A stretch of DNA of 64,000 nucleotides from Balanoglossus misakiensis (taxonomy: Eukaryota; Animalia; Hemichordata), in NCBI GenBank assembly GCA_040954595.2, contig JBECUI020000027.1:186001-250000 (forward strand), given 5' to 3'. A program made the translations under genes and the position numbers. Under the pieces are notes generated by a model. It saw nothing but the letters and a program-made list of their open reading frames with translations, did not search any database and was not told the origin of the DNA. Of this stretch, positions 1-64,000 are shown one piece after another; the first letter of the stretch is position 1; the number at the start of each line of letters is the position of its first letter.

Positions 1-261
1 TCATCCATGGCATAGAGGCTGCGGAAACCCACAGGGGGCATCAGCGGGGCGGTAAAGGAATAGCGGGACAGCGACGGGGACGAACAGGAAAACAAGAATA
101 CCGGCAAGAGCAAAACAAGTAAAATCTGTATCTGATGGGAAAATGTAGAGCCTCTTGGGGCTACTATCTTACATGCACGTGAGTGAGTGAGTGAGTGAGT
201 GAGTGAGTGAGTGAGTGAGTGAGTGAGTGAGTGAGTTCTCCAACCTCTTCATATTATTCAT
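1..261 (-). CDS. Cassette 0, 5' part only (truncated by window); phase OFF
   Basis: ATG at 261, (TCAC)14, lipobox LFSC; frame hits TAA just after the tract. Confidence 0.85.
179..234 (-). repeat. (TCAC)14 tract, OFF
   Basis: 56 bp counted. Confidence 0.95.
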
Positions 262-296
262 ACCATATTCCTCCTAACAAAACATAAGTTAAGACT

Positions 297-325
297 AGTA
301 TACCTGATACTTTCGGCATTGGCAA
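297..325 (-). promoter_or_regulatory. Sigma70-type promoter of cassette 0 (same position in every cassette)
   Basis: TTGCCA-N17-TATACT, 36 bp upstream of ATG; AGGAGG 8 nt before ATG. Confidence 0.75.
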
Positions 326-654
326 GACCCCGTTCATACAAGCCTGCCCTGACAATACCCCAACGGCCTTAAAGCCGAAGAAAGGAAGCCCTCAGACCTC
401 AGCCCAAAGCTTGCAGCTCAGCCTCCGCAGGCCCAGACAATCCCGAAAGATTCACAAGCCCTGCCCCTGGGGAAAAAGTTACCTAGGACAGGGTCTTTCC
501 TGCATCCAGCATAGAGCTGTAGGGGACCAGGCGGTTTACAGCATAATTCCCTAACCTACACCGCCTGACATTCCTCAATAGAGCGGTTCCCCGGTTCGGT
601 AAGAACCTGAAAATCCGCTCACCACAGCAGCCCCGCCAAAGGCCGCCATCAGCA

Positions 655-1882
655 TTATGCCCCCGGCTGAATCTCTGTCTCTGCAAATTCAGACAGCCCG
701 GTAAGATTCACCGCGCTAACCCGGACAGACGCATTCGCAGGCAGAGTCTCGCCTTCCTGCAGCGTAACGCTGTGGGCGGTATCGCTGACATAGGCCACCG
801 GCATCCAATCCTCGCTCTGGGGGTTGCTGTATTCTATCAGATAGCCCTCGAAGGGGTTGTTGCCTAAATCGGAAACAGCCGGGGCTGTCCACGATACGGT
901 AAGGGTGTCGGTTAGCGTTGCTTCATCGGTTTGGACCTCCGCATTTAAGCCGGTCACGGCGGCGGGCGTGAGGGGATAGGGGTGGAGGTAATGTTGAAAA
1001 GAATACGGGGTGGCAAAAAATCTTGCTTGAAATCTCAATCCTAATTTTTTCCCGAAGTAATCCTTCTTATTATTGCTGAAATATTCACTAACGTCTTCCA
1101 GATGAACAATACCACCCTTATTGCTGCGATTAAAAAGCGACATATCTAGATCATTGGAAACATAGTCCAAGTGTAGTAATTGTATTCCTTGAATGTCATT
1201 ATAAGGATAGGGGCCAATATCAAACAGAGCATAGAAGTAATAAAGTCCATTTTGAAAGCCAGGGGGGAAAGGGGACAAGATGGTATAACGGACATCAAAG
1301 TCTTCCCTCGTCACTGTGGGGGCTATAGAAACGTCAATACTGGTTGATGTTGGAAGTACGGTAGCCTCATCCACCTCAGCGGTAAACGTTACCGGATCAC
1401 CAGATTCGGTATCCCTCTGAACGCTTAAGCGGTACAGATAAGAAGAATCTGCTGTTATGTCAGTATCGGTGTAAGTCTCGGTATCCGGTGGCAGGGTAGC
1501 AAGCGTGGTGTAGCTGACCCCGGCATCGGAAGATTTCTCAAGCAGAAATCCCGTTTCATTAACATTGAGATCCTTCCAGGCCAGCTGTACGCCTGCATCA
1601 TCCATGGCATAGAGGCTGCGGAAACCCACAGGGGGCATCAGCGGGGCGGTAAAGGAATAGCGGGACAGCGACGGGGTAGGACAGGAAAACAAGACTGATG
1701 AGAAGAGCAAAACAAGTAAAATCTGTATCTGATGGGAAAATGTAGAGCCTCTTGGGGCTACTATCTTACATGCACGTGAGTGAGTGAGTGAGTGAGTGAG
1801 TGAGTGAGTGAGTGAGTGAGTGAGTGAGTGAGTGAGTGAGTGAGTGAGTGAGTGAGTTCTCCAACTTCTTCATATTATTCAT
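655..1882 (-). CDS. Cassette 1 variable FN3 lipoprotein; phase OFF
   Basis: Body ORF 655-1710 intact; real ATG at 1882 is out of frame because of (TCAC)20. Confidence 0.9.
1776..1855 (-). repeat. (TCAC)20 tract, OFF
   Basis: 80 bp counted. Confidence 0.95.
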
Positions 1883-2270
1883 ACCATATTCCTCCTAACA
1901 AAACATAAGTTAAGCCTAGTATACCTGATACTTACGGCACTGACAAGACCCCGTTTTTACAAGCCTACCCTGACAATACTCCAACGGTCTTAAAGCCGAA
2001 GAAAGGTGAAAAAACATGGGTGATGCCGAAACTAACTTCCTCAAATTTGAATTGAGAACTCTTTCCGATTTTATCAACATTGTGTTTATACAGATTTTTT
2101 CCCCGAAGATTAAGGCTGGGGCAGAACCTTCAGGAAAGGGGGCCAGGCGGTTTACAGCACAATTCCCTAATCTACACCGCCTGACATTCTTCAATAGAGC
2201 GGTTCCCCGGTTCGGAAAGAACCTAAAAATCCGCTCACCGCAGCGGCCCCGCCAAAGGCCGCCGTCAGCA

Positions 2271-3496
2271 TTATGCCCCCGGCTGAATCTCTGTCTCTGC
2301 AAATTCAGACAGCCCGGCAAGATTCACCGCGCTAACCCGGACAGACGCTTTCGCAGGCAGAGTCTCGCCTTCCTGCAGTGTAACGCTGTGAGTCGTATCG
2401 CTGACATAGGCCACCGGCATCCAATCCTCGCTCTGGGGGTTGCTGTATTCTATCAGATAGCCTTCAAAGGGGTTGTTGCCTGAATCGGAAACAGCTGGGG
2501 CTGTCCACGATACGGTAAGGGTGTCGGTTTTGCTTGCCGTATCGGTTTGAACCTCCGCATTTAAGCCGGTAACGGCGGCAGGCGTGAGGGGGTATGGGTG
2601 GAGGTGGAATGGAAAAGTATAGGGAACACCTAGTAGGGATAAATCAACTCTAAATTCTGATCTCTTCCCAAATTGAAGCTTTTTATTATTGTCAAAATAC
2701 TGAAGAACGTCCCGTGGATAAAACGTAGCCCCCTTATCGTGACTGCGATTAAACAGCGAGAACTCTATATCACCCGTTGGAACGTCAAGGTTTAAAAGTA
2801 CTGATCCACTTCCTCCTTCATCGTAGAGGTAAGTACCGATGTCAAAAAGGGCATAGAAATAAAACTTAGGATTTGAACCTATTGAAGAAGGATTCAAAAC
2901 GGAAAAACGGACATCAAAGTCTCCCTTCGTCACTGTGGGGGCTACAGCAACATCAAGACTGGGGTTTGATGGAAGTACGGTAGCCTCATCCACCTCAGCG
3001 GTAAACGTTACCGGATCACCGGATTCGGTATCCCTCTGAACGCTTAAGCGATACAGATAAGAAGAATCTGCTGTTATGTCTGTATCGGTGTAAGTTTCGG
3101 TATCCGGTGGCAGGGTAGCAAGCGTGGTATAGCTGGCCCCGGCATCCGAAGATTTCTCAAGCAGAAATCCCGTTTCATTAACATTGAGATCCTTCCAGGC
3201 CAGCTGCACACCCACATCATCCATGGCATAGAGGCTACGGAAACCCACAGGAGGCATCAGCGGGGCGGTAAAGAAATACGGGAGAGGTGGCGACGGGGAC
3301 GAACAGGAAAACAAGACTGATGAGAAGAGCAAAACAAGTAAAATCTGTATTTGGTGGGAAAATATAGAGCCTCTGGGGGCTACTATCTTACATGTACGTG
3401 AGTGAGTGAGTGAGTGAGTGAGTGAGTGAGTGAGTGAGTGAGTGAGTGAGTGAGTGAGTGAGTGAGTGAGTTCTCCAACCTCTTCATATTATTCAT
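2271..3496 (-). CDS. Cassette 2 variable FN3 lipoprotein; phase OFF
   Basis: Body ORF 2271-3332; (TCAC)18. Confidence 0.9.
3398..3469 (-). repeat. (TCAC)18 tract, OFF
   Basis: 72 bp counted. Confidence 0.95.
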
Positions 3497-3889
3497 ACCA
3501 TATTCCTCCTAGCAAAACATAAGTTAAGCCTAGTATACCTGATACTTTCGGCATTGGCAAGACCCCGTTCTTACAAGCCTGCCCTGACAATACCCCAACG
3601 GTCTTAAAGCCGCAGAAAGGAAGCCCTCAGACCTCAGCCCAAAGCTTGCAGCTCAGCCTCCGCAGGCCCAGACAATCCCGAAAGATTCACAAGCCCTGCC
3701 CCTGGGAAAAAAGTTACCTAGGACAGGGTCTTTCCTGCATCCAGCATAGAGCTGTAGGGGACCAGGCGGTTTACAGCATAATTCCCTAACCTACACCGCC
3801 TGACATTCCTCAATAGAGCGGTTCCCCGGTTCGGAAAGAACCTGAAAATCCGCTCACCACAGCGGCCCCGCCAAAGGCCGCCGTCAGCA

Positions 3890-5136
3890 TTATGCCCCCG
3901 GCTGAATCTCTGTCTCTGCAAATTCAGACAGCCCGGCAAGATTCACCGCGCTAACCCGGACAGACGCATTCGCAGGCAGAGTCTCCCCTTCCTCCAGCGT
4001 AACGCTGTGGGCGGTATCGCTGACATAGGCCACCGGCATCCAATCCTCGCTCTGGGGGTTGCTGTATTCTATCAGATAGCCCTCGAAGGGGTTGTTGCCT
4101 AAATCGGAAACAGCGGGAGCTGTCCACGATACGGTAAGGGTGTCGGTTTTGCTTGCTGCATCGGTTTGGACCTCCGCCTTTAAGCCGGTCACGGCGGCGG
4201 GCGTGAGGGGGTATGGGTGGAGGTAATGTTGAAAAGTATACGGTTTGGCAAAACTTACTCCCTCAAATCTAAATTCTAATTTTTTCCCGAAGAAATCTTT
4301 CCTATTAGTGCTGAAATATTCACGAGCATCCTCTGGGTAGAAAGTACCACCCGTATTATCGCTCTGATTAAAAAGCGACATATCTATATCATTGGAAAGA
4401 TATTCTAGTTGTAGCACTCTTAATCCTCCTAAGCCTACACCCGGATCTGAATAGGGGCCAATATCAAACAGAGTAAAGAGGTTATAAATTCCACCTATAA
4501 AGGTAGTGATGGAAGAGGACAAGATGGTAAAACGGACATCAAAGTCTCCCTTCGTCACTGTGGGGGCTACAGAAACGTCAATAATATCGATTGATGTTGT
4601 AATTACGGTGGCCTCATCCACCTCAGCAGTAAACGTTACCGGATCACCAGATTTGGTATCCCTCTGAACGCTTAAGCGGTACAGATAAGAAGAATCTGCT
4701 TCTATGTCAGTATCGGTGTAAGTCTCGGTATCCGGTGGCAGGGTAGCAAGCGTGGTATAGCTGGCCCCGGCATCCGAAGATTTCTCAAGCAGAAATCCTG
4801 TTTCATTAGCATTGAGATCCTTCCAGGCCAGCTGCACACCCGCATCATCCATGGCATAGAGACTACGGAAACCCACAGGGGGCATCAGCGGGGCGGTAAA
4901 GAAATACGGGAGAGGTGGCGACGGGGACGAACAGGAAAACAAGACTGATGAGAAGAGCAAAACAAGTAAAATCTGTATTTGGTGGGAAAATGTAGAGCCT
5001 CTGGGGGCTACTATCTTACATGCACGTGAGTGAGTGAGTGAGTGAGTGAGTGAGTGAGTGAGTGAGTGAGTGAGTGAGTGAGTGAGTGAGTGAGTGAGTG
5101 AGTGAGTGAGTTCTCCAACCTCTTCATATTATTCAT
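3890..5136 (-). CDS. Cassette 3 variable FN3 lipoprotein; phase OFF
   Basis: Body ORF 3890-4960; (TCAC)21. Confidence 0.9.
5026..5109 (-). repeat. (TCAC)21 tract, OFF
   Basis: 84 bp counted. Confidence 0.95.
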
Positions 5137-5524
5137 ACCATATTCCTCCTAACAAAACTTAAGTTAAGCTTAGTATACCCGATACTTACGACTTCGACAA
5201 GACCCCGTTCATACAAGCCTGCCCTGACAATACCCCAGCGGCCTTAAAGCCGAAGAAAGGTAAAAAAAACATGGGTGATGCCGAAACTAACTTCCTCAAA
5301 TTTGAATTGAGAACTCTTTCCGATTTTATCAACATTGTGTTTATACAGATTTTTTCCCCGAAGATTAAGGCTGGGCAGAACCTTCAGGAAAGGGGGCCGG
5401 GCGGTTTACAGCACAATTCCCTAACCTACACCGCCTGACATTCCTCAATAGAGCGGTTCCCCGGTTCGGAAAGAACCTAAAAATCCGCTCACCGCAGCGG
5501 CCCCGCCAAAGGCCGCCGTCAGCA

Positions 5525-6734
5525 TTATGCCCCCGGCTGAATCTCTGTCTCTGCAAATTCAGACAACCCGGTAAGATTCACCGCACTAACCCGGACAGAC
5601 GCGTTCGCAGGCAGAGTCTCGCCTTCCTGCAGCGTAACGCTGTAGGTGGCTTCTCTCACCCAGGCCACCGGCATCCAATCCTCGCTCTGGGGATTGCTGT
5701 ATTCTATCAGATAGCCATCAAAGGGGTTGTTGCCTGAATCGGAAACAGCGGGGGCTGTCCACGATACGGTAAGGGTATCGGTTTTGCTTGCCGTATCGGT
5801 TTGAACCTCCGCCTTTAAGCCGGTCACGGCGGCGGGCGTGAGGGGGTATGGGTGGAGGTGGAATTGAAAAGGAAACGGTTGGCCAAAAGCTACTGCCTCA
5901 AATGAAAATTCTAATCTTTTTCCGAACTGATCCTTCCTATTATTGCGGAAATATTTACGAGCGTCTTCATCATCATAAGTACCACCCGTATCATCGTTCT
6001 GATTAAAAAGCGTAATAACTATATTGTCATAAGAAAGTTGAAACAATTGCAAAAGCTGCAATCCACGAGTGTTCACCTCATCATAGAGGTGGGGGCCAAT
6101 GTCAAAGAAAGCATAGAAAATATACCTATTAAATAATGCTAGGGGGGACAAAAGGGAAAAACGGACATCAAAGTCTTCCTTTGTCACTGTGGGGGCTATA
6201 GAAACGTCAATACTATCGGTTTGTGCTGTAATTATGGTAGCCTCATCCACCTCAGCGGTAAACGTTACTGGATCACTGGATTCGGTATCCCTCTGAACGC
6301 TTAAGCGGTACAGATAAGAAGAATCTGCTTCTATGTCAGTATCGGTGTAAGTCTCGGTATCCGGGGACAGGGTAGCAAGGGTGGTGTAGCTGGCCCCGGC
6401 ATCGGAAGATTTCTCAAGCAGAAATCCCGTTTCATTAACATTGAGATCCTTCCAGGCCAGCTGCACACCCGTATCATCCATGGCATAGAGGCTGCGGAAA
6501 CCCACAGGAGGCATCAGCGGGGAAGCAAAGGAATACAGGGACGGCAACGGGGACGAACAGGAAAACAAGAATGCCGGCAAGAGCAAAACAAGTAAAATCT
6601 GTATCTGATGGGAAAATGTAGAGCCTCTTGGGGCTACTATCTTACATGCACGTGAGTGAGTGAGTGAGTGAGTGAGTGAGTGAGTGAGTGAGTGAGTGAG
6701 TGAGTGAGTTCTCCAACTTCTTCATATTATTCAT
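5525..6734 (-). CDS. Cassette 4 variable FN3 lipoprotein; phase OFF
   Basis: Body ORF 5525-6586; (TCAC)14. Confidence 0.9.
6652..6707 (-). repeat. (TCAC)14 tract, OFF
   Basis: 56 bp counted. Confidence 0.95.
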
Positions 6735-7127
6735 ACCATATTCCTCCTAACAAAACTTAAGTTAAGCCTAGTATACCTGATACTTACGGCATTGGCAAGA
6801 CCCCGTTCATACAAGCCTGCCCTGACAATACCCCAACGGTCTTAAAGCCGAAGAAAGGAAGCCCTCAGACCTCAGCCCAAAGCCTGCAGCTCAGCCTCCG
6901 CAGGCCCAGACAATCCCGAAAGATTCATAAGCCCTGCCCCTGGGGAAAAAGTTACCTAGGACAGGGTCTTTCCTGCATCCAGCATAGAGCTGTAGGGGGC
7001 CGGGCGGTCTACAGCATAATTCCCTAACCTACACCGCCTGACATTCCTCAATAGAGCGGTTTCCCGATTCAAAAAGAACCGGAAAATCCGCTCCCAGCAG
7101 CGGCACCGCAAAACGCCGCAGTCAGCA

Positions 7128-8353
7128 TCATCCCCCCGGCTGAATCTCCGTCTCAGCAGATTCAGACAACCCGGTAAGATTCACCGCTCTGACCCGGACA
7201 GACGCTTTCGCAGGCAGAGTCTTCCCCTCCTGCAGCGTAACGCTGTGAGCGGTATCGCTGACATAGGCCACCGGCATCCAATCCTCGCTCTGGGGATTGC
7301 TGTATTCTATCAGATAGCCTTCAAAGGGATTGTTGCCTGAATCGGAAACAACCGGGGCTGTCCACGATACGGTAAGGGTATCGGTTTTGCTTGCCGTATC
7401 GGTTTGAACCTCCGCTTTTAAGCCGGTAACGGCGGCGGGTGGGAGGGGGTAGGGGTGGAGGTGGAATTGAAAAGAATACGGTTGGGTAAAAAATCTTCCT
7501 TGAAGTCGAAATCCTAATTTTTCCCCAAAGTAATCCTTCCTATTATTGTTAAAATATAGATCAACATCCGTTGGGTGGAAAATACCACCCTTATCATTGC
7601 TGCGATTAAAAAGCGATATATATATATCTATATCATTGGTGGGAACAGAATCCAATTGTCGTAATTGTAATCCATCAGTGGCGTCATCATAGGTATCGGA
7701 GCCAATGTCAAACAGAGCAAAGATGTAATAATTTCCATGTGTGAAGCCAGGAGGGAAAGGGGCCAACATGGTAAAACTGACATCAAAGTCTCCCCTCGTC
7801 ACTGTGGGGGCTACAGCAACGTCAATATCGGGACTGATTGATGGAAGTACGGTAGCCTCATCCACCTCAGCGGTAAACGTTACCGGATCACCAGATTCGG
7901 TATCCCTCTGAACGCTTAAGCGGTACAGATAAGAAGAATCTGCTTCTATGTCAGTATCGGTGTAAGTCTCGGTATCCGGTGGCAGGGTAGCAAGCGTGGT
8001 ATAGCTGACCCCGGAATCTGAAGATTTCTCAAGCAGAAATCCCGTTTCATTAACATTGAGATCCTTCCAGGCCAGCTGTACGCCTGCATCATCCATGGCA
8101 TAGAGACTACGGAAACCCACAGGGGGCATCAACGGGGCGGCAAAGGAATACCGGGACAGCGACGGGGACGAACAGGAAAACAAGAATGCCGGCAAGAGCA
8201 AAACAAGTAAAATCTGTATCTGATGGGAAAATATAGAGCCTCTTGGGGCTACTATCTTACATGCACGTGAGTGAGTGAGTGAGTGAGTGAGTGAGTGAGT
8301 GAGTGAGTGAGTGAGTGAGTGAGTGAGTTCTCCAACCTCTTCATATTATTCAT
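7128..8353 (-). CDS. Cassette 5 variable FN3 lipoprotein; phase OFF
   Basis: Body ORF 7128-8201; (TCAC)15. Confidence 0.9.
8267..8326 (-). repeat. (TCAC)15 tract, OFF
   Basis: 60 bp counted. Confidence 0.95.
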
Positions 8354-8735
8354 ACCATATTCCTCCTAGCAAAACATAAGTTAAGACTAGTATACCTGAT
8401 ACTTACGACTTCGACAAGACCCCGTTCATACAAGCCTACCCCAACGGCCTTAAAGCCGAAGAAAGGAAGCCCTCAGACCTCAGCCCAAAGCCTGCAGCTC
8501 AGCCTCCGCAGGCCCAGACAATCCCGAAAGATTCATAAGCCCTGCCCCTGGGAAAAAAGTTACCTAGGACAGGGTCTTTCCTGCATCCAGCATAAACCTG
8601 TAGGGGGCCGGGCGGTTTACAGCATAATTTCCTAACCTACACCGCCTGACATTCCTCAATAGAGCGGTTCCCCGGTTCGGAAAGAACCTAAAAATCCGCT
8701 CACCGCAGCGGCCCCGCCAAAGGCCGCCGTCAGCA

Positions 8736-9951
8736 TTATGCCCCCGGCTGAATCTCTGTCTCTGCAAATTCAGACAGCCCGGCAAGATTCACCGCGCTAA
8801 CCCGGACAGACGCATTCGCAGGCAGAGTCTCGCCTTCCTGCAGCGTAACGCTGTGGGCGGTATCGCTGACATAAGCCACCGGCATCCAATCCTCGCTCTG
8901 GGGATTGCTGTATTCTATCAGATAGCCCTCGAAGGGGTTGTTGCCTGAATCGGAAACAGCTGGAGCTGTCCACGATACGGTAAAGGTGTCGGTTTTGCTT
9001 GCAGTATCGGTTTGGACCTCCGCCTTTAAGCCGGTAACGGCGGCGGGCGTGAGGGGGTATGGGTGGAGGTGGAATGGGAAAGGATATGATAAGGTAGCGA
9101 ATTCACCTTCAAATATAAATCCTAATCTTTGTCCGAAGTAATCCTTCCTATTATTGCTGAAATATCCACCAGCGTCGGACACATAAACAATACCACCCTT
9201 ATCATTGCTGCGATTAAAAAGCGACATATCTACTATATCATTGGAATCATAATCCAATTGTAGGATTTTTAATCCTAAATTGGGCCCATGGGGATCATAG
9301 GGATAGGGTCCAATGTCAAACAGAGCATAGATGTGATAATTTCCACTTGGGCCGGGGGGGAAAGGGGGCAAGATGGTAAAACTGACATGAAAGTCTTCCT
9401 TTGTCACTGTGGGGACTACAGAAGCGTCAATACTGGGGTTCACTGGAATTACGGTAGCCTTATCCACCTCGGCGGTAAACGTTACCGGATCACCGGATTC
9501 GGTATCCCTCTGAACGCTTAAGCGGTACAGATAAGAAGAATCTGCTTCTATGTCAGTATCGGCGTAAGTCTCGGTATCCGGTGGCAGGGTAGCAAGCGTG
9601 GTATAGCTGGCCCCGGCATCCGAAGATTTCTCAAGCAGAAATCCCGTTTCATTAGCATTGAGATCCTTCCAGGCCAGCTGTACGCCTGCATCATCCATGG
9701 CATAGAGGCTACGGAAACCCACAGGAGGCATCAGCGGGGCGGCAAAGGAATACAGGGACGGCGACGGGGACGAACAGGAAAACAAGAATGCCGACAAGAG
9801 CAAAACAAGTAAAATCTGTATCTGATGGGAAAATATAGAGCCTCTTGGGGCTACTATCTTACATGCACGTGAGTGAGTGAGTGAGTGAGTGAGTGAGTGA
9901 GTGAGTGAGTGAGTGAGTGAGTGAGTTCTCCAACCTCTTCATATTATTCAT
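8736..9951 (-). CDS. Cassette 6 variable FN3 lipoprotein; phase OFF
   Basis: Body ORF 8736-9803; (TCAC)14. Confidence 0.9.
9869..9924 (-). repeat. (TCAC)14 tract, OFF
   Basis: 56 bp counted. Confidence 0.95.
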
Positions 9952-10350
9952 ACCATATTCCTCCTAACAAAACATAAGTTAAGACTAGTATACCTAATAC
10001 TTACGACTTCGACAAGACCCCGTTCATACAAGCCTGCCCTGACAATACCCCAACGGCCTTAAAGCCGAAGAAAGGAAGCCCTCAGACCTCAGACCTCAGC
10101 CCAAAGCCTGCAGCTCAGCCTCCGCAGGCCCAGACAATCCCGAAAGATTCACAAGCCCTGCCCCTGGGAAAAAGTTACCTAGGACAGGGTCTTTCCTGCA
10201 TCCAGCATAGAGCTGTAGGGGACCAGGCGGTTTACAGCATAATTCCCTAACCTACACCGCCTGACATTCCTCAATAGAGCGGTTCCCCGGTTCGGAAAGA
10301 ACCTAAAAATCCGCTCACCACAGCAGCCCCGCCAAAGGCCGCCGTCAGCA

Positions 10351-11553
10351 TTATGCCCCTGGCTGAATCTCTGTCTCTGCAAATTCAGACAACCCGGTAA
10401 GATTCACCGCCCTGACCCGGACAGACGCGTTCGCAGGCAGAGTCTCGCCTTCCTGCAGCGTAACGCTGTGGGCGGTATCGCTGACATAGGCCACCGGCAT
10501 CCAATCCTCGCTCTGGGGATTGCTGTATTCTATCAGATAGCCCTCAACGGGGTTGTTGCCTAAATCGGAAACAGCGGGAGCTGTCCACGATACGGTAAGG
10601 GTATCGGTTTTGCTTGCCGTATCGGTTTGAACCTCCGCCTTTAAGCCGGTAACGGCGGCGGGCGTGAGGGGATAGGGGTGGAGGTGGAATTGAAAAGAAT
10701 ACAGTATGGTAAAGAATTCACTTTCAAATATAAATCCTAATCTTTTGCCGAAGTAATCCTTCCTATTATTGCTGAAATATTCACCAGCGTCGGACACATA
10801 AACAATACCACCCTTATCATTGCTGCGATTAAAAAGCGACATATCTATATCATTGGAATCATGAATCAATTGTAGCATTAGTAATCCAGTCGTGGCCCCA
10901 TTGGGATCATAGGGATAGGGGCCAATGTCAAACAGAGTATAGAGGTTATAAACTCCACTTGGGGGGGGGACAAAATGGTAAAACGGACATCAAAGTCTTC
11001 CCTCGTCACTGTGGGGGCTACCGCAACATCAAAACTGGTGCTTCTCGGAAGTACGGTGGTCTCATCCACCTCAGCGGTAAACGTTACCGGTTCACCGGAT
11101 TCGGTATCTCTCTGAACGCTTAAGCGGTACAGATAAGAAGAATCTGCTTCTATGTCAGTATCGGTGTAAGTCTCGGTATCCGGTGGCAGGGTAGCAAGCG
11201 TGGTATAGCTGACCCCGGCATCTGAAGATTTCTCAAGCAGAAATCCTGTTTCATTAGCATTGAGATCCTTCCAGGCCAGCTGCACACCTGCGTCATCCAT
11301 GGCGTAGAGACTACGGAAACCCACAGGAGGCATCAGCGGGGCGGTAAAGGAATACAGGGACGGCGATGGGGACGAACAGGAAAACAAGAATGCCGACAAG
11401 AGCAAAACAAGTAAAATCTGTATCTGCTGGGAAAATGTAGAGCCTCTTGGGGCTACTATCTTACATGCACGTGAGTGAGTGAGTGAGTGAGTGAGTGAGT
11501 GAGTGAGTGAGTGAGTGAGTGAGTGAGTTCTCCAACCTCTTCATATTATTCAT
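10351..11553 (-). pseudogene. Cassette 7 variable FN3 lipoprotein; OFF, plus an internal frameshift at a C9 run
   Basis: (TCAC)14; body split into 10878-11405 and 10351-10878 by the G9 run at 10961-10969. Confidence 0.85.
11471..11526 (-). repeat. (TCAC)14 tract, OFF
   Basis: 56 bp counted. Confidence 0.95.
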
Positions 11554-11931
11554 ACCATATTCCTCCTAACAAAACTTAAGTTAAGCCTAGTATACCTGAT
11601 ACTTACGGCACTGACAAGGCCCCGTTCATACAAGCCTACCCCAACGGCCTTAAAGCCGAAGAAAGGTAAAAAAAACATGGGTGATGCCGAAACTAACTTC
11701 CTCAAATTTGAATTGAGAACTCTTTCCGATTTTATCAACATTGTGTTTATACAGACTTTTCCCCCGAAGATTAAGGCTGGGGCAGAACCTTCAGGAAAGG
11801 GGGCCAGGCGGTTTACAGCATAATTCCCTAACCTACACCGCCTGACATTCCTCAATAGAGCGGTTCCCCGGTTCGGAAAGAACCTAAAAATCCGCTCACC
11901 GCAGCGGCCCTGCCAAAGGCCGCCGTCAGCA

Positions 11932-13162
11932 TTATGCCCCCGGCTGAATCTCTGTCTCTGCAAATTCAGACAACCCGGTAAGATTCACCGCCCTGACCCG
12001 GACAGACGCGTTCGCAGGCAGAGTCTCGCCTTCCTGCAGCGTAACGCTGTGGGCGGTACCGCTGACATAGGCCACCGGCATCCAATCCTCGCTCTGGGGG
12101 TTGCTGTATTCTATCAGATAGCCTTCAAAGGGGTTGTTGCCTAAATCGGAAACAGCTGGGGCTGTCCACGATACGGTAAGGGTGTCGGTTTTGCTTGCCG
12201 TATCGGTTTGAACCTCCGCATTTAAGCCGGTAACGGCGGCAGGCGTGAGGGGGTATGGGTGGAGATGGAATTGAAAAGAATGCGGTTGGGCAAAAAATCT
12301 TCCTTCAAATTCTAATCCTAATTTTTCCCCGAAGTAATCCTTCCTATTATTGCTGAAATATTCACCAGCGTCGGACACATAAACAATACCACCCTTATCA
12401 TTGCTACGATTAAAAAGCGACATATCTATATCATTGGAAACATAATCCAATTGTAGCACTCGTAATCTATGAGTGGCCGCCTCATCATATGGATAGGGGC
12501 CAATGTCAAACAGAGGATAGAGGTAATAAATTCCATATGCAAAGTCAGGAGGGAAAGGGCCCAAAATGGTAAAACTGACATCAAAGTCTCCCCTCGTCAC
12601 TGTGGGGGCTACAGAAACGTCAAGATCGGGACTGATTGTTGTGGCCTTATCCACCCGGGGGGTAAACGTTACCGGGTCACTGGATTCGGTATCCCTCTGA
12701 ACGCTTAAGCGGTACAGATAAGAAGAATCTGCTTCTATGTCTGTATCGGTGTAAGTTTCGGTATCTGGTGGCAGGGTAGCAAGCGTGGTGTAGCTGACCC
12801 CGGCATCGGAAGATTTCTCAAGCAGAAATCCCGTTTCATTAACATTGAGATCCTTCCAGGCCAGCTGTACGCCTGCATCATCCATGGCATAGAGGCTGCG
12901 GAAACCCACAGGGGGCATCAGCGGGGCGGTAAAGGAATAGCGGGACAGCGACGGGGACGAACAGGAAAACAAGAATACCGGCAAGAGCAAAACAAGTAAA
13001 ATCTGTATCTGATGGGAAAATGTAGAGCCTCTTGGGGCTACTATCTTACATGCACGTGAGTGAGTGAGTGAGTGAGTGAGTGAGTGAGTGAGTGAGTGAG
13101 TGAGTGAGTGAGTGAGTGAGTGAGTGAGTGAGTGAGTTCTCCAACCTCTTCATATTATTCAT
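11932..13162 (-). CDS. Cassette 8 variable FN3 lipoprotein; phase OFF
   Basis: Body ORF 11932-12990; (TCAC)20. Confidence 0.9.
13056..13135 (-). repeat. (TCAC)20 tract, OFF
   Basis: 80 bp counted. Confidence 0.95.
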
Positions 13163-13555
13163 ACCATATTCCTCCTAACAAAACATAAGTTAAGACTAGT
13201 ATACCTGATACTTTCGGCATTGGCAAGACCCCGTTCATACAAGCCTGCCCTGACAATACCCCAACGGCCTTAAAGCCGAAGAAAGGAAGCCCTCAGACCT
13301 CAGCCCAAAGCTTGCAGCTCAGCCTCCGCAGGCCCAGACAATCCCGAAAGATTCACAAGCCCTGCCCCTGGGGAAAAAGTTACCTAGGACAGGGTCTTTC
13401 CTGCATCCAGCATAGAGCTGTAGGGGACCAGGCGGTTTACAGCATAATTCCCTAACCTACACCGCCTGACATTCCTCAATAGAGCGGTTCCCCGGTTCGG
13501 TAAGAACCTGAAAATCCGCTCACCACAGCAGCCCCGCCAAAGGCCGCCATCAGCA

Positions 13556-14759
13556 TTATGCCCCCGGCTGAATCTCTGTCTCTGCAAATTCAGACAGCCC
13601 GGTAAGATTCACCGCGCTAACCCGGACAGACGCATTCGCAGGCAGAGTCTCGCCTTCCTGCAGCGTAACGCTGTGGGCGGTATCGCTGACATAGGCCACC
13701 GGCATCCAATCCTCGCTCTGGGGGTTGCTGTATTCTATCAGATAGCCCTCGAAGGGGTTGTTGCCTAAATCGGAAACAGCCGGGGCTGTCCACGATACGG
13801 TAAGGGTGTCGGTTAGCGTTGCTTCATCGGTTTGGACCTCCGCCTTTAAGCCAGTAACGACGGCGGGCGTGAGGGGATATGGGTGGAGGTAGAATTGAAA
13901 AGAATACGGTTGGGTAAAAAATACTCCCTCAAATGAAAATTCTAATCTTTTTCCGAACTGAGTATCCCTGTTATTGATTGAATATGTATAAGCATCTTCC
14001 TCGTGGAAAGTAATCCCATTATCACTGTTGCGATTAAAAAGCGACACACCTATATCATTGCTGGAAGAAGGATCAGCTTGGAACATTAGCACTCGAGTGG
14101 TCCCCTCATAGAGATCGGGGCCAATATCAAAGAGCGCATAGAAAAAAAATGTATAATTAGTTGGGAGATTCAAAACGGAAAAACGGACATCAAAGTCTCC
14201 CTTTGTCACTGTTGGGGCTACAGCAACGTCAAGATCGGGGATGTTTGATGGAAGTACGGTGGCCTTATTCACCCTGGCGGTAAACGTTACCGAGTCACCG
14301 GATTCGGTATCCCTCTGAACGCTTAAGCGGTACAGATAAGAAGAATCTGCTTCTATGTCTGTATCGGTGTAAGTCTCGGTATCCGGTGGCAGGGTAGCAA
14401 GCGTGGTGTAGCTGGCCCCGGCATCGGAAGATTTCTCAAGCAGAAATCCTGTTTCATTAACATTGAGATCCTTCCAGGCCAGCTGCACACCCGCATCATC
14501 CATGGCGTAGAGACTACGGAAACCCACAGGGGGCATCAGCGGGGCGGTAAAGAAATACGGGAGAGGTGGCGACGGGGACGAACAGGAAAACAAGACTGAT
14601 GAGAAGAGCAAAACAAGTAAAATCTGTATCTGATGGGAAAATGTAGAGCCTCTGGGGGCTACTATCTTACATGTACGTGAGTGAGTGAGTGAGTGAGTGA
14701 GTGAGTGAGTGAGTGAGTGAGTGAGTGAGTGAGTTCTCCAACCTCTTCATATTATTCAT
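13556..14759 (-). CDS. Cassette 9 variable FN3 lipoprotein; phase OFF
   Basis: Body ORF 13556-14611; (TCAC)14. Confidence 0.9.
14677..14732 (-). repeat. (TCAC)14 tract, OFF
   Basis: 56 bp counted. Confidence 0.95.
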
Positions 14760-15151
14760 ACCATATTCCTCCTAACAAAACTTAAGTTAAGACTAGTATA
14801 CCTAATACTTACGACTTCGACAAGACCCCGTTCATACAAGCCTGCCCTGACAATACCCCAACGGCCTTAAAGCCGAAGAAAGGAAGCCCTCAAACCTCAG
14901 CCCAAAGCCTGCAGCTCAGCCTCCGCAGGTCCAGACAATCCCGAAAGATTCACAAGCCCTGCCCCTGGGAAAAAGTTACCTAGGACAGGGTCTTTCCTGC
15001 ATCCAGCATAGAGCTGTAGGGGGCCGGGCGGTTTACAGCATAATTCCCTAACCTACACCGCCTGACATTCCTCAATAGAGCGGTTCCCCGGTTCGGAAAG
15101 AACCTAAAAATCCGCTCACCACAACAGCCCCGCCAAAGGCCGCCGTCAGCA

Positions 15152-16386
15152 TTATGCCCCCGGCTGAATCTCTGTCTCTGCAAATTCAGACAGCCCGGCA
15201 AGATTCACCGCGCTAACCCGGACAGACGCGTTCACAGGCAGAGTCTCGCCTTCCTGCAGCGTAACGCTGTGGGCGGTATCGCTGACATAGGCCACCGGCA
15301 TCCAATCCTCGCTCTGGGGGTTGCTGTACTCTATCAGGTAGCCTTCAAAGGGGTTGTTGCCAGAATCGGAAACAGCGGGGGCTGTCCACGATACGGTAAG
15401 GGTGTCGGTTTTGCTTGCTGCATCGGTTTGAACCTCCGCCTTTAAGCCGGTAACGGCGGTGGGCAGGACAGGATAGGGGTGGAGGTGGAATTGAAAAGAA
15501 TACGGTTGGGCAAAAAATACTCCCTCAAATACAAATTCTAATTTTTCCCCAAAGTAATCCTTCCTATTATTGTTAAAATATAGACCAGCATCCTGTAGGT
15601 AGAAATCACCACCCTTCTCATTGCTTCGATTAAAAAGCGAAATATCTAGATCACCGGAACTATAAAGTAATTGTGTTACTTTTACTCCTGAAGTGGGATT
15701 TCCACCATAGCGATAGGGTCCGATATCAAAAAGAGTATAGAGGTTGTAAACTCTTCCTCCTGAGAAGCCGGGAGGGAAAGGGGACGAAATGGTAAAACGG
15801 ACATCAAAGTCTTCCCTCGTCACTGTGGGGGCTACAAGAGTGTCAAGACCGGTATTTATTGGAATTACGGTGGCCTCATCCACCTCAGCGGTAAACGTTA
15901 CCGGGTCACTGGATTCGGTATCCCTCTGAACGCTTAAGCGGTACAGATAAGAAGAATCTGCGGTTATGTCAGTATCGGTGTAAGTCTCGGTATCCGGTGG
16001 CAGGGTAGCAAGCGTGGTATAGCTGGCCCCGGCATCCGAAGATTTCTCAAGCAGAAATCCCGTTTCATTAACATTGAGATCCTTCCAGGCCAGCTGCACA
16101 CCCGCATCATCCATGGCATAGAGACTACGGAAACCCACAGGGGGCATCAGCGGGGCGGTAAAGAAATACGGGAGAGGTGGCGACGGGGACGAACAGGAAA
16201 ACAAGACTGATGAGAAGAGCAAAACAAGTAAAATCTGTATTTGGTGGGAAAATATAGAGCCTCTGGGGGCTACTATCTTACATGCACGTGAGTGAGTGAG
16301 TGAGTGAGTGAGTGAGTGAGTGAGTGAGTGAGTGAGTGAGTGAGTGAGTGAGTGAGTGAGTTCTCCAACCTCTTCATATTATTCAT
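15152..16386 (-). CDS. Cassette 10 variable FN3 lipoprotein; phase OFF
   Basis: Body ORF 15152-16222; (TCAC)18. Confidence 0.9.
16288..16359 (-). repeat. (TCAC)18 tract, OFF
   Basis: 72 bp counted. Confidence 0.95.
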
Positions 16387-16758
16387 ACCATATTCCTCCT
16401 AACAAAACTTAAGTTAAGCCTAGTATACCTAATACTTACGACTTCGACAAGACCCCGTTCATACAAGCCTGCCCTGACAATACCCCAGTGGCCTTAAAGC
16501 CGCAGAAAGGTAAAAAAAACATGGGTGATGCCGAAACTAACTTCCTCAAATTTGAATTGAGAACTCTTTCCGATTTTATCAACATTTTGTTTCTACAGAT
16601 TTTTTTTGGCAGACTAAGGTTGGGATTAAATTTCCAGGAAGGAAACCGCACCGTTACAGCGTGATTCCCCTGGCATTCCTCATAGAGCGGTTTCCCGATT
16701 CAAAAAGAACCGGAAAATCCGCTCCCAGCAGCGCCCCCGCAAAACGCCGCCGTCAGCA

Positions 16759-17991
16759 TCATCCCCCCGGCTGAATCTCCGTCTCAGCCGATTCAGACAA
16801 CCCGGCAAGATTCACCGCCCTGACCCGGACAGACGCGTTCGCAGGCAGAGTCTTCCCCTCCTGCAGCGTAACGCTGTGGGCGGTATCGCTGACATAGGCC
16901 ACCGGCATCCAATCCTCGCTCTGGGGATTGCTGTATTCTATCAGATAGCCCTCAACGGGGTTGTTGCCTGAATCGGAAACAACCGGGGCTGTCCACGATA
17001 CGGTAAGGGTGTCGGTTTTGCTTGCCGTATCGGTTTGAACCTCTGCTTTTAGGCCGGTAACGGCGGCGGGCGTGAGGGGGTAGGGGTGGAGGTAATGTTG
17101 AAAAGGATACGGTTTGGCAAAAATTACTTCCTCAAATCTAAATTCTAATTTTTTCCCGAAGAAATCTTTCCTATTAGTGCTGAAATATTCACGAGCATCC
17201 TTTGGGTAGAAAGTACCACCCGTATTATCGCTCTGATTAAAAAGCGACATATCTATATCATTGGAAAGATATTCTAGTTGTAGCACTATTAATCCTCCTC
17301 TACTACCCGGAACTATACCCGGATCTAGATGGGGGCCAATATCAAACAGAGCATAGAAGTTCCAAGTTCCATTTTGGAGGGGAGACAAAATGGTAAAACG
17401 GACATCAAAGTCTTCCCTCGTCACTGTGGGGGCTACAGCAACATCAAGACTGGGGTTTCTTGGAAGTACGGTGGCCTCATCCACCTCAGCGGTAAACGTT
17501 ACCGGGTCACTGGATTCGGTATCCCTCTGAACGCTTAAGCGGTACAGATAAGAAGAATCTGCGGTTATGTCAGTATCGGTGTAAGTTTCGGTATCCGGGG
17601 ACAGGGTGGCAAGCGTGGTATAGCTGGCCCCAGCATCGGAAGATTTCTCAAGCAGAAATCCTGTTTCATTAACATTGAGATCCTTCCAGGCCAGCTGCAC
17701 ACCCGCATCATCCATGGCGTAGAGACTACGGAAACCCACAGGGGGCATCAGCGGGGCGGTAAAGAAATACGGGAGAGGTGGCGACGGGGACGAACAGGAA
17801 AACAAGACTGATGAGAAGAGCAAAACAAGTAAAATCTGTATCTGATGGGAAAATGTAGAGCCTCTGGGGGCTACTATCTTACATGTACGTGAGTGAGTGA
17901 GTGAGTGAGTGAGTGAGTGAGTGAGTGAGTGAGTGAGTGAGTGAGTGAGTGAGTGAGTGAGTGAGTTCTCCAACCTCTTCATATTATTCAT
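16759..17991 (-). CDS. Cassette 11 variable FN3 lipoprotein; phase ON (full length 410 aa)
   Basis: Continuous ORF MNNMKRLEN(SLTH)6S...LLVLLFSSVLFSC; FN3-like motifs (LAWKD..NETGF..Y.YRL; LTVSWTAP..GYLIEY..VRVRAVN). Confidence 0.95.
   Translation of the reverse strand: MNNMKRLENSLTHSLTHSLTHSLTHSLTHSLTHSRTCKIVAPRGSTFSHQIQILLVLLFSSVLFSCSSPSPPLPYFFTAPLMPPVGFRSLYAMDDAGVQLAWKDLNVNETGFLLEKSSDAGASYTTLATLSPDTETYTDTDITADSSYLYRLSVQRDTESSDPVTFTAEVDEATVLPRNPSLDVAVAPTVTREDFDVRFTILSPLQNGTWNFYALFDIGPHLDPGIVPGSRGGLIVLQLEYLSNDIDMSLFNQSDNTGGTFYPKDAREYFSTNRKDFFGKKLEFRFEEVIFAKPYPFQHYLHPYPLTPAAVTGLKAEVQTDTASKTDTLTVSWTAPVVSDSGNNPVEGYLIEYSNPQSEDWMPVAYVSDTAHSVTLQEGKTLPANASVRVRAVNLAGLSESAETEIQPGG
17889..17964 (-). 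repeat. (TCAC)19 tract, ON
   Basis: 76 bp counted; keeps the reading frame. Confidence 0.95.
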
Positions 17992-18026
17992 ACCATATTC
18001 CTCCTAACAAAACTTAAGTTAAGCCT

Positions 18027-18055
18027 AGTATACCTAATACTTACGACTTCGACAA
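18027..18055 (-). promoter_or_regulatory. Sigma70-type promoter of the ON cassette
   Basis: TTGTCG-N17-TATACT. Confidence 0.7.
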
Positions 18056-18149
18056 GACCCCGTTCATACAAGCCTGCCCTGACAATACCCCAACGGCCTT
18101 AAAGCCGAAGAAAGGAAGCCCTCAGATCTTAGCCCAAAGCCTGCAGCTC

Positions 18150-18440
18150 AGCCTCCGCAGGCTCAGACAATCCCGAAAGATTCTCAAGCCCTGACACGGA
18201 AACAAGTTTTTGGGGACAGGGTTTTTTTGCATCCAGCGTAACGCCCTAGGGGGTTTCACCCACCCAGGCCTCAAGGCACTCTGGGGGCTGCTGTATCTCA
18301 CCAGGTAGCCCCCAGAGAGAGTTGTTCCCCGACCCGCAAAGAACTGACGCCGTCCACGATACAGTAGGAGTATTGGTTTTGCTTGTCGTATCGGTTTTAC
18401 CCTAGTCTTCAGGTTGCTAACGGCGGCGGGCAGAAGGGGA
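18150..18440 (-). pseudogene. Eroded relic of the lipoprotein C-terminal FN3 coding region
   Basis: Matches cassette 3' ends (gtccacgatac, ggttttgcttg.cgtatcggttt, taacggcggcgggc, cagacaa..aagatt) with indels. Confidence 0.75.
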
Positions 18441-19108
18441 ATGAAAGATTAGATAGAAACTTCTTCTTTTCTTAAGCTTTTTTGGCACCCTTCTTATCAA
18501 TACCCGGCTTGTTTTTTTGTTTTTTACACTTGAACAGAAGGTGGTTCTGAACCTTCTTCCCCTTCTATGAACTTAAAGATGAGGAAACTCCACACAGGCA
18601 CGGCCGCAAAACCTAATCGGATTAAAAGGAAGGGGGAGCTACGATTAAGAGCCTCAACACAAAAATGGGTAGACTCAGAATTCTACAGATCTGTGGGAAT
18701 GCTTGTAAGTAAAGACAACAGCTGACACAGGAGTTAAGTGAGGACATACAGCCGCTCAGGTTTTGGCAGATGAGGAATATGGAGCCTAAGAAAATCTTTT
18801 CAATTTCATGGGGAAAAAATTTTATTTCATCGAGGCCTTCTTAATTTTCTTAAGGAATACGGTGCTGCATAAAAATACTATTTTCCCCAGTTAAGCATCT
18901 TTCTTGCCCAATTGCCTAAGTCTTTCATTTAGAACGGGCCGTTATGACACAGTTTTTAGGAAGCAAATCTTGTCTGGGTCACTATGACACGCAAACCCAC
19001 TCTGCATTAGGCTTCAATCCCCCTTTTCCTCATTGTTTCTTGGTCCATCCCAACTATTTTCACCATAAAAAATGTTTCCTTGTACCTATTTTTTAGATAA
19101 ATGGCAAA

Positions 19109-19124
19109 TGGCACCATTCTTGCT
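19109..19124 (+). promoter_or_regulatory. Sigma54 (RpoN) -24/-12 promoter
   Basis: TGGCACCATTCTTGCT: GG-N10-GC, fits TGGCAC-N5-TTGCW. Confidence 0.75.
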
Positions 19125-19154
19125 TGTATGAATGGTAGGAGATATAGATTTATA

Positions 19155-19994
19155 ATGCATAAAGTTGATGTTACCCTAACAACTTACCTGGAAGAAATAA
19201 ATTCCATTGCTCTTCTCACTCGTGAAGAAGAGGTGGAACTTTCCCGCAAAGCCCTTTTAGGGGACTCTGCGGCCCGGAAGAGACTTATCGAAGCCAATTT
19301 ACGTTTTGTGGTTAATGTGGCCAAGAAATACCAGAATCAGGGTCTGCCTCTGGAAGACCTTATCAGCGAAGGTAATATCGGATTGATGAACGCCATTGAG
19401 CGTTTTAATCCAGAAAGAGGCTACCATTTCATCTCCTATGCCGTTTGGTGGATTCGCCAAGCCATCCTCAAAGCTATTTATGAAAAATCCCGGATGATCC
19501 GCCTACCTCTCAATAGGATTAACGAATTAATCCGGTTAGGGAAGGTTCGAAAGGTTCTGTTGGAAGATTCCGGCGAGGAACCAAGCATAGCTGAGCTGGC
19601 TTCAAAAACCGGAATTTCCGAAAAAGATATAAAAAATATCAAGTCTATCAGCAGAGACCTTGTTTCTTTGGACACTCCCGTCTGTGACGAACAACACTCC
19701 GCCACCTTGGGTGATTTCGTGGTAGATGAAGCCAGCACGAGTCCAGAAAAAAAAGTTTTACACACTGCTTTAAAAGATGATGTGGAAGCAGTTCTGGCCA
19801 CCCTGAGTCCCAAGGAATCCGACATTCTACGCCATCGTTTTGGACTGTCGGAACGTAAGCCTCTGTCGCTTAAGGATGTTGGAGAACGTTATGGCCTTAC
19901 AAAGGAACGAATTCGCCAACTGGAAACGAAGGCCCTTCAACGCCTGCGCCATCCCTCTCGTCGGCAGTATCTCAAGGATTATGTTGCGGCCTAG
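19155..19994 (+). CDS. rpoS: RpoS-like / group 2 sigma-70 factor lacking region 1.1
   Basis: YLEEI, LIEANLRFVV..AKKY, DLISEGNIGL, YAVWWIRQAI, region 4 TKERIRQLE; likely ATG 19155 after AGGAGA; rpoS symbol inferred from size and sigma54 promoter. Confidence 0.8.
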   Translation: MHKVDVTLTTYLEEINSIALLTREEEVELSRKALLGDSAARKRLIEANLRFVVNVAKKYQNQGLPLEDLISEGNIGLMNAIERFNPERGYHFISYAVWWIRQAILKAIYEKSRMIRLPLNRINELIRLGKVRKVLLEDSGEEPSIAELASKTGISEKDIKNIKSISRDLVSLDTPVCDEQHSATLGDFVVDEASTSPEKKVLHTALKDDVEAVLATLSPKESDILRHRFGLSERKPLSLKDVGERYGLTKERIRQLETKALQRLRHPSRRQYLKDYVAA

Positions 19995-20224
19995 AGCGGA
20001 AAAGAGTCATCTTGTCTTGCTTGGCTTTTCACTTTCGGGGAAAAATACGGTTCTTTATGACGTTTAAAACCGCATATCTCCCCCGGGGGACCCTAGCCTA
20101 TTGCTTGACAAGTGATTTTTCCAATGGCTCCCCCATAACTCATGAATTTTTCATTCGATATTGACTTTCTTCCCCTATATAACATAGCTTTTTCCTATAG
20201 TATTCCTTAAAAAGAGAGAACTGT

Positions 20225-22891
20225 ATGAAGAAATATGTTTATTACTATGGTGCTGGGAAAGCCGAAGGCAAGGCTGAGATGAAAGAATTGCTGGGCGGCA
20301 AGGGTGCCAACTTGGCCGAGATGACCAATTTGGGAGTACCCGTTCCTCCTGGTTTCACCATTTCCACTGAAGTTTGTGATCTGTTTTATAAAAACCACAA
20401 AAAACATAGCCCGGAAGTTATTGCGCAGGTAAAGGAGAACCTGGCCCAACTGGAAAAAGATCAAAAAAAACAACTAGGAGATAGTTCCACTCCCCTCCTG
20501 GTGTCTGTCCGCTCTGGTGCAGCGGTGTCCATGCCTGGCATGATGGATACCATCCTTAACCTCGGCCTTAACGACAAAGCGGTAGAAGGTCTGGCAAAGA
20601 ACACGGGGAATGCCCGTTTTGCATGGGATTCTTATCGACGATTTATTCAGATGTTTGGTAATGTGGTTAGAGAAGTGCCTCATCACGCCTTTGAGGAAAC
20701 TCTTGAAAAAATCAAAAAGGATAAGGGCGTTGAGAACGATGTAGACCTTAACGCCGATGATCTTCGTCGGGTTGTGAAAACATACATGGAGGTTTTTGAA
20801 AGTTTCTTAGGAGAACCTTTCCCCCAAGATCCTCAAGAACAGCTGTGGGCTGCCATCAATGCGGTATTCGGCTCTTGGCATAATGATCGTGCCATCAAGT
20901 ATCGAAGCATTAACAAGATTGAGAATCTCCTGGGCACTGCGGTCAATGTCCAATCCATGGTGTTTGGAAACTGGTCCGACCAGTCAGGCACTGGTGTCTG
21001 TTTCAGTAGGGATCCTTCTACAGGAGAGAACTATTTCTACGGCGAGTATCTGATGAATGCCCAGGGCGAAGATGTTGTGGCGGGCATTCGAACCCCCAAA
21101 GACCTTTCCACTCTTGAAAAGAACAATGCCCAGGTCTACCAGCAGTTAGTCGGACTCAAAACACTACTGGAAAATCATTACAAGGACATGCAGGATATGG
21201 AGTTTACCATACAGGATGGTGAACTTTATCTCCTTCAGACCCGAAACGGTAAGCGCACTGGGAAGGCCGCCGTCAAGATAGCTACAGACTTGGAAAAAGA
21301 AGGGATGATAGACAAAGCCACCGCTGTTATGCGTGTGAGCACTGAACATCTGGATCAGCTTTTGCATCCCATGATTCCCCCCAAAATAAAACAACAACTC
21401 AAGCCCATAGCTACCGGACTTAATGCCTCCCCGGGAGCCGCTGTAGGAAAGGTGGTTTTTACCGCTGAGGATGCAGAGGCCCAGGTAGCAAAGGGAGAAG
21501 AGGTTATTCTTGTCCGCAAAGAAACCAGCCCCGAGGACATTGGAGGCATGCATGTAGCCCAGGGGATTTTGACCTCCACCGGAGGAATGACCAGCCACGC
21601 CGCCGTGGTAGCCCGGGGGATGGGGACTCCCTGTGTAGCCGGGTGTACAAATGTGGTAATTGATGCAAAGGCAAGAAATTTCACTGCTGGTAATCAGACT
21701 TTCCACGAAGGAGATTTGATCAGTCTCGATGGTTCTGATGGGGAAATCTATGCGGGAGAGATAGAACTGGAACAACCCAGCCTGTCAAGTGAACAGCAGA
21801 TTCTCTTGGCTTGGGCGGATAAGATTCGTATGGGTGCCGAAAGGCCTGGTCTGACTAAGGGCTTCAGGGTTCGAGCCAATGCTGATCTGCCTCAAGATGC
21901 TCAGTTGGCCAGAGATTTCGGTGCCCAGGGCATTGGGCTCTGTCGAACAGAACATATGTTTTTTGAAGAAGGGAAGCTAGGCCCCTTCCGAAGGATGATT
22001 CTTGTTGACAATTCGGAAGAAAGGAAAAAAGCTCTGCAGTCGATTCTTAAACTCCAGGTAGAAGATTTTAAGGGGATTTTCAGAGTTATGAACGGTCTCC
22101 CAGTAACCATTCGCTTATTGGATCCTCCCCTTCATGAGTTTGTCCCTCACAGCGAAGAAGAAGTGGCTAAACTGGCAAAAGAATTGGGTAGGGATGTAAA
22201 GGAACTGCAGAAGAAGGTTTCTTCTCTAAAGGAACTCAACCCCATGCTAGGGCACAGAGGCTGTCGGCTGGGCATAAGCTATCCTGAAATTTATGACATG
22301 CAAGTGGAAGCCATCATGCGGGCCGCTGCAAGCATCGCCGAGGAAGGGCTTGAGGTAGAGCCGGAAATCATGATTCCTCTTATTAGCACTTTCCAGGAGC
22401 TTGAAATTCTTAAGGAAAGAGCCTTAACCGTTATCCAGAAGGTTTTTGACGAGACTGGAACCAAGGTGAAGTACCTTATCGGCACCATGATAGAAATTCC
22501 CAGAGCAGCACTCACATCTGACCTGATTGCTCCCCTGGCAGATTTCTATTCTTTTGGCACCAACGATCTAACACAGATGGCCTTTGGCTTCAGCCGTGAC
22601 GATGTGGGAACTTTTGTTCCTGACTATGTGCAAAAGAAAATCCTTAAATTTGATCCTTTTCAGAGTCTTGATACAATTGGTGTCGGGCAGCTTGTTCAGA
22701 TGGGAGTATCAAAGGGCAGAAAGATCAAGCCTGGACTTAAAACTGGTATCTGTGGAGAACATGGAGGAGACCCGGATTCCATTGAATTTTGCTATCATGT
22801 AGGTCTGGACTACGTCTCCTGCTCTCCCTATCGGGTATCCATAGCCCGTTTAGCGGCGGCCCAAGCGGTTCTAAGAGCTGGGAAACAATAG
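20225..22891 (+). CDS. ppdK: Pyruvate, phosphate dikinase
   Basis: LLGGKGANLAEM, LLVSVRSGA, GGMTSHAAVVARG, GIGLCRTEHMF, GICGEHGG. Confidence 0.97.
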   Translation: MKKYVYYYGAGKAEGKAEMKELLGGKGANLAEMTNLGVPVPPGFTISTEVCDLFYKNHKKHSPEVIAQVKENLAQLEKDQKKQLGDSSTPLLVSVRSGAAVSMPGMMDTILNLGLNDKAVEGLAKNTGNARFAWDSYRRFIQMFGNVVREVPHHAFEETLEKIKKDKGVENDVDLNADDLRRVVKTYMEVFESFLGEPFPQDPQEQLWAAINAVFGSWHNDRAIKYRSINKIENLLGTAVNVQSMVFGNWSDQSGTGVCFSRDPSTGENYFYGEYLMNAQGEDVVAGIRTPKDLSTLEKNNAQVYQQLVGLKTLLENHYKDMQDMEFTIQDGELYLLQTRNGKRTGKAAVKIATDLEKEGMIDKATAVMRVSTEHLDQLLHPMIPPKIKQQLKPIATGLNASPGAAVGKVVFTAEDAEAQVAKGEEVILVRKETSPEDIGGMHVAQGILTSTGGMTSHAAVVARGMGTPCVAGCTNVVIDAKARNFTAGNQTFHEGDLISLDGSDGEIYAGEIELEQPSLSSEQQILLAWADKIRMGAERPGLTKGFRVRANADLPQDAQLARDFGAQGIGLCRTEHMFFEEGKLGPFRRMILVDNSEERKKALQSILKLQVEDFKGIFRVMNGLPVTIRLLDPPLHEFVPHSEEEVAKLAKELGRDVKELQKKVSSLKELNPMLGHRGCRLGISYPEIYDMQVEAIMRAAASIAEEGLEVEPEIMIPLISTFQELEILKERALTVIQKVFDETGTKVKYLIGTMIEIPRAALTSDLIAPLADFYSFGTNDLTQMAFGFSRDDVGTFVPDYVQKKILKFDPFQSLDTIGVGQLVQMGVSKGRKIKPGLKTGICGEHGGDPDSIEFCYHVGLDYVSCSPYRVSIARLAAAQAVLRAGKQ

Positions 22892-22914
22892 CCATTCCAC
22901 TGGCAGCAGGGGGA

Positions 22915-22945
22915 CCCCAAGAGGAATCAAAATCCTCTTTTGGGG
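22915..22945 (+). terminator. Stem-loop downstream of ppdK
   Basis: ccccaagagga...tcctcttttgggg imperfect inverted repeat. Confidence 0.4.
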
Positions 22946-23059
22946 CCTTCTTCAATGGCGGTGCCCTTGACTTGTCCAAACCTTTTGGACATAGTATGAA
23001 TATATTAAAAAGAGTTGGTTTTTTTCCAACTCCTCAAAATGAGCAAGGAGATCTATTTA

Positions 23060-23149
23060 GTGTCCTGCGGGCGTAAGCGTAAACGTAAAAAAATTGCTAC
23101 CCACAAACGGAAAAAGAGACTAAGAAAAAATAGGCACAAGAATAAATAG
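23060..23149 (+). CDS. Small ribosomal protein bS22 (AURKAIP1/COX24-like), 29 aa, not in the ORF track
   Basis: AAGGAG RBS, GTG start, MSCGRKRKRKKIATHKRKKRLRKNRHKNK. Confidence 0.9.
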   Translation: MSCGRKRKRKKIATHKRKKRLRKNRHKNK

Positions 23150-23195
23150 ATGCCTGCCTGAGAATTTCTTTAATTCTTTTTTGATGCAAATAAAC

Positions 23196-23227
23196 GGCGG
23201 CTTCTTTTCATATGGAGCCGCTTTTTT
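23196..23227 (+). terminator. Intrinsic terminator after bS22
   Basis: gcggct..agccgc stem followed by tttttt. Confidence 0.65.
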
Positions 23228-23512
23228 CAGTGTAAAGAAAACCAGCTTTTTTATCCGCTATATGGTCTTCCTGATCTTAAAAAGTCGGTTCAATACATTT
23301 ATTAGGAGATTGTTTTAACCTTCCCAACGATTATGGGAGTTTATAATAAGCAACAAACAAATGAATATGAATACCGGAAGTCAGTGTGAGTAGGAACAAG
23401 ACCGTTTGCATAATCACCCTTCTTCATTATTTCTATGAAGTCTTTTTAGTGATTTTCATTGTAGAACACTGATTCTATTTTTATATTCCTTGAAGGATAT
23501 AACAAATACACC

Positions 23513-25253
23513 ATGACATTCCAAGATTTTCAATTTGATCAGAGAATTCAGAAGAGTATTGATAAGGCAGGGTTTGAATCGCCCATGCCTGTACAGGAAG
23601 AAACATTTAAGCTGCTTCTTCGAGATAAACGGGATGTTTACGTTAAATCGCAAACTGGAACGGGGAAAACTGCGGCCTTCATCCTGAGTATTTACCAATT
23701 AAAGCTTACAGAAAAAGAATGGGAGGACAAAAAAGCCCTGGTGGTTGTTCCTACCCGAGAACTTTCCCATTCAGATTGAACAAGAGGCCAAACTTTTAGG
23801 AAGCTATCTCGACTTCGTCATAGGAGCCGTGTACGGTGGTGTGGGTTACAAAAGCCAAGAGGCATTACTTGCTCAAGGGGTGGATTTTTTGATCGGTACC
23901 CCCGGGAGGCTTATCGATTTCAGCCAGAAAGGACTACTTGGATTTTCAAGAGTTTGGTTTTCTGGTCATTGATGAGGCCGATAGACTTTTTGACATGGGT
24001 TTTTCCCGGATCTGAAAAAAATTCTTAACAAGATGAGGCCCTATAATGAAAGGCGAACCATGCTTTTTCAGTGCCACTCTTAGCTCCCGAGTGGGCAATC
24101 TGGCCTGGGAATATATGAATAACCCCGGAGACGTAATCATTGATCCGGAAAAAGTTACCGTCGATACGGTAGTGCAGGAGCTCTACCATGTAGGCAAGGA
24201 GGAAAAGTTTGCCCTTCTTTTAGGGATCCTTAAAAAGAGAAGCCGCAAAGTGCCATAATTTTTACCAACACGCGTCACATGGCCTGGGAAGTAGCCAAAA
24301 GATTGGAAAAGAACGGACTAAAAGTCGAATGTCTGATGGGAGATCTTCCCCAATCGCAACGCTCCAGAATTGTCGAAAGGATTAAGCAAAAGGAACTTCA
24401 TTTCATGGTGGCCACCGATGTGGCAGCCAGAGGACTTCATATCAATGAATTGCATTACGTAATCAATTATGATGTGCCTCTGGAAGCTGAAAGCTATGTT
24501 CACAGGATTGGCCGTACTGCCCGGGCAGGGAAATCAGGAAAGACCATCACCCTGGCCTGTGAGGAATATGTCTATGGTCTTCTTCCCATAGAAAAATTTC
24601 TTAAGCGAAAAATTCCCGTAAAGTGGGCCGATGAAAGCCTTAAGGTTACCGACAAGAGTGCTGGAATGAATTTCCCACCCCAGGACAGGTACCGAGAGAT
24701 AGGAAAATCTTTTTCAGAGAAACGAGACTATAGAGATTCTGGACGGCAGAGAAGTGACCGTTCCTCCCGTTCCTCAGAGAGATATCCGAAAAGAAACGGC
24801 CGAAGCTCCCCTTCCTTAGAGCATAGGAAGCCCCAGATTAGCACCAGAAGTGCCAAGATTCAGGCCGTCATCTCCAAAGTGGTCAGTGAAGAATATCCGA
24901 GTAGAACACCATCGTTCCAGAAAAAGGAAACTCCTAGATACCCTCGAAGTTCTCGAAATCGTTCGCAAAAAACTGAATCCTACTCCAAAACAAGTTCTCA
25001 AAGACTAACAGCCTCCAGTTCCCTGGACGACAGGCTGGACTATTACAAGAAAAAGTATGGGGAAAATTTTCGTTCCAGCAATGCTTCTTCAGGAAAAACC
25101 TCCGAGAGTTTGTATAAGCTATCGCCTTCTGACAAGAAGCCTCAGCCTTCGTCCACAAGTCGCAAAGTGAATTCCCAGAGACGAACGGCTCCCGCTGCTC
25201 CTAAGCCAAAGAAGAGAGGATTCCTGAGCTGGCTTTTGGGAAAGAAGCCCTAG
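23513..25253 (+). pseudogene. DEAD-box RNA helicase (RhlB-like), split by ~4 frameshifts (possibly sequencing error)
   Basis: SQTGTGKT, PTREL, TPGRL, DEADRLFDMG (frame not in ORF track), FSAT, ATDVAARG, HRIGRTARAG; basic C-tail. Confidence 0.85.
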
Positions 25254-26083
25254 CGAACTTTTTTTAAGGAAAAAAAGGCCACCTGCCGTCCAGTCTTTCC
25301 CCCGCTTTTTCGGTAGGAGAAGAATTCTCGTTCTCGACAGGCCGTACAGAAGCCTGCTCTCCCTATATGCTCCTTTTTTAAACCAGCCTCCAGGAGCCAG
25401 GCAAGGTTTGCCGCTTCAAGGTCCAGGGAGTAAGCTCCGGAATTCTGAGGAGTAAATACCCCCGGAGGATAGGAAAAGTTTGCCGACATTTCTTCGAAGA
25501 CCTCCCTCCCCACAAAGTAGCAGCACGAGCTGATTCCAGGACCTATAACGGCCACCAGATCGGCTGGTCGGCTCCCTCGGCAGGCAACAAGCTGGCTTAC
25601 TGCCGCCGCCGTTATGCCCTGGGCCGTCCCCCGCCATCCGGCATGGCAAAGAGCCCCACTTTGTTGTTCGGGATCATAAAGGATAACCGGAAGACAGTCT
25701 GCCAGAAACACAACCAATAAGGCTCCGGTCTGGGTGACGAGTAAGGCATCCGTCCTGGAAATAGAAGGATGCTCCGAGTCTCGTCCCGAACCACATGCTT
25801 TAGCATCAACAAGAGCAATCTCCTTACCATGGACCTGTTCCCCCGAGGTCCAGGAAGACAGATCGTAGCCGAGGGCGGACAGGAAATAACGGCGATTCTC
25901 CTGGACAGTCTCAGAATCCTCCCCAACCGCATAGGCAAGATTAAGGGACTCCCAAGGACCGCTACCAAGTCCACCGCCCCGGGTGCTCAACCCCGCCTCG
26001 ATGAAGCTATTCCATGGCTTCAAGGCATTCCAGCGGTAAAACACCAAGCCGCCTTGAGTTTCTTTTGTCATTCCATCGATCAT
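25250..26083 (-). CDS. pgeF: PgeF/YfiH family (laccase-domain / purine nucleoside phosphorylase-like) protein
   Basis: STRGGG, QVHG, ADCLPV, HAGWRGT, IGPGI, CTAC..FFSYR. Confidence 0.9.
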   Translation of the reverse strand: MIDGMTKETQGGLVFYRWNALKPWNSFIEAGLSTRGGGLGSGPWESLNLAYAVGEDSETVQENRRYFLSALGYDLSSWTSGEQVHGKEIALVDAKACGSGRDSEHPSISRTDALLVTQTGALLVVFLADCLPVILYDPEQQSGALCHAGWRGTAQGITAAAVSQLVACRGSRPADLVAVIGPGISSCCYFVGREVFEEMSANFSYPPGVFTPQNSGAYSLDLEAANLAWLLEAGLKKEHIGRAGFCTACREREFFSYRKSGGKTGRQVAFFSLKKVR

Positions 26084-26361
26084 CTACCTGCCTCCTCCAA
26101 GCAACCAGCTTATTATCCTGCAGGAACTTCCTTGGTATCAAAGACTAAAACACACTATTGTTCCTGCAAACTTATTCCCTTGAGTGCAGCACTATGCACC
26201 GTGAATCAGAAAAACAAAGAACCAGAAGCTATGGTTCTGAAAAGGGAAGTGAGACTTGCTAATTCCACCTGTAAGTATTATGTTGTGGTATTCACCTTGC
26301 CTAGTACCTGTATGTCGATTAACCAGACAGATAGCCTAGGGTAGGAAATGGAGAGGAAAAA

Positions 26362-26915
26362 ATGTCTCTACGTGTTGCTGTGGCCTTAGCCGATGGATTT
26401 GAAGAAGTGGAAGCGGTTACTCCCATAGACTTCTTACGCCGGGCAGGGGTAGACCTTGCCATATTGGGAGTAGGTACCCGAAAACCTGTGGGGGCCAAGG
26501 GTGTCCAGATTTTTGCAGATGGCTTAATAAACGATGCCACGGTATCTCTGACGGCATTGTTCTACCCGGTGGATTGCCTGGGGCCGAAAACCTGTCTAAA
26601 TCAAGAGAGCTTCGAGATATTGTCCTAAAGCTTTTTTCCGAAGGAAAACTGATTGGGGCAATTTGTGCAGCACCGGCACTGGCCCTGGGGAGTTTTGGAA
26701 TTTTAAAAGGACGACAGTTCACCTGCTATCCTGGCTTTGAAACCCACGTAACCGAAGGCACCTTTTTAGAAGATAGGGTGGTCCAGGACGGCAACCTGAT
26801 TACCAGTAGAGGCGTTGGCACAGCTGCCGATTTTTCCCTTGCCCTGGTAAAAACTACCTCCTGGGAGATAAAAGCAGCCAGGAAGCTGGCTCAGGAGACC
26901 CTACACAAGTTTTGA
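26362..26915 (+). pseudogene. DJ-1/YajL/PfpI family protein, frameshifted
   Basis: LADGFEEVEA..PID.LRRAG, then PGAENL, AICAAP, TCYPG, ITSRG in another frame. Confidence 0.85.
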
Positions 26916-26999
26916 TTTTTCTCTACTGAAACACTTCAGCTTGTGGGGACGGGCAAAGAAGCGCCAGTATCTTGTCTAGGGAGCGATTTTTTTTTATTT

Positions 27000-28285
27000 C
27001 TACAGCCAACAGTCTGTCCCTGGCCTTGTTACGGTAATTTTTATCCTGAAAGTTATAATGAAAATCGGTATGAAGTCGTAGTTCCCCTGACTCAAGGCAT
27101 AGGTGTCTTCGGCCATAACGAGTTCTTCGTCGGTAGGTATGACAAAGATTTTCACCGGAGAATCATCTGAAGATATGCAAGTCTCGGCATTACGAGTTCG
27201 GGAAATCTCGTTTTTTTCTTTATCGATGACAATATTCATAGATTCCAGTCCAGAAAGAGCCCCGAGACGGTAAGAGGGATTCATCTCGCCCACACCAGCT
27301 GTAAAAACAATGGCATCCAGCCGACCCACCGCAGCATAATAGGCCCCCAGATATTTGCGAATGCGGTAAGTTTCCATGTTCTGAGCTAGAAGACAACGCT
27401 CGTTTCCTTCCATCACCCTTTCTGCACATCCCGACGGTCAATAAGGTTTTCGGTAATACCCAAGATACCGCTTCTCTTGTTCAGAATATTGTCGATTTTT
27501 ATAGGGCTAAGATTTTCCCTCCGCATAATGTAACTGGTGATAGCCGGATCAAAATCCCCAGAACGCGTCCCCATGATAAGTCCTTCCAAGGGAGTCATCC
27601 CCATGGAAGTATCGATACTCACTCCTCCTTTTACGGCACAGACAGAGGCACCGTTACCGATATGGGCAATGATCAGATTCGTTTCTTTAGGCTCCTTTCC
27701 AAGAAGTACTGCCGCCCTCTTGGCGATATACAAATAAGAAGTCCCATGAAAACCATAGCGACGAACGTTGTGTTGTGTGTACCAATGGTAGGGAAGAGCG
27801 TACATATAGCTGGAAGCAGGCATGGTCTGGTGCCAGGCTGTGTCCATTATGGCACAGTGAGGAACCTGGGGAAGTATGGCTTGGGCTGCCTGAATACCAA
27901 TAAGATTTGCCGGGTTGTGGAGGGGGGCCAGAGGAGATACAGCCCTAAGCTCTTTCAGGACATCTTCCGTTAGGGTTACCGACCGGGTGAATTTCTCTCC
28001 CCCATGAACAACTCTATGCCCTACGGCCTTTACAGCATCCATGGAGTCCAGATAACCTACCTTCGGATCACTAAGAACCTGCATAATCCATTCGACAGCC
28101 TCCTTATGAGAAGAGCAGGACCTCACTGCCCTGTAAGATTCTTTCCCCAAAGACGTATGGACTATGGTTGATTCTTCTTGACCTATACGCTCCACGTATC
28201 CCAGGCCAAGAACCTCTTTTTTGTCCCAGTGATAGACCTGATATTTTGTAGAAGAACTACCACAGTTGAGAGTAAGGATTACCAC
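27000..28285 (-). pseudogene. ackA: Acetate kinase, frameshifted near 27415 and at the 3' end
   Basis: LNCGSSSTKY, GHRVVHGG, APLHNP, YGFHGTS, TSMGMTPLEG, VFTAGVGE, IPTDEE. Confidence 0.92.
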
Positions 28286-28582
28286 AGAGCAAAACCTCCG
28301 AAAGTTTCGGGTCCTGATATTAGTTTAATGTAAAAAGTAAGGCAAGGCTTTTTTTGATCTTGTTCACCCTATAGTGAGGACATCATTTATCTGATCATAA
28401 ACAAACTGAGCATAATGGAGTGATTTCTCAGTTGTTATTGAAACAAACATCTCCCTTGGCTTGTCTTACCTTACAAGGAACACTTTGACCAACGGAGGAA
28501 AAATGCCTGTTCTTCCCTGCTCTCCCAGCTCGAATTCTTACCCTAAACCATACCTCTTCAAGAACTTGTTCTGGGGCTTCTC

Positions 28583-29890
28583 TTGCTAAGGATACTATTT
28601 TTTTTAAAAGTTATGTGTTTTTTCTTCATCCTTTTGGGGATGGTGAGACCTGAACTGTGGGCCCGGAATCGCTCCGACCTGTCTATGGAAGGACATGGAA
28701 GCGGTACAATAGCCCTGCAATACCGCTTCCTGTGGAAGAAGCTGGATTTGGGAATGAGGGTCAAGTATCTTTCTCCCCATAGTTTTCAAGGAATGGCAGG
28801 AATCAACTTGCCATTCCTGGCCCTGGGACACTTAAAGGAGTCGGGACTGCTCAAAGAAGTCCGCCAACCTGGTCCCGAGGCCCTGGCCCGGGGAGGAGAA
28901 AGAACACGATTGTGGGCCGACACCTTATCCAACTCTTCTTCATCCTGGGGTATTGCCTTTTTTCCCTGGTCCGATATTTTGGGAATAGTCTATGGCCAAA
29001 GGGAGAAAGATCATTATTTGACTTTTTGGATTCGCCCCCTTGCTGGGGAAAACCTGGAGATGGAGCTCTTATTGATGGGGTCCTATGGAAAGGGGAGCAC
29101 CCCAGAATCCTTGTGGTATCCTCCCGAAACAGGGCAGGCTGGAGGATACAGGGGACTAAGCGCCCTGCGGAGCACTTTAAACTTTCCCGGAGTAATGCTG
29201 AGCGGAACCTTGATGCTGTCTCTCGGCGAAACTCTTCGTCCAGGTCTCATGGCCAGTTTATCTTTTAATGCCAGCGATCGAAAAGGACCATGGATGTTCC
29301 AGAGTCGCCTTACCGCCCGAAGCCCCTATTTTCGCAATGCCGATGCTGCAATTCCCCCCGCCCTTTACGGTTTGGCATTGGATCTTACACGCCGGCCCAG
29401 CCAGGGATTTCTTCTGGGCCTGGATTATCTGGCCCAGATAGAACTCAGCGTGATTGAAGAGAAGATTTTTAATGACAAGGGCGCTTTACGGTTGGGGTGG
29501 AAAGGGAAAGTCTGGTCTATCGAAGGAAGCAGCTATTTCAGGAATCTGATTTCAGAGTCTCCTGAGAGTCCCCATCGGTATAGAATAACTGGAAATCTAG
29601 AAGGGGAAAAACTTGATGGACGTTTGAGTTTTGCCTGGGATAGGGAACAAGGTTTCACCCTGGGCTTAAAAGGGGATTTGATTCTGGGAGAAAGTTTTTC
29701 AGGGTATGGAGAAGGTCTTGTAAGATTCTGGCAGTCCAAACTGATTTTTGCTTTTGAGATGGGAGTAAAGTTAAATTTTTCCCAATCTCTCCTACGTCTG
29801 GACTTTGAGATTGGGGAATTTGATTTTCAGTCAGCGCCAATAAACCTCGGAGATCTTCATATTGCTATACGATGGGTCTACTATTTTTAA
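28583..29890 (+). CDS. Hypothetical exported protein, possible outer-membrane beta-barrel
   Basis: Signal-like N-terminus, alternating hydrophobic strands, C-terminal aromatic WVYYF; start uncertain. Confidence 0.55.
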   Translation: MLRILFFLKVMCFFFILLGMVRPELWARNRSDLSMEGHGSGTIALQYRFLWKKLDLGMRVKYLSPHSFQGMAGINLPFLALGHLKESGLLKEVRQPGPEALARGGERTRLWADTLSNSSSSWGIAFFPWSDILGIVYGQREKDHYLTFWIRPLAGENLEMELLLMGSYGKGSTPESLWYPPETGQAGGYRGLSALRSTLNFPGVMLSGTLMLSLGETLRPGLMASLSFNASDRKGPWMFQSRLTARSPYFRNADAAIPPALYGLALDLTRRPSQGFLLGLDYLAQIELSVIEEKIFNDKGALRLGWKGKVWSIEGSSYFRNLISESPESPHRYRITGNLEGEKLDGRLSFAWDREQGFTLGLKGDLILGESFSGYGEGLVRFWQSKLIFAFEMGVKLNFSQSLLRLDFEIGEFDFQSAPINLGDLHIAIRWVYYF

Positions 29891-29910
29891 GCCTCGTTCT
29901 AGGTGGAATT

Positions 29911-30624
29911 CTACCGACAGGCATCGATAAAGCAGCTGAAAATCTTTAAAGTCTGGGGAAACTTCTGAACAAGGGCCTCCGGATGCCACTGCACTCCCAT
30001 AACGTATTTCTTGCCGGGAAATTCCAGCCCTTCGATCAAGCCATCATCGGACATGGCATTGACCACAAGTCCCTCTCCCAGATCTTTGATCCCTTGATTA
30101 TGGAAGGAATTGACAAAAATATGATTATCATCAAAGCAGCGGCTAAGAAGAGTCCCTTCTTTGATGGTGACTCCGTGAACAGGATGACACATGGCCGTGG
30201 GCATGACCATATGCCAATAATCCGTCTTTTTCTGGCTATTGAGATTCTGATAAAGGGAGCCTCCCAGGGTCACATTGAGCAACTGAACACCCCGGCAGAT
30301 TCCAAAAATGGGAAGATTGTTTTCCAGAGCTTTCCTGCATAAAGCCATTTCCCACAGATCCCGGTCGGGATTTATTTTTTGTATATCTTTTATAGGCTGT
30401 TCCCCGTAATGCAGGGGTAGGATGTCTTCTCCCCCCGTCAAAAGAAGGCCATCAAGCTTATCGAGAATTTCTTCTGCCAGGCCCAGATCATCAATCTGGG
30501 GCACGACCAGGGGCAAGCCTCCGGCAGCAATTATGGAATATGAATAGGTATGGGAAACACTACAACAAGACTGCATTTTCTGCTCTAGGATGCTGGAGCT
30601 TACTCCAATGAAAGGTTTCTTCAT
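29911..30624 (-). CDS. Peptidase C26 / gamma-glutamyl-gamma-aminobutyrate hydrolase family
   Basis: LDGLLLTGGED, GICRGVQ, VNSFHNQ, GVQWHPE. Confidence 0.9.
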   Translation of the reverse strand: MKKPFIGVSSSILEQKMQSCCSVSHTYSYSIIAAGGLPLVVPQIDDLGLAEEILDKLDGLLLTGGEDILPLHYGEQPIKDIQKINPDRDLWEMALCRKALENNLPIFGICRGVQLLNVTLGGSLYQNLNSQKKTDYWHMVMPTAMCHPVHGVTIKEGTLLSRCFDDNHIFVNSFHNQGIKDLGEGLVVNAMSDDGLIEGLEFPGKKYVMGVQWHPEALVQKFPQTLKIFSCFIDACR

Positions 30625-32630
30625 TTAAAAAATTCCTTGCTTTGTATAGATTTCCAGTAAAAACAGGAAACAAAATGATTGGGAGCAGCCTCCTCCATCG
30701 GCGGGCGACTTGCTTCGCAATTAGGCTGACTGTATGGACAACGAGAAGAAAATTTGCACCCTGATGGAGAATGCAAAGGACTGGGAGGCTCTCCTTCAAG
30801 TAGTATTTTCTTCTTTTTCCCACCTAAATCTGGTATAGGTATGCAGGAGAGTAGAGCCTTGGTATAAGGGTGAAGAGGGTTTGTGTACAGATCTGTTGCG
30901 GGACTGACTTCGACAATGCTACCCAAATACATAATGGCTACATTATTGCAAATATGCTTGAGAACGGAAAGATCATGAGTAATAAACAGACTGGAAAGTT
31001 TTAGCTGCTTTTGGAGTTCCTTTATTAAATTGATTATCTGGGCCTGGATAGAAACGTCTAGAGCCGAGACCGGTTCATCGGCTATCAGAACCTGGGGTTC
31101 ACAAGCCAGGGCTCGGGCAATGGCAATTCTCTGACGCTGCCCGCCGGAAAATTCATGGGGATAGCGATCCTTATATTCCCGAAGCAGTCCACAGAGCTCA
31201 AAATACCTGTCTATCTCAGCAGAGGGATCCTTATGGGGAAAGTGAAAACGTATCGGTTCGGCAAGAATGTCCTGAATGGTCATCCGGGGATTCAGAGATG
31301 AGTAAGGATCCTGGAAGATCATTTGCAAGTTCGGTCGGATGGGCCTCCACTCTTTAAAGGAAAGCTCAGAAAGATTCTGCCCCTGGTAGAAGACACGGCC
31401 CGATGTAATTTTAACCAGGTTAACAATAGCTCTTCCCGTAGTAGACTTTCCACACCCCGATTCCCCGGCAAGACCCAGTATTTTTCCCTTTTCCAGGGTG
31501 AGGTTTATTCCATCTACGGCTTTTACAACCTTTTTCCCCCAACTTCTTTTGACGGGGAAATGTACCTTAAGGTCCTTAAGCTCCAGGATGGTTTCAAGCA
31601 TCATCATTACTCCCATAGAGCCAGCAGCGAACATAATGTCCATGGTCCACGAGGTTTCTACCGGTTCTTGTTTATGACAGATATCCATGGCCCGGGGGCA
31701 ACGGGGAGCAAAGCGGCAGCCCTTGGGCAGATGCAGAAGATTGGACATCATGCCTTCAATAACAGGCAGCTCTTCCTGTTCCTTATCTAGCCGGGGAATG
31801 CAGTTTTTAAGCCCTTCCACATAGGGGTGTTTTGAGCCATGGAAAATCTGTTCCACAGACCCGTATTCAACGATGCGGCCGGCATACATCACAGCCGCAG
31901 TATCGGCAAGCTCCGCTACTACTCCCATATCGTGGGTAATGAACAATACCGCCATCTCTTGTTCTTGCTGAAGTTTTTTAAGCAGCCGCATCAGTTGTTC
32001 TTGAATGGTTACATCCAAGGCAGAAGTTGGTTCGTCGGCTATAAGCAGAGAAGGGCCACAGGCCAGGGCCATAGCAATCATCACTCTTTGACGCATACCA
32101 CCACTTAGCTGGACTGGATATTCATGAAATCTATCCTCAGGAGAGGGAATTCCCACCATACGGAGCAAGTCAACGGCTTTCTTTTGAGCCTCTTTGGGAG
32201 AAAGTTTTCGGTGTATCCGTAAAGGTTCTGCTATCTGCTTGCCCACCTTGTGAACGGGATTAAGAGAAGTCATGGGTTCCTGGAAGATCATGGCGATTTC
32301 GTTACCCCGTATTTTCTGCATCTGCGCAGGGGTATATTTTAGAAGATCTTCGCCCTTAAAAAGAATTTCTCCTGCCTCGTAGTATCCCGGGGGAACGGCA
32401 ATCAACTGCATAATGGAAAGAGAGGTAAGAGATTTTCCCGCACCCGATTCCCCAACTAGGGCCACGGTTTCTCCTTCAAGAATTTCTAAATTTATACCAT
32501 CGCAGCCCCGGATAATTCCCTCTTCAGTAGCAAAGCAGGTTTTCAGATTCTTTATTTCCAACAATGTTTGCTTTTTCTGTCTGTTCATTTCCCTTGAAGT
32601 CCTAATCGAGCAGCTTTGAATCCAAAGCAT
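30621..32630 (-). CDS. Dpp/Opp ABC ATPases DppD + DppF (apparent fusion caused by an indel near 31660)
   Basis: Two GESG.GKS Walker A motifs, LSGGMRQR and FSGGQRQR, two Cys-rich C-tails. Confidence 0.9.
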   Translation of the reverse strand: MLWIQSCSIRTSREMNRQKKQTLLEIKNLKTCFATEEGIIRGCDGINLEILEGETVALVGESGAGKSLTSLSIMQLIAVPPGYYEAGEILFKGEDLLKYTPAQMQKIRGNEIAMIFQEPMTSLNPVHKVGKQIAEPLRIHRKLSPKEAQKKAVDLLRMVGIPSPEDRFHEYPVQLSGGMRQRVMIAMALACGPSLLIADEPTSALDVTIQEQLMRLLKKLQQEQEMAVLFITHDMGVVAELADTAAVMYAGRIVEYGSVEQIFHGSKHPYVEGLKNCIPRLDKEQEELPVIEGMMSNLLHLPKGCRFAPRCPRAMDICHKQEPVETSWTMDIMFAAGSMGVMMMLETILELKDLKVHFPVKRSWGKKVVKAVDGINLTLEKGKILGLAGESGCGKSTTGRAIVNLVKITSGRVFYQGQNLSELSFKEWRPIRPNLQMIFQDPYSSLNPRMTIQDILAEPIRFHFPHKDPSAEIDRYFELCGLLREYKDRYPHEFSGGQRQRIAIARALACEPQVLIADEPVSALDVSIQAQIINLIKELQKQLKLSSLFITHDLSVLKHICNNVAIMYLGSIVEVSPATDLYTNPLHPYTKALLSCIPIPDLGGKKKKILLEGEPPSPLHSPSGCKFSSRCPYSQPNCEASRPPMEEAAPNHFVSCFYWKSIQSKEFFK

Positions 32631-33591
32631 CCCTGATTCCGTCTCCCAGAAGGTTCATTGAAAAAACAATGAGTAAAATAGTCAAACCGGGAAAAATAGA
32701 CAGGGAAATGTTTTGAGAGAGATATTGTTGGCTGGAGGATAACATGTAGCCCAGGCTGGCCATGGGGGGCTGTATACCCAAACCTAGAAAACTAAGTCCC
32801 GCCACAGTTATAATCGTTTCGCCAATACGCAGGGATGCCAGTACAATTATGGGAGCCAAGCAGTTAGGCAGTATGTGCCGGAACAGCAGGATACTATTGG
32901 GAAGCCCCAAAACCCTGCCGGCAGCCACATAGTCTTGTTCTTTTAAACTCAACACAGACCCTCGGATAATCCTGGCAAAGGAAAGAATCTCCGTAAGAGA
33001 GACCACGATTATCAGTTTGATCAGCCCCGTACCCAAAATGGCCATGATGGCAATGGCCAGAAGAATAAAGGGAATGGAATTCCATATTTCCAGCATTCTC
33101 ATAATAATCATGTCCACTTTCCCTCCATAGAAACCAGCATTCATGCCCAAAATTGTACCCACAATACAGTTCAGGATGACTGCTGTGAAGCCCAATCCCA
33201 GGGCCACACGGGAGCCATAGAGAATCCGGGAAAAAACATCCCGGCCCAGTTCATCTGTCCCCATCCAGTGTTCTTGCGACGGCCCCTGCAGCAGGGCCGA
33301 CCAGTCTATTTCGTTCGGAGGATAGGGAGCCACAAAGGGAGCCAAAATAGAAAGATAAAGAATCAACATCAAAACAATCAAACCACATATGGCCCTTTTG
33401 TCCTTTTTGAACTTGTGGAAGATTCTGTCCATGGACGTTTTCCTCTTTTTTCTCAGGGAGGGAAGAAAGAGCAGAACGGTCAGAAGGGAAAAAAGCATTA
33501 GAGACCAGATTTCATCTTTGTTCAACGGGACATTCAAAAAAAAGCATGGAAGGATAATGGCAACATTCAGGATCCTAAGAACTTTCTTCAT
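32602..33591 (-). CDS. Peptide ABC permease (DppC/OppC)
   Basis: HWMGTDELGRDVFSR, RHILPN, LSFLGLG. Confidence 0.92.
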   Translation of the reverse strand: MKKVLRILNVAIILPCFFLNVPLNKDEIWSLMLFSLLTVLLFLPSLRKKRKTSMDRIFHKFKKDKRAICGLIVLMLILYLSILAPFVAPYPPNEIDWSALLQGPSQEHWMGTDELGRDVFSRILYGSRVALGLGFTAVILNCIVGTILGMNAGFYGGKVDMIIMRMLEIWNSIPFILLAIAIMAILGTGLIKLIIVVSLTEILSFARIIRGSVLSLKEQDYVAAGRVLGLPNSILLFRHILPNCLAPIIVLASLRIGETIITVAGLSFLGLGIQPPMASLGYMLSSSQQYLSQNISLSIFPGLTILLIVFSMNLLGDGIRDALDSKLLD

Positions 33592-33599
33592 CCGACCTC

Positions 33600-34553
33600 C
33601 TACTCGTAGCGGATCTGTGGGTCAATCCAGACATAGGATACATCCACCAGCATGTTGATCAGTACGTAAATAAAGGCAAGAACAAGAACTGTCCCCACAA
33701 CAAGGGGTTCATCCCTTCGAAAAATAGCGTTGACGGCCAAACGCCCCACACCAGGCCAGGCAAACACGGTTTCCGTCAAAATAGCCCCAGCAAAGAGCCT
33801 GGATAGTTGGTTACCCACATTGGTAAGAACTGGAAGAAGGGCATTCCTGAAGGCATGGTTCAGGATAATCTTGTTTTCCGGCACTCCCTTGGACCGGGCC
33901 GTTCGGATATAGTCCATCTGGAGAATCTCTAGCATAGAAGAACGGGTCAGGCGGGTTGTGGAAGCCATAAAAATAAAAGACAGTACCAGAGAAGGCATAA
34001 TGATGTGTTTCAGTCCCTCTATAGTCCAAATAGGACCGCCATAACCGGAAACGGGAAGAACTTTTAGCCAAACCCCGAAAATATAGATCAGGAGTATCCC
34101 CGAAAAAAAAACCGGAACAGAAATACCCAGAAGAGCAACCGTCATGGACGCATGGTCAAAAAAAGACCGCCGCTTCACTGCGGAAATAATACCGGCAGGC
34201 ACAGAAAGCACAAGGGCCAGCATAAAGGCTGTAAAACCCAATTCTAGGGTTGCAGGCATTCTTTCCATAACTGTTTTTAAAACACTTTGCTTGTAGTAGA
34301 TACTTTTCAGTTCCCCTGTTAGAAGATTTTTCAGAATCAGGAAGTATTGAACAAAAAATGGCTTATCCAGGCCGTATTTAATCCGTGTCAGCTCAATCGT
34401 TTCCTCTGTCGCCCTCTCGCCCAGCAAGACACCTGCCATATCTTGGGGGGCCAGCTTCATCAACGAGAAGACTAAAAGAGAAAGAAAAAGCATCAGGGGA
34501 AGAAGCATCGCTAATCTTTTTAGTATGTAGAGCAACACGACGTGGGTCCTCAA
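33600..34553 (-). CDS. Peptide ABC permease (DppB/OppB)
   Basis: GLDKPF..QY, PATLEL, DYIRTARSKG, ETVFAWPGVG. Confidence 0.92.
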   Translation of the reverse strand: MRTHVVLLYILKRLAMLLPLMLFLSLLVFSLMKLAPQDMAGVLLGERATEETIELTRIKYGLDKPFFVQYFLILKNLLTGELKSIYYKQSVLKTVMERMPATLELGFTAFMLALVLSVPAGIISAVKRRSFFDHASMTVALLGISVPVFFSGILLIYIFGVWLKVLPVSGYGGPIWTIEGLKHIIMPSLVLSFIFMASTTRLTRSSMLEILQMDYIRTARSKGVPENKIILNHAFRNALLPVLTNVGNQLSRLFAGAILTETVFAWPGVGRLAVNAIFRRDEPLVVGTVLVLAFIYVLINMLVDVSYVWIDPQIRYE

Positions 34554-34621
34554 TGTGTTTAAGGCGCTGGACAGTATGACATCAAGAAATTATCTTGTAT
34601 TCCCGTCCAGCTCTGAATTTC

Positions 34622-36196
34622 CTATTGTAGATCAATATTGCGATCTGAAGCCATCAAAATGATGTAGCCCTGGGGCGTCACTTTAAAGTTCTGTACCGAC
34701 TTTCTGGTAGCCACAGATACCTTGTTAAAAACAAGGGGAATGTGAATGTAGTCCTCAGCCAAGGCTTTTCTCATGATTCCCTTATAGACTTCTCCCCTTT
34801 GGTCAGGGTCGCTAAGCTGTCTCCCTTTTTCAAGGGCCGCATCGATCTCAGGAACTTCGTATTTGGAAAAATTGGTCCCCGAACCGGTGTGGAATATCTT
34901 GTAGCTCCATCTATCCGGATCAGGAACGGAACCCCAACCCAGCAAATACATACCACCACCTTCTTCGCTTCTGAGTTTATCAAAGAAGGTACCCGACTCT
35001 ACAGATTGGATTTTGACCCTCAAATCATATTGGGCCAGTTCGGTGGCAATAACGGTGGCCAGCTGGACGCGCTGGGTCCGCTGTCCCAGCCAAATTTCAA
35101 TTTCTTCGTTTGCCGAGATAACACCATCGGCCCTTAGCTCATCAAAAAGTTCTTTGGCCTTTTCCGGATCATGGGGGAGGGCCGCCTTTTTCATGAAATC
35201 CTTGTCGTCAGGAAATACACCGTCTGGAATCCATGTGTAGGCCCGCTCAGCGCTGTTTCCCCAGATTCCCTCTATGGCTTTATCGAAGGGAACGGCGTAG
35301 TAAACAGCCCTTCGGAATCGCAGGTCATTATACGGAGCCAGTTTGTAGTTGAAACCCAGCCATCGGTTAGATAATCCCGCAACAGAGTGAATAACGAAAT
35401 TGCTATCCTTTGCCAGAGCTTCCAAATCTTGGGGAAAAAGAGAAGCGGCTATGTCAATTCCACCAGCCTTGAGTTCTGCAACCATAACTTCCAGTTTGGG
35501 GATGGGTCTAAATATGATCTTCTCCAGATGAGGTGTCCCTAAAAAATAGGAATTGTTCCGTTCCAGAACAATTTTGTCATCAGGAATCCACTCCACAAAC
35601 TTAAAAGGGCCTGATCCCACAGGAGCTCGATCAAAAGCCTCGTGTCCAACTTCCCCTACCAACTTGGCAGGAATAATACCGGAAGCTGGATTCCCCAGGG
35701 CTAGGAGGAAGGGGCTGTAGGAAGCCTCAAGGGTAATGACGACCTCATAGGGGCCAGGAGTTTCCACCGAAACAATCGGAGTAAAGAACTCTGCCGAAGG
35801 AGAGGCCAGTTCGGGATTCATGATTTCCTCAATAGTGAATTTAACATCTTCTGAAGTTAATGGATCACCGTTGTGAAAGGTAACATCTTCCCTGAGTTGG
35901 AAGCTGTATACTCTACCATCATCAGAGATTGACCAGGATTTTGCGAGCAGAGGTGTTGGTACAGATGGATTCTCTTTATAAGAAACCAAAGTATCAAAGA
36001 TATTACTAGCCAAAGTTTCTCCATCCAGTCCAATAATGAACACAGGGTTAAGGTTCGCAGCCTCCGAAGTCAGGCCGACTGTGAGGATTTTTTCCATAAC
36101 CTCTTCCTGCTTCTCCTCTGCTACCTGTCCTTGCCCTCCTGCATAAAGGTAGGAACCGAACAGAAACATAAATAACATATACGAAAGAACTTTCAT
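34622..36196 (-). CDS. Peptide ABC substrate-binding protein (family 5)
   Basis: LAKSW, LREDVTFHNG.PLTSEDVKFT, PVGSGPF; spirochaete-style 'AGG' N-terminus. Confidence 0.92.
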   Translation of the reverse strand: MKVLSYMLFMFLFGSYLYAGGQGQVAEEKQEEVMEKILTVGLTSEAANLNPVFIIGLDGETLASNIFDTLVSYKENPSVPTPLLAKSWSISDDGRVYSFQLREDVTFHNGDPLTSEDVKFTIEEIMNPELASPSAEFFTPIVSVETPGPYEVVITLEASYSPFLLALGNPASGIIPAKLVGEVGHEAFDRAPVGSGPFKFVEWIPDDKIVLERNNSYFLGTPHLEKIIFRPIPKLEVMVAELKAGGIDIAASLFPQDLEALAKDSNFVIHSVAGLSNRWLGFNYKLAPYNDLRFRRAVYYAVPFDKAIEGIWGNSAERAYTWIPDGVFPDDKDFMKKAALPHDPEKAKELFDELRADGVISANEEIEIWLGQRTQRVQLATVIATELAQYDLRVKIQSVESGTFFDKLRSEEGGGMYLLGWGSVPDPDRWSYKIFHTGSGTNFSKYEVPEIDAALEKGRQLSDPDQRGEVYKGIMRKALAEDYIHIPLVFNKVSVATRKSVQNFKVTPQGYIILMASDRNIDLQ

Positions 36197-36448
36197 TGAT
36201 ATCTCCTTTTCGATAAATAAAAAATATTAAGTATATTCCTTTTAAAAGCTTTGTCCATATCTTAAACTATGAAAAGAAATTGTGTATCCTGAAAGTGGAG
36301 TCTCGTTTAAGGTAAAATCTGAAAAGAATTGGATAAGTCTGCGACCCCATAGTTACCTCCTTCTTCAGGCGGCAGAAGGCTTTAACGGTCATGGCAATCA
36401 TGTGATGCAGGAACTTTCATAAAAGGGCATGGGGGATAGGTGGAACTG

Positions 36449-36553
36449 TATCATCGTTATGAAAGGTAACATCTTCCCTGCAAGCGTATACGCTAACATC
36501 ATCAACGTTTGGCCAAGGTTCTGCTGAGAAGAGATGGGGGGTACCGATGGATT
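36449..36553 (-). pseudogene. Eroded fragment of a substrate-binding-protein paralog
   Basis: 21-nt identity tgaaaggtaacatcttccctg (36460-36480 vs 35874-35894) plus flanking similarity. Confidence 0.65.
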
Positions 36554-36704
36554 GGGGCCTTTGCCTTAAGGGGCCTTTTATCGATAATGATCTTCTTAAG
36601 CATGCCCTTAGGTATTTCTTCTGGAACTCTTGGTTGAGACCTATGGAAAGAACAGCGATAGAACCTGGAAAGATACACCAGGGAAAAGGTTGGAAACTGA
36701 TTTA

Positions 36705-37781
36705 ATGGAAGTAGAAAAACAAATACGGAATATTCTTCTTTTCTTGTCAATAATTCTAATGTTTACGGTTCTTAAACAGTTGGCTACGTTACTCATCCCC
36801 CTAGCCCTTGCGGGGCTGCTGATCATGCTCGAACTTCCCATAGTAAAGGCGCGGGAAAGAATGAGAATTCCCCAATTTTTCATTAGATTTCTGGTGGCCT
36901 TGGCTTCTCTTGGAGTGGTTTTTCTTGTGATTCTGATGATTAGCGGAGTCGTCAAGGACATGGCCGGGGAACAGGCCTCTTTGTCCAACCAGCTTAGGAA
37001 ACAGATAAATATTTTTTTCACATGGCTGGCCAGGATCATTCCAGAAGGGACTCTCAGCGTTGAAACTTTAAAGGAAGAGTTTTTTACCCTTATTAGTCCT
37101 GAAAGGGTTGTCGCCTCTCTTACCACCTTAGCTAGAAACGTAAGTTCTTTTGGTAGCTCCATCTTTCTTTTCTTTCTGTATTACCTGATTCTTCTCTTCG
37201 GAGCTACCCGTTATCAAGGCTTTGTGCGTCATGTGGCGGGAGAAGAAAAAGGTATTGGGGACATCTGGTTGGAAATACAGCAGAGCATTTCAATCTATGT
37301 GCGAGTAAAAACCTTTACCAGTCTTCTAACTGGACTTGTCGTAGGACTTATTTGCAAGGGCTTCGGCATTCGCTATGCCCTCTTTTGGGGATTTCTCACT
37401 TTTCTTTTTAATTACATACCCTCCATTGGCTCCATTTTCGCCACAGTTCTGCCTCTACTCATGGCGATTGTGCAGTTTGGCTCCGGTGTAAAAATTCTGC
37501 TGATTCTTGCTGCCTTGGGACTGTTCCAATTTCTCATCGGCAGCGTTCTGGATCCCTATCTCCTGGGGAATCGCTTGAGATTAAATACTGTGACGGTGAT
37601 TTTTGGGCTTTTTTTCTGGGGTTATATCTGGGGGATACCAGGCATGTTGTTTTCAGTTCCCTTTATGGTAGTTATCAGATTATTCCTGGAGCGTAACCAG
37701 AATCTGGCCATTGTGGCCCGGATCATGGGGTATCCGGAAACTACGCTGCGACGCCCAAAGAAAATCCCCCCCCAGGAGTGA
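36705..37781 (+). CDS. AI-2E family transporter
   Basis: Multiple TM segments; FLFNYIPSIGS, LDPYLLGNRL, WGYIWGIPGMLFSVP; start could be 36630. Confidence 0.88.
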   Translation: MEVEKQIRNILLFLSIILMFTVLKQLATLLIPLALAGLLIMLELPIVKARERMRIPQFFIRFLVALASLGVVFLVILMISGVVKDMAGEQASLSNQLRKQINIFFTWLARIIPEGTLSVETLKEEFFTLISPERVVASLTTLARNVSSFGSSIFLFFLYYLILLFGATRYQGFVRHVAGEEKGIGDIWLEIQQSISIYVRVKTFTSLLTGLVVGLICKGFGIRYALFWGFLTFLFNYIPSIGSIFATVLPLLMAIVQFGSGVKILLILAALGLFQFLIGSVLDPYLLGNRLRLNTVTVIFGLFFWGYIWGIPGMLFSVPFMVVIRLFLERNQNLAIVARIMGYPETTLRRPKKIPPQE

Positions 37782-38200
37782 AACCTCCTGGGAGGCCAAG
37801 CTAATTCCAGTTTGACCTGGTTTTCAATCACGAAGTCTGCAGAATTGATGGTACAGGCTCATTGTCCCATATAATGAAATAATTCCTGTCTTGCTTAGTT
37901 GGGCCTTGCCATCCATAAGCCTACAAAGTAAGAAGATTCCTACCGTTTTCCCTCTAAAAAGAAAATTTAAAGCAGAAAAACTACAATAAAAAAACACAGG
38001 CAAAACCTTCAATCCTCCCCCCCCCCTAAATTCTCAGTTTTCTGACTTGGACATTGCCATGCTTAACAGTGGCAAGACCATAAAGTCTTTCTAATTTCTC
38101 ATGAATTTCTGCAAGGAAGCGCAAGGGTACCTGCCCCGGCCCCCTGTCTCAAAATATCCCTTGAAGAAATTGCCATTTTCTTTTAGATTTATGGAGAGGA

Positions 38201-39220
38201 ATGAACATGGTTTCATCGAAACAATTGTATAAAAAACTCAGCAAACTACAATTAGGTGTAGAAGAAGGAAACCTCCGGGCCTATATAGAATCGGTAATGC
38301 CCGTAATTAGAGATATTGAAGAACTCAAACAGGAAAAAAACGCAGTGGTGTTGGCCCATTCCTATGTGAGACCTATCATTCTGTATTCCGTGGCAGACTT
38401 TGTGGGTGACTCCTATGGGCTGAGTAAAGATGCTCTTAAAGTCGATGCGGAAACAATTGTCTTTGCCGCAGTGCGATTTATGGGCGAAACCGCAAAAATC
38501 CTCAATCCAAAAAAGGAAGTTCTTATCCCAGGTGACGACGCTGGGTGTTCCCTGGCCGATTCCATTACTGCCTCTGAAGTTCGGGAGCTGAGAAGGCTTC
38601 ATCCTAAGCACACTTTTGTCTGTTATATCAACACCACCGCTGAGGTAAAGGCCGAATGTGATGTTTGTGTTACTTCTTCCAACGTCTACGATATTGTAGA
38701 GAAGATTCCCAATGACAAGATAGTCTTTCTTCCTGATCAGCTCATGGGACGGAATCTGATTAGAGAAATGGCTGACCGGGGAATAAAAAAGGAGATTCTT
38801 CTTACCGATGGAACCTGTTATGTCCATGAGGAATTCAATCCTGATTTAATTTCCTTTTGGAGAGTACGTCATCCTGATCTCTATGTTTTGGCCCATCCAG
38901 AATGCCGCCCGGAGATTCTCAAGGAAGCGGATTTTGTGGGCAGCACCAGTCAGATGTTTGCGGCAGTAAAAACTATGTCTGCCAATCATCACTATTTGAT
39001 GCTCACAGAATGTGGACTTGTCAGCCGCATAGAGGTAGAAATTCCCGGAAGGCGGTTTGTGGGCTCCTGTCAGCTCTGTAAGTACATGAAATCTAACTCT
39101 CTGGAAGGCATACGAAGAGTACTTCGTATGCCTTCCACAAAGGACCGGATAGTTCTTGAACCCCAGGTTCTCGAAAAAGCGCGGGTCTGCGTGGATGCCA
39201 TGTTTACCTACACAGAATAG
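38201..39220 (+). CDS. nadA: Quinolinate synthase
   Basis: LAHSY, ADFVGDS, FMGETAK, GCSLAD, YINT, CYVH, AHPEC, CKYMK. Confidence 0.95.
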   Translation: MNMVSSKQLYKKLSKLQLGVEEGNLRAYIESVMPVIRDIEELKQEKNAVVLAHSYVRPIILYSVADFVGDSYGLSKDALKVDAETIVFAAVRFMGETAKILNPKKEVLIPGDDAGCSLADSITASEVRELRRLHPKHTFVCYINTTAEVKAECDVCVTSSNVYDIVEKIPNDKIVFLPDQLMGRNLIREMADRGIKKEILLTDGTCYVHEEFNPDLISFWRVRHPDLYVLAHPECRPEILKEADFVGSTSQMFAAVKTMSANHHYLMLTECGLVSRIEVEIPGRRFVGSCQLCKYMKSNSLEGIRRVLRMPSTKDRIVLEPQVLEKARVCVDAMFTYTE

Positions 39221-39227
39221 TTCCCCC

Positions 39228-40592
39228 CTATTCTCTCTTCTTCTTTGCCGGGGCGTTCACGAAGAAGACTGCCAGGATGGCAAGGCTGCCCCCCAGAAGA
39301 GTACTCACAAGGAGTTTTTCTCCCAGAATCAGGACGGAGGAGATTAGGGCCGTGATGGGAACCAGAAAGGTAAAGGTGCTGGATCTCTGAGCCCCTAAAT
39401 GTCTGACCGCCAAAAAGTAAAGCCCTGTTCCCAGGGAACCGGCCAAAAGTGCCAGGTACAAAATCAACACCCAAAAACTTCCTTCTAGTCCGGGAGGACT
39501 TAAAGAGTTTTCCTGCAAGGCGAAAGGAAAAGCTAAGAGGGTGGCGGCGGCATAGAGGAAGAAATTAAATCTGAAGAAACCCCATACATCTTGCCCACGG
39601 CGACTCAGAATTGTAAGCCCTGCCCAGAGCATCGCCGCCCATAAGAACAGAAGATTGCTCCTTGTTCCCCATTCTGCAGAATTGAACCGCCATGGCTGCA
39701 GGAGCAGCCCCCCCCCCAGCAGTCCCAAAAGAAGCCCTATAATCTGATAACTCTTAGGGCGGGAACGGGTCAACAACAGGACAAAAAGAAAGGTAAAAAT
39801 AGGGTTTAATGTGGTGACAATCATTCCCCCCTGTCCAGCAAGTCCTGTGTCCAAGCCTCGAAAGAAGAAGCGGTTGTAAAAGGTGAGGGCCCCTGCCCCC
39901 GCCAGAGTCCAGACCCAGCTCCGCCAATCTTTTGCCGCAGCCCTCAGGGAAGGAGGTTGTTTTTTCGTAGATGACTGATGGAAAAAAAGGGTAGGAAGAA
40001 AACTGGCGGCACTGATAAGAAAGCGCCAGAAAACAATGGTGTTCAGGGAGGCTGTGGTGGTAACCAATTTCCCAATCACCCAGCTAAAACCCCAGATACT
40101 CGTGGTACATAACAAAAGGAGAGAAAAGATAATTTCCCTTCCCAGACCTACTCCCACTCTATCTTGGTTTTCTTTTAGAACACTGTTCCGGAGGGTGGAA
40201 CTGAAAAATTCCCTCTTCCAAGGGGGTAGGACAATGATTCTGGGTTTGTCCCAGTCCGGGGGCTGCTGGTCCAGCCAGGCCTCTAAATTGGCCAAAAGAA
40301 TTTCCTGGTCATGGCCTAGGCAGATAATATCCGGTTTATGCTGATCCACCACACCGTAGGTACCTATTTGATGATCGGAGATAACCGCCTTATCTACCAG
40401 ACGGGAACTTTCCAGATGACGAACTCTTTCTTCCTGATTATAAATAGGATCATGAGCCTTCCAACGGCGAACGTACTCGTCCCGGGAGACTACCGCCACT
40501 AAGTAGCTTCCCTCCCGACGGGCTTTTTTGAGAAAAAATTTATGACCAGGATGGAGAACGTCAAAAGTACCAAATACCATAACAGTTTTCAT
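39228..40592 (-). CDS. Fusion of HxGH nucleotidyltransferase (RibL/cytidylyltransferase-like) and EamA/DMT transporter
   Basis: N-terminal FGTFDVLHPGH..PDIICLGHDQ..SST; C-terminal ~10 TM EamA (WGFSW, FWRF, GEKL). Confidence 0.8.
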   Translation of the reverse strand: MKTVMVFGTFDVLHPGHKFFLKKARREGSYLVAVVSRDEYVRRWKAHDPIYNQEERVRHLESSRLVDKAVISDHQIGTYGVVDQHKPDIICLGHDQEILLANLEAWLDQQPPDWDKPRIIVLPPWKREFFSSTLRNSVLKENQDRVGVGLGREIIFSLLLLCTTSIWGFSWVIGKLVTTTASLNTIVFWRFLISAASFLPTLFFHQSSTKKQPPSLRAAAKDWRSWVWTLAGAGALTFYNRFFFRGLDTGLAGQGGMIVTTLNPIFTFLFVLLLTRSRPKSYQIIGLLLGLLGGGLLLQPWRFNSAEWGTRSNLLFLWAAMLWAGLTILSRRGQDVWGFFRFNFFLYAAATLLAFPFALQENSLSPPGLEGSFWVLILYLALLAGSLGTGLYFLAVRHLGAQRSSTFTFLVPITALISSVLILGEKLLVSTLLGGSLAILAVFFVNAPAKKKRE

Positions 40593-40672
40593 AGAACCAT
40601 TATAGAAACAGAGAATGCTTCTGACTACGGAGGCCTCCCCTCCCCCCAATCTCCACAAATCCCTCCCATGAG

Positions 40673-42023
40673 GGTAGTGTCAAGAATTTTGCGCACTTTC
40701 ACATCTCCAATGTTGAAAGAGCCTAACTTACATCTTGCCTTATCGCTTCAAGTAAGTCCATATTCAAATACTTTTCTGTACTCCATTTTGTTCCCATGAT
40801 GTACCTGAGCCTGGCAGCTGATAGCATAAGGGCCGAATCCCCATCGGGGAAATGTTCTGCAACTTTGGTTCTGCGTTTGATTTCTTTCATGATTCTTTCA
40901 AGAGGATTATTAGTCCTGATCCGAATCCAATGTTCCTGAGGGAAATACATATGCTCAAGAGTTTCGTGGATATAGTTTTTCACCATGTTAGCAGCCTTGG
41001 GAAGTTTCATATTGCGGAGTTTCGTTTCAATCAGTTGAGCCTTCTCAAGAGCAGCATCACGATCTTCTTGCGCATGAATTGCCTTCAACATTGCTGCAAC
41101 TTCACGGACCTTCTCACGGGGAACTACTGAGAATACATTCCGGTAATAGTGAACAACGCATCGTTGCCATCGTGCTTTAGGGAAAAACTCTTCGATGGAT
41201 TCGATCAATCCGATGCATTTGTCGCTTATGAAGAGCTGAGTATCCTTAAGCCCTCGGTTTTTCAAGTGTGCAAGGAAGTTGCTCCATCCAGCTTTATCTT
41301 CCTTTTCACCTTCAACAACACCTAAAACACTACGATATCCGCTTTCTGAGACGCCTATCGCTACCAGAATGCTCACATTTCGCACTTCTCCAGCCCATGA
41401 GCGCTTAAGGATTGTCCCATCCAGATACACATAAGGAAAGTTCTCCTTGATGGGTTGATTCCGCCAAGTATTGATTCTCACGTAGAGATCCTGGTTCAAA
41501 TTGCTCATTGTCCCAGGGCTGACCTTGGTTCCCCAAAGGGCCTCGGTAATATCTTTAACTCGGCGCACTGAAACACCAGCTAAATACATTTCAACTAAGG
41601 CTTCTTCAACGGATGTTTCCCGGCGTTTATAACGCTCAATAATTGCTGTTTCGAATGGAAGCTTTCTTAGCTTTGGAATTTTCAAGTTAACTCTTCCAGC
41701 AGCGATATCCAACTTCCTGGTGTAATGTCCAGCACGAGTATCTTTTCGTGCATCCGTACGCTCGTATTTTTCAGCCTGAAGTAAAAAATCTACCTCTGCA
41801 TTGAGCATGGCATTCAAGGTTCCCTCTACGGTTGTTTTAACCATTTGGCTTAACTTGCTCTGTACAAGACCTTCATCGATCTGTATGATCTTTCCCGTGG
41901 GGTCTTTTTCTGACCTCATTTTGTCCTCCGTGTGAATGGTTTTACATTCGATTCCATTTCAACATTGGAGGACATTTTTTTTCAATGCCTTTTTAGAATG
42001 TGCGCAAAATTCTTGACACTACC
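40673..42023 (-). mobile_element. IS256-family insertion sequence, 1351 bp
   Basis: Terminal IRs GGTAGTGTCAAGAATTTTGCGCAC; 8-bp target duplication CCCATGAG at 40665-40672 and 42024-42031. Confidence 0.95.
40723..41919 (-). CDS. IS256-family (mutator) transposase
   Basis: R.G.Y.R, MYLAGVS.R, YVYLDG, FISD, WQRCVVH, RTNNPLER..EIKRR. Confidence 0.95.
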   Translation of the reverse strand: MRSEKDPTGKIIQIDEGLVQSKLSQMVKTTVEGTLNAMLNAEVDFLLQAEKYERTDARKDTRAGHYTRKLDIAAGRVNLKIPKLRKLPFETAIIERYKRRETSVEEALVEMYLAGVSVRRVKDITEALWGTKVSPGTMSNLNQDLYVRINTWRNQPIKENFPYVYLDGTILKRSWAGEVRNVSILVAIGVSESGYRSVLGVVEGEKEDKAGWSNFLAHLKNRGLKDTQLFISDKCIGLIESIEEFFPKARWQRCVVHYYRNVFSVVPREKVREVAAMLKAIHAQEDRDAALEKAQLIETKLRNMKLPKAANMVKNYIHETLEHMYFPQEHWIRIRTNNPLERIMKEIKRRTKVAEHFPDGDSALMLSAARLRYIMGTKWSTEKYLNMDLLEAIRQDVS

Positions 42024-42205
42024 CCCATGAGAAAGCCTCATCCGCAACCCTGATAATTTTCCTCATCTGAAGCTGGTTTTTCATGCTTCCCCACCAGATG
42101 AGTCTGGAGTTTTAAAGGGGTATTTCCTCATTGAAGAATCAGAATTTTTTCCATCCCTTCCCTTGGGCCTTAGGAAAAACTTTCCTGTTGTTGTCTAGCC
42201 AGGGT

Positions 42206-42620
42206 GGGAGTGTTTAAAAAATGGCTGGACATTTTGAGAATGGAATCAAACAAAAACCACCATTCACACGGAGGACAGAATGAGGTCAGAAAAAGACCCC
42301 ACGGGAAAGATAATACAGATTGATGAAGGACCTCTACAGAACCAAGGAAGCCAAATAGGTTAAAGAAACCACAGAGGAAAACTTAAAGGCCATGCGATGC
42401 GAAGGCAGAGCTTTTACTTCAGGCTGAACAATACCAGAGCTGCAGATGCACATAAAGATATTCGTGGCGAACATTACACCCGAAAGCTAAAGAGCACTGC
42501 TTTCAAGAGTTAAATTGAAAGTAGGGACAGGTCGCGACCTGTCCCTACTTCGGCTTCCATTCGAAACAGCAATGACAGAGCCTTATCAACGCCACGTGAC
42601 TCCCGTTAAAGAAGCACTAA
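42206..42620 (+). pseudogene. Degenerate inverted copy of the IS256 5' end/transposase
   Basis: accattcacacggaggaca.aatgaggtcagaaaaagaccccacgggaaagat matches the reverse complement of the IS start; stops and indels follow. Confidence 0.85.
42521..42548. repeat. GTAG-type REP-like perfect palindrome
   Basis: GTAGGGACAGGTCGCGACCTGTCCCTAC, 28 bp perfect inverted repeat. Confidence 0.8.
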
Positions 42621-42907
42621 AGGAATCTGTGTCTAGGGGATCTCCAGGAATCCAAAAAATACCTCAGCTTCAGTTCGGGAAGCGGCCCAGAACCATCCTC
42701 CTGAAAGGCTGATCCAAGAGGCCAGTACGGTGAGGAACATGACAGAAAATTCCAGATGGGACTGTATTATTCGAGTAATTCTGACAGGAGGAATCAAACA
42801 TAGGGGAAGATCACCTTAAGCCAGGATAACACAAAGAACATGGAGAACCTAGGCAAAAAGGATGCCAGACCTAAAAAAGTTCTCGATGTAAAAAAACTAA
42901 TCCTTAC

Positions 42908-43537
42908 TTAACCCTCATGCTTCTTCTCTAAATCTAACAGCCTGCGTTTAAGTTCCAGTCCTCCCCCGTATCCTGTCAGCCTCCCCCCAGCCCCCACTAC
43001 TCGATGGCAGGGCAAAAGAATGGCAATTCGATTGGTCCCATTCGCTTGCCCCACCGCCCGGGAGGACTGAGGTTTGCCCATGGCAGCGGCCTGTTCTCCA
43101 TAGCTAAGAGTTTTGCCGTAAGGAATAGTGGCTAAGACTGCCCAAGCAGCTTTTTGAAACGGCGTGCCGTAGATATCCAAGGGGAGACTGAATTGCTGAA
43201 GCCTTCCCTCAAAGTATTCCCTGAGTTCCTGGGTCAATGGTTTCTCTAAAGGGGAGGTCCCAGGGGTGGGAACAAGGGCATAGAGACGGCATAGCCGGTG
43301 GACTTGAGCCAGGAGGCGTTTCTCCTGATCAAATTCCAACAGGGCAATTCCCTTCGCTGTAGTCCCTACCCAGAGATTTCCCAGGGGAAGGGTTATCCGG
43401 GTTAAAGTGAGAGGAAGAGAGGCTTTTTCCAAGGAAAAACGGGATTCCTCTCGCCCTAAGAGGTAGGAGGTAAAGGTCTTACAAAAGTCTTCGGCAGAAT
43501 CCCAAGAAAGTTTTGATTCTTGATTCATGAGCGCCAT
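42908..43537 (-). CDS. ogt: Methylated-DNA-protein-cysteine methyltransferase
   Basis: GTPFQ..W, IPYG.T.SY, RAVG.AN, PCHRV. Confidence 0.93.
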   Translation of the reverse strand: MALMNQESKLSWDSAEDFCKTFTSYLLGREESRFSLEKASLPLTLTRITLPLGNLWVGTTAKGIALLEFDQEKRLLAQVHRLCRLYALVPTPGTSPLEKPLTQELREYFEGRLQQFSLPLDIYGTPFQKAAWAVLATIPYGKTLSYGEQAAAMGKPQSSRAVGQANGTNRIAILLPCHRVVGAGGRLTGYGGGLELKRRLLDLEKKHEG

Positions 43538-44433
43538 AATGGACGGGAATAAGTCCCTTCATCGGCAAGTCTCATTAGAGCAGCTTTTACCAGGGGTTTG
43601 TCAGCAGAATAGGTGACCCCAAACCATGAGGCATTGGTCCGTAGCGCCTTAACCTTTAATTGACCGGTCTGAATCAGGTTATCTACCAGCGTAGGGACAA
43701 GAAATTCCGAACCCTCATGACTCCCTTCTTTCTGGAGAAAGTCCAGGAACTTCCTCTCCAGCATGTCAAAGAAGACAGGAGTGAATCCCCAAAAATTCAT
43801 GGAGACAATCTGGTCGTTCCTGAGAGACTGTGTTTCTTCCCCTTCGCCGCAGACTATTTCTCCATTTTCTCGACGATGGATGTTGTGGCGTTCATTGACT
43901 TTGACAAGCATTCCCCCCCCTTCCTCGCAGAGTCCACGGGTCACAGAACCGTGGGGACTAAGGGTGTTTTGCAGGAGGTAGCCCACCAAGAAAGCTTCAG
44001 GAGATTGGGGATTGATGGCTGTCAGGGCTTCAACGGCTACCTTGAAAGCTTCAGCGCCGTAGAAATCGTCGGCATTGATAACCAGGAACGGCTCTTTTAC
44101 AATTTTACGGCAGCACAGAATCGCATGACCTGTCCCCCAGGGTTTTTTTCTGTCTACAGAAAGAAATGAGACAGCTTCGGGAAGATCGTCAAGTTCCTGG
44201 AAAGCAAAATCCCAGTTGATAAGTCCTTCATAACGCTGTCCTACCGTCTTCCTAAAGGCTTCTTCTATACTTTTTCGAATAACAAAAACAACCCGGGAAA
44301 AGCCAGCTTTGAGGGCATCATGCACCGCATAATCCAGGAGGATTTCTCCATCGGGGCCCATGGAATCAAGCTGCTTTATCCCCCCATAACGACTACCCAT
44401 GCCGGCTGCCATGATTACTAAGACTGGTTTCAT
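43525..44433 (-). CDS. Sugar-phosphate nucleotidyltransferase family protein
   Basis: MAAGMGSRYGGIKQ, KPWGTGHA, INADDFYG, SMNFWGF. Confidence 0.88.
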   Translation of the reverse strand: MKPVLVIMAAGMGSRYGGIKQLDSMGPDGEILLDYAVHDALKAGFSRVVFVIRKSIEEAFRKTVGQRYEGLINWDFAFQELDDLPEAVSFLSVDRKKPWGTGHAILCCRKIVKEPFLVINADDFYGAEAFKVAVEALTAINPQSPEAFLVGYLLQNTLSPHGSVTRGLCEEGGGMLVKVNERHNIHRRENGEIVCGEGEETQSLRNDQIVSMNFWGFTPVFFDMLERKFLDFLQKEGSHEGSEFLVPTLVDNLIQTGQLKVKALRTNASWFGVTYSADKPLVKAALMRLADEGTYSRPLWRS

Positions 44434-44670
44434 TGAAATTCATGATACACACCATGCGCCACAGGGTCCAGGGCCAGGACTTACCCAGAATCGCCTCTCC
44501 CAGCCCTGCCACCCTTAAAAAGACCGATCTTTTCTCCAATTAAGAGATTAGAGGCTGTAAAACAGCCCGCCATCACCCTTATGCACCTCGAAAAGTAGGT
44601 CTTGTCCAATCCCCAAGCTTTTGTGAGACCTAAGGTTCACGGTGATTAAGTCTCTGCAAGTCAAGAAGAC

Positions 44671-45618
44671 TCATTTCAAGAATATTTCGCTAATCGATTC
44701 GCAACGGGAGATTTGGCGTATGGACAGGGCAAAATGGGAGGCCACAGAAACAACTTCCACTTTATCGCTTAGGGACTCAGGACGATTCTCTATCGTATCG
44801 GTGGTATAAATACGCTCCAGAGGAGAATTTACCAACTTGGCCATGGCTCCAGTAACAAAGACCCCATGGGTCACCGCTGCCAACACCCGCAAGGCTCCCT
44901 TTTTCATAAGATTCAGGGCTCCCTCAACAAGAGTGCCTCCAGTAATGGTAAAATCATCCACAATCAAGGTGGTTTTTCCCTCCACATCCCCTATAACATC
45001 CAAGGTTGATATATCTCCGCTCTGGCCTTTGCGCTGTTTTACCCCGATGGCAACGGGAACATTGAGCTGCCTGGCAAAGGTTCGAGCTTCTTTGGCAAAA
45101 CCTGTGTCGGCAGCTACTACCACAAAGTCATCGCCCAGGTCTTGCTTTATCCTCTCCCCCAAAGTGACCAGTCCATAAAGGTTATCCACGGGAATACGAA
45201 AAAAACCTTGTATCTGTGGGGCATGGAGATCCATAGTGACCACTCGGTCACAGCCTACGGCCTCTAAAGCCTCGGCACAGACCCGACCTCTGATAGAAAC
45301 TCTAGGTTCATCTTTCTTATCGCCTTTACCATAGCTGAAATAGGGGATCACTGCTGTTACTGTCGCAGCACTAGCACGCTTAAAAGCATCAATCCAAAAC
45401 AGCAATTCCATAAAATGATCATTCGTTTGGTAGACGGTGGACTGGATAATGAAGATGTCCTGTCCCCGAACATTTTCTTTTACCTGAACGAATGTATTAC
45501 CGTCAGGAAAAACCTTCATAGAACTATGGCGTAAGGGAGTTTTGAGAAAATTGCATATGGATCTGCTTAGATGATAACTACCTGTTCCTGAGAAAATCAT
45601 GAGTTTGTTCGTGGGCAT
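44671..45618 (-). CDS. prs: Ribose-phosphate pyrophosphokinase
   Basis: FPDG, ENVRG, VIPYFSY, MDLHAPQIQGFF, VDDF..TGGT. Confidence 0.93.
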   Translation of the reverse strand: MPTNKLMIFSGTGSYHLSRSICNFLKTPLRHSSMKVFPDGNTFVQVKENVRGQDIFIIQSTVYQTNDHFMELLFWIDAFKRASAATVTAVIPYFSYGKGDKKDEPRVSIRGRVCAEALEAVGCDRVVTMDLHAPQIQGFFRIPVDNLYGLVTLGERIKQDLGDDFVVVAADTGFAKEARTFARQLNVPVAIGVKQRKGQSGDISTLDVIGDVEGKTTLIVDDFTITGGTLVEGALNLMKKGALRVLAAVTHGVFVTGAMAKLVNSPLERIYTTDTIENRPESLSDKVEVVSVASHFALSIRQISRCESISEIFLK

Positions 45619-45803
45619 AGGCTCAGTTTACTTAAAAGAAAGGAGAAAGTCAGGATCCTTTAGAATTTTTTAATCTGCTGGCCTATGCAGCTCAATGCCA
45701 TGGAGGGTTTCTCTTTCCGCCATCATACTCAATCTGCAGTCATGCCCTTCCTTAAGGCATTCCATGAGGTTTGAGGTCTTGGCAGCATGCCAAAAGGTCC
45801 CAC

Positions 45804-46874
45804 CTACATCTCCAGATCGCAGCGCAGCTTTCCCAATGCCTGGTTTTCTTCAATTGCCAGGTCTATCAGACTATCCAGCAACTCCGCATAACTCACTCCA
45901 GAGGCCTCCCAGAGCCTGGGATACATGCTGATGTTTGTAAAGCCGGGGATCGTATTGATTTCATTCACAAAGATTTCATCATTCTCTTTGAGAAAAAAAT
46001 CTATTCGGGCCATCCCTCGGCATTCCAAAATCTGAAAACAGGCTAGGGCCAGTTCTTGAATTCTTCTACTTGTCTTGGATGGCAGGGAGGGAGGGATAAT
46101 TAAGGCTGCGCCTTCTTGGTCTATGTATTTGGCCTGGTAATTGTAAAACTCTCGGTAGGGACGGATTTCTCCACATACTGAGACTTTCGGATTGTCGTTA
46201 CCCAAGATAGCGCATTCAATTTCTCGGCCCGATATGCCCTGTTCCACCAGAATTTTACGATCGTAACTCAGGGCTTTCTTGAGAGCCGGGTATAGGTCCT
46301 CAGGCTTTTCTACTCGAGAGATACCAACGGAAGAACCCATATTGCAGGGTTTTACGTAGAGGGTGGAACCCCATGAAGCGCTAAGGTCCTCCCAAGACGC
46401 CGACTTGAGGGTGGAGGAGCTAAAACATCGATGAGGAGCTACAGGAATCCCAGCGTTTTTCAGTAGCCTCTTTACTATATCCTTATCCATTCCCAAGGCC
46501 GAGCCTAAAATCCCCGCTCCCACACAAGGAAGATTGGCCAGTTTTGCCAAGCCCTGGATGCTGCCATCCTCGCCATAGGGACCATGCATAAGGGGGAACA
46601 GGACATCGAAGGCTTTAACCTTCTCTTCTTGTGAGTCGAGTAGCAGAAATTTCCTGGACTGACCCGTGGGAAGAAGAGCCACGGCTTGGCCCTGATTCAG
46701 AGGAGTAGAGATATCATTTTGAAGAAACCATCGTCCCTGTCTATCAATACCAATGAGGATAATTTCATATTTTTTTTTATCCAAAGAGCCCAGGACATTC
46801 TTGGCTGAGATCAAAGAAACTTCGTGTTCGGGCGATCGACCACCAAAAAGTAAGACTAAGCCAATTTTGCTCAT
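45804..46874 (-). CDS. ddl: D-alanine--D-alanine ligase
   Basis: FGGRSPEHEVS, HGPYGEDG, GSSVG, YQAKY, NEINTIPG. Confidence 0.95.
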   Translation of the reverse strand: MSKIGLVLLFGGRSPEHEVSLISAKNVLGSLDKKKYEIILIGIDRQGRWFLQNDISTPLNQGQAVALLPTGQSRKFLLLDSQEEKVKAFDVLFPLMHGPYGEDGSIQGLAKLANLPCVGAGILGSALGMDKDIVKRLLKNAGIPVAPHRCFSSSTLKSASWEDLSASWGSTLYVKPCNMGSSVGISRVEKPEDLYPALKKALSYDRKILVEQGISGREIECAILGNDNPKVSVCGEIRPYREFYNYQAKYIDQEGAALIIPPSLPSKTSRRIQELALACFQILECRGMARIDFFLKENDEIFVNEINTIPGFTNISMYPRLWEASGVSYAELLDSLIDLAIEENQALGKLRCDLEM

Positions 46875-46937
46875 TATCGTGGAGTATATCGGGAAGCAAG
46901 CGGCATGAAAAGAAATAAAACCGGAAATTCTCCGGAA

Positions 46938-47330
46938 CTACCAATGGGCACTCTCCACTTGAAAATCTTCGGCAAGAATTTTCCTGGCTACTGCTTCGTT
47001 ATTTCGGTGAATAAGGATGTAGTCTGTGTTCGAAGAAGGAAGAGAATAGATGTTGATATCCGCCTTAGCAAGAAGTTCCGTAACTCTTGTTATTGTTCCT
47101 GACCAGAGAAAGTCACTCTCTCCGACAAAGCGAAAAGCTGTCCAACCGGTAAGGAGGCAATCTTCTTCGTTTAAACTTCCTTCTAGCAAGATGGATTCGG
47201 CAACCACAGAGATTTCTTCAGGGGTTCTTAAAACAGAAAAAAAACGTGATTCTTCCAGACCCTGAGGAACCGAAGCGGCACCTGACCTAGTCAGGATTCC
47301 TAAATTCAAGCTTAGAATTTCTATAGACAT
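46938..47330 (-). CDS. ACT-domain protein (CASTOR/DUF2241-like)
   Basis: RTPEEISVV, W.AF, LAKADINI..S..TDYILI. Confidence 0.7.
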   Translation of the reverse strand: MSIEILSLNLGILTRSGAASVPQGLEESRFFSVLRTPEEISVVAESILLEGSLNEEDCLLTGWTAFRFVGESDFLWSGTITRVTELLAKADINIYSLPSSNTDYILIHRNNEAVARKILAEDFQVESAHW

Positions 47331-47449
47331 TTTTGAAACAACTCTCTAGTTTCACAATGCTTATTTTTAAAGTTCGTCTTCATAGGAAGCCTCCATGATC
47401 ACGTGTAAGTTTTACATATCTAATCTATGTCTATTCTTATTATAAGCTA

Positions 47450-47489
47450 AAAAAGCATATAAATAAATAAATTTATTTATATGCTTTTT
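47450..47489. repeat. AT-rich perfect inverted repeat (19-bp arms, 2-nt loop)
   Basis: aaaaagcatataaataaat-aa-atttatttatatgcttttt. Confidence 0.85.
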
Positions 47490-47923
47490 AATTATACTTT
47501 GCGAGGAATGATCCTATCTAAAAAGCTCGCAAGTTAGATAATAAATACCATGAGCAATCAGAGACCCCAAAAGGTATGAATAATTCCGATAGCTCAAAAA
47601 ATACTACCACAGTTTTTAAAAATCTTTACGTTCAATTTATCGGTACACCGACCCACTTTCTGAATTACTGAAGTGGATAACTCAAAAAATGATTCAGATC
47701 GAATCAGAGCAAATTGTTAGTTTTTTTAAAAGGCTCTGGGAGTAAGGATCCTAAGACATATTTTTTTTGCTTACAGGATTCAGACGTTTTAATACAAGAC
47801 TGAAGGCCATGCATTTGATTGTTCCTAAGCTTAGAAAAGGGAGAGACCTCCCCTTTTCCGTAACGGAAAAGAAAAAAATCAGAACAAGTCTTAATTCAGA
47901 GGGAGCTTCTCCTGGACAGAACT

Positions 47924-48763
47924 TTAGAAAGGGTACCAAAATAGACCTTCCAGGGTGGAACGGATAAGAACATAAAGAACTGTCAAAACAATTATAAAAA
48001 CAAAAACAATGTAATCGTTCCTTCCCAGCGGTCTGGCATTATACCAGGTTCGTTTTTTGGCTGTACCGAAGCGGCGCAGACTCATGGCATTGGCAATGAC
48101 TTCGGCCTTTTCCAAACTAGAAATAATAAGGGGAAAGAGTATGTGTGCAACACTTTTAATACGGCGCATCAAGGGTACTTTGGAAGAAATTTCCACTCCG
48201 CGAGCTTGTTGGGCATGAAGTATATTAACAAAATCTTTGGTGATTTCAGGAAGATAGCGTAGGGTAAGACTTACCGTATAGGCAATCCTGTAGGGAAGTC
48301 CTATGCGATTTAAACTGGCAGCGAACTCGGTGGGATGGGTGCAAAAGACAAAAAGTAAAGCCATGGGAAATATGGAAAGAACCTTGGAAGCAATTACCAG
48401 CAAATAGAACAGGGTTTCCAAGGTTACCACATAGCGGGGAGTAATGGTAAAAAGCAGTGTCTTCTGGCCCATAAAAGCCACTCCCTGTAGGGGTGAAAAA
48501 AGGTAGATCAGAAATGCATTGAGAGTGACCATGCAAAACATAAAGAGCAAAAAAGGACGGTAAAGTCTAAAGGGAATCCGGGAAATTTTCAGAAGGCACA
48601 GACCAGTGAACAGAAAAAACAGGAGGACTCGCAGGTCAAAGCTGCTGAGAATAATGCTGACCCACCACACAAAGAGCAAGAATTTGCTTACCCCTGAGAG
48701 ACGGTGCAGAAAGGAGTCTGTGTCCAGGTAATTCAGTCCAAACTTAATCTTACTGCTGTTCAT
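47924..48763 (-). CDS. ECF transporter T component
   Basis: SFLHRLSG, LTLRYLP, AQQARG, AMSLRRF; start probably ATG 48763. Confidence 0.9.
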   Translation of the reverse strand: MNSSKIKFGLNYLDTDSFLHRLSGVSKFLLFVWWVSIILSSFDLRVLLFFLFTGLCLLKISRIPFRLYRPFLLFMFCMVTLNAFLIYLFSPLQGVAFMGQKTLLFTITPRYVVTLETLFYLLVIASKVLSIFPMALLFVFCTHPTEFAASLNRIGLPYRIAYTVSLTLRYLPEITKDFVNILHAQQARGVEISSKVPLMRRIKSVAHILFPLIISSLEKAEVIANAMSLRRFGTAKKRTWYNARPLGRNDYIVFVFIIVLTVLYVLIRSTLEGLFWYPF

Positions 48764-50471
48764 AGGGGTTTGAAGTTCTCTCGCTTTGGATAAAATGCTC
48801 AATAAACGCATCCACCTGCTCTATCCCGAGTTTGTGAGCCAAGGTGTAGAGGCTGGTAATCTTGAGGCTTGCCTGTTCCAGCAGATTCTTATTGGAAAAT
48901 ATTTTGGCTGCCTCGGCATCGGCAAGGAACTTGCCCCCAGAAAGAACCAGGGAACGTTCGGTGTACTCCAATGCCAGATGAAGATCATGGGTCACCATAA
49001 TAAGGGCGAGTCCAACCTTTTCATTAAGTCCCTTAATAAACTGCATGAATTCGGTGTAGTGGCGGTAGTCCTGTCCCGCCGTTGGCTCATCCAGAATCAG
49101 CAATTGGGGTTCCATAACAAGAATGGAGGCAATAGTAACCCTTTTTTTCTGTCCATAGCTCAAGGCCGTGATGGGCCAGCGGCGAAAGGAGTGGAGGCCG
49201 CAGATTTTGAGGGTGGTTTCCACCTGTTCTTTAATGTTCTTTTCTCCCTCCCCCCGAAGCCGGAGGCCCAGAGCGACCTCATCAAAGATCATGTGTTGGC
49301 TGATCATATGATTGGGATTCTGCATGACAAAGCCAACTTTGCGGCTCCTTTCGGCTATGGTCTCCTCTGTGATATCGGAACCCTTCCAGAAGATTCTGCC
49401 AACATCCGGCTTGATCAATCCCATAAGAACTTTGGCCAAGGTGGACTTACCGGCACCATTCTCGCCCAGGATAGAGACCCTTTCGCCTGAATCAATGCAA
49501 AAAGACAGATTGCAAAGATTATCTACCTTTCCTTCATAAGAATAGGAAAGTTCCCGGATTTCAAGAATTTTTTCTCGTTGTTTGACGCTAGAAGATGCTG
49601 AGTGCCCGCCGTACCACTCAAGGAGGCGTTGTCGGTGCCTATCAAGTTTTAAGGTCTCCAGAGAAGCTGGCCGGTCCTCCACAGTTACCTGGCATCCAGC
49701 CCGTTTTAGAGCCTCCAGATACAGCGGTTCCCGAATCCCCCGCTCCTTTAATACGGTGCTAGCCATAAGCTGGTCGGCAGAGGTATCGGCGATAATCCGA
49801 CCCTTGTCCAGTACAACAATTCTATCCACGGGCCTATGAAGAACATTCTCCAGGCGATGTTCAATAATGATGATGGTTTTTCCAGTTTTCTTATGGATAT
49901 TGTCAATAAGTCGAATGGCAACTTCACCTGTTTGGGGGTCAAGATTGGCCAAGGGTTCATCAAACAGCAAGAGCTCCACATCATCGACAAGTATCCCTGC
50001 AAGAGAAACCCGTTGTTTTTGCCCTCCTGAGAGGGAAAAAGGAGACTGATCCAGGTAGGCATCCATTGCCACCAGCGAAGCACTTTCCCGGGTCCTGGCT
50101 TTCATCTTGTCCTGAGGAAGGGCATCGTTTTCCAGGGAAAAGGCAATGTCCTCCCCCACGCTGAGCCCGACAAACTGCCCATCAGTATCCTGGAGAACGG
50201 TTCCGACAATTCTGCTTAAATCTTGCAGTTGTCTTTTTGCGGGAACCAGGTCTGAGACAAGCAACTCTCCTCTTAATTCTCCCTTGAAGGAGTGGGGAAT
50301 CAGACCATTGATACAGCTTCCCACGGTGCTTTTACCGCTACCTGAAGGGCCCACAATAAGAACCTTTTCTCCACGGTTTATGTGGAGGTTCATTCCTTTT
50401 AAGGTTGCTTCCTTCTGGGATGAATAGCGGTAAGTAAAATCTGAGAAAATTACTATGGGATCGGAAATCAC
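48750..50471 (-). CDS. ECF transporter duplicated ATPase
   Basis: GPSGSGKST, LSGGQKQR, GENGAGKST, LSYGQKKR. Confidence 0.92.
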   Translation of the reverse strand: MISDPIVIFSDFTYRYSSQKEATLKGMNLHINRGEKVLIVGPSGSGKSTVGSCINGLIPHSFKGELRGELLVSDLVPAKRQLQDLSRIVGTVLQDTDGQFVGLSVGEDIAFSLENDALPQDKMKARTRESASLVAMDAYLDQSPFSLSGGQKQRVSLAGILVDDVELLLFDEPLANLDPQTGEVAIRLIDNIHKKTGKTIIIIEHRLENVLHRPVDRIVVLDKGRIIADTSADQLMASTVLKERGIREPLYLEALKRAGCQVTVEDRPASLETLKLDRHRQRLLEWYGGHSASSSVKQREKILEIRELSYSYEGKVDNLCNLSFCIDSGERVSILGENGAGKSTLAKVLMGLIKPDVGRIFWKGSDITEETIAERSRKVGFVMQNPNHMISQHMIFDEVALGLRLRGEGEKNIKEQVETTLKICGLHSFRRWPITALSYGQKKRVTIASILVMEPQLLILDEPTAGQDYRHYTEFMQFIKGLNEKVGLALIMVTHDLHLALEYTERSLVLSGGKFLADAEAAKIFSNKNLLEQASLKITSLYTLAHKLGIEQVDAFIEHFIQSERTSNPYEQQ

Positions 50472-51019
50472 TCCTCAGACAATTCCGTGGCAACTTTCCT
50501 ACGTTTAGCAATAAGAACAAGAATGGCAGTGCCGATGATGGTGATCATCAAGGTATTGGTACTGCTGGCCAAGATCGCTTGAACAACAATCTTGTTTATG
50601 GGTTCCTTATAAAGAATAACGTCCAGTAGTCCGGAAATGCCGTAACCGATAAAGTTTCCTACCAAGGAAAGAACAAAAAGTAGAAAGGCATCTTTGAAGG
50701 GGAGGAGTCCCTCCTCCATACGATTCTTGGTGAGTGTAGGATACAGTCCAATGATAATGCCTACAATTCCAGATCCCAGAATCCAGCTGAACCACACTCC
50801 CCAACCAGCAAAAAGGTCAGTAATTAAATGTCCAAGAATTCCCACCAGGAATCCAACAATAGGACCATAGAGGGCGGCAAAAATACCTAAGATAGCCATG
50901 GCTGGCTTGAGTGTAGTTTCCGCAAAGATAGGTATACCGAAAATAGGTAGACCCCCGACACCGTACAGTGCTGCTCCAATAGCAGTGAGCACAACGATTT
51001 TAACAGAAAATTTATTCAT
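50468..51019 (-). CDS. ECF S component (UPF0397/MtsT-like)
   Basis: AIGAALY, ALYGPIVG..G.LGH...D..GWGVWFSW; ~6 TM. Confidence 0.82.
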   Translation of the reverse strand: MNKFSVKIVVLTAIGAALYGVGGLPIFGIPIFAETTLKPAMAILGIFAALYGPIVGFLVGILGHLITDLFAGWGVWFSWILGSGIVGIIIGLYPTLTKNRMEEGLLPFKDAFLLFVLSLVGNFIGYGISGLLDVILYKEPINKIVVQAILASSTNTLMITIIGTAILVLIAKRRKVATELSEE

Positions 51020-51033
51020 AAAAAACCTCTTAA

Positions 51034-51894
51034 TTATTTCAATTTCTCCACAATAAACTTCCAGTTTCTCCCAAAACCAAGTTTGTAGTTTTCCACAACA
51101 TTCCCCTGATTTTCGGCCAGGGAAATGTAAGAAACTTCATTATTGTAAAGCAATTTTGAACCTATAGGAACAGTAAAGAAAGTTCGATCATACAAAATTG
51201 TTTCTTCATAAAATTTCTGTCCTTGATGCTCAATCAGAACCCTTAGTCTATCTCCATAGTGAATACCCGCTTCATCAAACAAAGAACGGGGAATATTGGT
51301 CCAGACGTTCCCAAAAGCCAGATCGTGAATCTCAACTATTCCCTCCACGCCCTGATTGGTTATTTGGGGTTTGGGCTGGGGGAGAAGAATCAAAGTGTTC
51401 ATATCCACGGGGCTACCTATCCCGGTAAAGTCTAACTTACCAGAGGCCAGACAAGCCCCGGTGTAACCATAGACATCCCGTCCATGAAAGGTGTGATGGT
51501 CCTGGGAATTGGGAAGACGATTTACCTTCTCGTCAATCTCCCTAACTTCCCGGAGTCCAATCCTTTCTACCACATGGGTAAGAATCCCGTTGTCCGGGCC
51601 TACTATGTAATGATCTTGCGGAGTATGGGCTGCCACGGATCGTCTCTCTGAGCCTACTCCTGGGTCTACCACCGCAACAAAGACTGTTCCCGAGGGCCAG
51701 GAGAGGATGGCCTGAAACAAACGGTAAGAGGCCTCCCGAATATCAAAAGGCCGTATTTCATGGGTGACCTCCTGGATGTTCAGCGTGGGATCCACTCCCA
51801 AAGCCACCCCATACATTTGCGAGACCGTAGCCTCCCGACGGCCAAAATCGGACAAAAAAGTAAGGAGTCCCCTACCGGGATGCTCAGCTTTCAA
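51034..51894 (-). CDS. DUF62 SAM hydrolase (SAM-dependent chlorinase/fluorinase family)
   Basis: SDFG, THEI, VVDPGVGS.R, PDNG, TFHGRD, GNVWTN. Confidence 0.9.
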   Translation of the reverse strand: MKAEHPGRGLLTFLSDFGRREATVSQMYGVALGVDPTLNIQEVTHEIRPFDIREASYRLFQAILSWPSGTVFVAVVDPGVGSERRSVAAHTPQDHYIVGPDNGILTHVVERIGLREVREIDEKVNRLPNSQDHHTFHGRDVYGYTGACLASGKLDFTGIGSPVDMNTLILLPQPKPQITNQGVEGIVEIHDLAFGNVWTNIPRSLFDEAGIHYGDRLRVLIEHQGQKFYEETILYDRTFFTVPIGSKLLYNNEVSYISLAENQGNVVENYKLGFGRNWKFIVEKLK

Positions 51895-52766
51895 GGGAGA
51901 TCCCCTTTGTGCCTCCGAAACTTGATAAGCCAGTCCCGTCCGTGCCCTACATTGTAAGCCCGAGCGAAGTTTCCTTGATTGATAGCAACCCCCGTCTTGA
52001 GAAGGGAATTGATGTAGAGAAGCGGTTCACCAATGTTCACATCGCTAAAGGAACGGGTAAACCTGAGCTTACTGCTGTAAATCAGATGGCCGTGGTGCAT
52101 AATCTCCACATTGGCAAATTCTCCGTAGTTCATTTTTAACTGATTAAAAAGTTCCCAAGGGCAGTTTGTCCAAAGACTGCCGTAGCGTTTGTCCAGAATA
52201 TCAATAGATGCGGTGATCGTTTCATTTTCAAAAACGGCTGGTATGTGCGGCAAGGTGACGGTTCCTTCCACAGGAAGTTTCTGTCCCACGTCATCTAGAG
52301 TAATCAGATTAGAAGCCAGTCTGGCACCGGTGTAGGCGTAGATGTCCCGCCCATGGAAGGTAAAGGAGTTCTCGGAGTTTTTTAAACGATTTAACCGTTC
52401 TTCAATTTCTCGGCGTTCAAGAATACCCAGGGTTTCCTTAACATGGGTCAGCGTGCCGTTGTCGGGTGTGACCACATAGTGACCTGTTTGGGTAAGCACC
52501 ACAACACTCTTCCGGGAGGTTCCCACTCCCGGATCTACCACAGAAACAAAGACCGTTCCCGGTGCCCAGTATTCAAGGGTCTGAATTAGACGGTACGAAG
52601 CTTGCCAGATGTCGAAGGGAGGGATTTCGTGGGTTAGATCGTAGAGTTGGAGGTTTGGTGCCACTGAATTAGCCACACCATACATGGCCGCCACGGCTCC
52701 ATCGACTCGACCAAAATCGCTCTGGAACACCACGGTATGGTTTATGTGAGTTCTTGCTCCCAGCAT
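51891..52766 (-). CDS. DUF62 SAM hydrolase paralog
   Basis: SDFG, LTHEIP, VVDPGVGTSR, PDNG, TFHGRD, GSLWTN, AINQG. Confidence 0.9.
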   Translation of the reverse strand: MLGARTHINHTVVFQSDFGRVDGAVAAMYGVANSVAPNLQLYDLTHEIPPFDIWQASYRLIQTLEYWAPGTVFVSVVDPGVGTSRKSVVVLTQTGHYVVTPDNGTLTHVKETLGILERREIEERLNRLKNSENSFTFHGRDIYAYTGARLASNLITLDDVGQKLPVEGTVTLPHIPAVFENETITASIDILDKRYGSLWTNCPWELFNQLKMNYGEFANVEIMHHGHLIYSSKLRFTRSFSDVNIGEPLLYINSLLKTGVAINQGNFARAYNVGHGRDWLIKFRRHKGDLP

Positions 52767-52806
52767 GGTATTACTATGCCTCAGAAAGGGGAGTTGTGCA
52801 AGAAAC

Positions 52807-55611
52807 TTATTTTGTTCTCATTGCATGAATACCATCCCAAAAGTGAGGGGGTGGATGTTTCAAGTACTCACGGCATTGTTGTATCATTACTTTGGAAGGT
52901 CCGTCTTCGGGAAGCACTTCAAGGGCCTTTAAAAAACACTGTATGGCCGCAGGCCAATTCTGCAAATCCATGGCATGAATCCCCTGAGAATAATGGTGGA
53001 AAGCCATTTTCATGGGGAGGGTAAAATCTTCTTTTAGACAGCACAATTCATACAGGGTTACAGGTTTCTCTATATTAACAACCCTCACCGTAGACAGCTT
53101 TCGGGTCACAAAAGATGAATGAACCATTCTTTCCGTTGAATGGCTGATGCATAGGCTTGTTCCATAATACTTGTTTACACCTTCTATACGGGAGGCAAGG
53201 TTCATCTGATTTCCCATACCGGTGTAGTCAGAGCGTTGTTCCGAACCCAGAAAGCCTACGCTGATCTTCCCAGTATTGATTCCTATACGAGTATGAAGAG
53301 GGGATCTGATAATATTTTTCCTCAGAAATTCATGATTCAAGGTCGCTTCTCTAGCTTGCATTCTTAGTGCCGCACGACAGGCTCTGAGGGCGTGATCTTC
53401 CCTGTCCAGGGGAGCGCCCCAAAAGGCAATAATGGCATCTCCCTCAAACTTATCGATTACCCCTAGTTCTTCAAAAATGATTTCATTCATTGCAGTCAGG
53501 TAGATTTTAAGGAGCTGGAAGACTTCCTGGGCGCTAAGATTCTCAGAAATAGAAGAGAAACCAGCAATATCGGTAAACATCGCTGTAATCAACCTTACTT
53601 CCCCCGTCTTGTTAAAAAGACTGGGATCTTTTTCTATTTCATCGATCACTTCAGGAGGAAGAACTTTGGAGAGTGCTCCCCTTATGAAACGTTTTTCGTT
53701 GGATTCGCGGAGGAAATTCTGAATTACTGCCACAAGGAAGGTGCTAAAGGCAGCCAGAAAGGTGGGGAGGATATTTATGTACAAGCCAGCAAAGATAAAT
53801 ACCGATCCCAAAGCTCCGATGGCAAGAAGAGTAAGGGTTAATCCTGCGGCCAATCCCAGACCAGAGGAGAGTCGCCGGGAAATAAAGGCCGCTGAGAGAG
53901 AGACGAATAGGGCCGCAATGGCGGCAAAAAACCAAGGTGCTTCCTGAAGAAAATCCTCTTGAATAAAGCCATTGATCACCGTAGCATAGAGCCCCACATT
54001 CATATAATTTTTTTCAAAAGGATTAACCCCAATATCGGTAGTACTGGTTCCCGTGTAACCCATGATGACTATGGCCTCTTTCAGAGACTTCTCCAGCACG
54101 GTCCTGATATCGAGCAGCTTCGTATATAACTCCCTTTGAATACTGAATACTTCAAGGGTGAAAGTTACTAGTTCCTCTGGATAAGGAATCTCTACCCTCT
54201 CCGAGCTTTCTGATTGTCGGGCCTCTATTTCCCTAAGAATAAGCTGTTCTGTATCTCCATTAAGGTAGTCCCCAAGTCCAGCAACAAAGGCTTCCCTAGC
54301 TCTGCGATATTCCTCTATTCCCTGGGCATCGCCGTCTTCAATCATGGAAAGGCGATAGTTTTCTAACTGCTTGTTCAAGAGGAGAAGGGAATCGAGGCTC
54401 TCGGATTGAAAATAGGGCCTCTGTTGGCTCATAAGCGCCAAATTGTGAGCGAGATCATCCCAGAGTCGATCATGTTCATAGAGATTCAGAAAGGAAAGGT
54501 GCTGGAAACTGTCAGCAAAGCTGGTAGAGGGCCAGGGAAGAAGAAAGCGACTATCTTGAGTCAAAGGGATGCTAGCACCTCCTATTTGGATCCGATCTTT
54601 TTCTATCTGGATGGAGGGGCGTCCGCTCATGTCCCACCAGGCAGCAAATCCCAGCTGACCGTAGTACTCCCCTTCATGACGGTAGAGAAGATCAACCCGG
54701 CGGCGAGTGCCATCAGGATCAATGTAGACCCGGGGAAAACCAGCAGTAGATGCGGCAGAAATAATGGGCATGATAGAGGGAAGAATATCTAGGGCCCTGC
54801 TGAAGGTGCTGTCTCCCGAAACGGTATCGACTTCCAAAGCCATGTTTTCCCGGGTATAACGCCTAAGCTCTTCGGAAAGCGTTGGGTCTATGTTGTCCAT
54901 CATATTGACCGTGGCAGTAACCTTATCAAGATAAGCAATGGCAGCCCCCAGATACGCATCGTTATCCCGACTTATAGACTTTACAGAATCCTGAAGGCGT
55001 AGTTTCCCCATGCGAAGAAACGCTGTTAATTCCTCCAGATAAAACTGGGCATCTTCGCTATTAAGGCGGCCTTCGACTAGAGAGTCAAAGAATTCCTTCT
55101 GATAGGTTTCCAGGTCGGAGAAAATCCGATCAAAGTCAGCGGGAATCTGCTCTTCTAAAAGTGTAGGACGAATCCCTGGAGGGCTGGGATCCACAAATTC
55201 GATATCCAATACAGCATACTCAGGGTCAAATTCCTTCATCAGGATAATGCCATCGGCAATGATGTCACGGCTTAAGGGATACATGTTGATCGCCGCAATG
55301 GTAGGGTCATTAATTTCTATGATGAGAATCCTGGGATCCTGTTTTATACTCGGACGAAAACGAAAAAGAAAATCATAAAGTTTGCTGTCTAAACCCCGAT
55401 AAAAGGCAGCGATATTGTTATCGTCATTGGCTCGCTCAAGAAGTTCGAAAACTTCTTTGTCTCTCCCTTTGACTTTTGACAACTCTGCGGCCTTCTGATA
55501 GAAGTCCTGGTGTCTGATTTCTTGCCGCCTATTCAAGAATAGTGGAAAAACAAAAATTACCGTGGCCAGAAACGCTATGCCAAAGATCCCAAGAAATTTT
55601 GTTGGAGGCAA
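52807..55611 (-). CDS. CHASE2-domain class III adenylate/guanylate cyclase with C-terminal TPR-like tail
   Basis: LYDFLFRFR..ILIIEI, LDIEF, DPDGTRR; 3 TM; FTDIAGFS, DKFEGDA, RIGIN, DYT.MG..NLASRIEG. Confidence 0.9.
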   Translation of the reverse strand: MPPTKFLGIFGIAFLATVIFVFPLFLNRRQEIRHQDFYQKAAELSKVKGRDKEVFELLERANDDNNIAAFYRGLDSKLYDFLFRFRPSIKQDPRILIIEINDPTIAAINMYPLSRDIIADGIILMKEFDPEYAVLDIEFVDPSPPGIRPTLLEEQIPADFDRIFSDLETYQKEFFDSLVEGRLNSEDAQFYLEELTAFLRMGKLRLQDSVKSISRDNDAYLGAAIAYLDKVTATVNMMDNIDPTLSEELRRYTRENMALEVDTVSGDSTFSRALDILPSIMPIISAASTAGFPRVYIDPDGTRRRVDLLYRHEGEYYGQLGFAAWWDMSGRPSIQIEKDRIQIGGASIPLTQDSRFLLPWPSTSFADSFQHLSFLNLYEHDRLWDDLAHNLALMSQQRPYFQSESLDSLLLLNKQLENYRLSMIEDGDAQGIEEYRRAREAFVAGLGDYLNGDTEQLILREIEARQSESSERVEIPYPEELVTFTLEVFSIQRELYTKLLDIRTVLEKSLKEAIVIMGYTGTSTTDIGVNPFEKNYMNVGLYATVINGFIQEDFLQEAPWFFAAIAALFVSLSAAFISRRLSSGLGLAAGLTLTLLAIGALGSVFIFAGLYINILPTFLAAFSTFLVAVIQNFLRESNEKRFIRGALSKVLPPEVIDEIEKDPSLFNKTGEVRLITAMFTDIAGFSSISENLSAQEVFQLLKIYLTAMNEIIFEELGVIDKFEGDAIIAFWGAPLDREDHALRACRAALRMQAREATLNHEFLRKNIIRSPLHTRIGINTGKISVGFLGSEQRSDYTGMGNQMNLASRIEGVNKYYGTSLCISHSTERMVHSSFVTRKLSTVRVVNIEKPVTLYELCCLKEDFTLPMKMAFHHYSQGIHAMDLQNWPAAIQCFLKALEVLPEDGPSKVMIQQCREYLKHPPPHFWDGIHAMRTK

Positions 55612-56337
55612 TTATTGAATCTCCAGAATTTGGGTATACTCTAGAGAGGGATCGCCTTCTCGATGCATGGTAAAAATAATACCATTATGCTCTGGAGGAA
55701 TAAGCCAATGTTCATCTTGTGAAGGGCGAATTGCTTCACCTGTAAAATATTTGGCATTGCTTATGATGGCCAACTCGTTTGAGCCAAAGTATGGTTTATA
55801 CTTGATTTTGTCTCCCTCAGGTTCCCGTTCTCCGGTTTTTATGACAAGGGTATCTTCTTTAAGCCCTATGGAGTAGGAATCCCTGGTATCAAAGAAATTT
55901 CCGATTGAGACGCTGTTGAGGGTAAAAACTTTGGCACCGGGGCCTATCTTCACAGTAAAGGTATTATCTCCTGGTTTGATGCTCAGCTCTTTAATCGCAC
56001 TGCCCACCATATCTTGTCCATCATTGCCATTGTTACTCAAAAGAACTACATAGAGAATGTAGTCGTCGGGAATGAGATGATCCAGGACAACAGTTTCCGT
56101 GGGATAAGTTATTTCTCTATATACATGGATTCGTTCTCCCTTCAAAAGCCCCAGATGGACCTGGTTTGTACTGGCAGACACATAACGTCCCTGCTGACTG
56201 GAAGAATACCCAGAAAGCTGGGGAAGCTGGATACGCAAACTAGCCTTGGTACCCAGATAGCCTGAACATCCAAATAGGAAGACTAAGGGCAGCACCAGAA
56301 AAACCTTGATTACAGTCCACACTTGCTTCATTTCCAT
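55612..56337 (-). CDS. Hypothetical lipoprotein
   Basis: Lipobox LVFLFGC; co-oriented within the operon. Confidence 0.7.
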   Translation of the reverse strand: MEMKQVWTVIKVFLVLPLVFLFGCSGYLGTKASLRIQLPQLSGYSSSQQGRYVSASTNQVHLGLLKGERIHVYREITYPTETVVLDHLIPDDYILYVVLLSNNGNDGQDMVGSAIKELSIKPGDNTFTVKIGPGAKVFTLNSVSIGNFFDTRDSYSIGLKEDTLVIKTGEREPEGDKIKYKPYFGSNELAIISNAKYFTGEAIRPSQDEHWLIPPEHNGIIFTMHREGDPSLEYTQILEIQ

Positions 56338-56340
56338 CTT

Positions 56341-56985
56341 CTACTCCAAAGAAAGGGACAAGTTGCCTTTCGTCTCATCAAATGTACCGGGAAAATAGAA
56401 TTTTCGATCATCGTCCATGCTACCCGCCACTGGATTGACCTTCCCTTTGTTGTAAAGACCCACAAGGGGATTAGAGGGGCCTGAAGCTCCTGCCCAGGAG
56501 TAGCTTCCTCCAGGAACGAAAACCCGAGAGGAGCCTTGACTAAACTCAACCCAGCCTTCTATTACTTCAATTTTCTGAGAGCTCAAAAGGAACTCTGTTC
56601 CCCTTACTGCCGCCGTGGTCGTGGGGGTTGTAAGGCGAAAATCTAATTTCTCTCTACCCTTGCGGATTTGCGCCCGAACTCCTCCGATCTCCAGAGACAG
56701 AGAGGCTGATAGTGTTCCAGGAGATTCCCGAAGTTCCTCCACCCGTATGCGGCTGAGGGGCTGGACAAACAATTCTGAATCCTGAATTTGCAACACCGCC
56801 TCAGAACGAAAGCCTGTGGAAATAACAGCCATGGAAGGAATTATCTGCCCTGCCTCTGCCGGAACCCATGCTTCTCCAGGAACCTGGTAGGCAACCTTAC
56901 CAGTTATACGGACAACAAGGGCCTCCATGGATAAAAGTAGCGGGGTTATGGAGCCTAGTAAGAAAAAGAATATCCATTTTTTCAC
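56341..56985 (-). CDS. FecR-domain exported protein
   Basis: Signal peptide; ISTG..SEAVL, L..G.V, TPTTTAAVRGTEF, VIEG.V. Confidence 0.85.
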   Translation of the reverse strand: MKKWIFFFLLGSITPLLLSMEALVVRITGKVAYQVPGEAWVPAEAGQIIPSMAVISTGFRSEAVLQIQDSELFVQPLSRIRVEELRESPGTLSASLSLEIGGVRAQIRKGREKLDFRLTTPTTTAAVRGTEFLLSSQKIEVIEGWVEFSQGSSRVFVPGGSYSWAGASGPSNPLVGLYNKGKVNPVAGSMDDDRKFYFPGTFDETKGNLSLSLE

Positions 56986-57008
56986 GAATTTCTCCTGATA
57001 AACATCGC

Positions 57009-58316
57009 CTAAAAACTCAAAAATATATCAAGACCGATCTTATACAAAACCGGGAAATAAGGAGCTAGTTCCGACTTAAGGCGGAGGGACTCCCCAGCGT
57101 AGAGAAAGCCTGCTCGAAAGGCCATACCGAAATCCGAGCCCGGTCTGTAAAAAAGACTCAGCAAAACTTCCTGACCCAGAAAAACACCCTGTTCTTCCCT
57201 GCTTACCAAGGAAGAAGACACCGGCCCCTGAGAGGTTCTTAGGAAGGTGGTTCCCCGGAATTCCCAGGAAAATTTTCCCAATTTCGATTCCATGCTGAAA
57301 AAGGCCCCCAAGGCAAACAGGTTTCCTATCTCAAATTCCTCAACAAAACCCTGAGTGGAAACCTTTGATAGGGGCAGGTACTGGTTCAAGGTTTTTTTCT
57401 CTGGGGCAATCTCCCCTAAGTAATAGTTTTGACGCCCCCAGTCATCTCCTGTGGAAAGCAGCATGTCAACGCCCAGACGTGTTCGCCCCCCGGGAGGGAG
57501 GAGAGAAAGGCCTAGTTTCATAGCTCCTGCCAGGGTCAGTAATTCTCCATACTGTCCCAACTGCCCAACTACAGCCGTGTCCCAGAAGAAAAACGATCCA
57601 AGGAGGCCCTGAAGTGATAATTCCAAATATTGAGAGTGGAATTCTCTGCTTCCTTCTGCAATGTCCTTTGAGGGAGTTAATTCCTGCTGAGCCAACAGAT
57701 AGACCGAGGCTCCCAACAAGGGAGACGGGGGGGAAATTGCCCAACCAGCGTAGGCAAAAAGCCTTGGCGAGGCTACCAAAGAAGTACGAAGCCTATCGGT
57801 CTGGGTTACTATGAAATTTGATTGTTTTGTAAAAACTCCACCCGTAAAAGCAGCACCAAAATTGAGGGTATGGACTCCCAGAATTACAGAGACATCGAAA
57901 CCGTCAGCAGGACCGTTTACGATAAGTTCTGAGGGATCCTTAAAACGCTGACGACCTACTCGATAAGAAAAGCGCTCTCCGTATCCATAGAGGGCAAACT
58001 TGTTCAATTGGGGATACAGGTAATAACGGGTCCCCATGTAACTGAACTTTCCTTCAGAACCTACCTCGAGTCCAAAAAGAAAATTGGCATTGAAGCTGCC
58101 CCCAAATTCCATTTCCCATTGAAAGGTTTGACTGAACTGTCCCTTGTACCAAAGCAGTGCCGTATTGGATGTGCCCAGATCAATCGTGGTATCAAAACCA
58201 TCAGGAGCTTCCACATTAAGAGAAATGCGGCCGCCCCAGATGTGATTGTAGGCTGGTATAGTGGAAACACTGACAAGAAGATAAAGAAGGAATGAGCAGA
58301 AAAAAGATTTTTTCAT
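57009..58316 (-). CDS. Hypothetical outer-membrane beta-barrel protein
   Basis: Signal peptide, VGRQ, DGF, alternating strands, terminal ..DIFLSF. Confidence 0.65.
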   Translation of the reverse strand: MKKSFFCSFLLYLLVSVSTIPAYNHIWGGRISLNVEAPDGFDTTIDLGTSNTALLWYKGQFSQTFQWEMEFGGSFNANFLFGLEVGSEGKFSYMGTRYYLYPQLNKFALYGYGERFSYRVGRQRFKDPSELIVNGPADGFDVSVILGVHTLNFGAAFTGGVFTKQSNFIVTQTDRLRTSLVASPRLFAYAGWAISPPSPLLGASVYLLAQQELTPSKDIAEGSREFHSQYLELSLQGLLGSFFFWDTAVVGQLGQYGELLTLAGAMKLGLSLLPPGGRTRLGVDMLLSTGDDWGRQNYYLGEIAPEKKTLNQYLPLSKVSTQGFVEEFEIGNLFALGAFFSMESKLGKFSWEFRGTTFLRTSQGPVSSSLVSREEQGVFLGQEVLLSLFYRPGSDFGMAFRAGFLYAGESLRLKSELAPYFPVLYKIGLDIFLSF

Positions 58317-58762
58317 TTTGTTTCCCCTAAAACGGCACTGAGTCCTGAAAGAACTTCTCCGGGAGACATCTTTTTATTGGTATAAACTTGGCTGGCAGGA
58401 ATATAACGGCGATATCCCGCCTCCATAACGGCGTAACGAGGAGTGGGGAAAAGAGTGTAAAGGATTCCCCCCCTAATCTCGAAAACCTCCATAAGGGCTA
58501 AGTAAAACAGGCCCTGAGTTATTGGTTTATGGGGGTCTTTTTTGGCAACTAAACGGCCAAAAGACTGTTTTAGGGCCCATTGGTAGCCATCTGCCGGCTT
58601 AGCCTCGTCTGGAAGTACTCCTAGAGCCTGGGCAATGAATAGAAAACTGGTAGCTGTATCAGCTTCTTTTTTGACAAGAAATTCGTCAATAAGTTCATTG
58701 GATTGGGCTGTCAAACTTACAGGGATAAATAAAAGGAAAAGGATACGTGTATGGATCTTCAT
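58313..58762 (-). CDS. Hypothetical exported protein
   Basis: MKIHTRILFLL..AQSN signal; overlaps the downstream gene by 4 nt. Confidence 0.65.
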   Translation of the reverse strand: MKIHTRILFLLFIPVSLTAQSNELIDEFLVKKEADTATSFLFIAQALGVLPDEAKPADGYQWALKQSFGRLVAKKDPHKPITQGLFYLALMEVFEIRGGILYTLFPTPRYAVMEAGYRRYIPASQVYTNKKMSPGEVLSGLSAVLGETK

Positions 58763-59096
58763 GTTTTTCGCCCTCTCTATAAATAGCTTAATATATTTTA
58801 GAAAGCCGTTGCAAAAAGACTGAGAAATTTTTGATTTTCCAAGGAAAAAGATTTCAAAGCTGACTTTTAGCAAGGAGAAAGAAAGTACAAACAATTGATA
58901 GGTTAAAGGTTTGCAGAATTGAATCAGGAGGATGAACCGTTGCAATTCTATGATGATTCAAAGCATTAAAAAAACAGGCGTGATCTAGCTATGTTCAGCC
59001 AAAACAGTTTTTCCCGTATAGCAAAAAAAGAGGAAAGGTTCAGCTGAACAAGCCGCTTTAAAAAACCTAAAGAAAGCAAAAAATGGAGATCTTGAC

Positions 59097-60374
59097 CTAC
59101 TTGTCGTGATAGGTTGCCGCAATGGACTTCATATCCACAGCCTGCCCGCTTTTATCTTCTAAACGATTTTGTACCATGGCCGTAACCCCAATGGAGAGTC
59201 CAAAGAGGTTAATGAAGCCTTCGGCGTCGGCATGGTTGTAGCTAGTTTTACCAAAGCTGGCCAGCTCCTCCATGTAGAGAGCGTAGGGGCTCTTGCGGCC
59301 CACAACAGTGGCATTTCCTTTGTAAAGGGCAAGCCTCACTGAACCGGTTGTGTAGGCGGTAATGGCTTCCATAAAGGCCTCCAGGCCCTGACGCACAGTG
59401 GTGAACCATTTTCCTGAGTAAACCATATCGGCGTAGTTATGGGTCAGTTTATGCTTCAGAGAAAGGGCATCAAAGTTGATTGTAAACATTTCCAAATCAC
59501 GCAGCGCTATGTGCAGCAGGGTGCCCCCGGGAGTCTCATAGACTCCTCGACTTTTCATTCCTACCATGCGGGTTTCAACAATATCCTGGCGACCAATACC
59601 ATTTTCAGCGGCCAGGCGGTTTAACTGGGTAAGGAGTTCCAGGGGATCTTTTTTTTCTCCGTTTAGCCCTATGGGGAGGCCTTTTTCTATGTCTATGGAA
59701 ATTTCAACAGTTTTATCAGGAGCCTCCTGAGGACTCTTACTGATCTGATACATGGATTCTTCTGGAGACTCCCAGGGTTTCTCCAGTCTCCCGCCTTCGT
59801 GACTCGTATGCCAGATGTTTGAATCTCTGCTGTAGATATTCTCTTTGCTTACTAGACCCAGGTCCAAATTTTTTTCTTTAGCATAGTTAATGGCCTCTTC
59901 CCTGCTGTGAATATCCCAGATCCGCCATGGGGCAATAACCTTTAAATGGGGAGCCAAGGCCTTGTAGGTAAGTTCAAAGCGAATCTGATCGTTTCCCTTG
60001 CCTGTGCATCCGTGGGACAGGGCATCGCATCCCTCGGCCAGAGCTACCTCTACTTGCTTCTTGGCTTGCAGAGGGCGGGCAATGGAGGTACCCAGAAGAT
60101 ACTGCCCTTCGTATATGGCCCCAGCTCGAACCATGGGGAAAAGGTAGTCAACGACAAACTCCTTACGCAGGTCGGCTAATAGAAATTGAGAGGCTCCCGA
60201 GGCGTAAGCCTTACGCTCTACGGCCTCCCAATCCTCTTCCTGTCCAACGTGGGTACAAAGAGCAATAATCTCAGGATTGTTGTAGTTGTCCTTAAGCCAG
60301 GGAATAATTATGGAGGTATCAAGTCCTCCTGAGTAGGCCAGGCATATTTTCTTGGCTTCTCCGTCATTCTTCAT
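59097..60374 (-). CDS. argG: Argininosuccinate synthase
   Basis: LAYSGGLDTS, LGTSIARP, HGCTGKGNDQ.RFE, KSRGVYETPG. Confidence 0.97.
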   Translation of the reverse strand: MKNDGEAKKICLAYSGGLDTSIIIPWLKDNYNNPEIIALCTHVGQEEDWEAVERKAYASGASQFLLADLRKEFVVDYLFPMVRAGAIYEGQYLLGTSIARPLQAKKQVEVALAEGCDALSHGCTGKGNDQIRFELTYKALAPHLKVIAPWRIWDIHSREEAINYAKEKNLDLGLVSKENIYSRDSNIWHTSHEGGRLEKPWESPEESMYQISKSPQEAPDKTVEISIDIEKGLPIGLNGEKKDPLELLTQLNRLAAENGIGRQDIVETRMVGMKSRGVYETPGGTLLHIALRDLEMFTINFDALSLKHKLTHNYADMVYSGKWFTTVRQGLEAFMEAITAYTTGSVRLALYKGNATVVGRKSPYALYMEELASFGKTSYNHADAEGFINLFGLSIGVTAMVQNRLEDKSGQAVDMKSIAATYHDK

Positions 60375-61590
60375 ATAATTTCTCCTTAATAACCGTGAAT
60401 AAAAGGTCTATACCTTCTTCAATTTCCTTATCGTTGATGATAAGCGGAGGGGCAAGGCGTATAAGATCAGTTCCTGATTGAAGGACGAACAGACCCCTGT
60501 CCCGACAGGAATCAATGATCTTTTTACACCATTGGCCCCCCTTGTTTTCCAAACGTAGACCCCGGAGGAGTCCCCTCCCCCGGACTTCCCCTTCCTTCCC
60601 CAGGAAGTCCAGACCTTTCAGAAGGAGTTCCTCCATCAGGACTCCCTTTCTTCTCACTTCGGAAAGGAACTCCTTTTGACTAATGATGTCCCATACAGTA
60701 TTGGCCACAGCCGTGGTAACCGGTCCTCCACCAAAAGTACTGCCGTGCTGTCCTATTTCTAGTAATTCATTCACTTTTGCTGGTATAAGAGTGGCTGAAA
60801 GAGGCAATCCCCCTCCAAGAGGCTTAGAAAGAGTAATGATATCCGGCTCCAGGCCCAGTTGCTCGCTGACCGAAAGGGTCCCGCAACGGCCCAGTCCCGT
60901 CTGCACTTCATCGGCAATCAGAAGAATCTTATGTTTTCTACAGAGACTGTTTAAGGTTCTGGCTGTCTCTTCTTTTAGAGATTCCAATCCTCCCTCTCCC
61001 TGTAATCCCTCCAAAATCACCCCTGCAACTCTGCCGTCCAAGGCCTTGTTTAAAGCCCCAAGATCGTTAAAAGGCAGGATATCCACATCAGCAAGAAGAG
61101 GAGCAAAGACTTCTTGATATCGCGCATTGGCTGTAAGACTAAGAGAACCCATGGTACGCCCATGGAAGCCCCCAGTAAAAGAGACCAGGTGGTGGTGGTC
61201 TTTGCCCCGGTGTTTCCCAGCATAAAGCCGGGCATATTTCAGGGCGGCCTCGTTAGCCTCGGTTCCCGAATTCCCAAAGTAAACCGCTGCGAAGGGAGCA
61301 GCACAGGGAAAGGGAGCCTTAAGGAGTTTTTCCGCTAGTTCCCAGGCTGGACGACTAGTGAATAGATTGGATACATGGATGAGCTTGCGCATCTGTTCTG
61401 CAGCCACCTCAGCCAGGTCTTCTCTTCCGTAACCCAGGGCGTTTACCGCTATTCCCCCAGCCATATCCAGATAGCTCCGCCCGGAGCTATCGGTGACACG
61501 GCACCCTTGGCCGCTTTCCAAAATCAACAGGTCGGTACCATATTGTCGGGGAAAGGGCAGGCAGGGTTCTTGTGGACAAAAAGTATTCAT
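60364..61590 (-). CDS. argD: Acetylornithine aminotransferase
   Basis: NSGTEANE, FHGRT, QGEGG, DEVQTG.GR, SKPLGGG, HGSTFGG. Confidence 0.93.
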   Translation of the reverse strand: MNTFCPQEPCLPFPRQYGTDLLILESGQGCRVTDSSGRSYLDMAGGIAVNALGYGREDLAEVAAEQMRKLIHVSNLFTSRPAWELAEKLLKAPFPCAAPFAAVYFGNSGTEANEAALKYARLYAGKHRGKDHHHLVSFTGGFHGRTMGSLSLTANARYQEVFAPLLADVDILPFNDLGALNKALDGRVAGVILEGLQGEGGLESLKEETARTLNSLCRKHKILLIADEVQTGLGRCGTLSVSEQLGLEPDIITLSKPLGGGLPLSATLIPAKVNELLEIGQHGSTFGGGPVTTAVANTVWDIISQKEFLSEVRRKGVLMEELLLKGLDFLGKEGEVRGRGLLRGLRLENKGGQWCKKIIDSCRDRGLFVLQSGTDLIRLAPPLIINDKEIEEGIDLLFTVIKEKLYEE

Positions 61591-61592
61591 GA

Positions 61593-62438
61593 TCAGCCTT
61601 CTGTAAGCAAAGTTCCTTTGGATTGGTTCATGAGCCTGGTCAAATCACCGGGCTCCCTATATTCTCCTATACTAACACCTCTCACGCCTTGCCTCAGGGC
61701 CTCAAAGGCAGAGCGGACCTTGGGTATCATACCCCCGGTGATAACACCAGCAGCCTCTTTGGCCTGGGCCATTTCACGGTTAATACTGGGAAGGATTTTT
61801 CCTTTTTCCATTAGGCCCGGGACATCGGAAAGAAAAATCAATCTCTCAGCTCTCAAGGCCACGGCCACAGCCAGCGCCATTTCGTCGGCATTGACGTTAA
61901 TACCCTGTCCCTGGGCATCGGTAGAGGGTGGGGCCAATACTGGAAGGAAGCCATGGTCCAGCAGGAGCTTTAAGGGTTTAGAGTCTAACACGGTCAGGTG
62001 GCCGCTACGATTGTTCTTGCTGTCGCCGTCGCCGCTTAGGCTCTCGGCTATGCTCAGTCCGCCATCGACACCCGAAAGTCCCCATGGTCTGAGGCCTCGA
62101 CTCCATAAGAACCTGACAAGTTCCTTGTTGACCCGCCCCGCCAAGGCCATATCAATAAGAGGCATTTCTTCGGGAGGAGTATGCCGAAGGCCGTCCACAA
62201 AGCAGGGTTTCATGCCGTAGCGTCTTTGAATTTCGCTGATTACAGTCCCCCCTCCATGAACCAGTATGGCCAACTGACCCTTCCCTATCATGCTGTGAAG
62301 TTCATCGGCCAGGGCAGCAGTAGTTTGTCTGTCGATGGCAGGCAAGCCTCCTAGTTTTACGAGCAGCAGGCCTTTGATATTATTGTCTTCCTTGGGAGCT
62401 GTTCCCAAAAGAGATAAAGCTTTGTCTAACACTGTCAA
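61593..62438 (-). CDS. argB: Acetylglutamate kinase
   Basis: VKLGG, VHGGG, GLR.T, NVNAD, SDVPG, GGMIPK. Confidence 0.93.
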   Translation of the reverse strand: MTVLDKALSLLGTAPKEDNNIKGLLLVKLGGLPAIDRQTTAALADELHSMIGKGQLAILVHGGGTVISEIQRRYGMKPCFVDGLRHTPPEEMPLIDMALAGRVNKELVRFLWSRGLRPWGLSGVDGGLSIAESLSGDGDSKNNRSGHLTVLDSKPLKLLLDHGFLPVLAPPSTDAQGQGINVNADEMALAVAVALRAERLIFLSDVPGLMEKGKILPSINREMAQAKEAAGVITGGMIPKVRSAFEALRQGVRGVSIGEYREPGDLTRLMNQSKGTLLTEG

Positions 62439-63502
62439 ACCGTCCCGGAAATAGGGAGACCCGTGGTTTCGTCAAAACCAAAGCGGATATTGAAAGCCTG
62501 AACCGCCTGACCCGCAGCCCCCTTAAGAAGATTGTCCAGAGCACTGAAAAGATAGACCATCTTCCATGGTTCTCCGGGATGATTCTTCTGGTCTTTTTCC
62601 ATGGTCCAGCCTATGTCGCAGCGGTTGGAACCAAGAACATCTCTGGCAGCAGGGATCTCTCCTCTCCGAAGCCGAACGAAGGGAGAAGCTGAGTAGGCTT
62701 TCTCCAGGACTTCCTCAAGATACTCAGGCCCTTGCCTTGCAGCTGTTTCTGTTGCAGGAACCGCTGTGGTGACCACCATACCCCGACGCAGAGGGATGAG
62801 ATGGGGCGTAAAATAGAGAGAAGCATCGGAGCCAGCCCCCTTGAGAGCCTGGAGAATTTCAGGGAGGTGTCGGTGCCGTAGTCCGGGATTATAGGCCACA
62901 GCATTTTCAGAACGCTCCACAAAAAGCCAGTTATCCTGAGCCTTTTTCCCCGCCCCTGAAATACCTGTAAGGGCATTGACAACGATGGGGCCTTGAAGCA
63001 GTTTTGCAGCAGCCAGGGGCAGAAGGGGAAGCAGAATGCAGGTAGGATAGCAGCCGGGTACAGCAATAATTTCTGCGGACTTCAATGCTTCACGATGAAT
63101 TTCTACCAAACCGTAAACGGCGTTTTTTCGCAGATCGGGACGGGGGGGGGAGTTGCCGTAGAACTGCTGATGCGCCTCAGGATCCTGAAGCCTAAAATCT
63201 GCAGAAAGATCCACAACAACGCTGTTGGCAAAGAAGGGAGCACAGGTCTGAGCCGAAACCCCCGGTGGAAGGGCAGCGAAAACAACATCGGGCTTAGCTG
63301 CAACAGCTTGGGAGACATCGAGCAAAAGTCCCCCAGGGGGAAGCTTCTCTTCGCTATCCTGACCTATTCCCCGGTCGGTGAGGGCTTGCCCAGCCTTACT
63401 AGAAGAAACTGGCAAGATTTTCCGAACTCCGGGATGCCCGAGGAGCAGCCGCATCAAAACCTGGCCTCCATATCCTCTGGCCCCTAAAACAGCAGCAGTC
63501 AT
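62435..63502 (-). CDS. argC: N-acetyl-gamma-glutamyl-phosphate reductase
   Basis: GARGYGG, DLSADFR, PGCYPT, SGAG, FTPH, DNLLKGAAGQA. Confidence 0.95.
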   Translation of the reverse strand: MTAAVLGARGYGGQVLMRLLLGHPGVRKILPVSSSKAGQALTDRGIGQDSEEKLPPGGLLLDVSQAVAAKPDVVFAALPPGVSAQTCAPFFANSVVVDLSADFRLQDPEAHQQFYGNSPPRPDLRKNAVYGLVEIHREALKSAEIIAVPGCYPTCILLPLLPLAAAKLLQGPIVVNALTGISGAGKKAQDNWLFVERSENAVAYNPGLRHRHLPEILQALKGAGSDASLYFTPHLIPLRRGMVVTTAVPATETAARQGPEYLEEVLEKAYSASPFVRLRRGEIPAARDVLGSNRCDIGWTMEKDQKNHPGEPWKMVYLFSALDNLLKGAAGQAVQAFNIRFGFDETTGLPISGTV

Positions 63503-63966
63503 GCTCTTGCCTTTCCTTTTTCCAACAGTGTTTCTAATTGAGAGGCAATGGTTTCCTGGCTTACACCCTCTTTTAAGATCACCAGAAGTGTGTCATCTCC
63601 AGCCACTGTACCCAACATTCCATGAGATATCAGATTTTCTACAGCAATGGCCACCGTATTCGCATGGCCGGCCAAGGTGCGGATGACTCCCAGATTTCCG
63701 GAAAAATCCACAGAAATAAAACCTCGGCTGAAATCTTCTAAGAATTTAGATTCGCTTTTTTCTTCTTCCTTTGAGGGGAAATAGTAGTATCCTCCCAATT
63801 TGTCATGAAACTTTCCCACTTTGAGCCTTTGTAGGTCTCTGGAAAGGGTGGATTGGGCCACTCTGACACCCTCTCTTTGCAGATAAGCCTGTAAACTTGT
63901 TTGAGAAGTAATTTTCTGTTCTTTAATGATACGTCGAATGTTCTCAATGCGTTTCATGTATGACAT
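63499..63966 (-). CDS. argR: Arginine repressor
   Basis: SQ..L...L, QSTLSRDL, GTVAGDDT. Confidence 0.95.
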   Translation of the reverse strand: MSYMKRIENIRRIIKEQKITSQTSLQAYLQREGVRVAQSTLSRDLQRLKVGKFHDKLGGYYYFPSKEEEKSESKFLEDFSRGFISVDFSGNLGVIRTLAGHANTVAIAVENLISHGMLGTVAGDDTLLVILKEGVSQETIASQLETLLEKGKARA

Positions 63967-63968
63967 AA

Positions 63969-63986
63969 CTGGAATTATTATGCAAT
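63969..63986 (-). promoter_or_regulatory. Putative ARG box upstream of argR
   Basis: TGCATAATAATTCCA resembles TGAATwwwwATTCA; a partial second box lies at the window edge. Confidence 0.5.
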
Positions 63987-64000
63987 AAATAGGAATAAAC

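Follow-up and report, generated by a model that had tools for sequence, protein, structure and literature searches.

A tandem array of at least 12 predicted lipoprotein genes with putative TCAC frameshift switches in a probable spirochaete

The opa loci of Neisseria are dispersed and encode beta-barrel proteins; the Borrelia vls and vlp/vsp systems each comprise one expression site together with silent cassettes. In the part of PMC4534519 available to us, about 11–12 complete opa copies are described, each switched by frameshifts in a repeat within its signal peptide such that few are ON together, and their hypervariable regions change through recombination. The same part describes the vlhA family of Mycoplasma gallisepticum, i.e., tandem full-length lipoprotein genes that each have their own promoter and their own repeat switch, in this case a trinucleotide repeat that precedes the promoter and acts transcriptionally; it also describes the segmental recombination that changes Borrelia vlsE (PMC4534519). 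Among other spirochaetes, Treponema phagedenis contains the clustered lipoprotein genes vpsA, vpsB, and prrA, which occur in allelic variants and differ in repeat number (review PMC13474147, available part), and the tpr family of T. pallidum features promoter poly-G tracts, CT repeats that frameshift tprA, and gene conversion in tprK (PMC3656149, available part). Described surface variation in spirochaetes involves either silent-cassette conversion or promoter repeats in few genes.

Organization and genomic context of the array

The minus strand of the window, i.e., the whole 64 kb stretch of DNA analyzed here, contains 12 tandem head-to-tail units of ~1.6 kb each (Table 1), with a period of 1597–1640 nt. 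The first-pass annotation had described at least 12 complete units; 11 are whole, but unit 12 is truncated, its body continuing beyond the window edge, and the copy number is at least 12. Each unit runs from a promoter-like site through AGGAGG, ATG, (TCAC)14–21, and a lipoprotein signal to a body of the form FN3–variable–FN3. We consider it likely that the units form a tandem family of genes for at least 12 predicted surface lipoproteins, in which slippage of the TCAC tract switches each copy and recombination between copies shuffles the middle domain. This interpretation builds on the unit anatomy, the frame rule, the stops in the OFF frames, the unequal tracts in identical copies, and the mosaic bodies, all of which are observed features of the DNA.

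Table 1. Coordinates of the array units and neighboring features in the window.
Feature	Position	Strand	Details
Unit 1, ON, head copy	16759..18055	-	promoter-like site 18055-18027; ATG 17991; (TCAC)19 at 17964-17889
Unit 1 ORF	17991-16759	-	410 aa; lipobox Cys codon at 17796; Pfam fn3 E 1.3e-9
Unit 1 variable middle domain	17077..17502	-	same place in every unit; no relative detected
Unit 2, OFF	15152..16450	-	ATG 16386; (TCAC)18 at 16359-16288
Unit 3, OFF	13556..14823	-	ATG 14759; (TCAC)14 at 14732-14677
Unit 4, OFF	11932..13226	-	ATG 13162; (TCAC)20 at 13135-13056
Unit 5, OFF	10351..11617	-	ATG 11553; (TCAC)14 at 11526-11471; extra frame break at G9 run
Unit 6, OFF	8736..10015	-	ATG 9951; (TCAC)14 at 9924-9869
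Unit 7, OFF	7128..8417	-	ATG 8353; (TCAC)15 at 8326-8267
Unit 8, OFF	5525..6798	-	ATG 6734; (TCAC)14 at 6707-6652
Unit 9, OFF	3890..5200	-	ATG 5136; (TCAC)21 at 5109-5026
Unit 10, OFF	2271..3560	-	ATG 3496; (TCAC)18 at 3469-3398
Unit 11, OFF	655..1946	-	ATG 1882; (TCAC)20 at 1855-1776
Unit 12, OFF	1..325	-	ATG 261; (TCAC)14 at 234-179; body leaves window
Decayed remnant of an older copy (3′ FN3 end)	18141..18439	-	directly upstream of unit 1
GC-rich hairpins past the unit 1 stop codon	16632..16761	-	folding; candidate terminator or structured mRNA 3′ end
Genes for a sigma-70 family factor and, after it, pyruvate phosphate dikinase (PPDK)	19101..22891	+	Pfam; flank used for taxonomy

The flanking genes indicate that the organism is probably a spirochaete (Spirochaetota), as had been proposed. 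The order of sigma factor and PPDK genes recurs in two spirochaete genomes (G096 and G032); among 301 spirochaete genomes, the best PPDK match was 65% identical and no close relative was found. The decayed remnant shares about 68% DNA identity and 40–46% amino acid identity with the units, and contains a frame break and a stop. An IS256-family transposase is also present in the window. Hairpins similar to those past the unit 1 stop codon follow units 2 and 4, with folding energies of -48.8 to -61.4 kcal/mol over 130 nt (three of 11 units folded, without a shuffle control). A terminator scan gave weak matches and Rfam gave none over positions 1–24000. A G-quadruplex motif was rejected as an array-wide signal, since only two of 12 units have it and it is found outside the array as well.

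Sequencing depth bears on whether the array was falsely assembled by joining strain variants of one or a few genes. Because summed depth is no copy number, we relied on the depths of single contigs only. In the public run X1, these were 41 and 82.9 for conserved pieces, 12.3 for the unique flank, and 5–14.9 for the listed variable pieces. Several variable pieces are identical to X1 contigs whose depth is close to that of the flank, whereas the depth of conserved pieces exceeds it 3 to 7-fold; this indicates a true multicopy family, as the first-pass annotation had assumed, since collapsed strains would show the opposite. The argument clears the array as such rather than individual repeat counts, and X1 is possibly the source sample and hence not independent. 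Its contigs end at the TCAC tracts and accordingly reveal no variation in tract length within the population, none of its listed records spans the array, and some of its variable-region alleles are missing from the window; furthermore, the 886 nt over which units 4 and 12 are identical extend to the window edge. The window also contains frame breaks of the sort expected from a noisy consensus, including about five in a DEAD helicase gene and others in DJ-1-like and acetate kinase genes, as well as a one-base indel at position 19088 relative to X1 and X2. Given such indel errors or pseudogenes near the array, the repeat count or ON/OFF state of any given unit may be wrong. However, each of the 12 tracts consists of whole TCAC units without interruption, in the same flank phase. 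On balance, an assembly artefact, whether a false array or repeat counts that are consensus errors, appears highly improbable.

TCAC tracts and the translational frame

Leftwards from position 17964, the minus strand carries 12 perfect (TCAC)n tracts, and the 64 kb window contains no other long simple repeats; tandem copies of 4-mers reached at most three in 200 base shuffles. An ATG lies 27 nt ahead of the tract in all 12 units, the constant spacing first reported, with a second in-frame ATG at -18. By consensus scan, AGGAGG and a promoter-like TTG(T/C)C(A/G)-17-TATACT (sigma-70-like) lie upstream of the ATG in every unit, and each copy would be transcribed from its own promoter. The ATG is joined to the body only if n mod 3 = 1, which is true for one of the 12 units, namely the head copy (n = 19); compared to a chance expectation of one third, this is borderline low (p = 0.054). 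The 11 OFF copies encode peptides of 30–41 aa that stop two or four codons beyond the tract. Both OFF frames hit a stop within five codons in 12/12 units, compared to 139/3240 in-body positions, the units not being independent. The frame rule and these stops support the per-gene frameshift switch that the first-pass annotation had suggested from sequence. Its claim that n mod 3 alone sets translation holds except in unit 5, where a G9 run (10961–10969) causes a second frame break and the frame is therefore not set by n mod 3 alone. This break is either an assembly error or a polymorphic homopolymer, and one X1 contig has a longer run at the site (depth 3.2 of 13.4).

Tract lengths differ between copies that are otherwise identical around them. 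Units 4 and 12 share tract flanks identical over 886 nt, yet have 20 and 14 repeats; likewise, units 1 and 3 share flanks identical over 315 nt, yet have 19 and 14. Such differences of six and five repeats despite identical flanks indicate that tract changes outpace substitutions, a rate comparison that extends between paralogs of this one array only. Through strand slippage, a tract would gain or lose TCAC units, which would set the frame of the signal peptide and thereby turn a copy ON or OFF, and slippage may occur at phase-variation rates in living cells. An attenuator hairpin just beyond the tract was rejected as too weak (-7 to -9 kcal/mol over 60 nt).

The tract would be no gate if OFF copies were still translated from an internal TTG or by reinitiation. 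An ORF caller indeed assigned 351–357 aa ORFs with a TTG start to nine of the ten whole OFF copies, the mis-annotation that had been anticipated. By the tract definition used here, this TTG lies 65 nt past the tract, rather than the tract-to-body distance of 68 bp given earlier. It falls within the hydrophobic stretch, nine residues ahead of the Cys, so its product would be without a signal peptide, and there is no Shine-Dalgarno sequence upstream; other in-frame starts likewise leave at most nine residues before the Cys and none has a Shine-Dalgarno sequence. By these findings, the OFF copies have no workable internal start and their translation is extremely improbable.

Lipoprotein anatomy and exchange between copies

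In all 12 units, a lipobox LFS-C follows a 14-residue stretch with a mean hydropathy of 2.3–2.5, and the Cys is kept in each; an LFYG-C lipobox provides a comparison (PMC2229028, available part). The signal n-region of unit 1 is unusually long, at about 50 aa. The product of an ON copy would be lipidated at the LFS-C cysteine and displayed on the surface. The C-terminal FN3 module scored above the Pfam fn3 cut-off in 10/10 bodies and has FN3 matches in the PDB, and the N-terminal module is 28–34% identical to FN3 repeats of protein P0001 in pairwise comparison (E 1e-10). Together with the lipobox, these matches corroborate the FN3–variable–FN3 anatomy initially described. AlphaFold2 modelled the body with a pLDDT of 41 and the middle domain with one of 34; the Foldseek matches to the first model were all generic FN3 chains (TM about 0.2), and we make no claim on the fold of the middle domain.

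The middle domains of the nine other intact copies are 57–79% identical to that of unit 1 at the amino acid level. Across the 10 intact bodies, dN/dS was 0.19 and 0.28 in the two FN3 parts compared to 0.80 in the middle domain, indicating that the FN3 parts are under purifying selection and the middle domain is not; since the latter value is below 1, it does not demonstrate diversifying selection. The two FN3 modules may serve as a constant scaffold. Selection through host recognition, phage, or choice of attachment ligand could keep few copies ON and favor new middle variants. With respect to selection on silent copies, gene conversion alone could also preserve them intact.

These values also bear on whether the array is inert, i.e., a recent amplification through unequal crossing-over and conversion that consists mostly of pseudogenes with neutrally drifting tracts. 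Such a history would fit the 11 of 12 copies that are out of frame, the adjoining decayed remnant, the broken appearance of nearby genes, and the transposase. However, the middle domain has diverged substantially (pS 0.31, with indels) and yet 10 of 11 bodies remain open with invariant framework residues, the FN3 modules have low dN/dS, and no unit has lost its lipobox Cys. We therefore regard an inert array as very unlikely.

The units are mosaics, with the nearest neighbor shifting along every unit. Incompatibility between close sites was 0.32, compared to 0.54 when permuted (p = 0.001; 1000 permutations, 215 informative sites, 11 units); this test and the exact shared patches support the recombinational shuffling postulated at the outset. 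The longest identical tract, of 708 nt, covers the 3′ end and downstream spacer of units 3 and 11, both of which are OFF. Units 1 and 9 share a variable-domain patch that is 98–100% identical, and the final 128 nt ahead of the tract are identical in units 1 and 2. Exact matches of at least 20 nt to other units cover 0.70 of the variable region in unit 1, the highest value, compared to 0.21–0.63 in the others.

This high cover, and the position of the sole ON copy at the head of the array (1 in 12 by chance), would be expected if unit 1 were normally expressed and the downstream out-of-frame copies formed an archive that donates segments by gene conversion, as in vls. Nevertheless, the cover of unit 9 (0.63) mirrors that of unit 1 and the data give no direction of exchange, the longest identity joins two OFF copies, and unit 1 has the same 128 nt before its tract as unit 2. 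Moreover, promoter-like site, ribosome site, ATG, and tract are common to all 12 units, whereas silent cassettes are promoterless. A head expression site of this kind is decidedly unlikely. We consider unlikely, too, a more elaborate scenario in which a spirochaete of an unsampled lineage uses the frameshift switches for near one-at-a-time expression, with the head copy as favored expression site and conversion recipient and the relative-less middle domain as a diversified binding module on FN3; this would combine Opa-type switching with vls-type conversion in one array.

Relatives and comparison with described systems

Searches for relatives returned little. A word search for the protein gave two generic FN3 matches among 3539 candidates, and none of 7996 longer proteins scored. 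The middle-domain profile had two matches among 1.84 billion representatives, but these were long repeat proteins in which weak stretches had been summed, and we rejected both as artefacts; atlas matches (best 0.78 and 0.89) were treated as leads only. In three genomes of the family of G096, we found neither relatives of the array protein nor an array in the ~20 kb stretches beside the sigma gene. The leader pattern had no matches in genome contigs and 30 in metagenomes, none of them homologous by tblastn or blastn. Our literature search found no such frameshift-switched array described in spirochaetes.

A similar repeat design is nonetheless present elsewhere. In the gammaproteobacterium Orbaceae bacterium ac157xtp (G002), perfect (TCAC)14–25 tracts lie just before the signal-peptide region in a paralog family, and four of six tracts examined have an ATG within 45 nt, all four out of frame; a literature search found no paper on these TCAC-gated paralogs. 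This family shares the repeat-after-ATG design with the array, but its proteins are unrelated (440–480 aa, 42–62% identical) and its genes are spread chromosome-wide, singly or in small clusters.

The first-pass annotation had proposed a new kind of system, and in doing so overlooked the logic of Neisseria opa (available part of PMC4534519). Spirochaetes, too, are reported to have paralogous surface genes under repeat control, namely T. phagedenis vpsA/prrA with promoter TA repeats and T. pallidum tpr with poly-G and tprA with CT repeats (available parts of PMC13474147 and PMC3656149). Like the T. phagedenis locus, the array is a cluster of spirochaete lipoprotein genes; that locus, as covered in the available part of the review, has three genes with (TA)n in putative promoters rather than a coding-frame switch in a 12-copy array. 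Like tpr, it is a spirochaete paralog family with putative repeat-based phase variation and gene conversion. In contrast, Tpr proteins are outer-membrane proteins and their switch and conversion affect separate genes, whereas here both features occur in every copy; tprK also uses donor cassettes, where the array units are complete. With Borrelia vlsE/vls and vlp/vsp, the array shares a spirochaete lipoprotein with conserved ends and a recombined variable middle. It differs from the silent donors of vls and tprK in that all 12 units have a promoter-like site, AGGAGG, and ATG.

As in opa, the array has many complete copies, a signal-peptide frameshift, and recombined variable regions. Unlike opa, the repeat is a TCAC tetramer rather than a CTCTT pentamer, the product is a predicted FN3 lipoprotein for which no sequence likeness to Opa was found (Pfam fn3 in 10/10 bodies and no opacity family), and the genes form one contiguous tandem array in a spirochaete. 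As in vlhA, complete lipoprotein genes are arranged in tandem with their own promoter-like sites (12/12, from the consensus scan only), but the repeat lies downstream of the ATG, is coding, and changes the frame, and Pfam gave no VlhA match.

Such arrays are probably under-counted, because OFF copies are annotated as intact and short-read assemblies break at the tracts. With a single locus, individual long molecules would reveal both switching and recombination. The middle domain is an orphan and accommodates extensive variation in its loops, which makes it a candidate for a new binding fold. By analogy, the logic is that of Neisseria opa in a vlhA-like tandem layout, i.e., a known kind of system; an Opa-like frameshift family in spirochaetes, if true, would be this design arising again, with a new protein.

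Probable reading-frame control by the TCAC tracts

A scan of the whole window found 12 perfect (TCAC)n tracts, all on the minus strand. The 64 kb contain no further long simple repeats, and base shuffles never gave more than three tandem copies of a 4-mer (200 tries). Counted from the right, n is 19, 18, 14, 20, 14, 14, 15, 14, 21, 18, 20, and 14. Each of the 12 units has an ATG 27 nt 5' of its tract, an AGGAGG preceding that ATG, and a TTG(T/C)C(A/G)-17-TATACT site (9 or 10 of 12 consensus letters matched in a consensus scan). The ATG joins the body only when n mod 3 = 1, as it does in unit 1 alone (410 aa). The OFF units have n mod 3 = 0 in four cases and 2 in seven, and their predicted products are peptides of 30–41 aa; one ON copy among 12 is borderline low against a random third (p = 0.054). 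Unit 12 is truncated by the window edge.

In both OFF frames of all units, stops occur no more than five codons past the tract; by comparison, 139 of 3240 positions within the bodies show stops this early in both frames. Alternative starts in frame with the body would place no more than nine residues ahead of the Cys and have no Shine-Dalgarno sequence, which is why the OFF copies should yield no exported protein. ORF callers score these copies as genes of about 350 aa, bearing out the expectation of the first-pass annotation that they would be mis-annotated as intact. The best evidence for tract instability is the unequal n of array copies with identical flanks: the flanks of units 4 and 12 show no difference across 886 nt (708 on the upstream side and 178 as far as the window edge), but n is 20 and 14, and units 1 and 3, identical over 315 nt, have n = 19 and 14. 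This comparison is between array copies, the matching run records being contigs that end at the tracts. The proposed per-gene frameshift switch is supported by the frame rule, the early OFF stops, and the unequal n of copies with identical flanks; the stricter claim that n mod 3 alone sets translation appears not to hold for unit 5, which has a second frame break at a G9 run.

Features with coordinates (window unless a retrieved stretch is named)
Feature	Coordinates	Basis
Unit 1, in frame (minus strand)	17991-16759	frame rule
Decayed 3' remnant of a further copy	18141-18439	
Inter-unit spacer (example)	16450-16700	
One-base difference from runs X1 and X2	19088	
Clustered frame breaks	23513-28285	
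Apparent fusion, two ABC ATPases in one 669 aa frame	30621-32630	
Apparent fusion, cytidylyltransferase-like + EamA	39228-40658	Pfam
Mutator/IS256-family transposase gene	40723-41919	Pfam
Two tandem SAM hydroxide adenosyltransferase genes upstream of an ECF transporter set	51034-52766	Pfam
Region with (TCAC)15-20 and methyltransferase-like genes, spirochaete genome G125	L194:10607-11935	
Region with (TCAC)15-20 and methyltransferase-like gene, spirochaete genome G281	L198:5560-6405	
Region with ATG, gap-interrupted TCAC tract and Glyco_transf_22-like gene, spirochaete genome G389	L196:9383-11278	

Recombination between copies and the predicted lipoprotein

The suggested recombinational shuffling was upheld. 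The closest neighbour shifts along the length of all 11 units compared, and incompatibility of close informative sites is 0.32 versus 0.54 when permuted (215 sites, p = 0.001). Units 3 and 11 are identical over 708 nt, but their middle domains share 28–86% identity per 50-column window; units 1 and 9 share a 98–100% identical patch within this domain. Exact-match coverage by other units is highest in unit 1 (0.70; others 0.21–0.63), which hints weakly at the ON copy as a recent recipient; direction is not readable from coverage. The inter-unit spacers are of two unrelated types of ~130 nt that alternate among units, one following units 1, 4, 8, and 10 and the other the remaining units, a further sign of shuffling.

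After the tract, all 12 units encode a hydrophobic stretch and then LFS-C, which resembles LFYG-C, a spirochaetal lipobox example (PMC2229028). The mature chain has the FN3-variable-FN3 body originally described: an N-terminal FN3-like module (28–34% identity to the FN3 repeats of protein P0001), a middle domain of ~130 aa, and a C-terminal FN3 matched by Pfam in 10 of 10 bodies. The other nine intact bodies are 78–88% identical to unit 1 overall and 57–79% in the middle domain, where DNA identity among units drops from about 0.95 to 0.68. Across the 10 intact bodies (units 5 and 12 excluded; pairs non-independent), the FN3 parts have dN/dS values of 0.19 and 0.28, against 0.80 for the middle domain. 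The scaffold is thus constrained, and selection on the middle domain is relaxed or mixed, which falls short of proof of diversification. Word, profile, and long-protein searches, and three genomes of the family of spirochaete G096, gave no credible relative of the middle domain, and structure prediction gave no usable model.

Copy number and source organism of the array

All three runs represent one sample, possibly the source itself. In X1, a single contig at depth 12.3 carries the unique right flank and the listed variable pieces have depths of 5–14.9, several without any difference to the window; the conserved pieces reach 41 and 82.9, each within one contig. This depth pattern is the one expected of a multicopy family and speaks against an assembly artefact of collapsed strain variants. 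Middle-domain alleles that the window lacks are also present in X1. One of its contigs (26,235 nt, depth 8.8) has, close to an end, a divergent copy with 40 differences in 208 nt; it may represent either a second locus or the array's far end. Individual repeat counts and the unit 5 break may be consensus errors, because X1 and X2 both disagree with the window at one base and the genes flanking the array contain several frame breaks. The clustered breaks include about five in a DEAD helicase gene (C-terminus by Pfam) and two more broken genes that, from their motifs, we take to be DJ-1/PfpI-like and acetate kinase genes; they reflect either consensus errors or gene decay. The two apparent fusions are likewise either real or indel-caused.

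Assignment to a probable spirochaete agrees with three observations. The sigma factor encoded next to the array shares 58–59% identity with those of three spirochaete genomes versus 44 and 33% in two non-spirochaete controls, the sigma–PPDK gene order is retained in two spirochaete genomes (G096 and G032), and another window protein has 15 homologues, the four named being from Spirochaetaceae or Spirochaetes (43–47% identity). The best PPDK identity among 301 genomes is only 65%, so that sample holds no close relative.

TCAC tracts elsewhere and known systems

Of 401 spirochaete genomes searched, three contain (TCAC)8, and the stretches read from these three contained no TCAC-led lipoprotein arrays. 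Their tracts precede methyltransferase-like or glycosyltransferase-like genes, and most of them fall within short leader frames. In G125 and G281 (25–27% GC) they are just upstream of methyltransferase-like genes, which have ribosome sites of their own and in G125 form a tandem pair, and two of three fall within a short ATG-started leader frame, possibly a leader-peptide or coupling switch. In G389 (36% GC), the long tract follows an ATG, is interrupted by an assembly gap, and lies 5' of a Glyco_transf_22-like gene.

A (TCAC)12 scan of all genomes returned at least 120 stretches. Among the matches listed is Orbaceae bacterium ac157xtp, in which members of a dispersed family of secreted proteins begin with TCAC tracts (L031, L035, L046, L079, L087, L199). 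This genome has 415 overlapping matches to seven TCAC units; the paralogs are 440–480 aa and 42–62% identical, none of the four tracts that have an ATG close by is in frame, and a literature search found no paper on the family. Three of 30 metagenome loci (L004, L024, L025) have ATG-(TCAC)7–10 in frame in the n-region of predicted signal peptides; from motifs, their bodies are presumably thermonuclease-like (L004, L024) and phospholipase-D-type nuclease-like (L025).

We regard the feature as real and consider it likely that the array combines independent translational phase variation with inter-copy recombination. The locus is clean and testable, and its variable domain is an orphan. The literature searched, mostly outside subscription journals, contained no description of a spirochaete lipoprotein array switched through its coding frame; the first-pass claim of an undescribed system therefore narrows to a design that seems undescribed in this phylum and whose logic is known elsewhere. 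A review of phase variation places Treponema pallidum among species with repeat-mediated repertoires (PMC11868660), its tpr genes showing poly-G tracts, a tprA CT frameshift, and tprK conversion (PMC3656149), and T. phagedenis vpsA/prrA have TA repeats in the promoter (PMC13474147). Neisseria opa comprises ~11 complete copies with a signal-peptide frameshift by CTCTT, 0–2 expressed, and recombining hypervariable regions, and Mycoplasma gallisepticum vlhA comprises full-length lipoprotein genes in tandem with a repeat 5' of each promoter (PMC4534519). The array belongs to none of these families; its working logic is that of opa, in a layout like that of vlhA.

Follow-up and report, generated by a model that had tools for sequence, protein, structure and literature searches.

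The window, that is, the whole stretch of 64,000 nucleotides that was analysed, begins within a tandem array of cassettes on the minus strand (Table 1). The cassettes follow one another with a period of 1.6 kb and the array spans about 18 kb; 12 is a minimum for its size, as cassette 1 is cut by the window start. A run search found exactly 12 perfect (TCAC)n tracts in the window, seen as GTGA runs on the forward strand. Each cassette holds one tract (12/12), starting 27 nt past the ATG in the region that codes for the signal peptide. The sequence TCACTCACTCAC occurs 177 times, against 0.19 expected, and every occurrence lies within the 12 tracts. Our recount of the repeat units (14, 20, 18, 21, 14, 15, 14, 14, 20, 14, 18 and 19 in window order) gave the same values as the original prediction, where the twelfth tract is labelled cassette 11. 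Near-identical flanks border each variable-length tract.

Table 1. Features of the cassette array, with positions in the window
Feature	Position	Strand	Details
Cassette 1	1..261	-	(TCAC)14 at 179-234, out of frame; body leaves window at start; promoter-like 297-325
Cassette 2	655..1882	-	(TCAC)20 at 1776-1855, out of frame; body intact; promoter-like 1918-1946
Cassette 3	2271..3496	-	(TCAC)18 at 3398-3469, out of frame; body intact; promoter-like 3532-3560
Cassette 4	3890..5136	-	(TCAC)21 at 5026-5109, out of frame; body intact; promoter-like 5172-5200
Cassette 5	5525..6734	-	(TCAC)14 at 6652-6707, out of frame; body intact; promoter-like 6770-6798
Cassette 6	7128..8353	-	(TCAC)15 at 8267-8326, out of frame; body intact; promoter-like 8389-8417
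Cassette 7	8736..9951	-	(TCAC)14 at 9869-9924, out of frame; body intact; promoter-like 9987-10015
Cassette 8	10351..11553	-	(TCAC)14 at 11471-11526, out of frame; promoter-like 11589-11617
Cassette 8, further frameshift in body	10961-10969	-	G9 run
Cassette 9	11932..13162	-	(TCAC)20 at 13056-13135, out of frame; body intact; promoter-like 13198-13226
Cassette 10	13556..14759	-	(TCAC)14 at 14677-14732, out of frame; body intact; promoter-like 14795-14823
Cassette 11	15152..16386	-	(TCAC)18 at 16288-16359, out of frame; body intact; promoter-like 16422-16450
Cassette 12	16759..17991	-	only in-frame gene, 410 aa; (TCAC)19; n-region, h-region, lipobox Cys66, FN3-like/variable/FN3 domains
Cassette 12 tract	17889..17964	-	(TCAC)19, in frame
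Cassette 12 promoter-like site	18000..18055	-	TTGTCG-17-TATACT + AGGAGG; consensus match
Decayed cassette 3' end	18141..18443	-	upstream of cassette 12; C-terminal FN3 DNA, about 68% identity, broken frames

Translation of each cassette from its own ATG yields the full 410-aa product from the last tract (n = 19) only. The seven tracts with n mod 3 = 2 lead to a stop after 30–38 aa, and the four with n mod 3 = 0 to a stop after 33–41 aa. This confirms the earlier proposal that a single tract of the 12 is in frame (ON), under the rule n mod 3 = 1, and that the wrong frames end just after the tract, as all 11 out-of-frame (OFF) copies do at 30–41 aa. The repeat encodes SLTH in all frames, both wrong frames stopping right past it. 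Bodies are open in 10 of the 11 complete cassettes, though 10 of those 11 are OFF, and dN/dS at the FN3 ends is 0.25–0.26; from these two observations the OFF copies are judged not to be decaying. Translational restart past the tract was considered and is unlikely, because the in-frame TTG codons downstream of it are poorly preceded (matching AGGAGG at 1–3 of 6 positions) and sit 3–9 codons before the Cys.

The predicted protein is arranged as an FN3-like domain, a hypervariable orphan domain and a C-terminal FN3 domain (PF00041, E 1.3e-9 in Pfam). All 12 cassettes encode a leader with a 13-residue hydrophobic stretch ending [VF]LFS-C, as judged by eye. The sequence features of spirochaetal lipoproteins (hydrophobic leader, small residue at -1, Cys) are thus present, and Ser at -1 of the Cys fits the lipobox as described in a passage of PMC2063517. 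Lipidation is a prediction, and the n-region is unusually long, with the Cys at 66. The core shows 56% identity and a dN/dS of 0.83; as this value lies below 1, relaxed constraint fits as well as positive selection. In a model of the whole protein (pLDDT 43.7) just the two FN3-like sandwiches formed, and the core modelled alone reached a pLDDT of 32.

Searches point to a variable domain without detectable relative, in a lineage for which no close relatives were found. The full protein gave 20 matches covering 5–19% of it, short enough to be the SLTH repeat, and none of 140 candidates matched the variable region. The best 150 hits of a profile search were large multi-FN3 proteins with their best stretches in the N-terminal domain. 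Genome contigs yielded two loci with 38–39% identity over residues 22–91, without 3–6-nt tracts; plasmids yielded two weak N-terminal matches, and metagenome contigs none (0/91). For the core, Atlas matches scored at most 0.82, and PDB and Pfam returned nothing consistent. No homology to Opa emerged: Pfam gave fn3 only, NCBIfam nothing and PDB eukaryotic FN3 chains only. A DNA-pattern search produced three loci with 4-unit repeats that have no similarity to the cassettes and were set aside. The carrier of the array is likely a spirochaete, a taxonomy that comes from one Atlas look-up in which the nearest clusters of a neighbouring gene were mostly Spirochaetota (score 0.97). A search with Ddl (best match 57%) was uninformative on taxonomy.

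To place the array among known variable systems, we compared its organisation with theirs. Its closest parallel in switching is opa of Neisseria gonorrhoeae, where, as described in parts of PMC13183285 and PMC4534519, 9–12 complete paralogues have their frame set by a repeat tract in the region coding for the signal sequence, contain hypervariable regions and recombine with one another. All 12 cassettes likewise carry a 4-nt unit, not divisible by 3, in the 5' coding region, and early stops occur in 11/11 OFF copies while 10 of the 11 complete bodies stay open. The opa loci, however, are separate from one another, carry CTCTT pentamers and encode outer-membrane proteins, whereas here predicted FN3 lipoproteins with TCAC tetramers form one tandem array; the two have no sequence relationship. 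The layout resembles vlhA of Mycoplasma gallisepticum, for which a passage of PMC4534519 describes tandem full-length lipoprotein genes that each possess an intact ORF and a promoter and are governed by a variable simple repeat. The array shares the tandem full genes, each with its own promoter (putative, from consensus matches), but in vlhA the repeat unit is a trinucleotide, lies upstream of the promoter and acts on transcription, while the tetranucleotide tract studied here lies inside the ORF and would act by frameshift. In Treponema phagedenis, vpsA, vpsB and prrA are clustered spirochaete lipoprotein genes whose variable repeat number is proposed as the driver of phase variation; the passage concerned (PMC13474147) places (TA)n in the putative promoters of these three named genes and describes no coding-frame switch.

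Our verdict from these sequence features is that the locus is a real opa-like frameshift phase-variation array with a vlhA-like tandem layout. We hold with good confidence that it comprises at least 12 complete predicted surface-lipoprotein genes with their own promoter-like sites, each likely switched independently by (TCAC)n slippage. Sequence also appears to be exchanged between them: incompatible site pairs make up 30% of those within 50 nt versus 59% further apart (PHI-like permutation p 0.0005). The flanks are mosaic, and recombination or gene conversion, in a direction that the test does not give, would thus occur among the cassettes. Tract length showed no association with flank similarity (permutation p 0.11–0.90).

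Whether a single ON copy reflects chance or control was then assessed. We recomputed the probability of at most one ON tract among 12 at a rate of 1/3 and obtained the same 0.054 as the original prediction. It rises to 0.20–0.23 when equal lengths are taken as shared events (0.22 by length class); length does not track flank similarity, so that this assumption is not itself shown and 0.054 stands. The 95% interval for 1/12 (0.002–0.385) contains 1/3, and a chi-square test on the length classes (4/1/7 for n mod 3 = 0/1/2) gave p 0.105. The ON count of 1/12 is not beyond chance. With tracts treated as independent, the likelihood of 1/12 ON is 0.38 at a rate of 1/12, 0.27 at 1/6 and 0.046 at 1/3, which makes it 6–8 times likelier at an ON rate of 1/6–1/12 than at 1/3. 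A shortfall of ON copies relative to chance has been published before for gonococcal opa, the relevant part of PMC13183285 giving a mean of 1.7 in frame versus 3.4 expected, population-wide and with no locus bias. We lean slightly towards a mild ON deficit of this kind, which is distinct from mono-allelism.

Selection for near mono-allelic expression had been proposed for this array. Selection for few ON copies is plausible given the likelihoods and the opa deficit, but one array is insufficient to carry it (P 0.054–0.22). The stricter form, in which each cell is kept at about one ON copy by selection or because co-expression is costly, so that independent switches would nonetheless yield mutually exclusive antigenic variation, strikes us as improbable. 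Of the three length classes, ON is the rarest, and opa offers a precedent; against these stand the probabilities, the chi-square value and the interval given above, and the array is incomplete in the window, with cassette-like variable sequence missing from the window present in run X1. Moreover, the consensus records the modal allele per locus rather than the state of one cell. The variation in tract length is among paralogues of one consensus, and the 1/12 ON state is one snapshot.

The tract lengths, and hence the ON count, could also be partly artefacts of assembly or polishing within a real array, which we regard as rather doubtful. The consensus may hold indel errors, because about nine frameshifts, due to sequencing error or pseudogenes, interrupt housekeeping genes at 23.7–31.6 kb, 6–14 kb from the array (five in a DEAD-box helicase, two in ackA and at least one in a DJ-1-like gene, plus an oppD/oppF fusion). 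The length n = 14 recurs in five tracts (P about 0.09 if lengths were uniform over 14–21), and the near-identical flanks would make short-read polishing ambiguous. Yet every tract is perfect with identical junctions, the lengths span six values and a single body of the 11 complete ones is broken. At this point, in cassette 8, the window's run length is shared by most of the X1 contig depth, and 3.2 out of 22.5 shows a different one. Summed X1 depth is 10–20 times higher on conserved than on variable cassette parts and is not a copy number.

Conserved flanks, a variable core and recombination among copies are also found in Borrelia vls/vmp and Mycoplasma vsa/vpma. In vls and vmp, one expression site is served by promoterless silent copies. 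For vsa, a passage of PMC4534519 similarly describes silent copies without promoters and one expressed site. In contrast, every copy of the array has its own promoter-like site and start: TTG[CT]C[AG]-17-TATACT (sigma70-type), AGGAGG and ATG are found as consensus matches in 12/12 cassettes, with a spacer of 17 nt in 12/12. The 75 nt upstream of the ON cassette 12 are identical to those of the OFF cassette 11 (75/75) and nearly so to those of the OFF cassette 10 (74/75), and five OFF copies share its -35 hexamer, the 9/12 variant. Beyond its promoter-like site lie an ordinary spacer and the decayed gene end. The ORFs recognised beside the array, which is followed by a sigma-70 factor and PPDK, include no recombinase or invertase, and an Rfam search of 14.5–19.2 kb gave no match. 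The ON cassette had been called transcriptionally first; it is the most upstream on the minus strand, but this has no operon meaning because all 12 cassettes have their own promoter-like sites. A preferred expression position at the array end, also suggested, is unsupported, the upstream 75 nt being those of an OFF copy. It is very unlikely that the upstream end is a privileged expression site with the other copies as donors: the single ON copy is terminal, gene conversion is suggested by the mosaic flanks, the core of cassette 12 is nearest to that of cassette 4 (88% DNA identity, top of 55 pairs) and read-through from further upstream is possible, but 12 full-length copies with their own sites, the upstream sequence and -35 hexamer shared with OFF copies, the lack of a recognised recombinase and a chance of 1/12–1/6 for a terminal ON copy, whose position was noted post hoc, argue otherwise. 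The terminal position of the ON copy is most likely a coincidence.

Under the independent-switch reading that we prefer, replication slippage would add or remove 4-nt units in the tract, one length class in three would give the full prelipoprotein, and each OFF copy in the window would be one repeat unit away from ON. Gene conversion between conserved flanks would reshuffle the cassettes. Diversification of the core would likely stem from host or phage pressure, which, as for opa, may also tilt the array mildly towards few ON copies. A bolder proposal, which we consider unlikely, concerns a tandem array of at least 12 orphan-domain lipoproteins that an undescribed spirochaete lineage controls by an opa-type coding-repeat switch: about one of them would be ON in any cell, held there by selection or some unknown coupling, and antigenic variation would be mutually exclusive without an expression site or recombinase.

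The claim of one ON copy at the first position is, alone, weak and partly anticipated by the opa data. In a likely spirochaete, the array unites the vlhA layout with the opa switch, a pairing that literature searches did not find. With all switches on about 18 kb, one long read suffices to phase the complete ON/OFF state of a chromosome, and the question of the ON deficit raised by opa would therefore be directly testable in this array.

The array of twelve tandem, minus-strand cassettes for a predicted surface lipoprotein is a real system. A repeat scan of the whole 64 kb recovered exactly 12 perfect (GTGA)n runs (the plus-strand reading of the TCAC repeat), in the number, positions and unit counts of the original prediction (n = 14, 20, 18, 21, 14, 15, 14, 14, 20, 14, 18 and 19 for cassettes 1–12); the repeat motif occurs 177 times versus 0.19 expected, always within these tracts. 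Each tract starts 27 nt 3' of the ATG on the minus strand. Translation yielded a 410-aa protein for the twelfth tract alone (ON, in frame), and stopped early in both wrong frames, as had been claimed: at 30–38 aa in the seven tracts with n mod 3 = 2, and at 33–41 aa in the four with n mod 3 = 0. All 11 OFF (out-of-frame) cassettes lie one 4-nt unit away from an ON length class.

The unit repeats every ~1.6 kb. By consensus match, all 12 units carry a promoter-like site, TTG[CT]C[AG]-17 nt-TATACT, and AGGAGG eight bases 5' of the ATG. The -35 variants (TTGCCA in four, TTGTCA in two, TTGTCG in six) are shuffled among cassettes, a mix that could tune per-copy expression level. The tract is followed by ~18 residues and then by a 13-residue hydrophobic stretch ending in [VF]LFS-Cys, a leader agreeing with the lipobox description in PMC2063517; the products would be lipidated and probably displayed at the surface. 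The mature protein begins with an FN3-like domain (profile matches to multi-FN3 proteins, and a beta-sandwich in a low-confidence structure model), continues with a hypervariable core of ~140 residues and ends in an FN3 domain (PF00041, E = 1.3e-9). A GC-rich hairpin, scored without a shuffle control, lies 3' of the stop in 11 of 11 cassettes, and seven are listed as terminator-like. We consider it quite probable that every cassette uses a promoter of its own and is switched translationally, slipped-strand events presumably adding or removing 4-nt units.

Across the 10 intact bodies (leaving out cassette 1, truncated at the window start, and the frameshifted cassette 8), the conserved ends share 92% identity with a dN/dS of 0.25–0.26, and the core 56% (range 44–76%) with a dN/dS of 0.83. 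Purifying selection on OFF bodies implies that these cassettes are expressed at times; host or phage pressure is the presumed selective agent on the core. The core had no relative in any collection searched, and fold prediction gave no usable structure for it. In the conserved parts of 11 cassettes, 80 informative sites form 3160 pairs, of which 1746 are incompatible; incompatible pairs are scarcer at short range (30% vs 59%, permutation p = 0.0005), which indicates recombination between cassettes. Spacers fall into two types, and each consists of decayed coding DNA from a cassette: type A (5' of cassettes 1, 3, 5, 6, 7, 9, 10 and 12) resembles the C-terminal FN3 end, and type B (5' of cassettes 2, 4, 8 and 11) the end of the core.

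Coordinates of features in the window
Feature	Position	Remark
-35 variants	297-18055	
ON reading frame	17991-16759	minus strand
Spacers (examples)	295-654, 1915-2270	
Decayed cassette-derived DNA	18141-18443	
G9 run	10961-10969	cassette 8 core
Region compared with run X2	11264-11465	
Housekeeping genes with frameshifts	23513-31700	clustered
IS256-family transposase	40723-41919	intact
Second transposase copy	42231-42625	partial, inverted, alongside; 75% identity
Gene cluster	52807-58945	CHASE2/adenylate-guanylate cyclase, FecR-domain protein, unnamed proteins

Does one ON copy in 12 reflect near mono-allelic control, as first proposed? The single ON copy stands, and P(≤1 ON of 12) is again 0.054 with tracts independent; it rises to 0.195 with the five n = 14 tracts counted once and to 0.22 with each length class as one draw. 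Tract length shows no dependence on flank similarity (p = 0.11–0.90), so equal lengths are not shown to be of common ancestry, which weakens this correction. The frame classes (4, 1 and 7 tracts) give a chi-square p of 0.105, the 95% interval of the ON rate is 0.002–0.385, and a lower rate is favoured 6–8-fold by likelihood if tracts are independent. The denominator itself is uncertain: the array runs past the window edge, and two loose-end motifs in contigs from sequencing run X1 are missing from the window; both motifs could stem from the cassette 1 body beyond the window. We conclude that the count does not demonstrably depart from chance and that near mono-allelic control is unlikely. A mild ON deficit is slightly the better bet, but one is already known from gonococcal opa, where 219 genomes average 1.7 genes in frame vs 3.4 expected, with no locus difference and a mechanism not known (PMC13183285).

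A preferred expression position at the array end is very improbable: extra read-through there is possible, but the upstream sequence suggests nothing special, as the 75 nt before cassette 12 match OFF cassette 11 at every base and are one base off OFF cassette 10, its -35 is the weaker-consensus variant also present in five OFF cassettes, and a single ON copy falls at an end by chance with probability 1/12 to 1/6. Further 5', the usual type A spacer and the decayed end of a gene come first, and a divergent sigma-70 factor gene and PPDK follow.

Consensus quality varies. At 23.7–31.6 kb, frameshifts affect what are presumably a DEAD-box helicase gene (five), ackA (two) and a DJ-1/ThiJ-like gene (at least one), alongside an oppD/oppF fusion, names partly assigned from motifs; this cluster is either local consensus error or pseudogenisation. 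The 11 array bodies contain one break, at the G9 run of cassette 8. This run could be an additional slippery site or simply an error: X1 depth there mostly matches the window, with a different run length in a single contig whose depth (3.2 of 22.5) is low enough to be error. Three sequencing runs are listed for the sample, none recorded as RNA. From the 1.9 million contigs of X1 we infer a mixed sample, in which a consensus gives the modal allele per locus rather than one cell's state. X2, another run under the same sample label, has cassette 5' ends that have diverged and continue into unlike downstream sequence, a hint of a related strain or of a gene family with a common leader. The host is likely a spirochaete: the nearest Atlas clusters of one neighbouring protein are mostly Spirochaetota (score 0.97), and the best Ddl match reaches only 57% identity; one protein of the cyclase cluster matches unannotated Spirochaetota clusters. 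No related arrays were found among the genome and metagenome contigs searched.

Collectively, the array works like opa and is laid out like Mycoplasma gallisepticum vlhA, where the repeat exerts its effect from a site 5' of the promoter (PMC4534519); in the spirochaete T. phagedenis, vps/prrA carry (TA)n repeats in the promoter (PMC13474147). It differs from expression-site systems in the property that defines them. The literature searched, mostly outside subscription papers, does not describe any spirochaete lipoprotein array with a TCAC coding repeat. The interest lies in the array itself, all of whose switches could be phased on single long reads, and not in the count of one ON copy in 12.
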